From the IMG/VR virus record IMGVR_UViG_3300028394_000035: a stretch of 64,000 bases of DNA; one strand, given 5' to 3'. How positions within the stretch are numbered: position 1 is the stretch's first letter; every line of letters starts with the position of its first letter. Below are positions 1 through 64,000 of the stretch, one piece after another. Under the pieces are notes generated by a model, which was not told the DNA's origin, made no database searches, and saw nothing but the letters and a program-made list of their open reading frames with translations. The position numbers were made by a program, and so were the translations under genes. This DNA comes from a virus.

Positions 1-2
1 AA

Positions 3-785
3 ACATCTACATTACCAATTAAAACCAAAGATAATCTTTTATATAATCGAGAGTTATTTACATTAAAATTAAATGATTATAGTAAGTTTGTTGATGTTTT
101 AATTAAAAAGAAAGAAACGATTACCAGATCATCTCAATATTCTTTAAGTTCTTCTCGTGATTTTGTTACTGCAGGAGAAGCATTTGCAATTAAATTAGAT
201 ACAAAAGAAATACCAGATAATACTTTGGTTTCATATTCAATTACTGGAATTGATGGAAATCTTTTATCAAATTCTCCATTAAAAGGATCTTTTAAGGTTA
301 TACAACAAAAATCACAAATATTAATTCAAACAAATAAAGATATAATTACTAGTAATGCAATATTTACTTTAACACTTGATAATAAAAAGGCATATGTCTC
401 GGTTCTTATTAAGGCCGTATCTACACCTCCTATTACACCAGGTATAAGAACTGATGTAACTGGTTGTATTGAAAAAATAATAGTCATATCACCTGGTTAT
501 GGATATACAACTGGTGATAAAATTACTGATGGTAAAAATACTTATACTCCTATTGTTTCACCAAATAGCGGAGCAATTATAGATGTAACGCCATTAAATA
601 ATCCAATTTGTGGATTTGAAGAACCACCAGATCTTACTATAAATACAAACACAGGTATTGGTGCGGCATTTGTTCCACTTATGAAATATTATCCTACTTA
701 TATTTCAATCAATAAACCTTATGATTTAATAGATCAGAAAAGAATATCAACAGTAGGAATTAAAACAGTAATAGATTGCGTATGA
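3..785 (+). CDS. 5'-truncated baseplate/tail-associated protein (C-terminal part)
   Basis: Frame 3 is open from base 3 (TSTLPIKTKD...) into the tracked 225..785 ORF. Contains an IIVISPGYGY motif of the type seen in baseplate/tail proteins elsewhere in the window. TGA overlaps the next ATG (ATGA). Confidence 0.55.
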   Translation, partial: TSTLPIKTKDNLLYNRELFTLKLNDYSKFVDVLIKKKETITRSSQYSLSSSRDFVTAGEAFAIKLDTKEIPDNTLVSYSITGIDGNLLSNSPLKGSFKVIQQKSQILIQTNKDIITSNAIFTLTLDNKKAYVSVLIKAVSTPPITPGIRTDVTGCIEKIIVISPGYGYTTGDKITDGKNTYTPIVSPNSGAIIDVTPLNNPICGFEEPPDLTINTNTGIGAAFVPLMKYYPTYISINKPYDLIDQKRISTVGIKTVIDCV

Positions 786-1342
786 GAAACCCATTTGCTA
801 GACAACTTCCAGGATTTAGAATTGAAGCAGGGACAGATAGTGCTAAAAATGGAAAAATAGATATTGCTTGTACTACTGATAAGGGACAAGGACTTATCAT
901 TTACGAGAATGGAAATTCTAATTTTGTTGTAAATAAAACTTCAAGTGAAGTTGTAGGGCATAAAATCGCAGACGATAAAACACCAGCAAAAGTAATTGAT
1001 GCGGTAAATGGTGATATTCATTTGAGAGCACTTAATGGAACTATTATTCTTGAAGCAAAGAATATTCGCATTATTGGTGTTGATGGATCAGAAGGAGAAG
1101 TAACAATTCAAGGTTCTAAAATTGTAAAAATAAGTGGTCCAAATGTAGAAGTCCAATCGAGTGGCGCTGCAACAATCGCAGCGGCACAAGGAGTTAATAT
1201 TGCTGGCGCTTATACTGATATTTCTGCAAGTACTCAAACTACAATTTCAAGTGGTGTAGATGCGGCATCTTCTTCACTCTTGGGACAAGTATTAGCAGCA
1301 ATTAAAAAATTCAAAGATTTCTTCAAATCTATATGTAACTAA
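782..1342 (+). CDS. Putative baseplate hub/spike-associated protein
   Basis: ATG at 782 overlaps the upstream stop, so it is preferred to the tracked TTG at 776. Short beta-strand repeats (IILEAKNIRIIG, VTIQGSKIVKISG); context. Confidence 0.5.
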   Translation: MRNPFARQLPGFRIEAGTDSAKNGKIDIACTTDKGQGLIIYENGNSNFVVNKTSSEVVGHKIADDKTPAKVIDAVNGDIHLRALNGTIILEAKNIRIIGVDGSEGEVTIQGSKIVKISGPNVEVQSSGAATIAAAQGVNIAGAYTDISASTQTTISSGVDAASSSLLGQVLAAIKKFKDFFKSICN

Positions 1343-2133
1343 TGGCTGATTTAACAATTGCGAATGTTGGCGAAAAACTAGTTGTTGGGCAAGTTGATAC
1401 TTCATTTTTGGCTGCTAGTTCTAGATTACTTCCAGGAACTGCTGTTTTGAATGGTCCTGTTTATATTGGAATGCCCGCTCAAATAGGAGTAGCAAGAGCG
1501 GCTTGTATGATTGGACCACCGATTTCAATTGCACTTCCAGTATCTTTGGAAGTTACAGGTATTACAAATCTTTTAGGCAACTTAAATGTTTTTGGTCTTT
1601 CTACCTTTAATGGTGCTTCTATTTTTAATGGTGTTTCGACTAAAAATGGAGCAGATATATCAAATGGTGTAAAACTTAATAATGGTTCTCATATTACAAA
1701 TGCTGCAAAAATGATTAATGGTACATTACTTGTAACTGGTACTTGTACTATACTTGGATTGTTTACTGCTGCGGGTGGAGTTGCGGCACCATTTAAGTTA
1801 TTTGATATTCCACATCCAACAAAGGAAAAATATAGATTAAGGCACGGTTGTTTAGAAGGACCAGAAAATGCAGTTTATACTCGCGGTAGATTGATAAATT
1901 CGAATATAATCAATTTGCCTGATTATTGGACTGGATTGGTTGATGAAAAATCAATCACAGTTCATTTGACTTCTTATATTTTACATCAAGAACTTTATGT
2001 TCAAAAGATAGAAAATAATAAAATAAAAATATTAAACAACTCCGGTGGAAAAATAGATTGTAGTTATATTGTATATGCAACAAGAAAAGATATTTCGCCC
2101 CTAATTATTGAGTACGAAGGAGAAGAAGTATGA
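1342..2133 (+). CDS. Beta-helical baseplate/tail spike-associated protein with C-terminal FDIPHP...LRHGCLEGPE domain
   Basis: TAATG coupling. NG(A/V)-spaced beta repeats, then a C-terminal motif recurrent in phage tail/baseplate proteins (recognised from memory). Confidence 0.55.
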   Translation: MADLTIANVGEKLVVGQVDTSFLAASSRLLPGTAVLNGPVYIGMPAQIGVARAACMIGPPISIALPVSLEVTGITNLLGNLNVFGLSTFNGASIFNGVSTKNGADISNGVKLNNGSHITNAAKMINGTLLVTGTCTILGLFTAAGGVAAPFKLFDIPHPTKEKYRLRHGCLEGPENAVYTRGRLINSNIINLPDYWTGLVDEKSITVHLTSYILHQELYVQKIENNKIKILNNSGGKIDCSYIVYATRKDISPLIIEYEGEEV

Positions 2134-3161
2134 CTAGACAATCATTAAATCAAAAATATGACGAAGAACTGAATTCAATACAAAATCAAATTGTATCACT
2201 TGGTGAAATTAAATTACCAGTTCAATCTTCACTTAGTGAACTTATAACACCATTATCACAATTAGATGAAAGAATTGCAGAACTTACCGTAGATATTAAT
2301 AAAAAAATATATGATATTTCAATCGTATCTGGTATTGCTACTGCTTGTGGTTGTGGTACAGTTTTTACTGCTATGGATGAAAATGAAAATCAAATACAGA
2401 TAAGTGTTGGTACTACTTATTATTACGAACAAGCAAAGGCACATCGTATAAATGCAGAAAACACATCTTATTCTGGATTTGATCCATTTGCAAAACTTGA
2501 TGGAACTGATGGTTCTACTTCTTTTACTTCTGGAATTGGTTCTACTACTTTTGTAGTAGGTGCAGATCAAAATTCTATTCTAGAATTAGTTATAGGTAAT
2601 GTTGGTTCTGGTATTGGTGCAACTAATATTACATCTTATTTTGGAAGATCCTTATTAGGTGGTAGTGGTAGTGGAGCAAAAGCAGATGTAATAGTTACTG
2701 TTGGTGGAACTGTTGCAAATGTAATTGTAAATAATGGTGGATCTGGTTATGCGGTAAATGATAGTTTAAATATTCCTTTTTTCCCTGGTGCATCTTTTAT
2801 AGTTAATGATGTTGGTTCACCTATTCTTGGAATTGGTATTGATACTTATATTGTTGCAAGTTCTGGAATTGGAAGTGAATTTATACCAGATATTGATACT
2901 ACACAAACAAGTACTTGCCCAACATCTTGTGCTGCTTATGGAGCACAAGTTGATGCTCTAAAAGCAGATATAGTTACACTTAGAAGTCAAAGGGATGCAA
3001 TTATGGTGGGATCAAATTCGATTAAAGTTGAAACAAAAAAATCTTATGTTCAACGATATTCTTATAATTTTGCAGAAGCAGAATTAAATAAAAGAAAAAC
3101 CGAAATTGATGCAGTTAGATTTGTTTTAAATAATCCTACTTATAATCAATACTTCTCATGA
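2130..3161 (+). CDS. Virion structural protein with coiled-coil ends
   Basis: ATGA overlaps on both sides. VIVNNGGSGY motif; coiled-coil-like termini. Confidence 0.55.
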   Translation: MTRQSLNQKYDEELNSIQNQIVSLGEIKLPVQSSLSELITPLSQLDERIAELTVDINKKIYDISIVSGIATACGCGTVFTAMDENENQIQISVGTTYYYEQAKAHRINAENTSYSGFDPFAKLDGTDGSTSFTSGIGSTTFVVGADQNSILELVIGNVGSGIGATNITSYFGRSLLGGSGSGAKADVIVTVGGTVANVIVNNGGSGYAVNDSLNIPFFPGASFIVNDVGSPILGIGIDTYIVASSGIGSEFIPDIDTTQTSTCPTSCAAYGAQVDALKADIVTLRSQRDAIMVGSNSIKVETKKSYVQRYSYNFAEAELNKRKTEIDAVRFVLNNPTYNQYFS

Positions 3162-6100
3162 GTATACTTCTTAGAAATAGAATTACTGGTATTACTACAT
3201 CAACTGATTTGTTCGGTGAGGACCTTGCTTTATTTTTAAGAGAATATCCAGATTTAGTTAAAGTTGGTATTGGAACCACTACAAATCAACCATATTATAT
3301 TTTATTAAATGAAACAACAGAAGAATTTAGATCACCTTATGTAAATGGTAATTTTGTTTATAATCCAGGATTGAATAGGTTGGGTATTGGATCTAATAAT
3401 CCTCAAGCAACTCTGGATGTAAATGGTGATATTAAATTTAATGGTAGTTTTACCAATACTGGTATTAGTACATTTCAAGGACCTGTTTTCTTTACTAATA
3501 ATGTAACTTTTGATCGTTTTGTAGTTGGTGTTGCAACAATTACAAAAAAACTTGATATTGGTATTGGCGGAACCGTACTTACTGCAATAGCATCTACTAA
3601 TCCAAGTATTGTTGGAGCAGCATCAACTTATTATGGGAATATTGGAATTGGGTCTACCATTCCACAGCAAAAGTTAGATATTGCTGGAAGCATTAAGATT
3701 AATAAGAATATATTTGATTCGGTTAATGTTGCAGGAACCACAGGATATTATCTCTCAAGAGATGTTGATGGAATTCGATGGGTACAAGTTAATCCTTTAG
3801 ATTCGCAAGGAATTCTTGTTTATAATGACTTGACTCTAATTGGAGCTGGGCAATCATTTTTTGGAGTCAATCTAAAGACTGGAGATGGGTTGGGAATTAC
3901 TACAGATACTATACAAGCATTTGTAAATCCATCAAATCCAAATATTGCAGATGTTTATGTTTATGATTATTGGAGTCCAATTCTTGGTGGAAATATCTAT
4001 AGGAATTCAAATGTAGGTATTAACAATAATAATCCTACATTTGCTTTAGATGTAACTGGAACCACAAATATCACACAAGATTTATATGTTGCTGGTATTG
4101 TATCTTTTACTGCAAATACACCATCTATCAATAAAGATACTGGTGCTCTTGTAATTGCTCAAGGTGGTCTCGGTGTAGAAGGTAATGTTAATATTGGTGG
4201 TGCAACATCTATTGCACAATCAACATTTATAGGTGGAAATTTAAATGTTGTTGGTGTGGGTACAGTCAATACAACATTTAATGTTGGAATTGCCGGAACA
4301 GTCATTACAACCACCGGAATTGGTTCGGTTGGTATTGGAACCAATCTTCCATCTAAAGGTTTGGATATTGCAAAGCAAGTATTAATACAGAAAGCAGTAT
4401 ATGACTCAAATCGAAATGTAGGATATAAAACAGAATTTTATAAAACTCCAAGAACAGTATTGGGCCAAGTTGGAGTTAATACTGCCGGTGAAGTTATTAG
4501 TGATAGATTTTTTGATGCCGCAAATTTAATAAGACTCAATCTTGACTTTATTGCAGCAGAAGCAGTTGGATTTATTACAAGCACCGATTATTTGAGTGGA
4601 ACATTTTCGGTTCCTGGAGTTAGTTCTTGTAGAGATGATATTAAAAAAATATTAAAATCAATCACTCTCGACATTACAAAGGGTGGAAACTCACAATCTG
4701 TAGGTGCCGGTCTTTCTTATTATAATGGTGGGTCACTTATCCATATTACATCTGGTGCTCAACAAACAGCAACTGTCGTTGCAATTACAACTGCCGCACA
4801 AATTTCACAAAAAGTAATTAATAACGTTTTACTAACAAAATCATACCAAAGTGGTGTGAGTAGTATTCGTCAAATTAGAGATTTAACAATACAAGATGAT
4901 GCTTCTGTTAATTCTAATGCAAATAATGGTGGATGTTCAAATGTAGTCTCTGCAATTTATACTTGTGCCGGTATTGTAACTACAATTATTGGAGGTGGAT
5001 CTGGTTCTGCTCCTGCTATTACTCAACCAGATGGTAAAGTAGTATGGGTTCCACCCGGAACTGATGTAAGAAATCTAGTTTGGGTGAATAAGTATGGTAA
5101 TGATGATAATGGTGGAAAAACAGAAGGAGATGCAAAATTAACGATTGCAGCAGCTGCAGCAGTTGCTCAACCCGGTGATACGATTATGGTTCGTTCCGGT
5201 GTTTATTATGAGAATAATCCAATTGGTTTGAGAACTGATGTTTCTGTTACTGGTCAGGATTTGAGATTAGTAACAGTAGTTCCTCAAAATAGTGGTAAGG
5301 ATGTATTTCACGTCAGAAGAGGATGTTTGGTTGAGAATATGAACTTTGCCTGTGATACTGGAAAATCTAATCCAGGTGGCGGTGCAGTTGCATTCCCACC
5401 AACAGATACATCTAAAATATCAGTATCTGGTTATATCGCTCCTGGGCCTGCAAATGAAGGTCCAAGTGGAAGATGGAGAAGTCCTTATATTAGGAACTGT
5501 ACCAATTTTATGCCCTTAAGTATTGGTATGAAGATTGATGGAAATCATGCAACCGCATCTACAATAGGTGCTGATTTAAAATCTATGGTCTGTGACTCAT
5601 TTACACAATATAATGAGGCAGGTATTGGAGTTTCAATTACAAATAATGGATATGCCCAGTTAGTTTCTATTTTTACAATTAACTGTGATATTGCAATTTA
5701 TTGTGATACTGGTGGTCAGTGTGACCTTACTAACTCTAACTCCTCATTTGGTAATTATGGACTATATGCAGTTGGTCTGGGTGCAACTGAATTTACATCT
5801 CAAGTGAATACTACAACCGATGCTGAAGCAGATAGAGTTGTATTTAAGAATGTAACTGATAATGTTGGGATTTCATCAAGACGACCATATGATGGTCAGG
5901 CACTATGGTTTAAAATAAATCTTTCAAATTATAATACTGGCCAAGTTGGAATTATTACTGCACCTTTAAAAAGATTAAAATCTATTACTGTCGTAAATGG
6001 TGGTTCTGGTTATAGTGAGGCATCTCCTCCTGATATTACTATTTTTGATACTGCAACAAATGATGTTCTCCCATTAGGACCTGAAGGTATTATTGCCGAA

Positions 6101-6649
6101 GTGTCTCCAACAATTAGTGGTTTGGGTTCAATTACTTCTGTTGATATTATAGATAGCGGAAGAAATTATCTTCCTAGTCAAAATATAGGAGTTCGAATTA
6201 ATGGCACTTCAACAAATGATTTGACAGCTCAGATGGAACCAATTTATTTTACAGTAAGTGAATCCTCCCTTCCAACATTTACGGTTGGTATTGGAACTAC
6301 AACGACAATTGTTTTGAATGAATTTATTCCTTATATTGTATATGCAAATGATGCTGTTGAAATGCGTAGAATTAGTCGTATTCTAACAAGTGGACATTCA
6401 TTTGAATATATTGGTTCTGGTACTGATATAAATATCTCAACACCTTTAAAGGGTGCCGTATCAATTAAAGCAAATGAGGTTGTTGCAATTGATGGTGGAC
6501 AAGTACCATTTACAAGCACCGACCAAAAAGGTAATTTTAATATTGGTGAAGGTATTCAAATCAATCAGGCTACGGCAACAATTACTGGAAGAGATTTTAG
6601 TAAAGCAATTCAAGCAGAAGTTACACCTTTAATACTTGCACTGAGATAA
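3158..6649 (+). CDS. Tail fibre/spike with pectin-lyase-like parallel beta-helix
   Basis: GIGSNNPQATLDVNG fibre repeats; WVNKYGNDDNGG...AKLTIAAA...PGDTIMVRSGVYYE beta-helix entry motif; SPYIRNCTNF, SFTQYN, SNSSFGNYGL and SGHSFEYIGSG are shared with 22216..24075. Confidence 0.7.
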   Translation: MSILLRNRITGITTSTDLFGEDLALFLREYPDLVKVGIGTTTNQPYYILLNETTEEFRSPYVNGNFVYNPGLNRLGIGSNNPQATLDVNGDIKFNGSFTNTGISTFQGPVFFTNNVTFDRFVVGVATITKKLDIGIGGTVLTAIASTNPSIVGAASTYYGNIGIGSTIPQQKLDIAGSIKINKNIFDSVNVAGTTGYYLSRDVDGIRWVQVNPLDSQGILVYNDLTLIGAGQSFFGVNLKTGDGLGITTDTIQAFVNPSNPNIADVYVYDYWSPILGGNIYRNSNVGINNNNPTFALDVTGTTNITQDLYVAGIVSFTANTPSINKDTGALVIAQGGLGVEGNVNIGGATSIAQSTFIGGNLNVVGVGTVNTTFNVGIAGTVITTTGIGSVGIGTNLPSKGLDIAKQVLIQKAVYDSNRNVGYKTEFYKTPRTVLGQVGVNTAGEVISDRFFDAANLIRLNLDFIAAEAVGFITSTDYLSGTFSVPGVSSCRDDIKKILKSITLDITKGGNSQSVGAGLSYYNGGSLIHITSGAQQTATVVAITTAAQISQKVINNVLLTKSYQSGVSSIRQIRDLTIQDDASVNSNANNGGCSNVVSAIYTCAGIVTTIIGGGSGSAPAITQPDGKVVWVPPGTDVRNLVWVNKYGNDDNGGKTEGDAKLTIAAAAAVAQPGDTIMVRSGVYYENNPIGLRTDVSVTGQDLRLVTVVPQNSGKDVFHVRRGCLVENMNFACDTGKSNPGGGAVAFPPTDTSKISVSGYIAPGPANEGPSGRWRSPYIRNCTNFMPLSIGMKIDGNHATASTIGADLKSMVCDSFTQYNEAGIGVSITNNGYAQLVSIFTINCDIAIYCDTGGQCDLTNSNSSFGNYGLYAVGLGATEFTSQVNTTTDAEADRVVFKNVTDNVGISSRRPYDGQALWFKINLSNYNTGQVGIITAPLKRLKSITVVNGGSGYSEASPPDITIFDTATNDVLPLGPEGIIAEVSPTISGLGSITSVDIIDSGRNYLPSQNIGVRINGTSTNDLTAQMEPIYFTVSESSLPTFTVGIGTTTTIVLNEFIPYIVYANDAVEMRRISRILTSGHSFEYIGSGTDINISTPLKGAVSIKANEVVAIDGGQVPFTSTDQKGNFNIGEGIQINQATATITGRDFSKAIQAEVTPLILALR

Positions 6650-6653
6650 AAAA

Positions 6654-7307
6654 ATGGCGATTGCACCAGTCAATAAATTTATTACAATTGCAGTTCCGGT
6701 TGCTCCTGGAGAACAAGTAATATATGCAACTCCAACCGGAAGGTCGTCAATCATTCTTTATGCGCAAGTATCAAATGTTGCGGCAGCATCTACTTTTCCA
6801 AAAGTTTCATTTACACATCGAAGAAAAACAAATAAGACTGGATATATTAGAAATAATCGAATTATCAAAGAAGCAAAAGTACTTCCAAATGATAGTTTAA
6901 TTATTATTGATGGAAGATTAGTTTTGGAAAGAAATGCTGTAATTTCAGATTCCGTTGTAATTGTAGGAGTTCAGTCTGGTATTACTAGCATTACGAACTG
7001 TTTATATGATTTTAATACTGGTATTACTACTATTACTACACTAACCAATCATAATTTTTCAGTTGGTAGTGAAATCACGATGAGTGGTCTTGCCTTTACT
7101 TGCTCTCCCGGAAGTAGTGGAATTACAACAACTATTTTTCCATCTCCGCAATCTGCATTTACTGTGTCTAGTGTTACTAGTTCTACTATTTTTGTTACAA
7201 ATACTGGACCAATTGGATTCGCTCATACTTATGTAAGTGGTGGATTAGTTGGACCACTTCAAATGGAATTTATTTGTAGTATTTTAGAAAATAATATTGC
7301 CGCATAA
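6654..7307 (+). CDS. Small virion structural protein, paralog of 24080..24421, with an inserted small beta domain
   Basis: IYATP..SIILYAQVSNV / RLVLE aligns by eye with VYTAP..VVLLAQVANI / KLVLE of 24080..24421. Confidence 0.6.
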   Translation: MAIAPVNKFITIAVPVAPGEQVIYATPTGRSSIILYAQVSNVAAASTFPKVSFTHRRKTNKTGYIRNNRIIKEAKVLPNDSLIIIDGRLVLERNAVISDSVVIVGVQSGITSITNCLYDFNTGITTITTLTNHNFSVGSEITMSGLAFTCSPGSSGITTTIFPSPQSAFTVSSVTSSTIFVTNTGPIGFAHTYVSGGLVGPLQMEFICSILENNIAA

Positions 7308-7309
7308 TT

Positions 7310-10300
7310 ATGTCTAAAAAATATTTAAGCGGAAGAGTTGAAAGAACACCTCAATCAGATATAACATCTGATAGATATGAATTTCTTGGTTTAGAACAGG
7401 CAGAACCAAATCTTGGAGATCCTTTGGTTGGACCGTCTTCTATTGGAGCAAAACCTGTCCCTCCGGGTCAACAATATATGATTGTTACGACTGGAATTGC
7501 TGGAGAACGTTATTGGATTCCAAATCAAGGTGGTATTATACCAGGAAGCATTACTGTTTATAATGAAAATATTGGATCGGGATTGGTTGGTGGGCTTAGT
7601 AGCACAACACAATTAGTTTTTATTGGAAATGCAATTGATGTAACGGCACCATATGCCGGACCACCATATCCACCAAATGTTAATATAACAATATCACCTC
7701 CGGGAAATAATGGAGAAGTATTATTTAAAGATCTTGGAGATTTTGCAACATCAACAAAATTAGTTTTTAATAGTTCTGTTGGAATACTAACGATTGGAAA
7801 TGGACTAAATGTTGGAAGTGGTGGAACAATATTTACCATTAAACCAACTGGATTGGTTGGTATAGGAACATCTTCTCCAACACAAGAACTGGATGTAAAT
7901 GGTGATATAAGAATAAGAGGAACGATATATGATTATAATAATCAACCAGGAGTAAATCAGCAAGTTTTAGTTAAAAATAATTTTGGTGGATTAGAATGGA
8001 ACAATCAAAGCTCTATTCGTGCTGGTGCTGGTGGAACTTATACTCAAGTGCAATATCATAATACATCTGGTTTAGTTGATGGTGCAACTGGTTTTGTTTA
8101 TGACCCAAGTACCAATAGAGTTGGTATTGGAAGTACATTACCCAGAGATATTCTAGATGTTATTGGAACTGTTAATATAAGCGGATTAGCCACAATCACA
8201 AATCTTTATGTTTCTGGTATAAGCACTTTAGGTGTTACATCAGCAACTAATCTTACTTCACAAACACTAAGAGTTTCTGGTATAAGCACTTTAGGTGTTA
8301 CATCAGCAACTAATCTTACTTCACAAACTCTTGTTGTAAGTGGTATAAGCACTTTAGGTGTTACTAGTATAACTAATCTTACTTCACAAACTTTAAATGT
8401 AAGTGGTATAAGCACTTTAGGTGTTACTAGTACAACTAATCTTACTTCACAAACACTAAGAGTTTCTGGTATAAGCACTTTAGGTGTTACTAGTATAACT
8501 AATCTTACTTCACAAACTTTAAATGTAAGTGGTATAAGCACTTTAGGTGTTACTAGTATAACTAATCTTACTTCACAAACTTTAAATGTAAGTGGTATAA
8601 GCACTTTAGGTGTTACTAGTACAACTAATCTTACTTCACAAACACTAAGAGTTTCTGGTATAAGCACTTTAGGTATTACATCAGCAACTAATCTTACTTC
8701 ACAAACTTTAAATGTAAGTGGTATAAGCACTTTAGGTGTTACTAGTACAACTAATCTTACTTCACAAAGCCTTGTTGTAAGTGGTATTAGTACATTTTAT
8801 GGAGATATACTTCCTGGTAGTAGTGGTTTTTATGATATTGGAAATGTTTTGTATAAATTTAATGAAGTTTATGCAGATACATTTGTGGGTCAAATTATTG
8901 GTAATGCTGATACTGCTACTGTTGCTACAAATGTAAATGGAGGAACTGGAAATTTAACAGCATTAAATGTAAGTGGTATAAGCACTTTAGGTGTTACATC
9001 AGCAACTAATCTTACTTCACAAAGCCTTATTGTGAGTGGTAGTGGAACTATAACAAATCTAACTGGAACCGCAGTTACTTATACGAATGGAACTATAACC
9101 AACTTAACTGGTACTGCTGGAACTATAACAACTCTTAATAGTACTAATGGAACTATAACAAATCTTACTGGTACTGCTGGAACTATAACAACTCTTAATA
9201 GTACTAATGGAACTATAACCAACTTAACTGGTACTGCTGGAACCATAACAACTCTTAATAGTACTAATGGAACTATAACAAACCTAACTGGTACTGCTGG
9301 AACTATAACAACTCTTAATAGTACTAATGGAACTATAACAAACCTAACTGGTACTGGTGTTACTTATACGAATGGAACTTTTACAAACTTAAGTGCTGGT
9401 TCTATCACTTATACAAATTCAAATTCAACTAATCTTTATGTAACTAATGGATATATTAATGTTGGAATTGTAACAACTATAAGTGGTACTAATCTTAATT
9501 ATACGAATGGAACTATAACAAACCTAACTGGTACTGCTGGAACTATAACAAACCTAACTGGTACTGGTGTTACTTATACGAATGGAACCATAACAAACTT
9601 AACTGGTACTAACTTAAATATTACTGGGATTTCGACATTTCAAGGTAATGTAACTTTAGGTGATGCTAATACTGATAAAGTTTCTTTTGGTGCAACTGTT
9701 GATAGTAATATTATTCCAAGTGGAAGTAGGAATTTGGGTAGTGTTGCAAATCCCTGGTCTAATGTTTATGCTACTACTATTACTGGTACTATTGCTGGTA
9801 ATGCAGATACTGCAACTAAACTAACTACAGCAAGAACTATAGCAATTACAGGTGATTTAAGTTATACAAGTCCAGCATTTGATGGTACAGGAAATGTAAC
9901 AGGAACAGGTACTTTAGCAACTGTAAATTCAAATGTTGGTACTTTTGGTTCTAGTACTTTTGTTCCACAGATTACTGTAAATGCTAAAGGTTTGGTGACT
10001 GGTATTACAACTACTGGAGTTAACTTTAGTGCTGCTACTGTTGCTCAAGCAGATAAGCTAACTACAGCAAGAACTATAGCAATTACAGGTGATTTAAGTT
10101 ATACAAGTCCAGCATTTGATGGTACAGGAAATGTAACAGGAACAGGTACTTTAGCAACTACTGCAGTTACTGCAGGTTCTTATGGTTCTGGTTCTCAAGT
10201 TGCTACTTTTACTGTAGATTCTAAAGGAAGATTAACAGCAGCATCTAATACAAGCATTACAGGTATTAATGCTTCTTCTGTTGCTGCTGCTGGTGCAGAT

Positions 10301-11905
10301 ACTCAAGTTCAGTTTAACGATGGTGGGGCATTTGCAGGAGATGCTGATTTTACTTTTGCTAAAACAACAAATACTGTTACTACAAGATTTTTAGCATTAA
10401 ATGGTAATGGTTCAACGACTTCTGCTCAATTAACATTTAATGGTGGAACAAATAATTGGATTACTTTTGGTACAACTGGTGTTGCTGCTCCTGCATTTAC
10501 AACAAGAAGTGTTGGAACTAAAATTGTTTTATATGATGGTATTGGTGCAAGTTCTGCAGATTATGGTTTTGGTATTGAAAGTAGCACTTTATGGTCTAGT
10601 GTTCCTACTACTTCTCAACAATTCAAATGGTATGCAGGAACCACAAATATCGCATCACTCTTTGGAACTGGAGAACTTGTAGTAGGAACCACAACAAAAA
10701 CAGGAACAGCATCGCAAACATTTCAGGTTACTGGTGGTTCTTATGTTTCTGGTAACCTTGGAATTGGAACAACAAATCCAACATCAAAACTTCACGTTGT
10801 TGGTGATGTAATAGTTACTGGTGTAGTGACTGCTACTACATTTGTTGGAGCATTAACTGGTACAGCATCTAATGTAACCACTAATGCAAACTTAACAGGA
10901 CACGTAACATCTGTTGGTAATGCAGCAGTATTGGGTTCTTTTACATCAGCACAATTAGCAACAGCATTAACCGATGAGACTGGTACTGGTGCTGCTGTAT
11001 TTGCAACAAGTCCAACACTTGTAACTCCAGCATTAGGAACACCTTCATCAGGAAACCTTGCGAACTGTACCTTCCCAACTTTAAATCAAAATACTACTGG
11101 TTCCTCTGCTTCTTGCACAGGTAATGCTGCAACTGCAACAGTACTACAAACCGCAAGAACCATTAATGGAGTATCATTTAATGGTAGTGCTAATATTACT
11201 ATAAGTGCATCTGAATTTTCTTCTGGTACTACTATAGTATTCTATCAGGCATCAGCACCAACTGGTTGGACGAAATCTACATCTCACGATAATAAAGCAT
11301 TACGAGTTGTTTCTGGAACTGGTGGAGGTTCTGGTGGTTCTTCCTCATTTACTTCTGTATTTGCAAGTAGAGGTGTTCCACTACCAGAACACAATCACTC
11401 TGCAAGTTCTGATACTCACGGTGGTCACCAACACTCAGGACCTACAAATAATCAAAACGCAAATCATACTCATACTTTTACGACTGGCAATCAAAACGCA
11501 GATCATAGTCACTCATTCATCACTAATAGTGGTGGTTCTCATACCCATCTACTGAATGAAGTTCCCAACATCGAAGTACCGCAATCTTCCGCACCAGGAA
11601 TGGTAGTTCAAGCTAACATAGAGCAAGCTGGAGGTGGTAGAACTCATACGATTATTCAAGGTGGTTCTCAAATTGTAGATACTCATAATGGCCACTCACA
11701 TGATGGAGGAACTGGTGGACAGAGTGCAAACCACCAACACGGTGGAACTACTGCTGGAATGTCTAATGATCACTATCACGATTTTACAACTCAGTCTGGA
11801 GGTTCCCACAGTCACACCATTACGGTCAACAATAATGGTACTGCTGGTGCATCTATGGACTTTGCAGTTCAGTATATTGATGTTATAATATGCAGCAAGA
11901 ATTAA
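7310..11905 (+). CDS. Long tail fibre with tandem repeats and a His-rich (HxH) needle tip
   Basis: GIGTSSPTQELDVNG-type fibre repeats, internal tandem arrays, and a C-terminal GWTK...ALRVVSG..GGS domain enclosing nine HxH motifs, like the T4 gp37 tip. Confidence 0.8.
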   Translation: MSKKYLSGRVERTPQSDITSDRYEFLGLEQAEPNLGDPLVGPSSIGAKPVPPGQQYMIVTTGIAGERYWIPNQGGIIPGSITVYNENIGSGLVGGLSSTTQLVFIGNAIDVTAPYAGPPYPPNVNITISPPGNNGEVLFKDLGDFATSTKLVFNSSVGILTIGNGLNVGSGGTIFTIKPTGLVGIGTSSPTQELDVNGDIRIRGTIYDYNNQPGVNQQVLVKNNFGGLEWNNQSSIRAGAGGTYTQVQYHNTSGLVDGATGFVYDPSTNRVGIGSTLPRDILDVIGTVNISGLATITNLYVSGISTLGVTSATNLTSQTLRVSGISTLGVTSATNLTSQTLVVSGISTLGVTSITNLTSQTLNVSGISTLGVTSTTNLTSQTLRVSGISTLGVTSITNLTSQTLNVSGISTLGVTSITNLTSQTLNVSGISTLGVTSTTNLTSQTLRVSGISTLGITSATNLTSQTLNVSGISTLGVTSTTNLTSQSLVVSGISTFYGDILPGSSGFYDIGNVLYKFNEVYADTFVGQIIGNADTATVATNVNGGTGNLTALNVSGISTLGVTSATNLTSQSLIVSGSGTITNLTGTAVTYTNGTITNLTGTAGTITTLNSTNGTITNLTGTAGTITTLNSTNGTITNLTGTAGTITTLNSTNGTITNLTGTAGTITTLNSTNGTITNLTGTGVTYTNGTFTNLSAGSITYTNSNSTNLYVTNGYINVGIVTTISGTNLNYTNGTITNLTGTAGTITNLTGTGVTYTNGTITNLTGTNLNITGISTFQGNVTLGDANTDKVSFGATVDSNIIPSGSRNLGSVANPWSNVYATTITGTIAGNADTATKLTTARTIAITGDLSYTSPAFDGTGNVTGTGTLATVNSNVGTFGSSTFVPQITVNAKGLVTGITTTGVNFSAATVAQADKLTTARTIAITGDLSYTSPAFDGTGNVTGTGTLATTAVTAGSYGSGSQVATFTVDSKGRLTAASNTSITGINASSVAAAGADTQVQFNDGGAFAGDADFTFAKTTNTVTTRFLALNGNGSTTSAQLTFNGGTNNWITFGTTGVAAPAFTTRSVGTKIVLYDGIGASSADYGFGIESSTLWSSVPTTSQQFKWYAGTTNIASLFGTGELVVGTTTKTGTASQTFQVTGGSYVSGNLGIGTTNPTSKLHVVGDVIVTGVVTATTFVGALTGTASNVTTNANLTGHVTSVGNAAVLGSFTSAQLATALTDETGTGAAVFATSPTLVTPALGTPSSGNLANCTFPTLNQNTTGSSASCTGNAATATVLQTARTINGVSFNGSANITISASEFSSGTTIVFYQASAPTGWTKSTSHDNKALRVVSGTGGGSGGSSSFTSVFASRGVPLPEHNHSASSDTHGGHQHSGPTNNQNANHTHTFTTGNQNADHSHSFITNSGGSHTHLLNEVPNIEVPQSSAPGMVVQANIEQAGGGRTHTIIQGGSQIVDTHNGHSHDGGTGGQSANHQHGGTTAGMSNDHYHDFTTQSGGSHSHTITVNNNGTAGASMDFAVQYIDVIICSKN
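8210..8776 (+). repeat. 63-bp (21-aa, VSGISTLGVTSxTNLTSQTLx) tandem repeat, 9 copies
   Basis: Counted in the translation; successive 60-nt lines shift by 3 nt. Confidence 0.95.
9089..9355 (+). repeat. 60-bp (20-aa, GTITNLTGTAGTITTLNSTN) tandem repeat, 4 copies plus a partial
   Basis: Lines 9121, 9181, 9241 and 9301 are nearly identical in register. Confidence 0.95.
9821..10159 (+). repeat. 102-bp direct repeat (9821-9922 and 10058-10159) within the fibre gene
   Basis: Both copies encode LTTARTIAITGDLSYTSPAFDGTGNVTGTGTLAT and read identical at DNA level. Confidence 0.9.
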
Positions 11906-11912
11906 TTAATTT

Positions 11913-12251
11913 ATGAAACTCGAACAAGGAAAATATTGCCCACTAATTAAAAAAGATTGTATAGGTATTCAGTGCTCTTGGTTTACTCAAATTCGTGGTA
12001 TGAACCCAAATACAGGCGAACCAGTAGATGAGTGGGGATGTGCGATTACTTGGATGCCTACTTTATTAATTGAAAATTCACAACAACAAAGGTCAACAGG
12101 TGCTGCTGTTGAAAGTTTTCGTAATGAGGTAGTAAAAGGAAATCAAGAAAATCAACAACTTTATATTCAATCAATTCAACCAGGAATGATTGCGAATAAT
12201 ATACTTTCTGAAAATATTCAAAATGTACTAAAATCTGGAGATGTAGAATGA
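11913..12251 (+). CDS. Cys-containing conserved phage protein following the tail fibre
   Basis: CPLIKKDC..QCSW...DEWGCA motif; position after the fibre gene. Confidence 0.6.
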   Translation: MKLEQGKYCPLIKKDCIGIQCSWFTQIRGMNPNTGEPVDEWGCAITWMPTLLIENSQQQRSTGAAVESFRNEVVKGNQENQQLYIQSIQPGMIANNILSENIQNVLKSGDVE

Positions 12252-12709
12252 AATTAATCTTTATCGTATCGGAAAAATTTATTAGATTGGATGATGAAAG
12301 TTTTTTGAATATCAAGGAAGACCTATCTTGGGTTCCTTCTAATGTTCATGCAGTCATTTGGAATGATGATGCGGGTTATATTGAATATAAGAATGCACCC
12401 AAAGAAACAATTGAAGAACTTGGAATTTACGAACAAGCACTTGAAATTTTTGATGCAGAAAAGCAAAGAAGACTGAGAGAGCAATTAGCAGAAGAAGAAT
12501 TGAGGGAGGCATCCAGAGATTATTGGAAAGAATTGAGAAATAAAAGAGATTTTCTACTTTCGCAATCGGATTGGACGCAAGGAAATGATAGTCCACTAAA
12601 TTTACAACAAAAAGAAGAATGGAAAATATATCGTCAGGCATTACGAGATGCACCTTCAAATACGATAGACCCAAAGAGTCCAGTCTGGCCACTGTCCCCT
12701 TCTCCTTGA
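12248..12709 (+). CDS. Tail fibre assembly chaperone (Phage_tail_APC-like C-terminus)
   Basis: LRNKRDFLLSQSDWTQ..DSPL...EWKIYRQALRD.P is the typical chaperone signature. Confidence 0.8.
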   Translation: MKLIFIVSEKFIRLDDESFLNIKEDLSWVPSNVHAVIWNDDAGYIEYKNAPKETIEELGIYEQALEIFDAEKQRRLREQLAEEELREASRDYWKELRNKRDFLLSQSDWTQGNDSPLNLQQKEEWKIYRQALRDAPSNTIDPKSPVWPLSPSP

Positions 12710-12734
12710 CACCACACCCAGTCCGTGCTATGAT
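12680..12734 (+). promoter_or_regulatory. Early-type sigma70 promoter with upstream CCAGT..ACTGTCC element
   Basis: TTGACA 12706-12711, 17-bp spacer, TG-c-TATGAT (-10 at 12729-12734); motif at 12680-12699. Confidence 0.8.
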
Positions 12735-12764
12735 GGATGGGTAAGACGACCCTTCCAAACCATT

Positions 12765-12929
12765 ATGATGATTACCCGAGACGTTTTGGCCGAACTTCAA
12801 GAACTGCAAGAAGATGTAGCAGAACATTTTGCAGATGAGAATATTGTAAGTGGTGAACTTTATTGGACTTGTGTGGAGTCACTTGCAACTGCAAAACTTG
12901 CTGAACTTCGTGGTGAACTTGTAAGATAA
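12765..12929 (+). CDS. 54-aa small acidic protein (not in ORF track)
   Basis: Hand translation: MMITRDVLAELQELQEDVAEHFADENIVSGELYWTCVESLATAKLAELRGELVR. Lies directly downstream of the promoter. Confidence 0.75.
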   Translation: MMITRDVLAELQELQEDVAEHFADENIVSGELYWTCVESLATAKLAELRGELVR

Positions 12930-12948
12930 TATAAAAAAATATATAGTG

Positions 12949-12956
12949 TCTAAATA
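12949..12956 (+). promoter_or_regulatory. T4-type late promoter variant (TCTAAATA)
   Basis: TAAATA core about 30 nt upstream of the 12987 ATG. Confidence 0.55.
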
Positions 12957-12986
12957 AGACAGAAGAAATATCTGTGTTTATAAACG

Positions 12987-15900
12987 ATGCCGTTATCAAG
13001 ATTAGAAAACTTCCTAAAGAATGCTGAAGGAAATATTCTTTATGTAAATCCATCAGATTTTGATGCAACTGATAGTTATGAGAATAAAGGCAATTCGTTA
13101 ACGAGACCTTTCAAATCTATTCAAAGAGCATTAATTGAGTCTGCAAGATTTTCTTATCAATCAGGAAGAAATAATGATAAGATTGATAAGACTACAATTC
13201 TTGTATATCCAGGCACACATTATATTGATAATCGTCCTGGATATGTTTTAAATTCAAGTGCGGTTCTTTATCAAAGAACTGGTTCGGGTTCTGGTGCAAC
13301 TTGGACTACGAGTGGTGCATCAATTACTGAACTGGGATCTTCATTCAATACAGATATTTTTAGTGCTTCAAATGACCTTTATAAGGCAAATTCTTCTTCT
13401 GGTGGTATCATTATATCTCGTGGCACCTCAATTATTGGATTAGATTTAAGAAAAACAAAAATCCGTCCACTTTTTATTCCAGATCCATTAGATGATTATA
13501 TTGATAATTCTTCTATTTTTAATGTAACTGGTACTTGTTATTTTAGTACATTTACATTTTTTGATGGTGATGTAAACCGAAGTGTTTATAAAAATTATAA
13601 TAATACATCATTTGTTCCTACTTTTTCACATCATAAGTTAACAGCATTTGCATATGCTGATGGTGTAAACGAAGTCAAAATAGGATCTACTGGAACGGGT
13701 CTAACTGACCTTCAAATGTATTATTATAAATTGGCTTTGATGTATGGAACTGCATCAGGAAGACCACTTGCGGATTATCCAACTGGTAATGATTTTGAAC
13801 CATCAGTAGACGAATATCGTATTGTTGGTAACTTAAATGCAAATGCGATTGGTATTACAAGTATTCGTGCTGGTGATGGAAATACCTCATCGCAAATAAT
13901 TACGGTAGATACATCTACAGAACACGGTTTATATGCTGATACTCCATTTTTGGTAAGTGGTGTTGGAATAGATACTGGTGTTTATAATGGATCTTTTACG
14001 GTAAAAGATGTTGTTGGACTTACAACATTTACATATAATGCAACAAGTTCTCCGGTAGTTCCTTTACCAGATCCAAATACACAATTACAAAATTCTCAAA
14101 TTATTGTAGAAGTTGATAGTGTATCTTCTGCATCTCCTTATATTTTTAACTGCTCTTTAAGATCAGTTTATGGAATGTGTGGAATGTGGGCGGATGGTAG
14201 CAAAGCTACTGGATTTAAATCTATGGTTGTTGCTCAATATACTGGTATATCATTACAGAAAGATGATAATGCATATATTGAATATGATTATAGTAGCAAG
14301 TCATTTAAAAATAATGATGAATCGGAGTATTCACCATTACATACTCATTCTTATTCAATATATAAACCATCATTCGAAAACTATCATATCAGGGCATCAA
14401 ATGGTGCAATTATACAGGTAGTTTCTGTATTTGCAATTGGATTTGCAAGACATTTTGTTGCCGAAAGTGGTGGCGATATGTCTATCACAAACTCAAATTC
14501 CAACTTTGGCGCAATATCATTAGAGTCGGTTGGATTTCGTGTTGATTCTTTTGATAGGGACAATAAAGGTTATATTACACACATTATTCCACCAAGGGAA
14601 GTCACTACAGCAGAAACCGAAAGCACTTGGTTATCATTAGATGTAGAACAAACAATATCAGTTGCAAATCCTTCTCGTTTATATTTGTTTGGATATAAAA
14701 ACCGAGAAATTGCTCCACCTCATCAAATTGATAGTTATCGTGTTGGCGCAAAGCAAGGAGATATGCTGAATTTACCTGTAACTGTGGGTACTTCACTTTC
14801 GGCATATTCTGCTCCAATTTTAATGCAATCACCTGATGGAACTACATTTAGTTCTAAAAAAGTTTTTGTTGTTGGAAGAAATGCAGGAATTAATAGCATT
14901 TCAAATAATATTTTTACATTAACTAGTAATCATAAATTTTATAATGGAGAAAAGATTAGAGTTTTTAGTGATAATGCAGAAGCACCAAATAATATTGAAT
15001 TAAATAAAGTTTATTATGTAAGTACAACTGGATCAGCAAATGGAATTAAAATTTCTCCAACATATAATGATGCAATTGCTGCAACACCAAGAACAATTAG
15101 TGGAATTAATAATCTTGGCGGAAATTTAAGAATAGTTAGTTCGGCAACAGATAAACAACCAGGAGAAGTTGGATATCCAATTCAATATGATACGGCAGTA
15201 TCATCTTGGTATATTAATAGTTCTTCTACACAAGATAATACAATTTATTCTATAATTGTAGGTCTTGGTACAACTGGTCTTGGATTAGAAAGTGGTTCTA
15301 CATTTATCAAAAGAAAATTAGATAATCGTTCTCTTTCGGATCGTGTTTATAAGATGCGGTATGTGATACCAAAAGAAGCAACAAATGCTCGTCCTCCTGT
15401 TGCTGGATATATTATTCAAGAAACCAGTACAACTGGAATTGGAAGTGCAAGTATTTTAACTGGTGGTCTTTCTAGTCCTTTGGATTTAAGAAATCCAAAG
15501 ATTATTACGAATGCTTCATATTCTTCAAATACAATCACCATTACAACCGAACTTCCACATAATTTTAAAACTGGTGATATTGTAAAAATACAAAACATCA
15601 AAAGTAGCAATAATCCAGTTGGAACTGCTTCTTCTGTTTATAATGGTTCATTTAAGATTTCGTCAATTCCAGGTTCAAAAACTTTTGCAATTGCTGGAAT
15701 TTCTACAAATCCTGGATCATTTACAAATATTACAAATCAAAGAACAACAAATCAACAAGTTGCTGCACTTCCAAGAGTTTATCGTGAAAGATACGAAAAT
15801 ACATTCTTCGTTTACCGAATAGACGAAATCAAAAAGCATATTCCTGGTTCTTCTATTTCCGGTCAGGATGGAATTTATCATTTAACTGTGATGAGCTCGG

Positions 15901-18900
15901 ATGTTTCGCCATCACTTGCAAATGTTGGATATGGTATTAGTCTTAAAAATTTCAATCAGGATGTAAGAAATCTTTATCCTCAAATGGATCGTGATAATTA
16001 TAACTCTGATCCAAATGAAACATCTTCTTATGGAAATGTTAAACCTCTTGGTACTGTAAATGTTGATGATAAAAGAAATTCAGTTACAAAAGAAGCAATT
16101 AATACATTTTTAAAAGAAAATACTGTTGGATATGCAATTACAGGAGCAATTGCAAGTGGAACTGCGGTTACGTTCTTTACAGATAGAGAACACAATCTAA
16201 ATTCAATTAAAACTATATCATTAACTAGTGGTGGTTCTGGTTATGGATCTACTACTCTTTATTCTGCCGAACTTGTAAATGTTTCAATTGTAGGAAAAAA
16301 TGGTTCGGTAAAAGCAACTTTAGGTGGTGGTGGTGGAATTTCAGCAGTTGAAATTGTAGATGGTGGTGCTGCTTATGGTGTTGGAAATACGATGACGGTA
16401 TCAGGAGGAACATCTCTTGCTGTTGTAGATGTAACTTCCATAAACAATAATGTAAATGATGCATTACAAGTTGTAGGATTTGCAAGTGAAGGATATAATG
16501 GTGTGTTTAGAATTACTGCGGTTCCTAATGCAAAATCAATTACTGTTTATAATCCAAATAATGTAACAGCATTTGTATCTAGAACAGACGGAAAATCACC
16601 TTTTGTATCTGTTGTAGGTAAAGGTTCTTCAATATCGAATTTAATTTTTTCTGATATTAGAACTGGTATTACAACTGTTACTACAACAAGTTCTCACGGT
16701 CTTATTGTTGGAAATAAGTTTTCAATTGTTGGTACTGGAAAAACTATTTTTGATAGTTCATTTACAGTTAAAGAAGTTGTAGGAATTAATACATTTACAT
16801 TTAATGTTGGTAATTTAACATCAACAGAAGTATATAATGGTAATGGATATGTACTAAGACAAGGAATTGCAGCAAATGCTCTTTCTGTTGGTGAAGGAGA
16901 AATTAATCTTGCAGGACGTATATCTTACATTTATGCAGGTATCAGCACTACAATTTCTGTCGCATTAAGTGCTTCTGATACATCCATTACTCTTGCATCT
17001 ATTGGTGGATTTTCGAAAGGAGATTATTTGCAAATTAATGCAGAAGTTTTGCGTATACAAAATGATGCTTGTACTAATGTACTTCGTGGTCAGTTTGGTA
17101 CAATTGCTGCTGCATATGATAACGGAACACTTGCAAAGAAAATAAGAGTAATTCCAATTCAATTTCATCGTCCGTCTTATCTTCGTGCATCAGGTCATAC
17201 ATTTGAGTATCTTGGATTTGGTCCAGGTAACTATTCAACTGGTATGCCTCAAAAGCAAGATAGAATATTAAGTGGAGATGAAGTTATTGCTTCGCAAGCT
17301 AGAGAACAAGATGGCGGAACAATTGTTTATACTGGAATGAATGATAATGGTGAATTTTATTCTGGTGCAAAAAAACTTATTTCTGTAACTGGCGAAGAAG
17401 AAATATTTGATGCACCTGTATTTACATATACTGGCGATGATGCAAATACAGATAGCACAAAAAGATTAAGTGGTATATATGATGATTTGGTGGTAAGAGA
17501 TCGTATTACGGTAGAGGGTGGAGAAAATAATAATCAAACTTCACAATTTTATGGTCCAGTTAATTTTACACAAAAAGTTACAAGTACTGCTGCTGCTGGT
17601 GTTGAAGTTAAAAACTTATACATTAAGGGAAATACGGCACAATCAAAATTAATTACTGTTGGTATTTCTACACCAACTACTGCTGATATTCCTGGTGCTC
17701 GTACTGGTGATATTTCATTATCTGGAACACCACAACTAGGTGGTTATCTTGGTCACATTTATATTAATGGAGATTGGAGAAGATTTGGAGTAATCAGTTC
17801 TCAAAAGGATTTGGGTTACTATAGAATGGATAAATTGGGAATTGGTGAAACAACATCAGTTTTTAATGGTACTCAACTTTTTGAAGTGAATGGGCAAGCA
17901 TTAGTTAAAGATCTTTATGTGACTGGAAATGTAACATTTGCAGCACAACAAACTTTTTCAAGTCTTGCATTTGAAGGTATTACAATTTATAATGGAGCTA
18001 CTTTTCCTGGAACAAATGCAAGTGGTGGAATTACAACTGCTTATACGCAAAGACACGTACAGGGCATTTCACAACTTTATAATTTAGAAGTTACTGGTAC
18101 TGCGGCAACATTTACAAATGCAAAACTGACAGTTCAAAGTTCATTTAATTCTACATTTACTGGACTTTCTACTTTTGCCGGTCAATTAAATATTGGTATT
18201 TCGTCAATTGGAAATCTAAATGTTGTTGGTATGACTACTACCAGCAATTTAAATGTAACTGGTATTACATCAGCAACATTTGGAGGAACTATCGGTGCTG
18301 GATTTACTGGTTCTACATCTGGAATTACAACATTAAGAGCATCTGCTGTTGCTTCTGGTATTCTTACATTACCTGCTACAACTGATACATTAGTTGCAAA
18401 AAATACAACAGATATTTTAACAAATAAATCAATTGCTGCTGGTTCAAATACTATCACAGGTCTCACGAATACTAATCTTTCTGGGTCTGCTGGTATTACA
18501 AATGCAAATCTAGCAACTCCTACGATTTCTGGTATTTCACTTGGAAGTAATCTTGCAACATTAACATTTGGGACATATTTGTCTGGAACTTCTTATAATG
18601 GTTCTACTGCGGTTACGATTGCAACAAATGCTACAAGTTCTAATACTGGAAGTACATTAGTTGCTCGTGATGCTTCTGGTGACTTTACAGCAAATAGAAT
18701 TACTTCATCCATTAAAGCGAATGGATTGACTGAAGGTGTAACTATAAGTGCTTCTGCTCTTACTGGTTCTAATAATATTGATTTAATTGCAAATAATGTT
18801 TATCTTTATACTGCAAATACATCAGGAAACTTTACATTTAATTTCCGTGCAAATTCTTCTACTTCGTTAAATACATTCCTTTCAGTAGGAGAGTCAATTA

Positions 18901-19109
18901 CTGTTGCAATCTTAACTACACAAGGGTCAACTGCATATTATAATACAGCAATTACAATAGATGGAAATGCAGTCACGCCAAAATGGTATGGTGAAGTCAC
19001 ACCAACATCTGGAAATGTAAATGGTATTGATGTTTATACCTATGTGATTATAAAAACTGCTAGTGCTACATTTACTGTAATTGCATCACAATCACAATAT
19101 AAGGCTTGA
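12987..19109 (+). CDS. Very large tail/baseplate structural protein with N-terminal beta-helix (2040 aa)
   Basis: LYVNPSDFDATD..NKGNSLTRPFKSIQRA...ILVYPGTHY entry motif; SPYIFNCS, SNSNFG and SGHTFEYLG are shared with the paralogs; several T.HGL/HNF small domains. Confidence 0.7.
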   Translation: MPLSRLENFLKNAEGNILYVNPSDFDATDSYENKGNSLTRPFKSIQRALIESARFSYQSGRNNDKIDKTTILVYPGTHYIDNRPGYVLNSSAVLYQRTGSGSGATWTTSGASITELGSSFNTDIFSASNDLYKANSSSGGIIISRGTSIIGLDLRKTKIRPLFIPDPLDDYIDNSSIFNVTGTCYFSTFTFFDGDVNRSVYKNYNNTSFVPTFSHHKLTAFAYADGVNEVKIGSTGTGLTDLQMYYYKLALMYGTASGRPLADYPTGNDFEPSVDEYRIVGNLNANAIGITSIRAGDGNTSSQIITVDTSTEHGLYADTPFLVSGVGIDTGVYNGSFTVKDVVGLTTFTYNATSSPVVPLPDPNTQLQNSQIIVEVDSVSSASPYIFNCSLRSVYGMCGMWADGSKATGFKSMVVAQYTGISLQKDDNAYIEYDYSSKSFKNNDESEYSPLHTHSYSIYKPSFENYHIRASNGAIIQVVSVFAIGFARHFVAESGGDMSITNSNSNFGAISLESVGFRVDSFDRDNKGYITHIIPPREVTTAETESTWLSLDVEQTISVANPSRLYLFGYKNREIAPPHQIDSYRVGAKQGDMLNLPVTVGTSLSAYSAPILMQSPDGTTFSSKKVFVVGRNAGINSISNNIFTLTSNHKFYNGEKIRVFSDNAEAPNNIELNKVYYVSTTGSANGIKISPTYNDAIAATPRTISGINNLGGNLRIVSSATDKQPGEVGYPIQYDTAVSSWYINSSSTQDNTIYSIIVGLGTTGLGLESGSTFIKRKLDNRSLSDRVYKMRYVIPKEATNARPPVAGYIIQETSTTGIGSASILTGGLSSPLDLRNPKIITNASYSSNTITITTELPHNFKTGDIVKIQNIKSSNNPVGTASSVYNGSFKISSIPGSKTFAIAGISTNPGSFTNITNQRTTNQQVAALPRVYRERYENTFFVYRIDEIKKHIPGSSISGQDGIYHLTVMSSDVSPSLANVGYGISLKNFNQDVRNLYPQMDRDNYNSDPNETSSYGNVKPLGTVNVDDKRNSVTKEAINTFLKENTVGYAITGAIASGTAVTFFTDREHNLNSIKTISLTSGGSGYGSTTLYSAELVNVSIVGKNGSVKATLGGGGGISAVEIVDGGAAYGVGNTMTVSGGTSLAVVDVTSINNNVNDALQVVGFASEGYNGVFRITAVPNAKSITVYNPNNVTAFVSRTDGKSPFVSVVGKGSSISNLIFSDIRTGITTVTTTSSHGLIVGNKFSIVGTGKTIFDSSFTVKEVVGINTFTFNVGNLTSTEVYNGNGYVLRQGIAANALSVGEGEINLAGRISYIYAGISTTISVALSASDTSITLASIGGFSKGDYLQINAEVLRIQNDACTNVLRGQFGTIAAAYDNGTLAKKIRVIPIQFHRPSYLRASGHTFEYLGFGPGNYSTGMPQKQDRILSGDEVIASQAREQDGGTIVYTGMNDNGEFYSGAKKLISVTGEEEIFDAPVFTYTGDDANTDSTKRLSGIYDDLVVRDRITVEGGENNNQTSQFYGPVNFTQKVTSTAAAGVEVKNLYIKGNTAQSKLITVGISTPTTADIPGARTGDISLSGTPQLGGYLGHIYINGDWRRFGVISSQKDLGYYRMDKLGIGETTSVFNGTQLFEVNGQALVKDLYVTGNVTFAAQQTFSSLAFEGITIYNGATFPGTNASGGITTAYTQRHVQGISQLYNLEVTGTAATFTNAKLTVQSSFNSTFTGLSTFAGQLNIGISSIGNLNVVGMTTTSNLNVTGITSATFGGTIGAGFTGSTSGITTLRASAVASGILTLPATTDTLVAKNTTDILTNKSIAAGSNTITGLTNTNLSGSAGITNANLATPTISGISLGSNLATLTFGTYLSGTSYNGSTAVTIATNATSSNTGSTLVARDASGDFTANRITSSIKANGLTEGVTISASALTGSNNIDLIANNVYLYTANTSGNFTFNFRANSSTSLNTFLSVGESITVAILTTQGSTAYYNTAITIDGNAVTPKWYGEVTPTSGNVNGIDVYTYVIIKTASATFTVIASQSQYKA

Positions 19110-19115
19110 TACTAA

Positions 19116-21608
19116 ATGTCTCCACTTTTAGGTTCTACTGGTTTAGTTTCTTATTATTCTTATAGAGGAAATATTGATACACTTCCTGATGTGTTTTCAA
19201 TTGGTGCAGATGTTACAGATGTAGAAATAGATGCAGAAATCACAAGAACAACTACAATTACTGGTATTAACTATAAAGCAAAAGTAACACCAAGTTCTGG
19301 TGCTACAATATCTGTAAATGGAAGTGCATATACTTCTACACCACAATATGTAAAAAACAATCAATCAATATCAATTAAATTTACACCAACTGACTATGAA
19401 ACAACTTATACTGTATCATTAACTGTTGGAAAACGAAGTGATGCTTATACTATTCTTACAAGAAATCGCCCAGAAGATGGAATACCTAATGCATTTAGTT
19501 TTACCGATCAAACAGATGTAGATCCACCATTTAGAACTAATGTAGAAAGTAATGTAATAACTTTAAGTGGAATGTCTAATGTTCCTTCTGGGCAAACACC
19601 AAGAACAAATGATATTGGAACTGCAAGTATTAGTGGAAATAGCGCTCAATTTAAAGTTACAAGAGGCGGAACGGTAGTAAGAGATTATGGAACTGGAAAT
19701 TTTTCAGTTATAAATGGAGACCAGATACAGTTGCGTATGAATGCAGGAGGAAATGCACAAACAGTTTCTACTACATTTAGTGTAACTGGAACTGATACTA
19801 CAAATTTAGCAAGTCCTGTTACATCAACTGTAAGTGATACTTGGAGTATTACATCTAGAACTTATACTGCAACTATTACTTTAAGTGCAAGTCCAGGTAC
19901 GGTGGATTATAATACAGCATCAACGATTAGTTGGACTTCACAAAATATTAGTGGTCCAATTAATATTACTAATATTGGAAATGTTAATGATGCAAGTGGT
20001 AGTAGATCTACTGGAAATTTAAATGGAGGTGCTAGTGGTGGTTCTAGATCATTTACAGCAACTGCAAATACATTATATTCACCACCAGCAACAGTCACAT
20101 CAAATACGGTAACAGTAAATATAAATCCACCACCAGCACCAAGTGTATCATTAAGTTCTGGTAGTAATAGTATTGCTTATAATAGTTCAACAACATTATC
20201 TTGGAGTTCTAGTAATGCTACAAGTGTGAATAGTTCTACTGATAATTTTGCTGGAAGTAATCTAAGCGGAAGTAATGTTAGTACTGGTAATCTTACACAG
20301 TCAAAAACTTATACGATTAGAGTAAATGGCGTAGAAGGACAAGTATCATCACCATCAAGTGTGACGATAAATGTAGCTGCACCACCAGTACCAACAGTAT
20401 CATTAACTGCTGATAGTACAAATATTTCATATAATGGTTCAACGACTTTGAGGTGGAGTTCTAGTAATGCTACAAGTGTGAATAGTTCTACTGATAATTT
20501 TGCTGGTTCTAGCACAAGCGGAAGTGTTAGTACTGGTAATCTTACACAGTCAAAAACTTATACGATTGTACTTAATGGTCTTGAAGGTCAAACTGCAACT
20601 TCTAGTGTAACTATAACAGTACCAGAAGAACCAGAAATCGTAAAATATATTACTTCAAATACAACAAATGCAGATGCTCAAAGTTATTTTGGGTCAACTG
20701 ATTGGACAAGAAGTGTAAGAAAGAGATTAGTAATTAATGGTGGTGTTGTGGTTGGTTCAACCAATCCTAGTGCTGCAGCACTTAGCATTACGGCTGGAGT
20801 TGTTGGTGCTTTTGTATTAGAAAATAATGGTTCCATTCAAGGTGCTGGTGGTCTTGGTGGAATAGCAAATGGCGGAAATGGCGGAAAGGGCGGAAATGCT
20901 ATTATTATTAATAATAAAGGAACTGGTGGTACGGTAAGTATTACAAATAATGGAAGCATTTATGCTGGCGGCGGTGGCGGCGGTGCTGGAACCAAAGGTG
21001 GTACTGGCGGTCAAGGTGGTTCTGGTAGTAATACTTATTTGGTTAGTCAATCTTTTCCAAATGCAGGAACATGCACTAGTAATTTTAATTTGTGCTTTTT
21101 TGGCGCTCCAAGTCCTGGAAGAACGGCAGCTTGTCAAATTTACAACGCACAATGTTGTGGTAGTCAGCAAGGTTGCCCAAATAATGAATATGCTACAGTA
21201 GATACAACAGGAGGAAACGGAGGAGAAGGCGGAAATGGTGGAAATGGTGGTGTAGGACAAGGATACGCCCAAAATGCTGCGGGTGGTGCTGCTGGTGCTG
21301 CTGGTGCTGCTGGTGCTGCTGGAGGTACAAATGCTGGTAGTGGTGGAAATGGGGGAACCGGTGGGACTGGTGGAACTGGCGGAGGTCTTGGTGCCGATGG
21401 TTCTAATGGGTCACAAGGAAATACTGGTGATACTGGAGCATCCGGAAATGTAGGTAGTGGTTCTGGCGGACTTGCCGGAGAACTTCCAGTTGGAATAAGA
21501 GGACTTGTTGGATATTATATTAACGGAATTGATAATTTAAATGGAGGTGTTGGTGGAACAGTAGGCGGAAGAACAAAAAATATAGGAGATCCAGCAACAA
21601 CTAACTGA
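19116..21608 (+). CDS. Adhesin: Ig-like repeats plus a gp38-like glycine-rich C-terminus
   Basis: Two near-identical WSSSNATSVNSSTDNFAGS modules. NNGSIQGAGG / NNGSIYAGGGGGGAG and GGxGGx runs resemble T-even gp38 adhesins. Confidence 0.7.
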   Translation: MSPLLGSTGLVSYYSYRGNIDTLPDVFSIGADVTDVEIDAEITRTTTITGINYKAKVTPSSGATISVNGSAYTSTPQYVKNNQSISIKFTPTDYETTYTVSLTVGKRSDAYTILTRNRPEDGIPNAFSFTDQTDVDPPFRTNVESNVITLSGMSNVPSGQTPRTNDIGTASISGNSAQFKVTRGGTVVRDYGTGNFSVINGDQIQLRMNAGGNAQTVSTTFSVTGTDTTNLASPVTSTVSDTWSITSRTYTATITLSASPGTVDYNTASTISWTSQNISGPINITNIGNVNDASGSRSTGNLNGGASGGSRSFTATANTLYSPPATVTSNTVTVNINPPPAPSVSLSSGSNSIAYNSSTTLSWSSSNATSVNSSTDNFAGSNLSGSNVSTGNLTQSKTYTIRVNGVEGQVSSPSSVTINVAAPPVPTVSLTADSTNISYNGSTTLRWSSSNATSVNSSTDNFAGSSTSGSVSTGNLTQSKTYTIVLNGLEGQTATSSVTITVPEEPEIVKYITSNTTNADAQSYFGSTDWTRSVRKRLVINGGVVVGSTNPSAAALSITAGVVGAFVLENNGSIQGAGGLGGIANGGNGGKGGNAIIINNKGTGGTVSITNNGSIYAGGGGGGAGTKGGTGGQGGSGSNTYLVSQSFPNAGTCTSNFNLCFFGAPSPGRTAACQIYNAQCCGSQQGCPNNEYATVDTTGGNGGEGGNGGNGGVGQGYAQNAAGGAAGAAGAAGAAGGTNAGSGGNGGTGGTGGTGGGLGADGSNGSQGNTGDTGASGNVGSGSGGLAGELPVGIRGLVGYYINGIDNLNGGVGGTVGGRTKNIGDPATTN

Positions 21609-21639
21609 TAATAAATAAAACGAACTTTAAAATGTTATA

Positions 21640-21963
21640 ATGACTGAAAATCAATATCCTTCTTTACCAGAACAAGGAAAAAACTTAGCTAAGTTTAGTT
21701 TTGATTTGATTAAAAATGCACTTCAAGGTGGAGGACTTATAGTTTCTGCCGAAGTACAAGCACAAAGATTAGAAACTTGTAAAACTTGTGAATGGTATGA
21801 TGATACTCAAACTAAATGTAAACATTGCGGATGTTTTCTTCCTGCTAAAGTTTCCTTTGCATTAGATAGTTGTCCTGTAGGAAAATGGAAAGAAAATGAA
21901 GAAACGTGGATGAATGAAAAGTTTGATGAGATTATGAAAAAGACCCAAGACCAACAATCCTAA
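21640..21963 (+). CDS. Cys-rich small protein (DUF6171-like)
   Basis: RLETCKTCE...KCKHCGCFLPAKV....SCPVGKW. Family assignment from memory. Confidence 0.65.
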   Translation: MTENQYPSLPEQGKNLAKFSFDLIKNALQGGGLIVSAEVQAQRLETCKTCEWYDDTQTKCKHCGCFLPAKVSFALDSCPVGKWKENEETWMNEKFDEIMKKTQDQQS

Positions 21964-21990
21964 ATAAAATCATAGTTATTTTATATACAT

Positions 21991-22155
21991 ATGAAACCAC
22001 AAGAAATGCTTGATACTTTGATTGAAAAGTCATCAAAACTGCAACAAGAACTTTTGGATCTTGAAAGAGATTTTAATATTAAAAAAGAACAGTTTATTCG
22101 TCATCAAGGAGCTATTGAAGCACTTCAAATTGTTATTCAAGAAGAAGATTTATAA
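21991..22155 (+). CDS. 54-aa coiled-coil protein (not in ORF track)
   Basis: Hand translation: MKPQEMLDTLIEKSSKLQQELLDLERDFNIKKEQFIRHQGAIEALQIVIQEEDL; preceded by CCTAAATA at 21959-21966. Confidence 0.7.
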   Translation: MKPQEMLDTLIEKSSKLQQELLDLERDFNIKKEQFIRHQGAIEALQIVIQEEDL

Positions 22156-22158
22156 ATA
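22151..22158 (+). promoter_or_regulatory. T4-type late promoter TATAAATA
   Basis: Exact T4 late consensus 58 nt upstream of the 22216 ATG. Confidence 0.8.
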
Positions 22159-22215
22159 AACAAAAGGACTTATATAAGTTCTGTTTTTAATGGTATATAC
22201 CGAGAATGAATATCA

Positions 22216-24075
22216 ATGGCAACTCCTTTTAGAATTAAAAGGTCTGCGATACCGGGCAAGAAACCGGTAGTTGCAGATTTACAGTTAGGCGAATTAGCAC
22301 TTAATACTTATGATGCAGAACTTTATACTACAAGAGAAAGAAGTGGTATAGGTACTGATGTTGTAAGACTTGGTGCCGGTACAACAGTTACAAATATTCT
22401 TTATGTTACGAAAGATGGAAGTGATACAAACACAGGAAGAAAACTTGGAGACGCAAAAGCAACAATCGCAGGAGCAATCGCAGCAGCAGGAACAGGAACT
22501 GTTATTAAAGTTAGTGCTGGATCTTATGTAGAAAATAACCCAGTTATTATTCCAGAACAAGTCTCAATTATTGGTGATAGTTTAAGAGAAGTATCAGTAT
22601 CACCACAGAATGCAAATCAAGATTTGTTTTATGTTGCAAATGGTGATTATATTGCAGAAATGTCCTTTACTGGGTCATTAAATTCTGGTAAGGCAATCTT
22701 TGCATTTAATCCAAGTCAAGTTGGATATTTTAATCAGTCTCCTTATGTTCAGAACTGCACTAACTTTATTCCAAATAGTATTGGAATGAAGATTGATGGT
22801 TCCAAGGCAATAGGACCATTAAAGTCGATGGTTGTGGACTCTTATACTCAATATAATCAAGGTGGTATTGGAGTTTCAATTACAAATGAAGGATATGCCC
22901 AGTTAGTTTCTATTTTTACTATTTGTGATGATATTGCTATTTTCTGTGGTTCTGGTTCTGCTTGTGATTTAACGAACTCTAACTCATCATTTGGTAATTA
23001 TGGATTAGTTGCCGATGGTGTTGGTCCAAAGAAATATACCGGTATCATTACAACTGCCGCAGCAGCCGATAGTGATACTTTTGTTTTGAATTTAAATGTT
23101 CCAACACTTGGAATACAGACTGCTGTCTATAATAATACTGTTGGAATTATCACAATTACCACGACCACAAATCACAACTTTAATGTTGGAATGGGTGTTT
23201 CAATTGCCGGACTTGGATTTACCTGTCCTTCTGGACCTGGAATTTCTACTTTTCCTTCTGGAAACTTTGGATATATCTTTGAGGTTGCTGCTATTGGTGC
23301 CGCAAATAGTTTCTCCGCTTATGTTGGAGTTTCTACACTTTCGCATACCTATAATTCTGGTGGAACTGTTAAAATAAATACCACAAGACCTTATGATGGT
23401 CAGGTAGTGTATTTTGATAAACTTTATTATACTGTTGGAAGTGTGACTATTGGTTCTGGTGGAACTGGTTATACTCAAAATGTAGACATTACTTTTAGTG
23501 ACCCAAGTGAACCTTGGGGAGTTTCTGCAACTGCCGTAGGTGAAGTTACAAATGGTTCTGTGACTTCTGTGGAAATGGTTTCTAATGGAAGAGGATATAC
23601 AGGAATACCAACAGTAACTTTTGCATCACCAAACTCTGGAATTAATACTGCAACAGGAACTGCAAATCTAATTCCAACTTATTATTCTATATTAAGGTCA
23701 ACACCAATATCTGGTGGTATTTGCACGATTACGGTGAATGATAATGTTCCTTATGCAGTTGGTCTTGGTTCAACTGTTCCTTTCTTTAAGCAAAGTCGAG
23801 TATTAGCATCGGGTCATTCTTTGGAATACATTGGTTCTGGAACTAATATTAATGGTGCTCTTCCTAATCAAGGTGGAGTTACAATTCAAGAAAATGAAAT
23901 TGATATGAAAAATGGTGGTCTGGTTGTATTCACATCAACAGACCAATCAGGTAATTTTCGTATTGGTGATGGTGTTGTGATTAATCAACAAACCGGAACT
24001 ATTTCTGGTAGTTTTTATTCAAAGAGTTTATTTTCTGCAATGACTCCATTTATTTTAGCACTCGGAGGAGAATAA
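22216..24075 (+). CDS. Tail fibre/spike: Mtd-like N-terminal domain plus beta-helix
   Basis: FRIKRSAIPGKKP....LQLGELALNTYDAELY resembles the major-tropism-determinant N-terminal domain. The remainder is paralogous to the C-terminal half of 3158..6649. Confidence 0.7.
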   Translation: MATPFRIKRSAIPGKKPVVADLQLGELALNTYDAELYTTRERSGIGTDVVRLGAGTTVTNILYVTKDGSDTNTGRKLGDAKATIAGAIAAAGTGTVIKVSAGSYVENNPVIIPEQVSIIGDSLREVSVSPQNANQDLFYVANGDYIAEMSFTGSLNSGKAIFAFNPSQVGYFNQSPYVQNCTNFIPNSIGMKIDGSKAIGPLKSMVVDSYTQYNQGGIGVSITNEGYAQLVSIFTICDDIAIFCGSGSACDLTNSNSSFGNYGLVADGVGPKKYTGIITTAAAADSDTFVLNLNVPTLGIQTAVYNNTVGIITITTTTNHNFNVGMGVSIAGLGFTCPSGPGISTFPSGNFGYIFEVAAIGAANSFSAYVGVSTLSHTYNSGGTVKINTTRPYDGQVVYFDKLYYTVGSVTIGSGGTGYTQNVDITFSDPSEPWGVSATAVGEVTNGSVTSVEMVSNGRGYTGIPTVTFASPNSGINTATGTANLIPTYYSILRSTPISGGICTITVNDNVPYAVGLGSTVPFFKQSRVLASGHSLEYIGSGTNINGALPNQGGVTIQENEIDMKNGGLVVFTSTDQSGNFRIGDGVVINQQTGTISGSFYSKSLFSAMTPFILALGGE

Positions 24076-24079
24076 CCAA

Positions 24080-24421
24080 ATGGCTCTAGTACTTAATGTA
24101 TTTAAAACAGTTGTTGGGATTGTATCAACAAGTCCAACAACAGTATATACCGCACCTATTGGTTATACTGGTGTTGTTCTTTTAGCTCAAGTCGCAAATA
24201 TTGGGGCATCTTCGTATGATGTTTCATTATCACATCAAAGAAGTGTAGTTGGAGTAGCAGTTACTACAGAAATGTTAAAACAATATCCAATCTCGGCAAA
24301 TGATACTGCAAATCTTCTTACCGGAAAGTTAGTCTTGGAAAGTGGAGATAAGTTAGTCTTATCTGGTAGTAATGCATCCAATTTGAAATTCATTGGTAGT
24401 ATTTTAGAAACTCTTAACTAA
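24080..24421 (+). CDS. Small virion structural protein, paralog of 6654..7307
   Basis: Motif similarity; same position after a beta-helix gene. Confidence 0.65.
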   Translation: MALVLNVFKTVVGIVSTSPTTVYTAPIGYTGVVLLAQVANIGASSYDVSLSHQRSVVGVAVTTEMLKQYPISANDTANLLTGKLVLESGDKLVLSGSNASNLKFIGSILETLN

Positions 24422-24430
24422 TACACATAA

Positions 24431-27400
24431 ATGGCTAAGTTTCTCAGCGGAAGACAATCTAATTTCAATATCGGTATAAAATCTTATACCGAGAGTAAAA
24501 CAGTTTTACAAACAATCGGTAAGGTTGGTATTGGGACTACAAATGCTGGAAACTATTCACTTTATGTGGTTGGTGATGCAAATGTTAGTGGTATTGTAAG
24601 TGCTTCTGCATTTTATGGTAATATATTTGCTGGTGTAGCAACTATAACATCCCTAACTAGTACTAATCTCAACGTATTGGGAGTTTCCACACTCACCACT
24701 CTTTCTGTTGGTGGAACTACTGGTACTAGCGGTCAATATTTAAAATCAACTGGAACGGGACTTGTTTGGTCTAATTTTACTTCATTAAGAAGTGTTTATA
24801 GTTATATTTCAACTGAAGGACAAAAACAATTTGTTGCTTCTGGAATTAATACTGGTTATGTAGATGTATTCCTAAATGGTATTCGTTTAGATGATATAAA
24901 TTATTCTATTATTGGAACTGGAGTTAGTTTAGGCGTTGGTGCTTTTAATCAAGATGAAATCACAATAATAGGATTTAATACTGTAAATGCTGGTAGTGGC
25001 GGGAGTGGGTCAAGTTCTCAAACACTAGACCAAACATTAGCACTTGGAAATTCTTCTGCTCTTGGAATGTCGGTTGGTGTCATAACTGCAACTAATTTTG
25101 TAGGAAATGGTTCTGGACTTACTGGAATTATTGCAGCAGGAACTGGAATTGTTATTAAAGATGATGGAGTTCTGGTTGGTACTGCATCTACGATAGATTT
25201 TGGTGCTAATCTATCAGTATCTCCAATATCTGCTGGTGTTGTTACTGTAACTGCATCTGGTGGAAGTTCTGGTATTGCTACTTATGCTACTAATGCAGGT
25301 ATTGCAACTTATGCTTCTAGTGCCGGAATAGCAACTTATGCGACATCAGCAGGTATAGCAACTTATGCAACGTCAGCAGGAATTACCACCTCTGGAGATT
25401 ATGCTCAAAGCGGTGCTACCAGTGCTTATGCAACTAAACGAGTTTTACAATATAACGAAACAACCAAAGCTGTCACATATAGCAATACTCTAGATGCCGT
25501 AAGAGCATACATTACCGGATATGGTCCAGAAATCCACGTTAGTCCTGTTGCTTTTGATGATACTGGTAACGGAACTATTGGTGACCCTGTTAAGACTATC
25601 GCCCGAGCGCAAGTATTAGCAACCTTGGCATTTGAAACAACTGGTGTCGGTGAAAGAAAAACAATTATTTTGCATCCTGGAGATTATGCAGAAAATGTAA
25701 CTATTGACACTCAGTTCACTGTTTTAACCACTCACGAGTTGGTGGGTAAAAATACCACACTATCTGGTACTTTGACTATTACCAAAGGGTGTACCATTAA
25801 TGGTCTGAAGATGAACAATCTTGTCATCTCAGCAACTTCAGCAACTGGTTCAGTTGATATTATTGGTTGTACGGTAACAACAGCAACAACAAAAACATCA
25901 TCAGCATACACAGTTTTTAGAGGATGTGATTTATCTTCATCTTCATTAAGCATTACCGGTACTGGCACAGTTATACTGGTTGGTGGTAATTATTTTACTG
26001 TTACTGTAAATAATGCTGCTGCCGCAGTTTTGTCTAAAGCAGTTGTTAGTATGGGTCCAGTAACCCTAACAGCAGGAACACTGCAACTTTCTGATACACT
26101 TGTGTATTCCGCCACTAATACATCTAATGCCATAACGCAAAGTGCAGGGTCGGTATTAACATTAAACAACAGTCAAACATTAATACCAACTTTAACAAAT
26201 GTAGCAAGAAATAGTTTTGGTGGATTTTATTCTATTTTACACTCTGTTTATGATAAACCTAACTCTACATTTGGTGGCACATCATTAAACTCCATTTCGT
26301 ACAGTCAATACATAAATGTTGATAGAATTGGTATAGGAACTACTAATGCAACTTCAAGTTTATATGTCGTTGGTGATGAATATGTAACTGGTGTTGTAAC
26401 TGCCACAACATTCTATGGGACCTTTAGTGGCAATGCTGCAACTGCTACCTTTGCAACTTCAAGTGGAATAGCAACCTTTGCTACTAATGCTGGTATTGCA
26501 ACTTATGCGACATCAGCAGGAATTGCAACTTATGCGACTAATGCAGGTATTGCTACTTATGCTACTACTGCTGGTATTGCTACTTATACATCAGAATGGA
26601 TTTTAGGTGCTGTTGGAAGTTCAGATTACACCTTCACCGGACCAGGATTTACTGGTGCCGAAAATGATCCAGTATTGTATCTGGCAAGAGGTCAACAATA
26701 TAAATTTACGAATACGATGGGAATGCACCCATTTAGAATACAAAGCACCGTAAATGGATCTACTGGAACTCAATATAATGATGGGATTGCTAATAATGAT
26801 GTCTCCAACGGAACTCTAACTTGGAATGTTCAGTTTGATACACCAAGTCTTTTATATTACCAGTGTACTGCTCATTCAGGTATGGGTGGTAAGATTTATA
26901 TTATTGATGCTGGAATTGGAACAGATGTAAGCATTAATACTACAGGCATCATAAGTGCTACAACATTTTATGGAAATCTTGTTGGTTCAATCACAAATGC
27001 AACAAATCTCACAGGTGGTTATGCAAATGCATCACAATTAAATGTATCTGGAGTTGCAACAATTTCTCAAGGTAGAATACAGGTAGATGCATCGTCTAAC
27101 TTAAGATTTGGTAATATTGCAGCAGGTTCGGGAAGTGGTAGAAATATTGCGATTGGAGATCAGGTTCTTTATTCATTAAGTAGTGGTCAAGGTAGAAATA
27201 TTGGTATTGGTGAATTATCATACTATGATACTACAAGTGGGCAATACAATATTGGACTTGGTATTCAGGCAGGTCAAAAGATTACTACTGGTAATTATAA
27301 TGTTATTCTTGGTGGATATGATGGTCAGACTGGATTAGATATTCGCACCTCATCAAATAATGTGGTGATTGCCGACGGTCAAGGAAATATAAGACAATAT

Positions 27401-28507
27401 ATTAATTCTTCTGGTAATGTTGGCATCAAAACTACTGTTATTACAGAAGCACTTACAGTTGCTGGTATTGTGTCAGCAACAAGTTTCTATGGAACACTCA
27501 ATGCTGGGCAACTGACTGGATCACTTCCTGCGATTAATGGTAGTGCCCTGATAGGAGTTGTTGGCAGTGGTAGTGGTATAATCATCCAAGGGAATGGAAC
27601 ACCCGTAGGGACCGCAGGAACCATCAACTTTGCATCTAATCTTAATGTCACCTTTGCTTCTGGTATTGCGACTGTTTCTGGAACTGGATTAGCAACTTAT
27701 GCAAATGTTGCTGGAATATCAACTTATGCAACAAGTTCTGGAGTATCTACAACATCAGGAACTGCTAATTATGCAACAAGTTCTGGTGTGTCTACAACAT
27801 CTGTAACTGCTGGTTATGCGACAACCGCAGGAATATCAAGTGCAGTTTCGGCATCTATTAATATTAATACCACAGGCATTATCACAGCAACATCATTCTC
27901 TGGATCTGGATCTGGTCTTACAAATCTTCCAGCAGCACAACTCACAGGAACATTACCTGCGATTGATGGTTCTGCACTTCTTAACGTAACAGCAGCAGGA
28001 ACTGGTATTGCTATTCGTGATGATAACTCAAATATTGGATCTGCAACTACTGTTAATTTTGGAACTGGACTTGATGTTACATTTAGTGCTGGTATTGCAA
28101 CAATCACGGCATCTGGTGGTTCTCTACAATCAAGAACCACAGTATCTGGTGTTACTACATCTATTGCAAATAATGGAATTGGCAATACAAATATTACTGG
28201 ATTTAAATCTTATGGTCTTATGAAAGTTGGTCTTTCTACTGCAGGTTGGTTAAGACTATATACTGATAGCACATCAAGAACAAATGATATCTCAAGAAGT
28301 GTTGGAGAAGATCCTGCACCAGGAAGTGGAGTGATTGCTGAAGTTGTAACTACTGGTATTACAACTACTCAAATCATATCTCCTTTTGTAATGGGTGGAA
28401 ATTTGGATAATTCTCCAACAACTACAATATACGCGGCAATTAAAAATCTTTCTGGTTCTACTCAAGCAATTACTGCTAACCTAACCATTCTCCAATTAGA
28501 GGCATAA
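24431..28507 (+). CDS. Mosaic tail fibre with beta-helix insert and cupredoxin-like domain
   Basis: MAKFLSGR N-terminus resembles that of 7310 (MSKKYLSGR). AGIATYA arrays; IHVSP...GDPVKTIARA...ILHPGDYAE beta-helix; HPF...YYQCTAHSGMGG domain. Confidence 0.7.
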   Translation: MAKFLSGRQSNFNIGIKSYTESKTVLQTIGKVGIGTTNAGNYSLYVVGDANVSGIVSASAFYGNIFAGVATITSLTSTNLNVLGVSTLTTLSVGGTTGTSGQYLKSTGTGLVWSNFTSLRSVYSYISTEGQKQFVASGINTGYVDVFLNGIRLDDINYSIIGTGVSLGVGAFNQDEITIIGFNTVNAGSGGSGSSSQTLDQTLALGNSSALGMSVGVITATNFVGNGSGLTGIIAAGTGIVIKDDGVLVGTASTIDFGANLSVSPISAGVVTVTASGGSSGIATYATNAGIATYASSAGIATYATSAGIATYATSAGITTSGDYAQSGATSAYATKRVLQYNETTKAVTYSNTLDAVRAYITGYGPEIHVSPVAFDDTGNGTIGDPVKTIARAQVLATLAFETTGVGERKTIILHPGDYAENVTIDTQFTVLTTHELVGKNTTLSGTLTITKGCTINGLKMNNLVISATSATGSVDIIGCTVTTATTKTSSAYTVFRGCDLSSSSLSITGTGTVILVGGNYFTVTVNNAAAAVLSKAVVSMGPVTLTAGTLQLSDTLVYSATNTSNAITQSAGSVLTLNNSQTLIPTLTNVARNSFGGFYSILHSVYDKPNSTFGGTSLNSISYSQYINVDRIGIGTTNATSSLYVVGDEYVTGVVTATTFYGTFSGNAATATFATSSGIATFATNAGIATYATSAGIATYATNAGIATYATTAGIATYTSEWILGAVGSSDYTFTGPGFTGAENDPVLYLARGQQYKFTNTMGMHPFRIQSTVNGSTGTQYNDGIANNDVSNGTLTWNVQFDTPSLLYYQCTAHSGMGGKIYIIDAGIGTDVSINTTGIISATTFYGNLVGSITNATNLTGGYANASQLNVSGVATISQGRIQVDASSNLRFGNIAAGSGSGRNIAIGDQVLYSLSSGQGRNIGIGELSYYDTTSGQYNIGLGIQAGQKITTGNYNVILGGYDGQTGLDIRTSSNNVVIADGQGNIRQYINSSGNVGIKTTVITEALTVAGIVSATSFYGTLNAGQLTGSLPAINGSALIGVVGSGSGIIIQGNGTPVGTAGTINFASNLNVTFASGIATVSGTGLATYANVAGISTYATSSGVSTTSGTANYATSSGVSTTSVTAGYATTAGISSAVSASININTTGIITATSFSGSGSGLTNLPAAQLTGTLPAIDGSALLNVTAAGTGIAIRDDNSNIGSATTVNFGTGLDVTFSAGIATITASGGSLQSRTTVSGVTTSIANNGIGNTNITGFKSYGLMKVGLSTAGWLRLYTDSTSRTNDISRSVGEDPAPGSGVIAEVVTTGITTTQIISPFVMGGNLDNSPTTTIYAAIKNLSGSTQAITANLTILQLEA

Positions 28508-28513
28508 AAACAA

Positions 28514-30454
28514 ATGGCAATTACTACTAGCACTTTTACAGTTAATGCCGGATGGGCAAAATCCAGTATCATTACACAGATGGAATCTGCCATGACATCT
28601 TTAGGATGGAATGATGGAACTCAAACTGGTCAAATAATTGGATTAGGAACTTTTTTTGGAGGTGGAAACAAATCGGATGCCGAAACTTATTATGACATAA
28701 GACAAAAATCAACGAGTGGTGTCGGAACAGATGCGAGTTTTTATGTTTATAGAGATACACTTAATGTTAGATATGTTCTTATAAATCGTCCTGGATATGG
28801 ATATACTGGAGGAGAACTTGTTGTTCTTGATGGAGATAGTATTGGTGGAATTTCAAGTGGAGCTGCTGATTTATCATTCAAAGTTTGTGTAAATGAAACT
28901 CTAACCGGTGGTACTACTGGTACGGCAAGCACCATAAAGATAACAGATATAGCGTATGTTAATAGTATATACAAATACGTCTTTAGTGGAAATGATAGGA
29001 ATGGTGCTATTGGTGCCGGTCAGACAATTATGGTCGTAAATGAGGGTGATGTTGTAAGTATTGCTAATAGTAACACTGGTAGTGGTAATTCTTATCCCCC
29101 TGCTCTTGCACTCGCATTTCCTGTCGGTAATACTGGTTATGCTGCCGCCGCAACTGGGCAGATTGCTGGTATTGCTCCGACTATTTCACTAGGCACAACT
29201 AGTATTTTTAGACCTAAAATTGGACAGGCAGGAACATATGTTTTTAAAAGTGCCAGTAACAATCTTGGTGGGGTTGGTCATACTTTAGGTCAATTGATTA
29301 TTCAACCTTGGGATGGTAGTGGTACTCGAACTCCTGTTGGTATTGGAAGTACAAGTACATTTTTGGATAAAAACTTAAGTGGAACATATCCTTGGGGAGT
29401 ACAAAAACACCAAATTCAGGCAGGTAAAAGATATGGATCTACATATCGTGGTTTTGTAGAATATGCTGCTGGGTATCTTGATATTGTAACTTTTAATGGA
29501 TATAGTTCTTATTCTGGTGGAGAATACTATGGTAATACTGATACTCTAAATCAAGCTAATTATGATCGACACGGTGGAACAGCAGATAAAAGAAGAATGG
29601 CAGGAGCACCTAACTTAGATTTTCCAGGTCAATCGGCTAGTATTCTTAATACTGCAATTTCTTTTGAAACTGCAGGCATTACAGATAATTATGCTCGTCT
29701 TGCCCGAATAAATCACGGAACAAATACTGGATATATTTTAGATTTGAATTTATTTAAATCTGGACTTGATCCCAGATTTGTTGTTTTTTCTTATAAATCT
29801 CCAAACCTATCATCCACTCATCTCACGACTAATACCTTTGATACTTGGTTTTTCCATAATTTTACTACAAATATTTGGGATCTTAACCATGTATTCCTTG
29901 GTGGATTGACTCAAATTATACCAGAAACTGGTAATACAGAATATCCAAGGATTACATTTAGAACATATTTGACAACTAAAGATAATAGCGGGTATTCCAG
30001 TATTAAACGAAGTGCCGAATTCCCATATTCAGAATACCGTGGATATACTACCCCAGGTGAAGAAAATTATGTTGATTGGACTGTCGAAAGTAATACATAT
30101 CCTCAAAACGGGTCACCTTATAACGCAAGAATGTACTATCGATCTAATGACAATCCTCTTGGATTTACTGGATATCAAGATATTGATATAACTCCACAAG
30201 GTAGAATATCATCAGAGGCAAACTTTAATGCTGCTATAAAAGGATTACCACTCAACGGTCAATTGCTTCCAGTTCCTTATTATATGCCAGATGATTTTGT
30301 TCTAATTCAGTTTCATTATAATACAGCATCTGCAAATATTCAACAGGGAGATACAATTACGATTAGTGGTAGTGAAGTTTATACTGTGATTACTGGTTCT
30401 TATAATCAAACCACAACTACTCGTGGTATTCTCTTCTGTGCGAGAACAGTATAA
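28514..30454 (+). CDS. Putative virion structural protein, function unknown
   Basis: 646-aa ORF within the structural operon; Gly/Thr-rich. Confidence 0.55.
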   Translation: MAITTSTFTVNAGWAKSSIITQMESAMTSLGWNDGTQTGQIIGLGTFFGGGNKSDAETYYDIRQKSTSGVGTDASFYVYRDTLNVRYVLINRPGYGYTGGELVVLDGDSIGGISSGAADLSFKVCVNETLTGGTTGTASTIKITDIAYVNSIYKYVFSGNDRNGAIGAGQTIMVVNEGDVVSIANSNTGSGNSYPPALALAFPVGNTGYAAAATGQIAGIAPTISLGTTSIFRPKIGQAGTYVFKSASNNLGGVGHTLGQLIIQPWDGSGTRTPVGIGSTSTFLDKNLSGTYPWGVQKHQIQAGKRYGSTYRGFVEYAAGYLDIVTFNGYSSYSGGEYYGNTDTLNQANYDRHGGTADKRRMAGAPNLDFPGQSASILNTAISFETAGITDNYARLARINHGTNTGYILDLNLFKSGLDPRFVVFSYKSPNLSSTHLTTNTFDTWFFHNFTTNIWDLNHVFLGGLTQIIPETGNTEYPRITFRTYLTTKDNSGYSSIKRSAEFPYSEYRGYTTPGEENYVDWTVESNTYPQNGSPYNARMYYRSNDNPLGFTGYQDIDITPQGRISSEANFNAAIKGLPLNGQLLPVPYYMPDDFVLIQFHYNTASANIQQGDTITISGSEVYTVITGSYNQTTTTRGILFCARTV

Positions 30455-30681
30455 TGGCAGATTATAGTTTCTTATCATTAACTACTGCAATTGTTGGGTT
30501 TGGAACTACTGTTGCACTTACTTATGTTAATCAAATTGTTACTCCAACAATTGAAACTTCAAATGGTACAGTAAATGTTGGAGATATTAGTAGTGGTATT
30601 GGAACTGCAGTTCCTGGATTTTTGACTGGTAGAAGACCTCAATTGGGGCAATTATATCCTCGTGGTGTTTATAATAAATAA
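30454..30681 (+). CDS. Small hypothetical protein coupled to the upstream gene
   Basis: TAATG overlap; followed by AATAAATA at 30673-30680. Confidence 0.6.
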   Translation: MADYSFLSLTTAIVGFGTTVALTYVNQIVTPTIETSNGTVNVGDISSGIGTAVPGFLTGRRPQLGQLYPRGVYNK

Positions 30682-30704
30682 TAATATAAGGAAATAAGTA
30701 AGAA

Positions 30705-33700
30705 ATGTCTAATAGTAGGGAAATTTCGCAGTTATCATCATTCATTACAGTTGACGATGCAACAAAGAATATTGGAATAACTAGCGGAATTACTCCTTTT
30801 GTGGGTATTGGTTCTACATCACCGACTGTAAAACTTGATGTGGTTGGTGATGCAAATGTTAGTGGTAATGTTACGGCTCAAAATTATTATGGTTCTGGTG
30901 CAAATCTGACCGGCATTTCTACATTTGCAAATGCTAATATTGCAAGTGGTATTTTTTCTAACATTTATGTTTCTGGCATTAGTACATTAGGTATTACAAG
31001 TGCTACTAACTTAACAGCACAGCAATTGAATGTTTCTGGTATTGCTACATTAACTCAAATTTCTGCAGGTGGAACTGTAGGAGCTGCTGGTTCTATTCTT
31101 TCTTCTACTGGTTCTGGTCTTTCTTGGATTCCTGCTGCTTCTGGTGGATCTGGTGGATCTGCATTAAGTATTTTTACATCAACTTCAAGTACCCCACAAT
31201 TCATAACTTTTGTTTCAAGTGCATCTACAACTTCTATTGGAATTACTGCTTCTAATCTTACCTTTATTCCTTCAAGTGGTTCTTTAGGTATTGGAACCAC
31301 AAATCCAACATCAAAACTTCACGTTGTTGGTGATGTAAGAGTTACTGGTGTAATGACTGCTACTACATTCGTTGGAGCACTTACTGGTATTGCAGCATCT
31401 GCAACACAATTAGTTACACCAAGAACTTTTGAGATTACAGGTGATGTTGTTGCTTCTCCTATTAGTTTTGATGGAACTGGTAATGTATCATTTGCAGCTA
31501 CTATACAACCGAATAGTGTTGGACTTGGAACTGATACAACCGGTGATTATGTAAGAGACATTACCGGAACCGTAAATCAAATTAGCGTAAGTGCAACTTC
31601 TGGAGAAGGTTCTACACCAACACTTAGTATTCCTAGTCAATTCACTGCACCACAAGACGTAACAGTTACAAGAGACCTTCAGGTCAATCGTAACTTAAAT
31701 GTAACTGGAAACATTACGATTGGTGGAACGTCAGCAACCTTATTCACAACCGAACTTAAAATATCAGACCCTGATATTGTTCTTGGATTTAGAACTGACG
31801 GAAGTGGTAATGATGTTTCAAATGATAATACCGCAAATCACGGTGGTGTTGCTCTTGCATCAACAGAAGGAACACCATTAGTCCAACTCTTTATTGCTGG
31901 GATTGAGACTACTCCAGCAACATATAAAAAGATAATGTGGTTTAAGTCTGGTACTTTCTCTGGACTTGGAACTGATGCCTGGTTGATTAACTATGCTGTT
32001 GGTATTGGTAGTACTCAATTTCCAACAGGTACAAGACTGGCTGCAGGTAATGTTCAATTTACTCAAAATGATTTAGCAGTTGTAAGAAATATTAATGCTT
32101 CTGGAGTCATAACTGCTACTTCTGGATTTAGTGGTAATGCTTCAAGTGCAACTTATGCTACTAATGCTGGTATTGCCACCTATGCAACCTCAAGTGGTAT
32201 TGCAACTTATTCTACTTCTAGTGGTATAGCAACTTATGCTACTTCATCTGGTATATCTACTTATGCAACATCAAGTGGAATAGCAACTTATGCTACTAAT
32301 GCCGGAGTAAGCACTTATGCTACTAATGCTGGTATAGCAACTTATGCTACTAATGCCGGAGTAAGCACTTATGCTACCTCAAGTGGTATATCTACTTATG
32401 CTACATCAAGTGGAATAGCAACAAACCTCAAAGGTGGTTCTGGTGGAACTATAGTTTATCAATCTTCTACCGACACAACAGCATTTTTAGCAAATGGAAC
32501 TGGTGGATATATTCTTCAGGCAAACGGTGGAACTTCTGCCCCCTCTTGGGTTCCTGCTGCTCCCGCTGGTGCGATTACTGGATTAACCATCAGGGATGAA
32601 GGAACAATTGTTGGTAGTTCCAATAGTATATCTCAACTTAATTTTGTTGGCACTATTGTATCTGCTACTTCTACTGCTGGTATAGCAACAATTACATTCT
32701 TGGATTATGTTGGTAATGCTGGTATAGCAACTTATGCAACTATTGCTGGATATTCTACATCAAGTGGAATAGCAACTTATGCAACATCAAGTGGAATAGC
32801 AACTTATGCAACGAATGCCGGAGTAAGCACTTATGCTACCTCAAGTGGTATATCTACTTATTCTACTTCTAGTGGTATATCTACTTATGCAACATCAAGT
32901 GGTATAGCAACTTATGCAACATCAAGTGGTATAGCAACTTATGCAACAAATGCAGGAACTTCTACATCAGTTATAGGTGGTATTGCATCAGTCACACAAC
33001 TAAGTGTTTCTGGTATTTCCACATTCAACAATAATGTTCATATACCTTCTTCATCAGTCGGCATAGGAACTACAAATCCACTCCAGAGACTTCAAGTAGG
33101 AACAGCAAATACTTTAGGAATAAACACAAATGGAACAGTATTTGTAGTAACCTCTAATGCCGATGTTGGTATAGGAACCACAAATCCAACTTCAAAACTT
33201 CATGTCATTGGTGATGGTAGATTTACTGGTGTTGTTACAGCAACTTCATTTAGTGGAACTCTAAGTGGTTATGCATCATCAGCAGGTATTGCAACTTATT
33301 CTACTTCTAGTGGTATAGCAACTTATGCTACATCTTCTGGAATTGCTACTTATGCAACATCAAGTGGAATAGCAACTTATGCTACATCTTCTGGTATTGC
33401 AACTTATGCTACCTCAAGTGGTATTGCAACTTATGCAACATCAAGTGGTATAGCAACTTATGCTACTAATGCAGGAACTTCTACATCAGTTATAGGTGGT
33501 ATCGCATCAGTTACTCAATTAAGTGTTTCTGGTATAACAACATTAGGCATAATAACAGCAGGTAATATTTATTCTACAGGAGTTATTACAGCAACTTCAT
33601 TTAGTGGTAATGCTTCTAGTGCTTCTTATGCAACAAGTTCTGGTATAGCAACTTATGCTACATCAAGTGGAATAGCAACTTATGCAACCTCAAGTGGTAT

Positions 33701-34757
33701 TGCAACTTATGCAACTATTGCTGGATATTCTACTTCTAGTGGTATAGCAACTTATGCTACAAGTTCTGGTATAGCAACTTATGCAACAAGTTCTGGTATA
33801 GCAACTTATGCAACATCAAGTGGAATAGCAACAAACCTCAAAGGTGGCGTTATTGGTAATATACCATATCAATCTGCTGCTGATACTACAGTATTCTTAA
33901 CAAATGGTGGTAGCGGAACAGTACTACAATCAAATGGAGTTGGTGCTGCTCCTACTTGGGTTGCTGCTGCTCCTACTGGTGCTGTTACTGGTTTAGTCGT
34001 CAGAGATTTCAATAATAATATTGTCGGCACATCAGGTAGCGTAAGCCAATTAACTTTTAGTACTGGACTTTCTGTAACTGGAACAACAGGAGCAGCAGGT
34101 ATTGCTACGATTACTTTATCCAGTAATATTGTTGGAACTTCTTTAAGTATTTCTGGTATCAGTACTTTTGCTAATGGACCAATATTGATTGGTAGTGGAA
34201 CTTCTACAGGAACTACATCACAACCACTACAAGTTACTGGTGGTGCTTATGTTTCTGGTAAGATTGGTATTGGAACCACAAATCCACAAGGTTCTATTCA
34301 TATTTTTAGACAAGATACTGTAAGTGGTATTGAAACTCATACAGATTTTATTTTAGAAAATCCCGGAAAGGGTAATGCAAGATTCTTCCTAAAGACAAGA
34401 GATAATAATAGAAATTGGGAATTCTTTGCAGATGATGATGATGGTTCTTTTGGGATTTATGATGGAGTTGCATCTGCAAGAAGATTTACAATATTACCAA
34501 GTGGAAATGTTTTAATAGGTTCTTCATCAACAATAGGAACAGGGACCACAGACCAAAGACTTCAAGTTACTGGTGGTGCTTATGTTTCTGGTAATCTTGG
34601 AGTTGGAGTAACTGCACCAGCATTCAAAGCAGATATTGCAGGAGATGTCCGAGTAACTTCAGAAAACAAAATGAGATTTGGTGGAACTGCAGGAACCACA
34701 AACTTCTATATACAGTACAACTCAACAACTAATAGTTTGGACTTTGTAGCAGGATAA
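30705..34757 (+). CDS. Tail fibre with multiple GIATYATSS arrays
   Basis: GIGTTNPTSKLHVVG repeats and four 9-aa arrays. Confidence 0.75.
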   Translation: MSNSREISQLSSFITVDDATKNIGITSGITPFVGIGSTSPTVKLDVVGDANVSGNVTAQNYYGSGANLTGISTFANANIASGIFSNIYVSGISTLGITSATNLTAQQLNVSGIATLTQISAGGTVGAAGSILSSTGSGLSWIPAASGGSGGSALSIFTSTSSTPQFITFVSSASTTSIGITASNLTFIPSSGSLGIGTTNPTSKLHVVGDVRVTGVMTATTFVGALTGIAASATQLVTPRTFEITGDVVASPISFDGTGNVSFAATIQPNSVGLGTDTTGDYVRDITGTVNQISVSATSGEGSTPTLSIPSQFTAPQDVTVTRDLQVNRNLNVTGNITIGGTSATLFTTELKISDPDIVLGFRTDGSGNDVSNDNTANHGGVALASTEGTPLVQLFIAGIETTPATYKKIMWFKSGTFSGLGTDAWLINYAVGIGSTQFPTGTRLAAGNVQFTQNDLAVVRNINASGVITATSGFSGNASSATYATNAGIATYATSSGIATYSTSSGIATYATSSGISTYATSSGIATYATNAGVSTYATNAGIATYATNAGVSTYATSSGISTYATSSGIATNLKGGSGGTIVYQSSTDTTAFLANGTGGYILQANGGTSAPSWVPAAPAGAITGLTIRDEGTIVGSSNSISQLNFVGTIVSATSTAGIATITFLDYVGNAGIATYATIAGYSTSSGIATYATSSGIATYATNAGVSTYATSSGISTYSTSSGISTYATSSGIATYATSSGIATYATNAGTSTSVIGGIASVTQLSVSGISTFNNNVHIPSSSVGIGTTNPLQRLQVGTANTLGINTNGTVFVVTSNADVGIGTTNPTSKLHVIGDGRFTGVVTATSFSGTLSGYASSAGIATYSTSSGIATYATSSGIATYATSSGIATYATSSGIATYATSSGIATYATSSGIATYATNAGTSTSVIGGIASVTQLSVSGITTLGIITAGNIYSTGVITATSFSGNASSASYATSSGIATYATSSGIATYATSSGIATYATIAGYSTSSGIATYATSSGIATYATSSGIATYATSSGIATNLKGGVIGNIPYQSAADTTVFLTNGGSGTVLQSNGVGAAPTWVAAAPTGAVTGLVVRDFNNNIVGTSGSVSQLTFSTGLSVTGTTGAAGIATITLSSNIVGTSLSISGISTFANGPILIGSGTSTGTTSQPLQVTGGAYVSGKIGIGTTNPQGSIHIFRQDTVSGIETHTDFILENPGKGNARFFLKTRDNNRNWEFFADDDDGSFGIYDGVASARRFTILPSGNVLIGSSSTIGTGTTDQRLQVTGGAYVSGNLGVGVTAPAFKADIAGDVRVTSENKMRFGGTAGTTNFYIQYNSTTNSLDFVAG
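32141..33830 (+). repeat. Four clusters of degenerate 27-bp (GIATYATSS/A) tandem repeats; similar clusters at about 25270-25380 and 26440-26590
   Basis: Seen in both DNA and translation. Approximate clusters: 32141-32420, 32717-32951, 33275-33470, 33620-33830. Confidence 0.9.
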
Positions 34758-34761
34758 TATT

Positions 34762-35880
34762 ATGGGTGTTGTAGGAAGATTAGACCAATATGCATCAATG
34801 CTTGCAGGTGAGTTTGATGAAATTAGTATTACAAAAATAAGAATATCAATTGGTGGAACTTATCATACTACATCTGAGTTTATTGAAAATGTTGGTATTC
34901 CAACTGTAAATAATATTTTTCCTGCGTATAATATACAAGATGGATTAATTGCTGAAGTTACCTCTGGTGTTGGTACAAGTTTTCCTGGTGTATTACTTAC
35001 TGCAAATGTATATGCACCTTATGATATTTTAAATTCTGAATTTGCGATGCCTCAATATGGAGCAGGGAATGGTACTTATATGAGGCACGATTATGGGCAA
35101 AATGTGATTGTTTATAATGAGATTGATGAAATTACTGATTTTAGAGATATTGTAAGAAGTGGATTGCTTTTAGATTTAGATGCTGGAATGAATTCTTCTT
35201 TCAATAATACTGGAACCACTTGGACTGATTTGAGTGGTGGAGCAACTAATTTTACACTAATAAATCCAACATACTATTCTTATAGTTCTTCCAATAATGG
35301 TTCAATCTTATTTACAAGAACCACATCTCCAACTCCAGAAGATGGTGGATATGCTACAACTACAACTACCGGAAGTTTAACAGCACTAACATATTTGCAT
35401 AATAACCATACCACCGAAGTATGGTTTAAATCTAATAACAGAAATCCAACAAATTATGATGGAACCGAATTTGTAAGTGCATTAGTTGTATATACTGGAT
35501 ATCACTCTATGTTTTATTATGATGCTACATCATTTACATATTCAATATGGGGTAAAGATGGAAGTAATGCAGATGCAGCATACACATTAGCATTTGCAGA
35601 TTCTTCTGTTGGAACTTGGAATCAAATTGTTGCAAGAAGGAGTGGTACTGAACTTAAACTTTATTTAAATGGAGTGTTGAAAAATACTGGAACAATCAAT
35701 GTTCTTGGTACTGGTACTCCCACAAGTAATACATTACGTCTTGCTACTGCAAATTATAATGGTGGTTTTAGTTGGCATTCTAATGTAAATATTGCATCAC
35801 TTAAAATGTATAATAAGGCATTAACTGATAACGAAATCCAACAAAACTATAATGCTCTCAAGCATAGGTTTGGATTATAA
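34762..35880 (+). CDS. LamG/concanavalin A-like lectin domain protein
   Basis: LLLDLDAG..S...GTTWTDLSG, TTEVWFK, WNQIVA...LKLYLNGVL, KMYNKALT.NEIQQNYNA..RFGL. Confidence 0.85.
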   Translation: MGVVGRLDQYASMLAGEFDEISITKIRISIGGTYHTTSEFIENVGIPTVNNIFPAYNIQDGLIAEVTSGVGTSFPGVLLTANVYAPYDILNSEFAMPQYGAGNGTYMRHDYGQNVIVYNEIDEITDFRDIVRSGLLLDLDAGMNSSFNNTGTTWTDLSGGATNFTLINPTYYSYSSSNNGSILFTRTTSPTPEDGGYATTTTTGSLTALTYLHNNHTTEVWFKSNNRNPTNYDGTEFVSALVVYTGYHSMFYYDATSFTYSIWGKDGSNADAAYTLAFADSSVGTWNQIVARRSGTELKLYLNGVLKNTGTINVLGTGTPTSNTLRLATANYNGGFSWHSNVNIASLKMYNKALTDNEIQQNYNALKHRFGL

Positions 35881-35926
35881 ACCTATTTTTTTACTCTAAT
35901 AAATATAGCAAAGGCACTTACTAATT

Positions 35927-38900
35927 ATGGCAAGAAAGGCAATACTGGAAACTGGATATACATTCACTCCTTCCACAAATACTATTATCATTCCTCGTGT
36001 TATTCCAAGAGAAAGATTAATACTGATTACGAATGTTACTACAAATCAAGTAATCTATAATTTCTCTGATTTAAACTTAAAAGCAAATACTTATACTGTA
36101 TCAACAACTGGTGGTACAAATACAACCACAGTCGTATTGAATTATAGTACGTCTGGAATGACCAGTACTGATAAACTTCAAATCATCATAGATGAGTATG
36201 ATGAGAAATTCACTCCTTCTGAAGTATATGTTGACCCAGTAAATAAATTTCGTACATCATCACCACAAGCACTGATTGATACTGACTTTGAGTATGGTAC
36301 TCAAATCTCCAAGTGGGAAAATTTAGTAACAATTAACAATCGTCCTTTTTCCTTTCCTTCTGCTGTTGGTATAACTGGAATTGGTACGATAATTTTACCA
36401 ACCAATTCTAGAACCGTCACAGTTGTAGTTGGTGCAAGTGGAACTTCATCAGTTCCTGGAATTGGAACAGCAATTACGGTTCAGGATACTTATTTGAATA
36501 TTGCGAATGGAAATTTTATTATAGAAAGTGTGGGTGCTAGTAATACAAGCTTTACTTATACTGCAAGAGCAACTAATACTGGGTCAGTCACTAGTATTTT
36601 TGATCCAAATAAAACTGGTATTTTTAGTGGAACAGTTTATACTAATGCTGCAATTGGTGCAACTCCCACATTTGCCTTTGTTGGAACTGCAGTTACTGTA
36701 ACTACATCAGTTCCACACGGACTTGCAATTGGAAATGAAGTTGCTGTTGTTGGTTCTTCACAGGCAAATGCAAATGGTTCTCATATTGTTTCTGGTATTA
36801 CAAGTTCAAGAACCTTCACATATTATACAAATACTGCACCAGGAGGAACTCCAACTGGTGGTTCAATTTTTGTAAGGCCGCAAGGACAAATTTTACATCG
36901 TCCTTTTGATGGTGGAGTATTCTTCACAAGTAATGCAAATGGTAACTTTGAGACGGCAACTCGTCAAACAAGAAGATATTTCCGTTATCAATCTGGTAAG
37001 GGAGTTCAGGTTAGTTCTGGTACAATTCTAAAACCAAATCTACAAATTGATTCACTAACTGCTTCTGGAATTAGTATTGGTAGTACGATTACCGTTCAAA
37101 CAAAAGAACAACATAATATTCAGGCAGCAACACCAGGAACTCAAATCACAATTGTTGGTGCAGACCAAACTGGGTACAATCAAACTTATAGTGTAACTTC
37201 CGTAACTGGATACAATACCTTCCAATTGACTGCATTAGCAGGACTTACATCTACAACAGCATCTGGTCCTTATAGTTGTAATGTTTCAAGTTGGTATGGA
37301 TGTGCAAATCGTCTTGGAATATTTGATTCTCAAAACGGCATTTTCTTTGAGTTTGATGGTCAAACACTCTTTGCTGTTCGCAGAAGTTCTACCTTTCAAC
37401 TTTCAGGAAAGGTTACTGCAACAAATGGTTCAAATACCATTACTCAAACAGATGCAACATTCCCAACAGCATTTGCAAAGCAATTAAGTATTGGAGACTT
37501 TATTGTTATTCGTGGGCAATCTTATCGTGTAATTGATATTGCAAGTGATACGAGTTTAACAATTTCCCCTTCTTATCGGGGAGCAACGACAGATTTTGCA
37601 ATTGTTTCAAAAACAGTAGATACAAAATATCCACAATCATCTTGGAATATTGATAAGTGTGATGGTACTGGACCTTCTGGTTATAATATTGACCTCGCCA
37701 AGATGCAGATGTTCTATATGGACTACTCTTGGTATGGTGCTGGATTTATTCGTTGGGGATTTAGAGGTCCAGATGGTAATGTATTTTATTGTCATAAAGT
37801 CATAAACAATAATGTAAATACCGAAGCATATATGCGTTCTGGAAACTTACCAGCACGATATGAAAGTGAAGCAAGACCACCAACAACTCAAATTAATACT
37901 TCTTTAGGTGCATCTGATACTACTGTTGGTGTAGCAAGTACTGCAGGTTTCCCACCTGCTGGAACATTACTCATCAGAAATGCAGAAATTTTTGAGTATG
38001 TGAATTATGCTGGTATTGGTACAACTGCATTTACTGGACTAACTAGAGGAAAATCTGGTAATACTTCTCTTGCTCTTACGGTTGCTGCAAGTTCAAATGT
38101 AGCAACTGCAACTACAACAAACCTACAAGTAGGGCAAAGAATTATAGGTGCTGGAAACACAGGTTTCCCCGAGGGTACTTATATTAGTGCTATTGGTTCT
38201 GGAACTATCACATTAAGTAATGCAGCAACAGGAGTAAACCCAACAGTAGCAGCAATTCCAATGGGTTCACCAGTTGGAGTAGCATTTACATATTCTGCAA
38301 CTGACCCAGTTGCTGTTGAACTTGCATTCCCAACTTATGGGCCTTCTATTTCTCACTGGGGTACTAGTGTGATTATGGATGGACGATTTGATGATGATAA
38401 ATCTTTGGTCTTTATTTATGGTCAAAGGTCAGGAACAACTATTGCTGGTGGTGCAACTAGAGCACTCTTCTCAATTCGTGTATCACCTTCTGTTGATAAT
38501 GGTACTTCTGCAACATTTGGTGCAAGAGAATTGATTAATAGAATGCAATTAACACTCCGAGCACTTGATGTTTCTGCAATTCCTGCTTCAGGTAATGCAA
38601 ACTTACTTGTAGAGGCATTCTTGAATGCAACTCCAAGTAGTGCAACAACCTGGACAAATGCTGTTGGTAATGTTGCTGGTCGTATTAATTCATCTCTTGC
38701 ACAAATTGCAGATTATGCTGCGGGTTCAACTACTGTAACTGGTGGTGAGGTTACTGCTGGTTTCTTTGTTGGTTCTGGTGCAAACTCAATCGACCTTTCT
38801 CAAGTTAGAGACCTTGGTAATTCAATTCTTGGTGGTGGAGGAACTACTGCCAATACTCAAATCTATCCTGATGGACCTGATACATTAACGATTGTGGTTA

Positions 38901-38965
38901 CTAATCTTACAGCACAAAGTTGTAATGTATTTGGTCGTTTATCCTGGACGGAGGCACAAGCATAA
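35927..38965 (+). CDS. Large virion structural protein
   Basis: 1012 aa; PQALIDTDFEYG, YRYQSGKG and MDYSWYGAG..RWG blocks are typical of cyanophage structural proteins (from memory); late-promoter-like AATAAATA at 35898-35905. Confidence 0.6.
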   Translation: MARKAILETGYTFTPSTNTIIIPRVIPRERLILITNVTTNQVIYNFSDLNLKANTYTVSTTGGTNTTTVVLNYSTSGMTSTDKLQIIIDEYDEKFTPSEVYVDPVNKFRTSSPQALIDTDFEYGTQISKWENLVTINNRPFSFPSAVGITGIGTIILPTNSRTVTVVVGASGTSSVPGIGTAITVQDTYLNIANGNFIIESVGASNTSFTYTARATNTGSVTSIFDPNKTGIFSGTVYTNAAIGATPTFAFVGTAVTVTTSVPHGLAIGNEVAVVGSSQANANGSHIVSGITSSRTFTYYTNTAPGGTPTGGSIFVRPQGQILHRPFDGGVFFTSNANGNFETATRQTRRYFRYQSGKGVQVSSGTILKPNLQIDSLTASGISIGSTITVQTKEQHNIQAATPGTQITIVGADQTGYNQTYSVTSVTGYNTFQLTALAGLTSTTASGPYSCNVSSWYGCANRLGIFDSQNGIFFEFDGQTLFAVRRSSTFQLSGKVTATNGSNTITQTDATFPTAFAKQLSIGDFIVIRGQSYRVIDIASDTSLTISPSYRGATTDFAIVSKTVDTKYPQSSWNIDKCDGTGPSGYNIDLAKMQMFYMDYSWYGAGFIRWGFRGPDGNVFYCHKVINNNVNTEAYMRSGNLPARYESEARPPTTQINTSLGASDTTVGVASTAGFPPAGTLLIRNAEIFEYVNYAGIGTTAFTGLTRGKSGNTSLALTVAASSNVATATTTNLQVGQRIIGAGNTGFPEGTYISAIGSGTITLSNAATGVNPTVAAIPMGSPVGVAFTYSATDPVAVELAFPTYGPSISHWGTSVIMDGRFDDDKSLVFIYGQRSGTTIAGGATRALFSIRVSPSVDNGTSATFGARELINRMQLTLRALDVSAIPASGNANLLVEAFLNATPSSATTWTNAVGNVAGRINSSLAQIADYAAGSTTVTGGEVTAGFFVGSGANSIDLSQVRDLGNSILGGGGTTANTQIYPDGPDTLTIVVTNLTAQSCNVFGRLSWTEAQA

Positions 38966-38968
38966 TAG

Positions 38969-40741
38969 ATGGCAAAACTTAAGTCTGGTACTAGAATTTA
39001 CGGAACAGCAACGATTGATACAAGTGTTGTTGTAGGTTCTGCCGTAACATTAAGTTCTTCTGGTATTCAAGTTACTGGTATTAGTACTTTAGGTGTTACT
39101 AGTGCAACCAACTTAACATCACAACAGTTAAATGTTTCTGGTATTAGTACTTTAGGTGTTACTAGTGCAACCAACTTAACATCACAACAGTTAAATGTTT
39201 CTGGTGTTTCTACATTCGTTAATGGGCCCATATTAGTAGGAACGGGAACCTCAACAGGAACAGCATCACAACCACTTCAGGTGACTGGTGGTGCTTATGT
39301 ATCTGGTAATCTTGGAGTTGGAACCACAAATCCAGCATATCCTTTACAAGTTCAGGGTAATGCAAGAGTTACTGGTGCTATCTATGATTCTACAAATGCT
39401 CCCGGAACAACAGGTCAGGTTCTTCAGTCAACTATAACTGGAACTTTATGGGCAACTGCTGCTGCTGGTGGTGGTGGTTCTGGTAAGTTTGATACATCGA
39501 TTGATAATGTAATTTATGTTCAACCAACAGGAACATTAGATATTGTTGGTGTAGGTACAACAACCACTCAAATCACAACATTACCATCAGGTTCAAATAA
39601 GTATTTGATTCATTCACTACACGTTACAAATGTATCTAATGGTGATGCAGAAATAACTGCTGGTTTTGTATTGAATGCAAGAAAAGTTCCAGCAACAATC
39701 TCAGTCAGTGTTGGTTCTAGTGGTGGTCCAGGTATTCATACATTCACCGTAGGTTCTGCAAGTAGCATTACTGTTGGTATGGCAGTCACTGGTACTGGTA
39801 ATATTGGTGAAACGACAGGTATTGGTTCTACTGCTGGATTCCAGTTTAATACTTATGTAACCAGTGTAGACGGAACTACTATTACATTAAGCAAACCGAT
39901 GAGTGGTTATGCAACTGGTACTTTATTCTTCTCACCAATATCTAAAGTTTCATCAAGACTTCCAGTTCCTGTTGGTTCTGCTGTTGAATTACTGAAACAA
40001 CCGATGATTTTGAATGCATTAGACAGTATTGTGCTACAATCTACTGGTGCAGGTTCTGGTATTGGTTCAACATCAACGGCAGCAATTACCCAAGCAGGAA
40101 ACTCTAACATTCTTACAGTTGCCGCAGGTGCTGCGATTACAAACTTCCTTTCTTCTGGAATGTTAATTCAACCAACTGGTAATAATACTGGCATTCAAAC
40201 TAATACTTTTGTGGGTGTTGGTTATACTCCTGGTGCATTATCAATTCCTATGACAAGACCAACAACAGTAGCACTTGCATCCACATCACTTTCATTCACA
40301 GAAGTTGTTACACCCCAAGACGGTGCATTACAAGTCACTGTTGTTTATCAATCATCAACCGATACTTCCTATCTCAATGGTACTGGAACTGTTGTTGCTA
40401 TTTCTTCAAATACTACATCAGTAACTGCAGGCCTCTCAACAATTCCTGTTGCTTATTATTCAACAGGAACTTCCTTCCCATCAGTCGTTCAGTCCATAAG
40501 AGTTTCAAATATCTCTGATGGTTCTATCTATCCTGGTGGTGATTATCCAGTCTCCGTAGGTATTGGTAATAGTGATACAATATTCTCTTGGTTGGCATAT
40601 AATATGGTAATTCCAAAGAACTCTTCAATTGAACTTTGCGAAGCACCAAAAAGATTGGGAATCGGACAATCTATCTTTGCATCATCAAGCACACCAAACG
40701 CAATAGAAATACAAATCGCAGGAAAACAAAAAACTTCTTAA
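38969..40741 (+). CDS. Tail-associated protein with fibre repeats and two domains related to the 6654/24080 family
   Basis: Two copies of the 21-aa repeat; IHSLHVTNVS...PVGSAVELL.QP and VQSIRVSNIS...IPKNSSIELC..P domains. Confidence 0.6.
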   Translation: MAKLKSGTRIYGTATIDTSVVVGSAVTLSSSGIQVTGISTLGVTSATNLTSQQLNVSGISTLGVTSATNLTSQQLNVSGVSTFVNGPILVGTGTSTGTASQPLQVTGGAYVSGNLGVGTTNPAYPLQVQGNARVTGAIYDSTNAPGTTGQVLQSTITGTLWATAAAGGGGSGKFDTSIDNVIYVQPTGTLDIVGVGTTTTQITTLPSGSNKYLIHSLHVTNVSNGDAEITAGFVLNARKVPATISVSVGSSGGPGIHTFTVGSASSITVGMAVTGTGNIGETTGIGSTAGFQFNTYVTSVDGTTITLSKPMSGYATGTLFFSPISKVSSRLPVPVGSAVELLKQPMILNALDSIVLQSTGAGSGIGSTSTAAITQAGNSNILTVAAGAAITNFLSSGMLIQPTGNNTGIQTNTFVGVGYTPGALSIPMTRPTTVALASTSLSFTEVVTPQDGALQVTVVYQSSTDTSYLNGTGTVVAISSNTTSVTAGLSTIPVAYYSTGTSFPSVVQSIRVSNISDGSIYPGGDYPVSVGIGNSDTIFSWLAYNMVIPKNSSIELCEAPKRLGIGQSIFASSSTPNAIEIQIAGKQKTS

Positions 40742-40744
40742 TTT

Positions 40745-41398
40745 ATGAGTATTCTTATATCATTACCTTGTTATGGTGGATTGGTGAATGAAAAAACCAC
40801 CACATCACTTTTCAATCTTGGTAAACTTTTAGTTCGTAATAATATAGACCACGGAATAATGACTGTTGCAAATGAGTCTTTGATTACTCACGGACGGTCA
40901 AGAATTGCAAACTTCTTTGTGAATAATACAGAGTTTGAGTATCTGTTCTGTCTGGATGCTGATGTTGCATTTTCACCAGAAGATATGTTGAAGTTATATT
41001 CATATCAAAAACCAATTGTGTCTGCATCTTATCCTATGAAGACACTCCCAATACGACACTGTTATGAACTTTATAATCCTGTAAAGTTATGTGGAAATCT
41101 TGTGAAGATTGGTGGAATTGGTATGGGTTTTGTATTAATTCATAGAAGTGTCTTTGAGAAACTAAATAAACATTATAGTGAATTAAAGTATTTTCCAGGA
41201 TTGAATAATTCAAACTATCCAATTACTGAAAAAGAATATCATAATTCATATCACTACTTTGCCGAAATGAATAAGGAAGGAAAATACTTGGGAGAAGATA
41301 TGAGTTTCTTTCATCGTGTAAGTGATATTGGTTATGATGTTTGGATGGATACAAGTATAGAATTACAGCACATCGGTTCTCACGTATTCGGTAAGTAA
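40745..41398 (+). CDS. GT-A fold glycosyltransferase-like protein
   Basis: ISLPCYGG, R.RIANFF, LFCLDAD (DxD), GMGFVLIHRSVF, GEDMSF, IELQHIG. Confidence 0.75.
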   Translation: MSILISLPCYGGLVNEKTTTSLFNLGKLLVRNNIDHGIMTVANESLITHGRSRIANFFVNNTEFEYLFCLDADVAFSPEDMLKLYSYQKPIVSASYPMKTLPIRHCYELYNPVKLCGNLVKIGGIGMGFVLIHRSVFEKLNKHYSELKYFPGLNNSNYPITEKEYHNSYHYFAEMNKEGKYLGEDMSFFHRVSDIGYDVWMDTSIELQHIGSHVFGK

Positions 41399-41400
41399 AA

Positions 41401-43257
41401 ATGGCAATTGGAGTATTTGGTCTACAAGTTGCTTATAGATTGAAGAGACTTGAGGTGATGAGTCTTGATGATACTTACGGTTGGTTTGGTGGCGGACAGA
41501 ATTTTCCAACAACATATTCAACAGTAGGCCGTATAGATTTCTCTAATGATACTGGAACTGCAAATATTAGAGGTCCTTTAAGTTCAGTAAGATATTCATT
41601 AGGAGCAACAGGAAACTCTAACTATGGTTGGTTTGGTGGTGGTTATGTTCCAGGAACTCCAACAGGTACAGTAGTAGCAACAGTAGATCGTATAGATTTC
41701 TCTAATGATTCTGCAACAGCATCTCCAAGAGGTCCATTAAGTTTAGTAAGGAGACAATTAGCAGCAACAGGAAATTCTAATTATGGTTGGTTTGGTGGTG
41801 GTGGATCATTATCCATAGTAGACCGTATAGATTTCTCTAATGATTCTGGAACAGCATCCCCAAGAGGTCCATTAAGTTTAGCAAGAAATACTTTAGTAGC
41901 AACAGGAAACTCTAACTATGGTTGGTTTGCTGGTGGAAGAACTATATCAACAGTAGATCGTATAGATTTCTCTAATGATTCTTCCACAGCATCAATAAGA
42001 AGTCCGTTAAGTGCAACAAGACAAAATTTAGCAGCAACAGGAAACTCTAACTATGGTTGGTTTGGTGGTGGTGGTGGTCCATTAGCAACAGTAGAGCGTA
42101 TAGATTTTTCTAATGATTTGGCAACAATATTACCAAGAGGTCCATTAAGTTTAGCAAGAAGAGAATTGGCAGCAACAGGAAACTCTAACTATGGTTGGTT
42201 TGGTGGCGGTAATTTTCCAGCAATAGTATCAACAGTAGACCGTATAGATTTCTCAAATGATTCTTCAACAGCATCAGTTAGAGGTCCATTAAGTTCTTCT
42301 GCGTATCGTTCAGCAGCAACATCAGGACAAGCAAAAGGACCAGCAATCAAACTGCAAAAAGCAGGGAATTATGGTTGGTTTGGTGGCGGATCTCCTTCTA
42401 GTGGAGTATCAACAGTAGATCGTATAGATTTCTCTAATGATTCTGTATCAGCATCACCAAGAGGTTCATTGTCCTCCTCACAAAGTTCTTTAGCAGCAAC
42501 AGGAAACTCCAACTATGGTTGGTTTGGTGGTGGATTTGCTTCTCCATCATCATCTATATCAATAGTAAGCCGCATAGATTTTTCTAATGATTTTTCTACA
42601 GCATTAGGAAGAGGTGCATTAAGTTTAGCAAGAAATTATTTGGGAGCAACAGGAAACTCTAATTATGGTTGGTTTGGTGGCGGTTCAGTTGGCACAGGAT
42701 CTGGAATATCAACAGTAGATCGTATAGATTTCTCAAATGATTCTCCAACAGCATTATCAAGAGGTCTATTATTTGCAAGAAGTAAAGTATCTGCAACAGG
42801 AAACTCTAACTATGGTTGGTTTGGTGGTGGTGGTCCAGGATCATTGGCAACAGTAGACCGTATAGATTTCTCCAATGATTTAGCAACAGCATCACCAAGA
42901 GGTCCATTAAGTTTAGCAAGATCAAGCACATCTGCAACAGGAAACTCCAACTATGGTTGGTTTGGTGGTGGAGACAATGGAGCATTATCTGCATATTCAA
43001 TAGTAGACCGTATCAATTTCTCCAATGATTCTGTAGCAGCAGTAGCAAGAGGTCAATTAGTTGTTGCGAGATATTACTCATCAGCAACAGGAAACTCTAA
43101 CTATGGTTGGTGGGGTGGAGGTGAATTTGGTGGTGGTTCTCAAACATCAACAGTAGAACGTATAGATTTCTCTAATGATTTGGCAACAGCATCACAAAAA
43201 AGTCCATTATTTTTGCAAAGAAATCAATTAGCAGCAACATCAAACACCCCAACATAA
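41401..43257 (+). CDS. Kelch-like double beta-propeller protein 1 (2 x 6 repeats)
   Basis: 12 copies of ATGNSNYGWFGGG-loop-STVDRIDFSND..ASPRGPLS.AR..LA with a linker after repeat 6. Confidence 0.8.
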   Translation: MAIGVFGLQVAYRLKRLEVMSLDDTYGWFGGGQNFPTTYSTVGRIDFSNDTGTANIRGPLSSVRYSLGATGNSNYGWFGGGYVPGTPTGTVVATVDRIDFSNDSATASPRGPLSLVRRQLAATGNSNYGWFGGGGSLSIVDRIDFSNDSGTASPRGPLSLARNTLVATGNSNYGWFAGGRTISTVDRIDFSNDSSTASIRSPLSATRQNLAATGNSNYGWFGGGGGPLATVERIDFSNDLATILPRGPLSLARRELAATGNSNYGWFGGGNFPAIVSTVDRIDFSNDSSTASVRGPLSSSAYRSAATSGQAKGPAIKLQKAGNYGWFGGGSPSSGVSTVDRIDFSNDSVSASPRGSLSSSQSSLAATGNSNYGWFGGGFASPSSSISIVSRIDFSNDFSTALGRGALSLARNYLGATGNSNYGWFGGGSVGTGSGISTVDRIDFSNDSPTALSRGLLFARSKVSATGNSNYGWFGGGGPGSLATVDRIDFSNDLATASPRGPLSLARSSTSATGNSNYGWFGGGDNGALSAYSIVDRINFSNDSVAAVARGQLVVARYYSSATGNSNYGWWGGGEFGGGSQTSTVERIDFSNDLATASQKSPLFLQRNQLAATSNTPT

Positions 43258-43281
43258 ATACTTGAAACTACATTATTACTG

Positions 43282-43890
43282 ATGAAGCAGAACATTATTA
43301 TTGTTGATAATTTCTATGAGAATCCATATGAAGTTCGTCAATATGCACTAAATCTTGAGTATCCACAACCAGAAAATCATACATATCCAGGTAGAAACTC
43401 AAAAGGAACTTTCTACAATCAAGAGATTCACGATAAGTTTGAGAATCTGATTGGAAGACATTTAGTTCCTGCTGATTGTGGTAATCACGGAGACTTTAGA
43501 TTATCATTAGAAGCAGATACATTTCAACAAGATATTCATATTGACCCAATCTGGGAATGGGGTTGTGTTCTTTATATGAATCTACCTCATCAGGTTATTG
43601 ATGAGGCAGGAACATCTTTCTGGAAACATAAAAAACTGGGATGGGAAAGATGCCCTGAAAGAGAAGAAGCATCTTGGTTTGGTTATAGTTCTTATGATGA
43701 AATCCGTGATGGCATTATCTACGGTGATGGACTTGACCGTTCCAAGTGGGAGAGATACTGTTTGGCAAATATGAAGTATAATAGAGCAGTTATATTTGAC
43801 CCAAAACTCTGGCACTCGCACGGAGCAAACTTTGGAGATAGTTTAGAAAATGGTAGATTAGTTCAATTGTTCTTCTTTAATAATGCATAA
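43282..43890 (+). CDS. 2OG-Fe(II) oxygenase-like protein (DUF6445-like)
   Basis: IIIVDNFYENP..VR..AL, IHID (HxD), GCVLYM, GTSFW, YNRAVIF...WHS. Confidence 0.75.
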   Translation: MKQNIIIVDNFYENPYEVRQYALNLEYPQPENHTYPGRNSKGTFYNQEIHDKFENLIGRHLVPADCGNHGDFRLSLEADTFQQDIHIDPIWEWGCVLYMNLPHQVIDEAGTSFWKHKKLGWERCPEREEASWFGYSSYDEIRDGIIYGDGLDRSKWERYCLANMKYNRAVIFDPKLWHSHGANFGDSLENGRLVQLFFFNNA

Positions 43891-44713
43891 GACTTATTTT
43901 TTTGAGAGTGGATTACCTCGTTCTGGTTCTACATTACTTTCTGCAATTCTAAATCAAAATCCAGACATCCACTGCGGTGCGATTTCTCCTGTATTGGAGA
44001 TTATGTATTATACAGAGCAATACTTTGAAGGTTCAGAGCAGGCACTTGCATATCCAAAACCAGCACAGCATTATAAGATTATTTCAAGTGTGATTGATAA
44101 TTATTATGATGATATTGATAAACCAATCGTAGTGGATAAGTGCCGTGCTTGGCCCAATAATGTTGACCGACTACAAGAATACATCACAAAGACTCCAAAA
44201 ATTCTGTGCCCTGTAAGAGATGTAGTAGAGATTCTTGCATCTTTTATTCAAATGATTCATCGCAATTCCAATCAAGTATCATTCGTAGATAAGGCACTCA
44301 TAGAGAAGGGATATGAACCAACAGATGATAATAGGTGTGATTACCTAATGTGCCCCGAAGGTATTGTAGACCAGTCCTTATATGCCTTTGGAGAGGGGTT
44401 TAATAAAGGTTGTGAGAAGTATATGCATATGATTGAGTATAATGACTTGGTGAATCGTCCAGAAGAGACGATGCACAAGGTTTATAAGTTTTTAGAGATT
44501 CCTGAATACAAACACGACTTTGGAAATGTAAGTCATAAATACAGGGAGAGAGATGATGAGGTTTACGGATTGAGTGATATGCACGAAGTTCGTAAGCAAG
44601 TGAAAAGAACTTCTAAAAGACCTGAAGAAGTTTTGAGTGATTATGTATTGAATAAGTATTCTGGTATGGAATTTTGGAGAAAGGCAAAACAACCCATCAG
44701 CCTTTTCATATAA
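43883..44713 (+). CDS. Sulfotransferase family protein
   Basis: FFESGLPRSGSTLLSAILNQNP (PAPS-binding loop), VRDVVEILASF, IEYNDLV..PEETM.KVY.FL. Confidence 0.85.
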   Translation: MHKTYFFESGLPRSGSTLLSAILNQNPDIHCGAISPVLEIMYYTEQYFEGSEQALAYPKPAQHYKIISSVIDNYYDDIDKPIVVDKCRAWPNNVDRLQEYITKTPKILCPVRDVVEILASFIQMIHRNSNQVSFVDKALIEKGYEPTDDNRCDYLMCPEGIVDQSLYAFGEGFNKGCEKYMHMIEYNDLVNRPEETMHKVYKFLEIPEYKHDFGNVSHKYRERDDEVYGLSDMHEVRKQVKRTSKRPEEVLSDYVLNKYSGMEFWRKAKQPISLFI

Positions 44714-44717
44714 TTAA

Positions 44718-46676
44718 ATGACTATCAATAATAACAATATATTTGGTGTATTTACTCTTAATGAAGCAAGAGGGTCAAGACTGACTGGTGATTGGTTGAA
44801 TAAAGAGTTTGTTGCGAATTATGGTTGGTTTGGTGGTGGTTCTCTGGGCACTTCACCAGTAACAGTATCATCAAGAGTAGACCGTATAGATTTCTCTAAT
44901 GATTCTGTATCGGCATCACCAAGAAGTCCATTAAGTTTAGCAAGATATGGTTCAGCAGCAACAGGAAACTCTAATTATGGTTGGTTTGGTGGGGGTTATT
45001 ATCCTGCTCCTCTACTAGCAGATCCTCCTTATCTATCAACAGTGGATCGTATAGATTTCTCTAATGATTCTTCAACTGCACCAATAAAAGGTCCATTAAG
45101 TTTAGCAAGAGTTAGTTCCGCAGCAACAGGAAACTCTAATTATGGTTGGTTTGGTGGAGGTAATTATTACCCTTCTGGTGGTCCTATTCCAAAAACATCA
45201 TCAGTAGACCGTATAGATTTTTCAAATGATGCTTCCACGGCATCACCAAGAGGTTCATTAAGCGCAGCAAGATATGGGTTAGCAGCAACAGGAAACTCTA
45301 ATTATGGTTGGTTCGGTGGTGGTTTTCTTCCTGGATCAACATCAACAGTAGATCGTATAGATTTCTCTAATGATACTTCCACGGCATCACCAAGAAGTCC
45401 ATTAAGTTTAGCAAGATCTTCTTTAGCAGCAACAGGAAACTCTAATTATGGTTGGTTTGGTGGTGGTGGTCCTGGACCAGTATCAAGAGTAGACCGTATA
45501 GATTTCTCAAATGATTTAGCAACAGCAACAGCAAGAGGTCCATTAAGTGCAGTAAGATCTTCTTTAGCAGCAACAGGAAACTCTAACTATGGTTGGTTTG
45601 GTGGTGGTTATACTCCAACAACAGTATCAACAGTAAACCGTATAGATTTTTCTAATGATTCTTCCACGGCATCACCAAGAAGTCCATTAAGTTTAGCAAG
45701 GGCTTCAACTTCAGCAACCTCAGGAGTTCTCAATATTCGCAGACAAAAAGCAGGGAATTTTGGTTGGTTTGGTGGTGGTTCAGCTCCTGGTCTACAACCA
45801 ACCAATAGATCTTCAGTAGACCGTATAGATTTTTCTAATGATTCTTCCACAGCATCACCAAGAGGAAATATATTAAGTGCAGCAAGATATAATCTAGCAG
45901 CAACAGGAAACTCTAACTATGGTTGGTTTGGTGGTGGTTATTCCTTTCCACCAGCAACAAGACATTCACTAGTAGACCGTATAGATTTCTCAAATGATTC
46001 TGCAACGGCATCAGTAAGAGGTCCATTAAGTACAATAAAGATGAATTCAACTGCAACAGGAAACTCTAATTATAGTTGGTTTTTTGGTGGAAAGATTACT
46101 ATTAGTCCACAAACAACAACAGCAATAGTAGACCGCATAGATTTCTCAAATGATTCTGTAACGGCATCACCAAGAGGTCCATTAAGTGTATCAAGATATG
46201 GTTTAGCAGCAACAGGAAACTCTAACTATGGTTGGTTTGCTGGTGGTTCTGATAATTCATTTGTTGATTATTCAAGAATAGATCGTATAGATTTCTCGAA
46301 TGATAATGGAACAGCATCACTAAGAAGTGTATTAAGTGGTTCAAAATATAATCTAGCAGCAACAGGAAACTCTAATTATGGTTGGTTCGGTGGCGGTATT
46401 CCTGGACCAGGTTCAATTTCAAAAATAGATCGTATAGATTTTTCAAATGATACTGCAGGAATACTGTCAAGGGGTCTATTAAATGTAGCAAGAAGAAATT
46501 TAGCAGCAACAGGAAATTCCAATTATGGTTGGTTTGGTGGTGGAGATGCTTTTCCTGCAAAGTATTCAACAGTAGAACGTATCAATTTCTCTAATGATTC
46601 TATATCAGCATTGCCAAGAGGATTATTAAATACAGAAAAATTGGGTTTAGCAGCAACCTCAAACACTAACAAATAA
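44718..46676 (+). CDS. Kelch-like double beta-propeller protein 2 (2 x 6 repeats)
   Basis: 12 copies of the same repeat with different loops. Confidence 0.8.
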   Translation: MTINNNNIFGVFTLNEARGSRLTGDWLNKEFVANYGWFGGGSLGTSPVTVSSRVDRIDFSNDSVSASPRSPLSLARYGSAATGNSNYGWFGGGYYPAPLLADPPYLSTVDRIDFSNDSSTAPIKGPLSLARVSSAATGNSNYGWFGGGNYYPSGGPIPKTSSVDRIDFSNDASTASPRGSLSAARYGLAATGNSNYGWFGGGFLPGSTSTVDRIDFSNDTSTASPRSPLSLARSSLAATGNSNYGWFGGGGPGPVSRVDRIDFSNDLATATARGPLSAVRSSLAATGNSNYGWFGGGYTPTTVSTVNRIDFSNDSSTASPRSPLSLARASTSATSGVLNIRRQKAGNFGWFGGGSAPGLQPTNRSSVDRIDFSNDSSTASPRGNILSAARYNLAATGNSNYGWFGGGYSFPPATRHSLVDRIDFSNDSATASVRGPLSTIKMNSTATGNSNYSWFFGGKITISPQTTTAIVDRIDFSNDSVTASPRGPLSVSRYGLAATGNSNYGWFAGGSDNSFVDYSRIDRIDFSNDNGTASLRSVLSGSKYNLAATGNSNYGWFGGGIPGPGSISKIDRIDFSNDTAGILSRGLLNVARRNLAATGNSNYGWFGGGDAFPAKYSTVERINFSNDSISALPRGLLNTEKLGLAATSNTNK

Positions 46677-46681
46677 ATATT

Positions 46682-48415
46682 ATGAAATCAGGAGCAAGTG
46701 AAAGTTCTTATTTTTTTCTTGAAGAATATTATAAGTTTCCAGAAAATATTATAGTTTCTCATTTACCACAAGAACTTCAACAATCAAATAAACCAATTAA
46801 AATTTTATGGTCGCAACATTCTTACGACCAACCAGTATATCTTAACTTTGATTTTTCAATTTGTGATTTAATTGTCTCTCCATCCAACTGGTGTCGAGAG
46901 CAGTTTATTAAGTATCATCACATTCCAGAAGATAAAATCGTCACAATTCCAACAGGAGTATCAAAGCAATTCACATACTCATCAAAAAAATCAAAGACAT
47001 TCATTTATACTTCCATACCATATAAAGGTCTTGAAGTATTAGCACAAATCATTCCACATATTCCAGAGGCAACATTCAAGATTTTTTCTGCGATGAATCT
47101 TTATGATATTACAGAAGACCCATACACAGAACTTTATGAGTATCTCAAATCACTTCCAAATGTAATATACTCACCAGCAGTAGACCAAGCAGAACTGATA
47201 GAGCACTTGCAGGATGCAGCATTCTTTATTCATCCAAACATCTGGGAAGAAACATTCTGTGTTTCTCTTGCAGAGGCTATGTCTTGTGGATGCTTTCCAA
47301 TTCTTACAGATATTGGAGCACTTCCAGAAGTTTCTAATGAGATTGCAAATATTGTTCCTATGGAAGGAACAAGAACTTCAAGTGGGTATAAAATAACAAA
47401 TAACTTCCTAAATAACTTTATAGATGCCTGTAAATCTGCATTATATTTCTTTGATACTGATAGGCAGTACTACGACCAAATTTCAAAATCTGTTTCACGT
47501 TATGCTACTGAAACTTATGATTGGAAAAAAATTGCAAACGTTTGGAAACAAACATTAGAACCATTTAATACACAAACTATGACTGAAAATTGTAACCAAC
47601 TGCAAATTATTTCCCCAGAGGAAGCAGTAAATAACGAAAAATACCTACAACAAGCATTTGAAGAAGTGCTTCGTTGGGAAGATGCAGATAAAGAACTCGC
47701 ACAAGGAAGAACCAATTTCCAGATTGAGAAGTTCTTTCTGTTAGAGCAATACACAGTTCCAGCAGCATTCCAAGCAGCAATCAAGAATCGTCGTATTCTT
47801 GCCGAAGGTTATATGCAGAAACTGATTGAGATGAAAGAAAAGGTTCGTGAGTTTGAGTATCGTTGGAAAGGTAAGAATACTGATGAACCCGTAGAGTGGA
47901 ATACTTCTGGACCTAATGGTGGTTCAACAAAACTCTACTGGCACGATTTGGATTCAATCTCAACTCAAAACTACTTGAAGTCTTGTGAGTTGGAGATTCG
48001 TGACCGCATTCAGCAAATGAATTTCTTTGATAAGATTATTAACAAACTGATTGAACTGAATGGTGGTAAGACAGTCACCAAAGAACAGTTTGAGAATGAG
48101 GACCATATCTATTGGGAACGCAGATTTGCCGAGCAATCTCTGGATGAAATGGTAAGTTCCAAGACTGGTATTAGTATTGGTAATCTTCACTCTATGAGAA
48201 GAGGAACTGCTCCTACATTAGTGAGTGATGATGCAAACAGAATCAAGAATGGTTATGGAGCTCTTGCCGATGCAATTAATGACCCTGATAAGTTCTTGAA
48301 TACACTACAAGAGAAAGTTCTTCGTGGTATTGAAGAAGTGACGAATACTGATTTAGGTTTGCTTGCACCTGGAGCAGAACAGCATCAACAACTTTTAGAA
48401 TCCAGAAACTCATAA
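46682..48415 (+). CDS. GT4 (GT-B) glycosyltransferase fused to a C-terminal helical domain
   Basis: FIYTSIPYKGL, IHPNIWEETFCVSLAEAMSCGC..ILTDIGALPE (EX7E). About 280-aa charged helical C-terminal region. Confidence 0.8.
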   Translation: MKSGASESSYFFLEEYYKFPENIIVSHLPQELQQSNKPIKILWSQHSYDQPVYLNFDFSICDLIVSPSNWCREQFIKYHHIPEDKIVTIPTGVSKQFTYSSKKSKTFIYTSIPYKGLEVLAQIIPHIPEATFKIFSAMNLYDITEDPYTELYEYLKSLPNVIYSPAVDQAELIEHLQDAAFFIHPNIWEETFCVSLAEAMSCGCFPILTDIGALPEVSNEIANIVPMEGTRTSSGYKITNNFLNNFIDACKSALYFFDTDRQYYDQISKSVSRYATETYDWKKIANVWKQTLEPFNTQTMTENCNQLQIISPEEAVNNEKYLQQAFEEVLRWEDADKELAQGRTNFQIEKFFLLEQYTVPAAFQAAIKNRRILAEGYMQKLIEMKEKVREFEYRWKGKNTDEPVEWNTSGPNGGSTKLYWHDLDSISTQNYLKSCELEIRDRIQQMNFFDKIINKLIELNGGKTVTKEQFENEDHIYWERRFAEQSLDEMVSSKTGISIGNLHSMRRGTAPTLVSDDANRIKNGYGALADAINDPDKFLNTLQEKVLRGIEEVTNTDLGLLAPGAEQHQQLLESRNS

Positions 48416-48426
48416 GGAGAAAGTAG

Positions 48427-50664
48427 ATGCCCCCAGCAGGAGATGTATTTGGGCTAGATGGTATTTTTCTTACCAAATCAAATCCAGTTGTTGTTTCTAC
48501 GATAGGAATTAATTCCACTGCTGCTGGTGCTGGTATTACTGTTGTGAGTGGAGTTTTAAATACTACTGCTGGTATTGCAACTCTCACCTTTTCAACTGCT
48601 GCTGGTCTTTCTACAACACCTTTTTATATTGGTGCAAAGATTGCAGTTTCAGGTCTTGGTGCTGCTGGCGTAGCATATACTGGATATAATGGAAATTTTG
48701 TAGTCACAGGATTTGCAGGAACTACAACAGTTTCTTATGCGACTACTGGTTATGTTGGTGGTGTAACTGCAAGTATTACAGGTCAAACTGGTTTGGTAAT
48801 GTTAGTGACTGATACTGCTGTTACGAATACTACTTGGAGTAGTGCTCAAACTCACGGTTGGTTTGGCGGCGGTAGTCCTGGACCAGTATCATCAACAGTA
48901 GGCCGTATAGATTTCTCTAATGATACTGGAACTGCAAATATTAGAGGTTCATTAAGTGCAGCAAGATATTCATTAGGAGCAACAGGAAACTCTAACTATG
49001 GTTGGTTTGGTGGCGGTGTAGACGCCAATGACATTCCCATTTTAATATATTCAACAGTAAACCGTATAGATTTTTCTAATGATTCTTCCACAACATCCAT
49101 AAGAGGTCCGTTAAGTGCAGCAAGATATTCATTAGGAGCAACAGGAAACTCTAATTATGGTTGGTTTGGTGGTGGTTATACTCCAGGACCAGCAGCAGTA
49201 TCAACAGTAGACCGTATAGACTTCTCAAATGATTCTTCAACAGCATCACCAAGAGGTCCATTAAGTACTCGTAGAGAACAATTAGCAGCAACAGGAAACT
49301 CTAATTATGGTTGGTTTGGTGGTGGTCTAAGTTATCCTTCTACATTTTCAACAGTAGACCGTATAGATTTCTCTAATGATTCTGCAACAGCATCTCCAAG
49401 AGGTCCATTAAGTTTAGCAAGGAGACAATTAGCAGCAACAGGAAACTCTAATTATGGTTGGTTTGGTGGTGGTCAAAGTTTTCCTCCTACATTTTCAACA
49501 GTAGACCGTATAGATTTCTCTAATGATTCTTCTACAGCATCAGTCAGAGGTCCATTAAGTTTAGCAAGATATAGTTCAGCAGCAACAGGAAACTCTAATT
49601 ATGGTTGGTTTGGTGGTGGCAGTGGACCAGTATCAACAGTAAACCGTATAGATTTCTCAAATGATACTGGAACAGTAAATATTAGAGGTCCATTAAGTGC
49701 AGCAAGAAATAGATTAGCAGCAACATCAGGACAAGCAAGGTCTTCAAGCACTCGTCTACAAAAAGCAGGGAATTATGGTTGGTTTGGTGGTGGATTTGCT
49801 TTTCCATTATCAACAGCAACAGTGGACCGTATAGATTTCTCTAATGATTTAGCAACAGCAACAGCAAGAGGTCCATTAAGTGCAGTAAGATCTTCTTTAG
49901 CAGCAACAGGAAACTCTAACTATGGTTGGTTTGGTGGTGGTTATACTCCAACACCAGCAGTATTATCAACAGTAGACCGTATAGATTTCTCTAATGATTC
50001 TGCAACAGCATCACTGAGAGGTCCATTAAGTTTAGCAAGGAGACAATTAGCAGCAACAGGAAACTCTAATTATGGTTGGTTTGGTGGTGGTATTACTCCA
50101 GGGCCAGTAGCATTAGCAATAGTAGACCGTATAGATTTTTCTAATGATTCTTCTACAGCATCAGTCAGAGGTCTATTAAGTTCAGCAAGAGGTTCTTTAG
50201 CAGCAACAGGAAACTCTAATTATGGTTGGTTTGGTGGCGGGTTATCTCCTGGACCAACAATTGTATCAACAGTAGACCGTATAGATTTCTCTAATGATTC
50301 TTCCACGGCATCACCAAGAGGTCCATTAAGTTTAGCAAGATATCTTTTAGCAGCAACAGGAAACTCTAACTATGGTTGGTTTGGTGGCGGGATATCTCCT
50401 GGACCAACAATTGTATCAAGAGTAGACCGTATTGATTTTTCAAATGATTCTTCCACGGCATCACCAAGAGGACCATTAAGTTTAGCAAGACTGAATTTAG
50501 CAGCAACAGGAAACTCTAATTATGGTTGGTTCGGTGGTGGTTATCCGGCAGTAGCAACAGTAGACCGTATAAATTTCTCTAATGATTCTGTATCGGCATC
50601 ACCAAGAGGTCCATTAAGTGCTGCAAGAGGATATATGGGAGCAACATCAAACACCCCAACATAA
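48427..50664 (+). CDS. Kelch-like double beta-propeller protein 3 (2 x 6 repeats) with N-terminal small beta domain
   Basis: 12 repeats after a roughly 140-aa Thr/Gly-rich N-terminus. Confidence 0.8.
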   Translation: MPPAGDVFGLDGIFLTKSNPVVVSTIGINSTAAGAGITVVSGVLNTTAGIATLTFSTAAGLSTTPFYIGAKIAVSGLGAAGVAYTGYNGNFVVTGFAGTTTVSYATTGYVGGVTASITGQTGLVMLVTDTAVTNTTWSSAQTHGWFGGGSPGPVSSTVGRIDFSNDTGTANIRGSLSAARYSLGATGNSNYGWFGGGVDANDIPILIYSTVNRIDFSNDSSTTSIRGPLSAARYSLGATGNSNYGWFGGGYTPGPAAVSTVDRIDFSNDSSTASPRGPLSTRREQLAATGNSNYGWFGGGLSYPSTFSTVDRIDFSNDSATASPRGPLSLARRQLAATGNSNYGWFGGGQSFPPTFSTVDRIDFSNDSSTASVRGPLSLARYSSAATGNSNYGWFGGGSGPVSTVNRIDFSNDTGTVNIRGPLSAARNRLAATSGQARSSSTRLQKAGNYGWFGGGFAFPLSTATVDRIDFSNDLATATARGPLSAVRSSLAATGNSNYGWFGGGYTPTPAVLSTVDRIDFSNDSATASLRGPLSLARRQLAATGNSNYGWFGGGITPGPVALAIVDRIDFSNDSSTASVRGLLSSARGSLAATGNSNYGWFGGGLSPGPTIVSTVDRIDFSNDSSTASPRGPLSLARYLLAATGNSNYGWFGGGISPGPTIVSRVDRIDFSNDSSTASPRGPLSLARLNLAATGNSNYGWFGGGYPAVATVDRINFSNDSVSASPRGPLSAARGYMGATSNTPT

Positions 50665-50688
50665 ATACTTGAAACTACATTATTACTA

Positions 50689-51339
50689 ATGAATTTATTA
50701 TCCAAAGTTTTGATTGCACCAAAAGTCATCAGTCAAGAAGGTATTGATGCTCTGGTAAATCATATGAAAACTTCCAAGACCGAAGACCTTTCAGTATTTG
50801 ACCCAGACAAATCCAATCAGACACGAGGAACTGAATGGATTACTGATAAGAGAACAAGAGATACTCAAATCGCACCAATTGAACCTGTATTTCCACAGGT
50901 CAACGAATTGATGCATCACATTGTAAAGCAAGTCATCAATCCTTTTTATCAGTTTGAAGTTGATAGTAGTGAGGTTCCACAACTTCTTTGTTATGATGTA
51001 GGAGGACACTACCAGCCTCATATTGATGGTGAAGGTGTATGGACTGCACCAGACCAAACACAACTTTGGAGAAAGACGGTAGACCGAGATTTGTCAATGG
51101 TCTTATATTTGAATGATGAATTTGAAGGTGGAGATTTTGTATTTCCAGACCTTCATATTCGCATTCGTCCTGAGCCTGGACTTCTTGTTTGTTTTCCTTC
51201 TAATAGGTATTATAGACACGGAGTAGAACAAGTCACAAAAGGAAACCGATATTCTATGGTGACTTGGATGACTGTAAAAGGATTTGAGAGTATGGAAACA
51301 CAATCAAATAATCTCAAATCTAAATATGGAGTATGCTAA
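50689..51339 (+). CDS. 2OG-Fe(II) oxygenase, prolyl-4-hydroxylase/PKHD-like
   Basis: GGHYQPHID, LSMVLYLNDEFEGGDF, CFPS...HGV..VTKGNRYSMVTW: HxD...H...RxS. Confidence 0.9.
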   Translation: MNLLSKVLIAPKVISQEGIDALVNHMKTSKTEDLSVFDPDKSNQTRGTEWITDKRTRDTQIAPIEPVFPQVNELMHHIVKQVINPFYQFEVDSSEVPQLLCYDVGGHYQPHIDGEGVWTAPDQTQLWRKTVDRDLSMVLYLNDEFEGGDFVFPDLHIRIRPEPGLLVCFPSNRYYRHGVEQVTKGNRYSMVTWMTVKGFESMETQSNNLKSKYGVC

Positions 51340-51345
51340 AGAAAA

Positions 51346-51906
51346 ATGATTACTTATACTTGGAGTATTTCTAAATTGGACTGTGCTCCATTAGAAAATG
51401 GGTTAACAAACGTAGTTAAAACCATTTATTGGGGACTTACAGGAACAGATGAGAACGGTGTATCAGCATCTATGAGTAATTCTTATCCTCTTTCATCACC
51501 AAGTCCAGAAGGATTTGCTGATTATTTGACTCTTACAGAGGAAGATGTGATTGTCTGGTTGGAAAGCAATCTTGATGTTGGGTATATAAAAACAAAACTT
51601 TCTAATGAAATTGCATCTCAATATAATCCTCCAATCACTTCATTACCTTTTCCTTGGGTAAAGATAGAAGAACCTGTTATAGTAGAAGCAACTGAAGAAG
51701 TTGTAGTAACTGAAGAACCTATTGCAGAAGAAGTTGTAGTAACTGAAGAACCTATTACTGAAGAAGTTGTAGTAACTGAAGAACCTATTGCAGAAGAAGT
51801 TGTAGTAACTGAAGAACCTATTGCAGAAGAAGTTGTAGTAACTGAAGAAGTTGTAGTAACTGAAGAACCTGCAACTAAAACACTTGACACCTTCAAGATT
51901 CTATGA
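51346..51906 (+). CDS. Tail-associated small protein with an acidic repeat tail
   Basis: MITYTWSISKLDC...NVVKTIYW..TGTD N-terminus; EEVVVTEEPI repeats. Confidence 0.65.
   Translation: MITYTWSISKLDCAPLENGLTNVVKTIYWGLTGTDENGVSASMSNSYPLSSPSPEGFADYLTLTEEDVIVWLESNLDVGYIKTKLSNEIASQYNPPITSLPFPWVKIEEPVIVEATEEVVVTEEPIAEEVVVTEEPITEEVVVTEEPIAEEVVVTEEPIAEEVVVTEEVVVTEEPATKTLDTFKIL
51694..51876 (+). repeat. 33-bp (EEVVVTEEPIx) tandem repeat, 4 full copies plus partials
   Basis: Direct reading. Confidence 0.9.
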
Positions 51907-51912
51907 TATTGT
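51884..51912 (+). promoter_or_regulatory. Sigma70-type promoter
   Basis: TTGACA 51884-51889, 17-bp spacer, TG-a-TATTGT (-10 at 51907-51912). Confidence 0.6.
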
Positions 51913-51918
51913 ATAAAA

Positions 51919-52025
51919 GTCTTGAAGGTCTTTGTGACTTTGAGACCTCAAGACCTGTTCTGGTGGTGGAAAGAACAGTTATATAAACATAAAGTTGTAG
52001 GAGTGGTATCCTACAACTTTTTTTT
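51919..52025 (+). ncRNA. Candidate structured small RNA (two hairpins plus terminator)
   Basis: Stem 51919-51931/51943-51954 with one bulge; perfect CTGTTCT/AGAACAG stem with a GGTGGTGGAA loop; terminator; no credible ORF. Confidence 0.55.
51991..52025 (+). terminator. Rho-independent terminator
   Basis: AAAGTTGTAGGA-gtggta-TCCTACAACTTT, a perfect 12-bp stem, followed by a T run. Confidence 0.9.
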
Positions 52026-52039
52026 GTGTCTTATGATAC

Positions 52040-52068
52040 TTGACAAACTCATCAAAAGTCACTAAAAT
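52040..52068 (+). promoter_or_regulatory. Sigma70-type promoter
   Basis: TTGACA 52040-52045, 17-bp spacer, TAAAAT 52063-52068. Confidence 0.75.
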
Positions 52069-52122
52069 AACTCTGTGGGTTTTGAGAATACATAATACCA
52101 TAAAATCTTAGAGCCACTTTGG

Positions 52123-52168
52123 GAACTGGTCCAAGACCTCCCCAGAACCCCACAGGACCTGCTATGAT
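52123..52168 (+). promoter_or_regulatory. Early promoter element (GAACTGGTCCA ... TG-c-TATGAT)
   Basis: Motif 38 bp upstream of the -10 (52163-52168), as in the other copies. Confidence 0.7.
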
Positions 52169-52191
52169 ACTGGAAGTTCAAAAGCACTTGT

Positions 52192-54345
52192 ATGTCTCTT
52201 ACACACGAAGTTCGTGGTTCTTTAGCAAGATGTTTAGCTACTGAAAATATTATAGTAGAACATAAAGATGTAGATACTGCGATGTTTGATGTAGATAAAC
52301 GCATTCTAACTTTACCTAATTGGAAAAAAGCAAGTGATGTAGTATATCAAATGTTGATTTTACACGAAACATCACACGCAATCTTTTCTCATAATCTTGA
52401 TTATACCGAAGAATACGAAAATTTAATTGGTTATCACGACGTTGTAAATGTAGTTGAAGATGCTCGTGTTGAGAAGTTAATGAAGAAAAAGTATCCTGGT
52501 GCATCCAGAACTTTTTATACTGCATATAATGAACTGAATGCAGATGATTTCTTCTCTACAAAAGATGAAAATTTGAATGAATTATCTTTGATAGATCGTA
52601 TTAATCTTTACTTCAAGATTGGTGCATTTCATCAAATCGCATTCAACGATACTGAAGACGAATTCATTTCTCGTATCTGTAGTGCAGAAACATTTACTGA
52701 TGTACTTGAAATCTCACAAGATTTAGTTGCTTATGCAAAGAAAAAGAAAGAAGAACAGCAATCTTCTTCTGGTTGTGATAATAAAGAGAATTCAAGTTCT
52801 TCTTCACAATCTGCACCATCACCAACTGATGATGGTACTCAAGGAGAAACTGAAAATTCAAATCAGGAAGACCATAATGGTAGAAGTGATGACTCAACTG
52901 TGAAAAGTAAAACTCAATCATCTTCTGGTGGTGGAGTCAAACCTGATAACTTTGGTGGTGATAAGAATGCTGAATTGGATGAGTTGGAATCAAAAACTAC
53001 AAAATCTTTTGATGAAAAATCAAAAGAACTCAATCAACCAAAAAGTGATTACAACGAAACTTCATATGTAGAATTGCCAAAATTTGATATGAATATACTC
53101 ATTCTTCCTAATGAGTATATTCATCGTCTTTCTCGTCGTTATTATACGCAACCTATACATAAAGATTATTTGAGTAATCAAAAAGTTTCTTATAATGAGT
53201 ATAAGAAATCAGCAGAAAGAGAAGTTTCTTATCTTGTAAAAGAATTTGAATGTAAGAAATCAGCAGATGCCTATGCTCGTTCAAGTACTGCAAGAACTGG
53301 TGTATTGAATACATCAGTATTGCATACTTATAAGTATAATGAAGATTTATTCAAAAAAGTATCAGTATTACCTGATGGTAAAAATCACGGTTTGATATTT
53401 ATTTTAGATTGGTCTGGGTCTATGGCTGATTATTTGTTAGATACTTATAAGCAACTTCTCAATTTGATTTGGTTCTGTCGTAAAGTAAATATTCCTTTTG
53501 AGGTTTATGCCTTTACCGAAGATGCAAATGCATATTTGGAATTTGATCCTAATCATACTCCAACTTATGAGAAGAAGGAAAATGTATTATGCCCTGATGA
53601 AAAGTTTCGGTTGATGAATATCTTTACCGGTAAAGTAAGTAATAGGGAATTGGATGAGCAATTGCTACATTTCTGGGCAATTTGTTCTGCATATCAATCC
53701 AGGTATGGTTATGTTCCAGGTCATCTCATTCTTTCTGGAACTCCATTAGGTGAAACTATGATGGCTCTCAATTCATTACTTTCACAATTCTTTGCTTCTT
53801 ACAAAATACAAAAAGCAAATGTGGTATTTCTTACTGATGGTGAAGGTAGGGTAAATCCTCATTCAGTATTCAGGAAACATTATGAAACAGATTATGAGTA
53901 TTTGAGTCATAGGTATAGCAAGAATACTGTAATTCGTAATCGTAAAACAGGTCGTATGTATCCTTCATATGATGCTAGTTCATTCCCAGAATACGTAAAA
54001 GTGCTGATGTCTTATACCAAAGATTTATTCCCAAATGTAAATCTCATCAATTTTCGTATTGCTCCTACAAAAGACCTTAGTAGTTGCTATCATTCATATG
54101 GAACACCTACAATTCCTTATGATAAAATCAAAGAACAATTTCGCAAAAACAAATTTGTGTCATTTGATAAATCTGGTTTTGATAAGTTCTTTGTTCTTTC
54201 TGCTAATAGTATGAATGGTGATACTGATCTAAATGTAGATAGTGGATCTAGTAAAACTGCAATCAAATCTGCATTTACAAAAATGCTGAAAAACAAAAGA
54301 ACAAACAAGAAAGTTCTTGGTGAATTTGTATCTCTAATCTGCTGA
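52192..54345 (+). CDS. Metallopeptidase-like (HExxH) / VWA protein, CobT-like partner of the AAA+ ATPase
   Basis: LHETSH; NVVEDARVE; acidic/Ser linker; FILDWSGSM (MIDAS DxSxS); GTPL; FLTDGEG. Confidence 0.85.
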   Translation: MSLTHEVRGSLARCLATENIIVEHKDVDTAMFDVDKRILTLPNWKKASDVVYQMLILHETSHAIFSHNLDYTEEYENLIGYHDVVNVVEDARVEKLMKKKYPGASRTFYTAYNELNADDFFSTKDENLNELSLIDRINLYFKIGAFHQIAFNDTEDEFISRICSAETFTDVLEISQDLVAYAKKKKEEQQSSSGCDNKENSSSSSQSAPSPTDDGTQGETENSNQEDHNGRSDDSTVKSKTQSSSGGGVKPDNFGGDKNAELDELESKTTKSFDEKSKELNQPKSDYNETSYVELPKFDMNILILPNEYIHRLSRRYYTQPIHKDYLSNQKVSYNEYKKSAEREVSYLVKEFECKKSADAYARSSTARTGVLNTSVLHTYKYNEDLFKKVSVLPDGKNHGLIFILDWSGSMADYLLDTYKQLLNLIWFCRKVNIPFEVYAFTEDANAYLEFDPNHTPTYEKKENVLCPDEKFRLMNIFTGKVSNRELDEQLLHFWAICSAYQSRYGYVPGHLILSGTPLGETMMALNSLLSQFFASYKIQKANVVFLTDGEGRVNPHSVFRKHYETDYEYLSHRYSKNTVIRNRKTGRMYPSYDASSFPEYVKVLMSYTKDLFPNVNLINFRIAPTKDLSSCYHSYGTPTIPYDKIKEQFRKNKFVSFDKSGFDKFFVLSANSMNGDTDLNVDSGSSKTAIKSAFTKMLKNKRTNKKVLGEFVSLIC

Positions 54346-54349
54346 TGGT

Positions 54350-54404
54350 CCAGTTGGGAAGGTGTCCACCAGGACACCTTTTGGCCCTTTATTTGTGCTA
54401 TACT
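54350..54404 (+). promoter_or_regulatory. Early promoter element with an internal 9-bp hairpin (possible terminator)
   Basis: CCAGTT 54350-54355; AAGGTGTCC-acca-GGACACCTT 54359-54380; TG-c-TATACT (-10 at 54399-54404). Confidence 0.75.
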
Positions 54405-54448
54405 TACAAAGTAATCAAAAGACCTTTACTCCCTTTCTAAATTTTATT

Positions 54449-55561
54449 ATGATTAATGCAGTTGAACTTTTACAGGAACAATTTGGAGTTGAATTTGGTG
54501 CAGATGCTGTTCGTGCAGTAGCAGCACAGATTGGTTCTTCTTATGCTACATTATCTAAAAAACTATCTCAATATAAAGTATCTCGTGGTAAATGGAATCT
54601 TGAAATTACAAAAGAAATGCTTGATGATTTGGAAGATAATTATGCCTCTACTTCTTCAGTAGAAGGTGTTGCAACAATAGAAGCAGTTCAACAAAATCTT
54701 ATTCCTGATAAAGATGATACTTTCGTCAGCTTCGGCAATTTTACTGATCTTAAGAAGATTATTCAATCTAATTTATTCTATCCTTCTTTCGTTACTGGTC
54801 TTTCTGGTAATGGAAAAACTTTTGGAGTGGAGCAAGCTTGCGCTCAATTAGGTAGAGAACTCATAAGAGTTAATATTACTGTAGAGACCGATGAAGATGA
54901 TTTGATTGGTGGATTTAGGTTAGTTGATGGAGATACTGTATGGCATAATGGTCCAGTTGTAGAAGCACTTCAACGTGGTGCTATTCTATTACTGGATGAG
55001 ATTGACCTTGCATCTAATAAAATCCTATGTCTTCAATCTGTTCTAGAAGGTAAAGGAGTATTCCTCAAAAAGATTGGTAAGTTTGTAAGACCAAAAGCAG
55101 GATTTAATATCTTTGCAACTGCTAATACCAAAGGTAAAGGTAGTGATGATGGTAGGTTTATTGGAACTAATGTTTTGAATGAAGCATTCCTAGAGCGTTT
55201 TCCAGTCACCTTTGAGCAAGAGTATCCTACACTTACAATAGAAAGGAAAATCTTGACAAATGTTGCACAAGCACTTAAAATACCTATGGTCAAAGAACAC
55301 GAAGACTTTATTCTACATCTTTGTACCTGGAGTGAAATCATTCGCAAAACTTTTGCTGATGGTGGTATTGATGAATTAATCTCAACTCGTCGTTTGGTTC
55401 ATATTCTTCGTGCATATTCTATCTTTGGCAAGAAAGAAAAAGCACTTAAGGTATGTCTAAATCGTTTTGATGATGAAACCAAAACTACCTTTGTAGAACT
55501 TTACGATAAGATTGATGCCGAATTTGCAAATAGTAACAATCAAGACAAAACTGAAGAATAA
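54449..55561 (+). CDS. cobS: MoxR-family AAA+ ATPase (phage CobS-like)
   Basis: GLSGNGKT (Walker A), LLLDEID (Walker B), TANTKGKGS, NEAFLERF. ATG at 54449 is preferred because the tracked start lies inside the promoter element. Confidence 0.85.
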   Translation: MINAVELLQEQFGVEFGADAVRAVAAQIGSSYATLSKKLSQYKVSRGKWNLEITKEMLDDLEDNYASTSSVEGVATIEAVQQNLIPDKDDTFVSFGNFTDLKKIIQSNLFYPSFVTGLSGNGKTFGVEQACAQLGRELIRVNITVETDEDDLIGGFRLVDGDTVWHNGPVVEALQRGAILLLDEIDLASNKILCLQSVLEGKGVFLKKIGKFVRPKAGFNIFATANTKGKGSDDGRFIGTNVLNEAFLERFPVTFEQEYPTLTIERKILTNVAQALKIPMVKEHEDFILHLCTWSEIIRKTFADGGIDELISTRRLVHILRAYSIFGKKEKALKVCLNRFDDETKTTFVELYDKIDAEFANSNNQDKTEE

Positions 55562-55618
55562 TCCTCTTTTTTGTCTATATACATACAACCCCTTCACCCC
55601 CACTTATTTTTTTCTTTT

Positions 55619-55750
55619 ATGACTTTACTACTTCTAGAGAAAGATGCAGATGCTATTTATGAGGAACTGCAGGATGCTGATACCGAAGATTTGGAAGAAG
55701 AATATAGAGAAGATAGAATGGACCAGATGATTTCCCGTTACGGATATTAG
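55619..55750 (+). CDS. 43-aa acidic protein (not in track)
   Basis: Hand translation: MTLLLLEKDADAIYEELQDADTEDLEEEYREDRMDQMISRYGY. Confidence 0.6.
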   Translation: MTLLLLEKDADAIYEELQDADTEDLEEEYREDRMDQMISRYGY

Positions 55751-55762
55751 GAGGTTAAAAAA

Positions 55763-55909
55763 ATGACTGAACACCAAGAACAAGAACTCATCAACTTAGA
55801 TGAGAATGAAGATATGGAATACTTCGCAAAATACTTAGGTATTGATTGTGAAGACTATAAATGCTTTACTCGGGATAGAGATATTGATTTTGATGATTGG
55901 TCTCATTAA
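55763..55909 (+). CDS. 48-aa acidic protein (not in track)
   Basis: AGGAGG RBS; hand translation MTEHQEQELINLDENEDMEYFAKYLGIDCEDYKCFTRDRDIDFDDWSH. Confidence 0.7.
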   Translation: MTEHQEQELINLDENEDMEYFAKYLGIDCEDYKCFTRDRDIDFDDWSH

Positions 55910-55922
55910 ATAGGTAATTAAA

Positions 55923-56162
55923 ATGGAAATTCGTGATGTTGAAGTGGATGAAAGAAGTGGCGAAGTTGTAGTGACTGCATTATTTGATGATGCAGTCCAG
56001 GTTTCTCCTGCAACTTGGGAACAACCAGCAGAATATAAATCTGGTTATCGTATCACTTCTTTCTTTATGGAAGATATTGATTTTGATGTAAATGATACAA
56101 ATGCTTTGGAAGATTATCTTGAAAAAGCATACTGGGAACCTTATGGTTATGATGATGAATAA
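55923..56162 (+). CDS. 79-aa acidic hypothetical protein
   Basis: ORF track; fills the operon. Confidence 0.7.
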   Translation: MEIRDVEVDERSGEVVVTALFDDAVQVSPATWEQPAEYKSGYRITSFFMEDIDFDVNDTNALEDYLEKAYWEPYGYDDE

Positions 56163-56301
56163 TCAAGTAAACCGAATGATGACTGAACTTACAGAACAGC
56201 ATCAAAACAGAATCAAATACTTGGAAAATAAGGTTCTTGAATATGAGGCAGAAATCAATCAACTCAAATACTTTATAAAGAAAGAAAAGACCAGTTCCTA
56301 A
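56155..56301 (+). CDS. Small coiled-coil protein
   Basis: 3' part of the tracked 56092..56301 ORF; the ATG overlapping the previous stop was chosen. Confidence 0.55.
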   Translation: MNNQVNRMMTELTEQHQNRIKYLENKVLEYEAEINQLKYFIKKEKTSS

Positions 56302-56347
56302 ACTGGCACAAGGACCCCTTTACGGGGGTCTTTTTTTGTGCTATACT
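56291..56347 (+). promoter_or_regulatory. Early promoter element with GACCCC/GGGGTC hairpin and T run (terminator plus promoter)
   Basis: CCAGTT-ccta-AACTGGCACA 56291-56310; hairpin and T run; TG-c-TATACT (-10 at 56342-56347). Confidence 0.8.
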
Positions 56348-56372
56348 ACACTCATAACCACAAACATCCCTG

Positions 56373-56555
56373 ATGTCTGAACGATCCGAAATCTTAATGA
56401 AACAAGTCTGGGATGTAAATGCATCCACAGAAGAAGAACTGGTCTCATCGGTTCTTAAACTTGCGGTAGAACATATTCAATCATATAATGCCCAGAATGA
56501 TATGATTGTTTTGGATAAAAATGATCTCCTACAACTTGCAGAGGAACTCAAATGA
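56373..56555 (+). CDS. Hypothetical early protein
   Basis: First ORF after the promoter; ATGA coupling. Confidence 0.7.
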   Translation: MSERSEILMKQVWDVNASTEEELVSSVLKLAVEHIQSYNAQNDMIVLDKNDLLQLAEELK

Positions 56556-56767
56556 ACGGATGGAGTCTTCTACAAGAACAAATGGATGCCGAAAAGAAGC
56601 AAAAGAGGAATGATGCTCTGGGTATTATTATTGAGTCGGTATTACAACCAGACCATAAACTACGACAGTGTGCTCATAATCAAAAATGCTATAATGAGTT
56701 GATGGAATGGAGAGAAGAAGCATTAGTGTATCTCAATCAACGCCGAAAAGATGAGTTTGATGTATGA
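56552..56767 (+). CDS. Hypothetical protein
   Basis: ATGA-coupled on both sides. Confidence 0.7.
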   Translation: MNGWSLLQEQMDAEKKQKRNDALGIIIESVLQPDHKLRQCAHNQKCYNELMEWREEALVYLNQRRKDEFDV

Positions 56768-57084
56768 TTGACCCCAAAGATGATGCCCCTTGGTTGGATT
56801 GTATGGATGGTTTTGATGAAGAACAGATCAAAAAAGTATTGAAATCACAACGACAAGCACAAAAACTTCTTGATGCGGCACATCGTGTTGCTGATGGTGA
56901 AGTGCCTCTTGGGAAACTTATTCGTTTGGGACATAAAGACCCTATGAGTGTTCGTGTTCGTTATGAATATGGTGCAATTCTTCTGGCACTTGTAGAAGAA
57001 TGTGCTTATAAGAAGGATGAATTGTATTTGGTAAATGTTCGTGATATATTGGATATTATTGAGGTCTTGAATAATGGATGTTGA
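56764..57084 (+). CDS. Hypothetical protein
   Basis: Coupled ORF. Confidence 0.65.
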   Translation: MIDPKDDAPWLDCMDGFDEEQIKKVLKSQRQAQKLLDAAHRVADGEVPLGKLIRLGHKDPMSVRVRYEYGAILLALVEECAYKKDELYLVNVRDILDIIEVLNNGC

Positions 57085-57700
57085 TGAAGAAGTATTAAAA
57101 ATTGGAGAAAAGTTTATGGAAACACACGATAAGGCATTAAAACAACTTGCTGGGATTGAAAGACAGGAACTTGAGGATGGAAAAGTAATGAAGACAGCAG
57201 TTGGTTTAATTGGTAAGTATTCTGACCAACTCAAAGAACTTAATGAAACTGAAAAAGTGCAGTTACGAGCAGAACTAGAGACCAAGAAAAAGAAAAACTT
57301 CCAAGCAGTTGCTATTGCTTGTATGGCAGAATATAGCAGAGTATATGGTGAGATGCCAGAAGATGAGAGTTGGATGTTTATGGAAGCAGAATACTATGCG
57401 ACTGGTGAAGGTCAAACTGTTTGTCTACAAATGACACAGGCAGAACCGGGTCATAAGGATGATTTTGATGAAACACTACCATACCCAGACAACTATAAAA
57501 CACTCACAACTCAAGCATATCGTGCTGTAAGAGATTTTCACGAAAACTTTGGAACTTGGCATTTGCACTCATTGAGATTTCATACTCGTGAGGCATTCTT
57601 CACAAAATATGTTAATCAACTACCAGCATCATTAGTAAAACTCAAAGACCAACAATGTTTTCTTGAGTATCACTCTGAACTACATTATAACTTTGCATAA
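57074..57700 (+). CDS. Hypothetical protein
   Basis: 208-aa ORF overlapping the previous stop. Confidence 0.7.
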   Translation: MDVDEEVLKIGEKFMETHDKALKQLAGIERQELEDGKVMKTAVGLIGKYSDQLKELNETEKVQLRAELETKKKKNFQAVAIACMAEYSRVYGEMPEDESWMFMEAEYYATGEGQTVCLQMTQAEPGHKDDFDETLPYPDNYKTLTTQAYRAVRDFHENFGTWHLHSLRFHTREAFFTKYVNQLPASLVKLKDQQCFLEYHSELHYNFA

Positions 57701-57732
57701 AATACTTGTAATCTCAATAAACGACATTTATC

Positions 57733-57972
57733 ATGAAACCAACTAAATCTTGTAATACTTGTAAACACTATCGTAGAGATTGGTTATCTTTTATCTTTCG
57801 TCGTATTACGGGAGATAACTTTGATAGGTGTATGATACCAATACACTATAAATATCCTCCTACTGATGTTTCCTATCGTTTTTGTGCGATGGAAAGAGAC
57901 CCAAACTGGGAGTTTATGAAAAATCAAATAGATACCTGCGGTGTTGACGGTAGTCACTGGGAAGCAAAATGA
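57733..57972 (+). CDS. Small Cys-rich protein
   Basis: CNTCKH...C...FCAMER...CG..G.HW. Confidence 0.65.
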   Translation: MKPTKSCNTCKHYRRDWLSFIFRRITGDNFDRCMIPIHYKYPPTDVSYRFCAMERDPNWEFMKNQIDTCGVDGSHWEAK

Positions 57973-58295
57973 AAAGAACCTGTAGTTGTTGTAAGAAAGA
58001 ACAACCACTCAATAAGAAACACTTTCAAGTGGTAAAATCATTCAAGCAAGGTTACTCTTTCCTCTGTCTAGATTGTGACGAAAAGGCAAAGAAACCAAAA
58101 CCACGCAAGAAAGATGAGAAGTTTCTCAAAGAGAAACTAGAAGTCAAGATACAACACAGAGACCTTACAGAACTTGTAAGTATTCTTGGTTATTATAAAG
58201 GATTAGTGGAGAGTGATGAGCACGAAATATCGACAAACAATATTGACCGAATGTTAGAAAAAATCCATCACGAACTTGAGAAACACACAAAATGA
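57969..58295 (+). CDS. Putative zinc-finger protein
   Basis: CSCC...CLDC pair; ATGA coupling. Confidence 0.65.
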   Translation: MKRTCSCCKKEQPLNKKHFQVVKSFKQGYSFLCLDCDEKAKKPKPRKKDEKFLKEKLEVKIQHRDLTELVSILGYYKGLVESDEHEISTNNIDRMLEKIHHELEKHTK

Positions 58296-58618
58296 CTAAA
58301 CTACAAAGATTTCTTGAAGGTTTTTGGTGCATTTATAATGCAGTCTATTTTCGTTTTGATTTAGAAGATAATATTGATCGTTGTGCATTCTTCTATGAAC
58401 TCAATATTGGGTGGTATGATATGTACGACCCTGATTATCTTGATGATAGAGACCCCTGGAACTTAGGGGGGAGAGACCCTTACATCACTTATATGATGTC
58501 TAATCCAGAGAAGATTTATTTGCCAAAAAAAGATTATGATGCTATAATGAATGCACTTGATGAACCTCCAAAATACATCGAAGGACTTGCAAATCTTATG
58601 AAGAGGAAACTACCATGA
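58292..58618 (+). CDS. Hypothetical protein with a DUF1778/TacA-like C-terminus
   Basis: EKIYLPKKDYDAIMNALDEPPKYIEGLANLMKRKLP resembles the TacA C-terminal pattern, by eye only. Confidence 0.5.
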   Translation: MTKLQRFLEGFWCIYNAVYFRFDLEDNIDRCAFFYELNIGWYDMYDPDYLDDRDPWNLGGRDPYITYMMSNPEKIYLPKKDYDAIMNALDEPPKYIEGLANLMKRKLP

Positions 58619-58839
58619 CTGATTACGAATATCAAAAAACACTAGTGGTTGGTGCGATTATTGGTGCCTGTTTTACATTACTTGCTTTTTATATGCTAAA
58701 ACCATCTCCACAAAATCACACAGCCACACCAAAAACAAACTTTGCGGTGGTGGATACTTATAAAGACCGATGTGACATCGTTCAGTGGTCTGATAATCAA
58801 ATGGCAACTTATAAGTATTTTTTGGATTGCTCTAAATGA
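58615..58839 (+). CDS. Small membrane-anchored protein
   Basis: LVVGAIIGACFTLLAFYML hydrophobic segment. Confidence 0.65.
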   Translation: MTDYEYQKTLVVGAIIGACFTLLAFYMLKPSPQNHTATPKTNFAVVDTYKDRCDIVQWSDNQMATYKYFLDCSK

Positions 58840-59093
58840 AAAACTCTTTTATTATCTGTGCTCATAGGTATGACTTTGGGCACGATTGGTATGCGTCCAT
58901 TATAAACATAAGAAAGTGGAGTTTGTTTCAAGTTTCTATCAGTTGGAGTGATTACCCGTCTTGGCCTTATTTACAAATACGCAGTGGGACTGGAGATGTA
59001 TTGAGTATTTTATTCTGGGCACATAAGTTTGGGTTTGATTTCACTCTTATAAGTCGCACTTGGGATTGGAAACGTTATGATTACCTTAAATGA
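58836..59093 (+). CDS. Hypothetical aromatic-rich protein
   Basis: ATGA-coupled. Confidence 0.65.
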   Translation: MKNSFIICAHRYDFGHDWYASIINIRKWSLFQVSISWSDYPSWPYLQIRSGTGDVLSILFWAHKFGFDFTLISRTWDWKRYDYLK

Positions 59094-59260
59094 AATTTGA
59101 CATCACAACAGAAGATTATACAATCATTCTCAATGCTCTACACTATTATAAGAAGGTAGAAAAAATTGGAAACTTTGATCAATATACTGATGTAAAAGTA
59201 AATGCATTGAGAGATAAATTAGCACAACAAATGGTTTGGTATCAGGGATTTGTAGAATGA
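59090..59260 (+). CDS. 56-aa hypothetical protein (not in track)
   Basis: Hand translation begins MKFDITTEDYTIILNALHYYKK and ends GFVE; ATGA overlaps at both ends. Confidence 0.7.
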   Translation: MKFDITTEDYTIILNALHYYKKVEKIGNFDQYTDVKVNALRDKLAQQMVWYQGFVE

Positions 59261-59727
59261 AAAAAGATTGGGACTTTATATTTCAGGAACTACCAAATGA
59301 AGAACAAGATAAACTTGCTCTCTTGCGTCTCATAGAATGCTCAAATGGTTGTATCCAACATTCTTTTAGAAATGGAGATGTTGATGCACTATCTCCCGAA
59401 GAAACCAGAGTTGCCATGAAGTTCAGTATGGGATGTATGAAAACTCAAACTATTCCTCTGGGTGATGAGATTATTACATTTGCACCAGAAACCGCAGAGA
59501 TAATGAGAGAAGTGAGAGAACTTTACATATCTGGGTTCAAACAACAGAATGATGAGGACTATGAAGAGTTTATGAGAGCATCTGTAGCAAATCTAAATGC
59601 GATTGGTAAGGAACGCATTCTTGATGCCCGACAGATATTATTTTGTAGTTTATATGAAATACCAGTGCATTGTCTTGACTGGGGTATTCAATACATTTTT
59701 GGTTTGATGCACTGGGACCACTCCTAG
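59257..59727 (+). CDS. Hypothetical helical protein
   Basis: The ATG at 59257 overlapping the previous stop is preferred to the tracked start. Confidence 0.7.
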   Translation: MKKDWDFIFQELPNEEQDKLALLRLIECSNGCIQHSFRNGDVDALSPEETRVAMKFSMGCMKTQTIPLGDEIITFAPETAEIMREVRELYISGFKQQNDEDYEEFMRASVANLNAIGKERILDARQILFCSLYEIPVHCLDWGIQYIFGLMHWDHS

Positions 59728-59772
59728 AACTGGCACAACCATTTTCGTGACGTCACGAAAATGGTGTATAAT
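59716..59772 (+). promoter_or_regulatory. Early promoter element containing a perfect 28-bp palindrome
   Basis: CCACT..AACTGGCACA; ACCATTTTCGTGAC|GTCACGAAAATGGT 59738-59765; TATAAT 59767-59772. Confidence 0.8.
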
Positions 59773-59794
59773 GACTTCATACGAACAAAACGAA

Positions 59795-60403
59795 GTGACA
59801 GAAGTTCAAGCACATGGAAATGTTTTTGAAGATATTATAATTAGAGAGTTTACCGGTATGTCAAAAAACGAATATGACAAACTAAAACCAAATGGATACA
59901 CTTCGACATTTGATTTGGTGAAAGGTATTATTACGAAATTCAATTATAGTATCAAAACAACTGGTAAAATGACAGTAGAATGTGCTGATATACTTAAAAG
60001 AATGGAGGAGAAAGAGTATAAATTAATCGTTGGATGTTACAATCAAAAAGGTGAAAATAAAATTTTCCACACTCAATATGAATTTTTTATTACTTCTGAT
60101 GATGATACTAAACTTTGGGGAGACATGACTTATGAACAAATTGTGCAATTTGTTAATTTTGTAAGGGCAATTCCTCCCGGTAAAGAGGGACAAAAAAATA
60201 CTCTTAAAGAAAGAAATATTCTCAAAGAACAAATTCAATGTAAAAATTCACTAATGAAAATAAACCCAAAAGTTGATAGTAAAAATCAAAGAAGAGTTCA
60301 ATGTTCTTTTAAACTTAAAGAAATGCTATTAAGTGGTATACCCTATATAAAAAAAGATATTAATATTATTATTCAATCCAAAAAGAGAACATTTAACAAA
60401 TGA
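59795..60403 (+). CDS. Putative PD-(D/E)xK nuclease (restriction-endonuclease-like)
   Basis: HGNVFED...STFDL-x11-SIKTT pattern. In-frame GTG at 59795 chosen because the ATG at 59771 lies inside the -10 box. Confidence 0.5.
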   Translation: MTEVQAHGNVFEDIIIREFTGMSKNEYDKLKPNGYTSTFDLVKGIITKFNYSIKTTGKMTVECADILKRMEEKEYKLIVGCYNQKGENKIFHTQYEFFITSDDDTKLWGDMTYEQIVQFVNFVRAIPPGKEGQKNTLKERNILKEQIQCKNSLMKINPKVDSKNQRRVQCSFKLKEMLLSGIPYIKKDINIIIQSKKRTFNK

Positions 60404-60897
60404 GAGCATTCTGCCCACCAACAAATAGTCCAGAGAAAGATGTGGTAATGACGCCAGAATATCTGGCAAAAGAAATCATAGAACATTTTTCTCCATCAGG
60501 ATTGATATTGGATCCCTGTAGAGGTGAGGGAGCATTTTATGATAATTTTAATACCGAGACTAAAGACTGGTGTGAACTTGGTGAAGGTAAAGATTTTCTA
60601 ATATATAACCTAAAAGTAGATTGGATTATCACAAATCCACCGTGGTCTAAAATGCAGAAATTTCTTGAACATGGGATGAAAATATCTGATAATATTGTGT
60701 ATTTGACTACGATCAATCATTATACGACAAAAAAAAGAATACGTGATATGAGGGAGAATAACTTTGCGATTAAGGAGATTTATTGTGTTTCGACTCCAAC
60801 AAAACCATGGCCACAATTGGGATTTCAACTTGGAGCAATTCATACTCAACGAGGATATTCTGGAAATATAAAAATGTCTTACTCTCCAAAAATGTAA
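60400..60897 (+). CDS. N6-adenine (or N4-cytosine) DNA methyltransferase, minimal
   Basis: DVVMTP, ILDPCRGEGAF (motif I), DFL, IITNPPWS (motif IV). Confidence 0.85.
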   Translation: MRAFCPPTNSPEKDVVMTPEYLAKEIIEHFSPSGLILDPCRGEGAFYDNFNTETKDWCELGEGKDFLIYNLKVDWIITNPPWSKMQKFLEHGMKISDNIVYLTTINHYTTKKRIRDMRENNFAIKEIYCVSTPTKPWPQLGFQLGAIHTQRGYSGNIKMSYSPKM

Positions 60898-60903
60898 ATA
60901 CTG

Positions 60904-60912
60904 TGGTATAAT
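60904..60912 (+). promoter_or_regulatory. Extended -10 promoter TG-g-TATAAT lacking the upstream ACTGGCACA element
   Basis: Direct reading. Confidence 0.65.
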
Positions 60913-60918
60913 ACTCTT

Positions 60919-61002
60919 ATGAATATCAAACCACCTGTGGGACTTTATGGTTACTTTTATTGTAGTTTGGTTGTGTCTTTCTTCTATATCATTAGTGTTT
61001 AA
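60919..61002 (+). CDS. Possible 27-aa hydrophobic peptide
   Basis: Hand translation MNIKPPVGLYGYFYCSLVVSFFYIISV, immediately after the promoter; very short. Confidence 0.3.
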   Translation: MNIKPPVGLYGYFYCSLVVSFFYIISV

Positions 61003-61028
61003 CTATTTTATTAACTCTATAAACCCTC

Positions 61029-61862
61029 GTGATGATGATGAAAATCAAAGTAGTTAGTGATTTACATTTGGAGACTTGTGAGAACAATCAAGGAGTTCCT
61101 GACCTTGGGGAAGGTGAAGTTCTTATTCTTGGGGGAGACATTCTTTGTGCTCGTCACTTTAAGAAGGATGGTAATCTTAAGAAAGTTTATAATGATTTTC
61201 TAAAGAAGTGTGCCGATAACTTTGATTGGGTTCTGTATCTTGCAGGAAACCACGAGGCATATGGATATAACTACGAAGGAACTTGGGATGTTCTCAAAGA
61301 AAATCTTCCAGAGGGTATTCACCTGATGGAAAATAGTGTGGTAAAAATTCAAGACTGGGTATTTCTTGGAGCAACTCTATGGACTGATTTTCGTAATGAG
61401 AATGCTCTGGAGATGATGGAAGCTTCCCAATGTCTTAATGATTATAAGACCATTCGTATTGGTTCTAACTATCGTAAGTTAAATCCTGATGATACTCTCA
61501 AGTTTCATAAGAAATCTAAACAATTTCTTTTGGATACTCTACCTATGTTTAAAAATCAAAAGGTCTGGGTTCTTACTCATCACGCACCATCATATCAATC
61601 TGTACACCCAAAATACCGAAATTCTGGTATTGTGAATGGTGCTTATGTGAGTGACCTTGATGATTTGATTTTTGATAATCCGATTATAAAGTACTGGTCT
61701 CACGGACACACCCACGAAAGTATGGATTATATGATTGGTGGTTGTAGGGTTATATGTAATCCTCGTGGATATTTTCCAACGGAAGTTAATCCAGACTTCA
61801 ATCCAAATTTTGAGGTGGACACTTCCTGGCCTGGCACAGGGGAACCCCAAAACCCCCTGTGA
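61029..61862 (+). CDS. Calcineurin-like metallophosphoesterase
   Basis: SDLH, GGDI, AGNHE, LTHHAP, SHGHTH. The true start may be one of the ATGs at 61032-61038. Confidence 0.9.
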   Translation: MMMMKIKVVSDLHLETCENNQGVPDLGEGEVLILGGDILCARHFKKDGNLKKVYNDFLKKCADNFDWVLYLAGNHEAYGYNYEGTWDVLKENLPEGIHLMENSVVKIQDWVFLGATLWTDFRNENALEMMEASQCLNDYKTIRIGSNYRKLNPDDTLKFHKKSKQFLLDTLPMFKNQKVWVLTHHAPSYQSVHPKYRNSGIVNGAYVSDLDDLIFDNPIIKYWSHGHTHESMDYMIGGCRVICNPRGYFPTEVNPDFNPNFEVDTSWPGTGEPQNPL

Positions 61863-61873
61863 TGCCCTATAAT
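61817..61873 (+). promoter_or_regulatory. Early promoter element
   Basis: CCTGGCACA 61830-61838; TATAAT 61868-61873; 22 bp identical to the 63179 copy. Confidence 0.75.
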
Positions 61874-61896
61874 ACACTCATATACACAAGTTCCCA

Positions 61897-62076
61897 ATGA
61901 AACCCAAATTCCGTGTTATACTAGAACAAGCAATCAATGAAGGAGTTCTCAGAGGTTATCGTCGTGCCTTCAAGCATAATGAGGAACCAACTGAAGAAGT
62001 AATATGTGAGACTATTGAGGATTGTGTGATGTCTCAAATATACGAATACTTTACATTTTCTGATGAGGATTATTAA
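61897..62076 (+). CDS. 59-aa hypothetical protein (not in track)
   Basis: Hand translation begins MKPKFRVILEQAINEGVLRG and ends FSDEDY; TAATG coupling. Confidence 0.7.
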   Translation: MKPKFRVILEQAINEGVLRGYRRAFKHNEEPTEEVICETIEDCVMSQIYEYFTFSDEDY

Positions 62077-62366
62077 TGAGTTTTTCTAAAACTGTTTCTG
62101 TTGTTGCTGCATTAACCAGTATCTTTGCTGCTGGTGCTACTGGTTGGAAACTTGCGGATACTCAAAAAGAAGTTCCTTTAACTCCATTAGATCAAAAAGT
62201 AATGGAACTGGAAAAGAAACTTGAAGAAGTAACAGTAAAAGAACCCCAAGTTGTACCACCACAACCAGTAAATCTTCCAGCACCCATAGCTCAAACAGTA
62301 CCACAACCTGTGCTTCCTACTCCTCCTGTGCTTCCTCCTGTCACCGAACTTCCTATTAAACAATGA
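62076..62366 (+). CDS. Membrane-anchored coiled-coil/Pro-rich protein
   Basis: N-terminal hydrophobic segment; Pro-rich tail. Confidence 0.7.
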   Translation: MSFSKTVSVVAALTSIFAAGATGWKLADTQKEVPLTPLDQKVMELEKKLEEVTVKEPQVVPPQPVNLPAPIAQTVPQPVLPTPPVLPPVTELPIKQ

Positions 62367-62545
62367 TCTCTCTTCTTGCTACTATAATGCTTCAAGTTCC
62401 CACACAAAACTATGCAATACCCGAAAGTGTAGCACGATATTGTGCTAAAGTAGTCGGTATTCCTTATGCCTCTGATAATTTTAGTGATCGTGAATGGGAA
62501 CAATTCAAATCTTGCACTTATAAGGAAACAAGGAAAAAGAAATGA
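62363..62545 (+). CDS. Small hypothetical protein
   Basis: ATGA-coupled. Confidence 0.6.
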   Translation: MISLLATIMLQVPTQNYAIPESVARYCAKVVGIPYASDNFSDREWEQFKSCTYKETRKKK

Positions 62546-62721
62546 CTAACATTACTATTGAGGATTATACAGCAGAAGGACATTTGGTACACTACACCAT
62601 CAAAGTAGGTGACTGGGAATATGAGGACCACGCAACCACTCTTGAGGGTGCTTTCAAATGTATCACTCATAATTTGAAGTGGGATTATAGAGAGTATGAG
62701 AGGGATAATGAAAATGACTGA
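62542..62721 (+). CDS. 59-aa hypothetical protein (not in track)
   Basis: Hand translation begins MTNITIEDYTAEGHLVHYTIK and ends DNEND; ATGA overlap. Confidence 0.65.
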   Translation: MTNITIEDYTAEGHLVHYTIKVGDWEYEDHATTLEGAFKCITHNLKWDYREYERDNEND

Positions 62722-62881
62722 CGAACAAATTGAGTTGCTACGTTTGGCAGTTCAACAAGAAATAGAATACGCAAGTATTGATGGAATGGAACATGGTGCT
62801 TGGGGATGGGCAGAACAAGTAGCAGATGAAAAGTGGAAAGAATTTCAAGAGAGTTTTAGTAAGGAAGGAAATGAAACTTGA
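62714..62881 (+). CDS. Small acidic hypothetical protein
   Basis: In-frame ATG at 62714 of the tracked 62696..62881 ORF. Confidence 0.6.
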   Translation: MTDEQIELLRLAVQQEIEYASIDGMEHGAWGWAEQVADEKWKEFQESFSKEGNET

Positions 62882-63134
62882 ATTCAATTTTGTTCGACCT
62901 GGAATTTTCGATTTGCCTGAAATATCCCAATGGGGATTTGAGAAAGAAGATAGTATCGAAATTGAACCACACTGGACAATGGCACATTTAGCAGTGGAAA
63001 TGGATCTCTTTTCATCACTTTCTGTCGCAAGAAAAAACGGTTGGGATGGATCTATTCCAACAGGTTATACTGAAAGGAAAAGGATTGGAAAAATGAAAAA
63101 AGCACTCTTTATTCACAATGGAGTTTTTGAATAA
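62871..63134 (+). CDS. Hypothetical protein with an S4-like motif
   Basis: ATG at 62871 follows AAGGAAGG; contains MAHLAVEMDLFSSLSVARK. Confidence 0.55.
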   Translation: MKLEFNFVRPGIFDLPEISQWGFEKEDSIEIEPHWTMAHLAVEMDLFSSLSVARKNGWDGSIPTGYTERKRIGKMKKALFIHNGVFE

Positions 63135-63163
63135 ACAAAATATTTCTATGGTCCGCTTCTCAA

Positions 63164-63207
63164 ACTGGCACAGAGACACCCCAAAACCCCCTGTGATGCC
63201 TTATAAT
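63164..63207 (+). promoter_or_regulatory. Early promoter element
   Basis: ACTGGCACA 63164-63172; TATAAT 63202-63207. Confidence 0.75.
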
Positions 63208-63230
63208 ACTCTTATACACACAAAGACCTG

Positions 63231-63455
63231 ATGACACTTTCTATTGATGAACTCTTTGAGATTGTTACGGAAACCATTGCGGAACCTCACACTACAATCA
63301 CAGACCAACATAAAAACAGAGCAATTCGTGTGTTTATTGCATTTGAGGAATTCCTGTTAGATAATGTGCCCGAATATTGTGGTAACACAGCGTTGGGCGA
63401 GATTGACTTTGGTGGTTATGCTGCGGGTGTTTTAGATGAATTGGAGGGAAAATGA
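63231..63455 (+). CDS. Hypothetical early protein
   Basis: First ORF after the promoter. Confidence 0.7.
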   Translation: MTLSIDELFEIVTETIAEPHTTITDQHKNRAIRVFIAFEEFLLDNVPEYCGNTALGEIDFGGYAAGVLDELEGK

Positions 63456-63634
63456 AAATTGAAATCAACGACCTCCCTACAGACGGACAATATTATGCTA
63501 AAATTTTTGATGGACCAGATGGAATTGATGAGGCAGACTTCTTGTGTTCCTCACTTGGAGAATGTTTTGAGCAAATTATAATTTTTCGCACACTCAACGC
63601 ACAAAAGTATTATGGAGGAACTGAAAATGACTGA
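63452..63634 (+). CDS. Hypothetical protein
   Basis: ATGA coupling; GGAGG RBS. Confidence 0.65.
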   Translation: MKIEINDLPTDGQYYAKIFDGPDGIDEADFLCSSLGECFEQIIIFRTLNAQKYYGGTEND

Positions 63635-63824
63635 TATAGAAAAGTATAATCCCGACGAGTTTATTGTTAATGACATCAAAATGTTCCATTATGAAGTTAT
63701 GGATAAAAATCATATCTGGGCAGGATTTTCTTTGCAAAATGGTAGGATTGGGCACTTGAATATTTTCTCAAATGGTGGTAAACTTGAGTCTCGTTATGAG
63801 GAGTGGGACAAACTTGATGACTAA
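63612..63824 (+). CDS. Hypothetical protein
   Basis: ORF track; the true start is probably the ATG after GGAGG, about 63627. Confidence 0.6.
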   Translation: MEELKMTDIEKYNPDEFIVNDIKMFHYEVMDKNHIWAGFSLQNGRIGHLNIFSNGGKLESRYEEWDKLDD

Positions 63825-63999
63825 AGATACACATTCACAAAACTTAATAGACGATAATCTCAAATATACTTTGAGACCTAGAATAAAAGACAGAACCAAA
63901 GTCATTAGTGCTGCTCTTCAGTATGTTCTAAATAACGATCTAGTGAACAAAAGTTATCTGGAAAAAATAGTACAGGAACTTGAGGAAATGAGTGAATGA
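63817..63999 (+). CDS. Hypothetical protein
   Basis: 3' part of the tracked 63772..63999 ORF; an ATG overlapping the previous stop is the more plausible start. Confidence 0.5.
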   Translation: MTKDTHSQNLIDDNLKYTLRPRIKDRTKVISAALQYVLNNDLVNKSYLEKIVQELEEMSE

Positions 64000-64000
64000 T

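Follow-up and report, generated by a model that had tools for sequence, protein, structure and literature searches.

The locus at positions 40745-51906 of this virus sequence (the window, that is, the whole 64,000-nt stretch analysed) raises the question of what two glycosyltransferases, two 2OG oxygenases and a sulfotransferase would modify when their genes alternate with those of three large repeat proteins. The first-pass annotation had suggested that the phage hydroxylates, glycosylates and sulfates its own surface proteins, and had named host surface polysaccharide and phage DNA as other possible substrates.

An alternating array ends a late tail-fibre operon

The alternating propeller/enzyme array was confirmed. 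Nine ORFs, all on the plus strand, were found exactly where the first-pass annotation had placed them, and the gaps from g1 through g9 are 2, 24, -8 (an overlap), 4, 5, 11, 24 and 6 nt; the largest, 24 nt, is within the limit of 25 nt that it had given. The claim that the array directly continues the tail-fibre operon also held, as g1 starts 3 nt downstream of a fibre-like gene. The features are as follows.

38969..40741, plus strand: fibre-like structural gene, 590 aa, directly upstream of the array
40745..41398, plus strand: g1, GT-A-fold glycosyltransferase, 217 aa (phrog_1574)
41401..43257, plus strand: propeller 1, 12 Kelch-like blades (6+6), 618 aa, without Cys
43253..43281, plus strand: late-promoter-like CATAAATA and conserved leader before g3 (motif conservation, shared junction)
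43282..43890, plus strand: g3, DUF6445/Syn9-gp52-family 2OG-Fe(II) oxygenase, 202 aa (PF20043, E 7.8e-13)
43883..44713, plus strand: g4, PAPS-type sulfotransferase, 276 aa (Sulfotransfer_3, E 6.6e-15)
44718..46676, plus strand: propeller 2, 12 blades, 652 aa, without Cys
46682..47578, plus strand: g6 N-terminal part, GT4 (GT-B) glycosyltransferase domain (Glyco_trans_1_4)
47579..48415, plus strand: g6 C-terminal domain, about 278 aa, module-specific, family-unassigned
48427..50664, plus strand: propeller 3, 137-aa N-terminal extension and 12 blades, 745 aa, without Cys
50660..50688, plus strand: late-promoter-like CATAAATA and conserved leader before g8 (motif conservation, shared junction)
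50689..51339, plus strand: g8, P4H-like (PKHD-type) 2OG-Fe(II) oxygenase, 216 aa (2OG-FeII_Oxy_3, E 6e-17)
51346..51906, plus strand: g9, DUF7936 and acidic tandem repeat, peripheral, in close relatives only
51991..52020, plus strand: intrinsic terminator, 12-bp stem and T run, closing the late operon

Homologues of the C-terminal part of the 590-aa product lie immediately 5′ of the module in S-SKS1 and the marine virus AG-345-L05, and tail-fibre PHROGs match genes upstream of the module in divergent loci and lineages as well as in the window. The stretch forms the last part of a late tail-fibre operon in a T4-type cyanophage resembling S-SKS1. No strong terminator was found in the operon before 51991, the first one lying 3′ of g9 and followed by a sigma-70-like promoter at 52040-52068.

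Three late-promoter-like motifs had been reported, and ATAAATA does occur at 43254, 46673 and 50661, without overall enrichment across the window. The motif before g3 stays at a constant distance in 8 of 8 relatives even though the surrounding bases diverge, NATAAATA before g8 is kept in all nine phages compared, and the propeller 1/g3 and propeller 3/g8 junctions are near-identical. The copy before g6 (46673) is not conserved among relatives, so this part of the claim was dropped. Propeller 3 is preceded by an AAGGAG Shine-Dalgarno sequence. Predicted late expression of the module with the structural operon is supported by conservation of NATAAATA before both oxygenase genes, together with the absence of a strong terminator before 51991.

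The propellers carry fast-evolving loops

Each propeller protein contains 12 repeats of ~48 aa arranged 6+6, as two six-bladed Kelch propellers. The AF2 model of the C-terminal half of propeller 1 had a pLDDT of 89, Foldseek placed the propeller 1 model with KLHL12/Keap1 at TM 0.85-0.9, and propeller 3 gave a weak Kelch_3 match. According to the DSSP register of the AF2 model, the variable loops are B-C loops, which form the ligand face in Keap1. A script found Pro in 30 of the 36 loops downstream of the GGG motif, reproducing an earlier hand count. The loops contain about 14-18% Pro and the whole propellers 3.9-5.4%, meaning that they are not Pro-rich overall and that only the loops are enriched; one or two Pro in a nine-residue Kelch B-C loop, often in an x-P-G context, may do no more than shape a turn. 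Across seven deeply diverged lineages the loops keep a similar composition, with P at 10-24%, S+T at about 20% and charged residues at 5-9%.

Rates were compared among nine close relatives. The enzymes retain 88-96% amino acid identity with dN/dS of 0.02-0.12 (0.02-0.08 for g1), whereas the propellers retain about 65% with dN/dS of 0.4-0.7. Within the propellers, pN/pS is about 0.5 in the framework and 1.3-1.5 in the loops (1.47 for propeller 1), exceeding 1 in 21 of 21 pairs, although indels and the exchange of blades among paralogues influence the loop values. Such exchange is visible at the DNA level between 45520-45630 and 49853-49963 (95% identity). For propeller 2, clustering of homologues at 90% identity left more than 1100 clusters, of which almost all have a single member and none is named. 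The N-terminal motif of the propellers is conserved across lineages, and in one relative TIG and He_PIG Ig-like domains precede the propeller, with a fibre gene containing an S74 chaperone domain downstream of it.

Comparable proteins are found in the particles of other phages. The Kelch propellers of phage CBB (CBB_552) are virion proteins (PMC5259590), and fold neighbours of our model in phiKZ-like phages are labelled ‘virion structural proteins’ in BFVD. These are likewise six-bladed Kelch propellers, but they share 12-25% identity with those described here and have neither hypervariable tandem arrays nor linked modifying enzymes. The Kelch fold, the variable B-C loops with pN/pS above 1, the singleton clusters, the lack of Cys, the conserved N-terminal motif, the TIG/He_PIG relative and these precedents together suggest that the propellers are exposed and interacting.

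Kelch domains are also classic protein-binding modules, and loops as variable as these would be useful in an arms race. The propellers could then be intracellular adaptors, like poxvirus/Cul3 Kelch proteins, that capture variable host proteins such as defence factors for modification or inactivation by the enzymes. We consider this improbable, since counter-defence genes are usually early and the module lies in a structural operon with late timing; the docking-like N-terminal motif, the relative with fused Ig domains and a fibre neighbour, and the lack of Cys also argue against it.

Five soluble enzymes are strongly conserved

Profile matches and motifs bore out all five enzyme assignments of the first-pass annotation (GT-A, DUF6445-like, sulfotransferase, GT4 fusion and P4H-like). 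The g1 profile matches the STIV A197 glycosyltransferase (2c0n; E 3.7e-9), and its DxD motif, D71-x-D73, is invariant; the capsid protein of STIV is glycosylated. In g4, the PRSGST 5′-PSB and R-x7-S motifs are present. Among solved proteins it is closest to tyrosylprotein sulfotransferases, mostly via the PAPS loop, a likeness that does not fix the acceptor. The g6 N-terminal part scored 44.2 bits against Glyco_trans_1_4 (cut-off 27) and contains E-x7-E. Its C-terminal domain, which had no match in Pfam, PDB or Atlas, is a standalone protein in S-SKS1 and some marine forms and forms 145 representative clusters among 1.8 billion proteins. The nearest PDB entries to g8 are P3H1, Bacillus anthracis P4H, P4HA2 and PiuC, and its HxD...H...RxS motifs read HID...H...RYS. 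The acidic-repeat protein, g9, has DUF7936 and a repeat unit of EEPI(A/T)EEVVVT, but it is absent from divergent module loci and falls outside the conserved set.

The oxygenases bear on two other readings. The g3 protein is 26.5% identical to Syn9 gp52, and its orthologues keep HxD and the distal His. Iyer et al. (2010) put the Syn9 gp52 family, to which g3 belongs, and likewise mixed dioxygenase/sulfotransferase gene sets, in secondary-metabolite or peptide modification (PMC2938197). As has been suggested for dioxygenase arrays of cyanophages, the enzymes could yield a sulfated or glycosylated small metabolite or peptide; the propellers would bind or present it, or be unrelated neighbours. 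The probability of this appears low, as the module contains no NRPS, ATP-grasp, halogenase or precursor-peptide gene, is positioned in a late tail-fibre operon, and is linked to large propeller proteins rather than to biosynthetic scaffolds. Hypermodification of phage DNA by base hydroxylation followed by glycosylation, as phage TET/JBP oxygenases and glycosyltransferases are described to do elsewhere in work cited in PMC12619734, is very improbable. The oxygenases here are of the P4H/PKHD and DUF6445 types, and the array sits in the late fibre operon rather than with the replication genes. DNA sulfation is not known to occur.

A stronger competitor, still rather unlikely, is that the propellers are receptor-binding and that the enzymes, late in infection, alter glycans of the host envelope (LPS, S-layer or EPS precursors). 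Masking or destroying the receptor would keep progeny from being trapped on debris, or would block superinfection. GT-A, GT4 and sulfotransferase enzymes typically belong to polysaccharide pathways (there were weak NCBIfam matches to EpsE and NoeE), cyanophage glycosyltransferase clusters are usually interpreted as host-surface modifiers (PMC12801897), and a tie to receptor-binding genes would account for the synteny. However, the module enzymes are all soluble, no transmembrane segment having been found, and the module lacks a flippase, polymerase and priming transferase. Highly conserved enzymes beside strongly diverging loops are the opposite of what is expected for receptor-matched enzymes; that pattern fits recognition of a conserved framework or short motif. 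The two protein-type hydroxylases would have no clear role in glycan remodelling, and exclusion functions do not usually have late promoters or a place in a structural operon.

The module recurs in aquatic phages

The prediction behind the proposed synteny survey was strongly borne out. In 48 loci found via the propeller, homologues adjoin the same glycosyltransferase, 2OG-oxygenase and sulfotransferase families. A reverse search with the g6 C-terminal domain alone yielded 60 further loci, and all of those with adequate flanks carry propellers, with 1-6 units per protein, together with the GT-A, GT4, DUF6445, sulfotransferase and P4H-like families. In both sets of loci, where the flanks suffice, these families share a strand, and the order of the blocks is shuffled. 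The set recurs in more than 100 aquatic phage contigs, and S-SKS1 and AG-345-L05 also carry it. The five enzyme subfamilies accompany propellers down to 46% identity for the g6 C-terminal domain and about 25% for the propeller. In the phage collection, close orthologues of g1, g3, g4, the g6 C-terminal domain and g8 (for g8, full-length orthologues above 50% identity) occur only alongside propellers. Among 185,579 species genomes the propeller was absent except from two tiny MAG contigs, and it is essentially missing from bacterial genomes. Judged from this distribution, the array is a conserved, phage-specific module; we found no published description of the propeller/enzyme set.

The shuffled block order could instead reflect a hyperplastic region in which propeller repeats act as recombination hot spots and unrelated accessory genes collect between them, with no functional coupling. 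Blade DNA exchange between paralogues and two loci resembling recombinational deletions (L041 and L042) fit such a history, and cyanophages have 2OG oxygenases as generic accessory genes (PMC3037559). We give this little credence: five enzyme subfamilies and propellers occur together whichever was used as the query, all enzymes are under strong purifying selection, and the survey found no phage with close enzyme orthologues and no propeller, or the reverse.

A proposed model for decoration of the virion

Giant viruses offer a parallel, as in glycosylation of chlorovirus Vp54 and of mimivirus fibrils with the L230 collagen hydroxylase/glycosyltransferase: virus-encoded cytoplasmic hydroxylases and glycosyltransferases assemble glycans on surface proteins of the virus itself. 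Their hosts are eukaryotic, the enzyme families differ, and propeller arrays and an operon-linked sulfotransferase are absent. In Dictyostelium Skp1 and plant extensins/AGPs, a P4H-type 2OG oxygenase makes Hyp that glycosyltransferases extend on P/S/T-rich targets. The phage enzymes are only superfamily relatives of these, and the phage loops have 1-2 Pro rather than extensin-like runs; Pro as the acceptor is conjectural. Among phages, virion glycosylation by glycosyltransferase genes is documented for mycobacteriophages, in which late genes of this kind next to structural genes have been proposed or demonstrated to act in the cytoplasm on the phage's virion proteins (Freeman et al. 2023, Cell Host Microbe; as cited in PMC12801897 and PMC12619734). 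According to those citing accounts, C-terminal extensions of capsid and tail-tube subunits are modified there, by glycosyltransferases alone, whereas the present module also has two 2OG oxygenases and a sulfotransferase, and its candidate targets are dedicated hypervariable Kelch propellers. Iyer, Abhiman, de Souza and Aravind (2010) predicted that co-encoded tail-collar/collagen-like proteins are hydroxylated and then sulfated on the hydroxyl (PMC2938197). There too, non-enzymatic repeat proteins resembling phage fibres are encoded next to 2OG dioxygenases and sulfotransferases, in some cases together with genes for PAPS synthesis, but in bacterial genomes and with beta-hydroxylase and PhyH families; the set described here is in phage late operons, adds two glycosyltransferases and has Kelch propellers as the repeat proteins. 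APS-kinase-like genes adjoin the module in some phages, and the collagen-like fibres next to it in relatives are of the G-x-Q type and almost Pro-free.

The best explanation, to which we give nearly an even chance, is that putative virion-docked propellers are produced with late enzymes that modify them or neighbouring fibre proteins. Action on protein is suggested by enzyme solubility, enzyme conservation during loop turnover, the conserved loop composition, the APS-kinase neighbours, the likeness of g1 to the STIV glycosyltransferase and the published precedents. Counted against it are that loop Pro may be structural in propellers of ordinary overall Pro content, that cyanophages without these propellers commonly have P4H-like and DUF6445-like oxygenases, that the sulfotransferase match is mainly to the PAPS loop, that no covariation of enzyme presence with blade consensus was seen, and that pN/pS is affected by indels and blade exchange.

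In this model of virion decoration, the short conserved N-terminal peptide probably docks the propellers at the fibre or baseplate, where they would serve as variable units that bind the host surface or form a coat. The B-C and D-A loops, very fast-evolving, Pro/Ser/Thr-rich and charge-poor, lie on one propeller face. The five enzymes, produced at the same time, would work in the cytoplasm on fresh propellers or adjacent fibre proteins before assembly, with hydroxylation first creating acceptor sites and sugars and sulfate being added later. The set probably builds a putative chemically decorated virion surface.

Organization and expression signals of the array

By its PHROG content the window belongs to a T4-like cyanophage-type genome. 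PHROGs for baseplate, tail-fibre and virion structural proteins occur throughout 19-41 kb, and 52-55.5 kb encodes a phrog_459 peptidase as well as a cobS-like AAA protein. The array lies between these regions, and its first ORF begins 3 nt past a 590-aa fibre-like gene. The first-pass annotation had described nine co-oriented, tightly spaced genes following the tail-fibre operon. We found the same arrangement: all nine ORFs are on the + strand with gaps of at most 24 nt and, in one pair, an 8-nt overlap. A search for expression signals at the end of the array identified the following elements.

Predicted expression signals relative to the array
40745-51906, + strand: array of nine ORFs, genes 1 to 9
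51884-51912: sigma-70-like promoter, upstream of the terminator
51991-52020: intrinsic terminator with a 12-bp stem, past the late operon and ahead of the peptidase gene; the sole strong terminator, after gene 9
52040-52068: second sigma-70-like promoter, downstream of the terminator

Because only small gaps follow the fibre gene and the only strong terminator is at 51991-52020, we conclude that the late structural operon ends with the array. The glycosyltransferase genes are thus next to virion structural genes on the same strand, and the promoter motifs and the terminator predict co-expression with them, as in virion glycosylation of the mycobacteriophage type. The peptidase gene directly after the terminator (52192-54345) has a dS of ~1.8 relative to L004, a related viral locus, versus ~0.2-0.3 for the array, indicating that a recombination boundary is present at the end of the late operon. 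Further upstream, 19116-21608 encodes an 830-aa protein that has a Gly-rich C-terminal region with GGxGGx and GAAGAAG runs and a single unannotated PHROG match.

Three late-promoter-like motifs had been proposed within the array, and two of them are conserved. The T4-type cyanophage late-promoter motif NATAAATA is ~21 nt ahead of the ATG in genes 3 and 8, both of which encode oxygenases. In both positions it was kept in all relatives while the flanking bases diverged, and sequence comparison confirmed that the two junctions share sequence. The motif ahead of gene 6 was not kept among relatives, so we took it as a chance occurrence and dropped it as a promoter. Over the window as a whole the motif shows no over-representation; late-promoter status is predicted from its position and conservation.

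Enzymes encoded by the array

The family assignments made earlier for the GT-A, DUF6445, sulfotransferase, GT4 and P4H-like genes were borne out by motifs and by Pfam or profile matches. Gene 1 had no match among Pfam GT models, but the invariant D71-x-D73 and a profile match to STIV A197, a GT-A crystal structure (2c0n, E 3.7e-9), predict a GT-A glycosyltransferase. The N-terminal part of gene 6 is a GT4 domain (Glyco_trans_1_4, 44.2 bits versus a cut-off of 27; Glycos_transf_1, 41 versus 26.4) containing the E-x7-E motif as E-ETFCVSLA-E, although its N-terminal Rossmann half is short and fell below the cut-off (Glyco_transf_4, 27.1 versus 28.5). Gene 4 encodes a Sulfotransfer_3 protein (PF13469, 56.4 bits versus 27) with both PAPS-binding motifs, GLPRSGSTLL for the 5'-phosphosulfate loop (PxxGS/TT) and RDVVEILAS for the 3'-phosphate (R-x7-S). 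Its matches to TPST1/2 (E 3.5e-7) span mainly the PAPS loop and do not fix the acceptor class, for which a protein Tyr, a hydroxylated residue and a glycan are the candidates.

Gene 8 encodes a P4H/PKHD-type 2OG-Fe(II) oxygenase (PF13640, 62.8 bits versus 27) in which the HxD...H...RxS motifs are complete: H-I-D, the distal His in YYRHG, and R-Y-S containing the 2OG-binding basic residue. Peptidyl-proline is a candidate substrate. The solved structures closest to this protein are P3H1, bacterial P4H and P4HA2, and the PiuC type of hydroxylase is among them too. The gene 3 product is a DUF6445 protein (PF20043, 49.3 bits versus 24) whose orthologues keep HID (HxD) and the distal His in WHSH; the DUF6445 profile found no PDB relative. 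The Syn9-gp52 family, which includes this protein, was named among the classical 2OG oxygenases by Iyer et al. 2010 (PMC2938197). Gene 9 encodes DUF7936 followed by an acidic tandem repeat. No membrane segments were found in any array protein. An NCBIfam search returned only sub-threshold matches.

In most lineages of the module a second, shorter DUF6445 paralogue directly follows the C-terminal domain of gene 6 (related viral loci L027, 13072-13602; L031, 15808-16386; L036, 1407-1940; L010, 3603-4190). Because these proteins lack the HxD iron ligands in our alignment, the short paralogue may serve as a partner without catalytic activity. From the array in the window's lineage it has been lost.

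The C-terminal domain of gene 6 (278 aa, 47579-48415), hereafter 6C, belongs to an uncharacterised family with many invariant charged residues. It had no match in Pfam, PHROGs, the PDB (profile search) or ESM Atlas, and ten distant homologues recovered from a search of 1.8 billion proteins were likewise without a Pfam domain. The family comprises ~145 representative clusters in that collection. It was found only together with the propeller module, and it is a stand-alone protein in phage S-SKS1 and many marine sequences.

Structure of the propeller proteins

Each of the three propeller proteins contains 12 repeats of ~48 aa arranged as 6+6 with a short linker between the sets, giving 36 repeats of 45-60 aa with the consensus ATGNSN-YGWFGGG-[loop]-STVDRIDFSNDS.TAS.RGPLS.AR..L. 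YGWFGGG closes strand B, in keeping with the Kelch repeat, which is ~44-56 aa long and has a GG doublet following strand B along with conserved aromatics. An AF2 model of one six-repeat half, built with 48 half-propeller sequences as input rows, reached a pLDDT of 89 and a pTM of 0.90; in a model of the full 618-aa propeller made with 16 sequences, the N-terminal half had a pLDDT of 47. Foldseek matched the half-propeller model to the Kelch domains of KLHL12, KLHL17 and Keap1 (TM 0.85-0.90, E 1e-21). As modelled, the propellers are six-bladed Kelch-type rings of four-stranded blades. The Kelch Pfam gathering score was not reached, with only Kelch_3 coming close in propeller 3 alone (21.5 bits versus 22). 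These proteins represent a divergent subfamily, identifiable from its fold and not from the sequence model. Pfam matches to FAM183 and Circovir2_Orf4 were rejected as repeat artefacts. The viral fold neighbours included proteins of S-SKS1, a Kelch protein from BcepSaruman and phiKZ-like 'virion structural proteins'.

According to the DSSP register of the model, the variable stretch past GGG is the B-C loop and a second variable patch at AR..L the D-A loop. In Keap1, the B-C and D-A loops make up the ligand-binding face. Our count agreed exactly with the earlier hand count of 30 Pro-bearing loops out of 36. The Pro abundance of whole propellers is not high, and loop Pro may be structural. Across seven deep lineages the loops contain 10-24% Pro, ~20% Ser+Thr and 5-9% charged residues despite complete sequence turnover, a composition unlike that of the usual lectin sites. 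Cysteine is absent from all three propeller proteins. An N-x-S/T sequon in the conserved SND(S/T) turn was dropped as an N-glycosylation site; the turn is T-D-T in some lineages and looks structural (an Asp-box-like hairpin). Multi-propeller proteins of distant lineages have in common an N-terminal motif, G[IV]F[GS]L..VY..Q..G.W, which is a candidate docking peptide.

Selection and loop turnover

The comparison covered the window and eight close relatives from IMG/VR. Propellers and enzymes had similar dS values.

Divergence of array enzymes and propellers
Enzymes: amino acid identity 88-96%; dN/dS 0.02-0.12
Propellers: amino acid identity ~65%; dN/dS 0.4-0.7
Propeller framework: pN/pS ~0.5
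Propeller B-C loops: pN/pS 1.3-1.5, above 1 in 21/21 comparisons, to be read with loop indels and blade exchange between paralogues in mind

One propeller 2 blade (45520-45630) and one propeller 3 blade (49853-49963) are 95% identical at the DNA level compared with ~75% for other blade pairs, indicating recent gene conversion between the paralogues. Propeller homologues form more than 1100 clusters in a collection of 5.8 billion proteins, nearly all of them singletons at 90% identity and all unnamed. Clusters of the enzyme domain have tens of members. The finding that pN/pS exceeds 1 in the loops while enzyme dN/dS is below 0.12 indicates that the propellers are an arms-race interface, whatever the chemistry.

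Conservation of the module

A survey of the genes next to propeller homologues, suggested by the first-pass annotation, recovered the predicted glycosyltransferase, 2OG oxygenase and sulfotransferase neighbours in both search directions. A forward search with propeller 2 identified 48 viral loci with the same array; more divergent loci had the same families in another order. A reverse search with 6C alone identified 60 additional loci at 46-65% identity, and all except two short fragments contained propellers alongside genes for GT-A, GT4+6C, DUF6445 (one or two copies), a sulfotransferase and a P4H-like protein, with the module on one strand throughout. Recurring blocks were [GT-A, GT4-6C, short DUF6445] and [DUF6445, sulfotransferase], with P4H last; between the blocks are propeller proteins of 320 to 1930 aa, corresponding to one to six propeller units. 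Tail-fibre genes always precede the module. Every enzyme had its close orthologues within the phage collection exclusively in propeller-carrying phages, and the propeller was essentially absent among 185,579 prokaryotic species genomes. Tight linkage, confirmed in both directions, favours a functional unit over a chance accumulation.

When the whole array was compared by Megablast with 50,697 phage records, nothing was returned, and relatives were detectable only at the protein level. In AG-345-L05, a marine Kyanoviridae virus, the enzymes are ~50-55% identical and the propellers ~26%. The S-SKS1 module, which has propellers of the SWZG_00001/289/287/291 type, wraps round the record ends. Our literature search found no paper describing a propeller and enzyme module.

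Several variants were also observed. Loci L041 (75-1004) and L042 (778-1707) contain a minimal array of GT-A, one six-blade propeller (308 aa), P4H and DUF7936, suggesting that recombination between propeller genes deleted the remainder. In L046, which comes from a phage of 147-260 kb, a propeller protein encoded at a second site (9224-11017) has N-terminal TIG and He_PIG Ig-like domains and is followed by a small fibre gene with an endosialidase-chaperone (S74) domain (11044-11688). APS-kinase-like genes (PF01583) adjoin the module in L034 (8999-9790, - strand) and in two related phage genomes (G002:C1:69288-69551; G004:C1:69736-69819), suggesting that the phage supplies its own PAPS; no such gene was present in S-SKS1 or in the complete close relative G001 (213 kb). 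Covariation of sulfotransferase loss with the blade consensus was not visible in a comparison confounded by contig truncation.

Long collagen-like G-x-Q tail fibres (up to 104 triplets, 0-10% Pro) adjoin the module in several relatives: L079 (4547-7669), L127 (1079-4390), L117 (656-4423) and L068 (18755-20830). Such fibres contain hardly any Pro, and we therefore rejected them as a substrate of the P4H-like enzyme; the window itself has no G-X-Y collagen run.

Discussion

The first-pass annotation proposed that the phage hydroxylates, glycosylates and sulfates its own surface proteins. We consider it plausible, if somewhat short of probable, that late-expressed soluble enzymes act on virion proteins through the conserved framework or a short P/S/T motif, with hydroxylation preceding glycosylation and/or sulfation. 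Such recognition fits late co-expression, solubility and the pairing of conserved enzymes with variable loops, and the order of modification fits the protein-type hydroxylase, glycosyltransferase and sulfotransferase families. Iyer et al. 2010 (PMC2938197) predicted a similar logic, hydroxylation followed by further modification, for tail-collar and collagen-like proteins of bacteria. Glycosylation alone is described as demonstrated in mycobacteriophages (Freeman 2023, as cited in PMC12801897 and PMC12619734), and phage CBB virions contain Kelch propellers (PMC5259590).

The main alternative is that the array enzymes remodel host glycans. Conserved enzymes would then accompany diverging binders in a module that has no membrane or export components, both of which weaken this explanation, and we regard it as unlikely. 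DNA modification is also unlikely given the enzyme families and the operon position.

Modification of virion proteins could extend to a self-contained multi-step pathway by which the hypervariable Kelch array becomes an outer layer of the tail or virion that is glyco-sulfated and mucin-like, a proposal that we advance only tentatively and with some doubt. The pathway would consist of two hydroxylations, two glycosyl transfers and one sulfation, sometimes with the phage's own APS kinase. Conserved enzymes would recognise the framework or short P/S/T motifs, leaving the loops to diversify for host binding or shielding.

Phage virion glycosylation is a recent discovery that so far involves only actinophage capsid and tail-tube tails, with glycosyltransferases alone. 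If the multi-step pathway operates, no earlier bacteriophage system would have had virion glycoproteins that are sulfated or that depend on hydroxylation. A conserved module coupling hydroxylases, two glycosyltransferases and a sulfotransferase to dedicated hypervariable propellers would greatly extend phage post-translational chemistry. Since one member, S-SKS1, is in culture with Synechococcus WH7803 as host, the idea is open to direct testing. The system would also provide the first function for some of the many unexplained cyanophage 2OG oxygenases, and would point to a previously undescribed class of structure for host recognition or shielding among phages that abound in fresh and marine waters.
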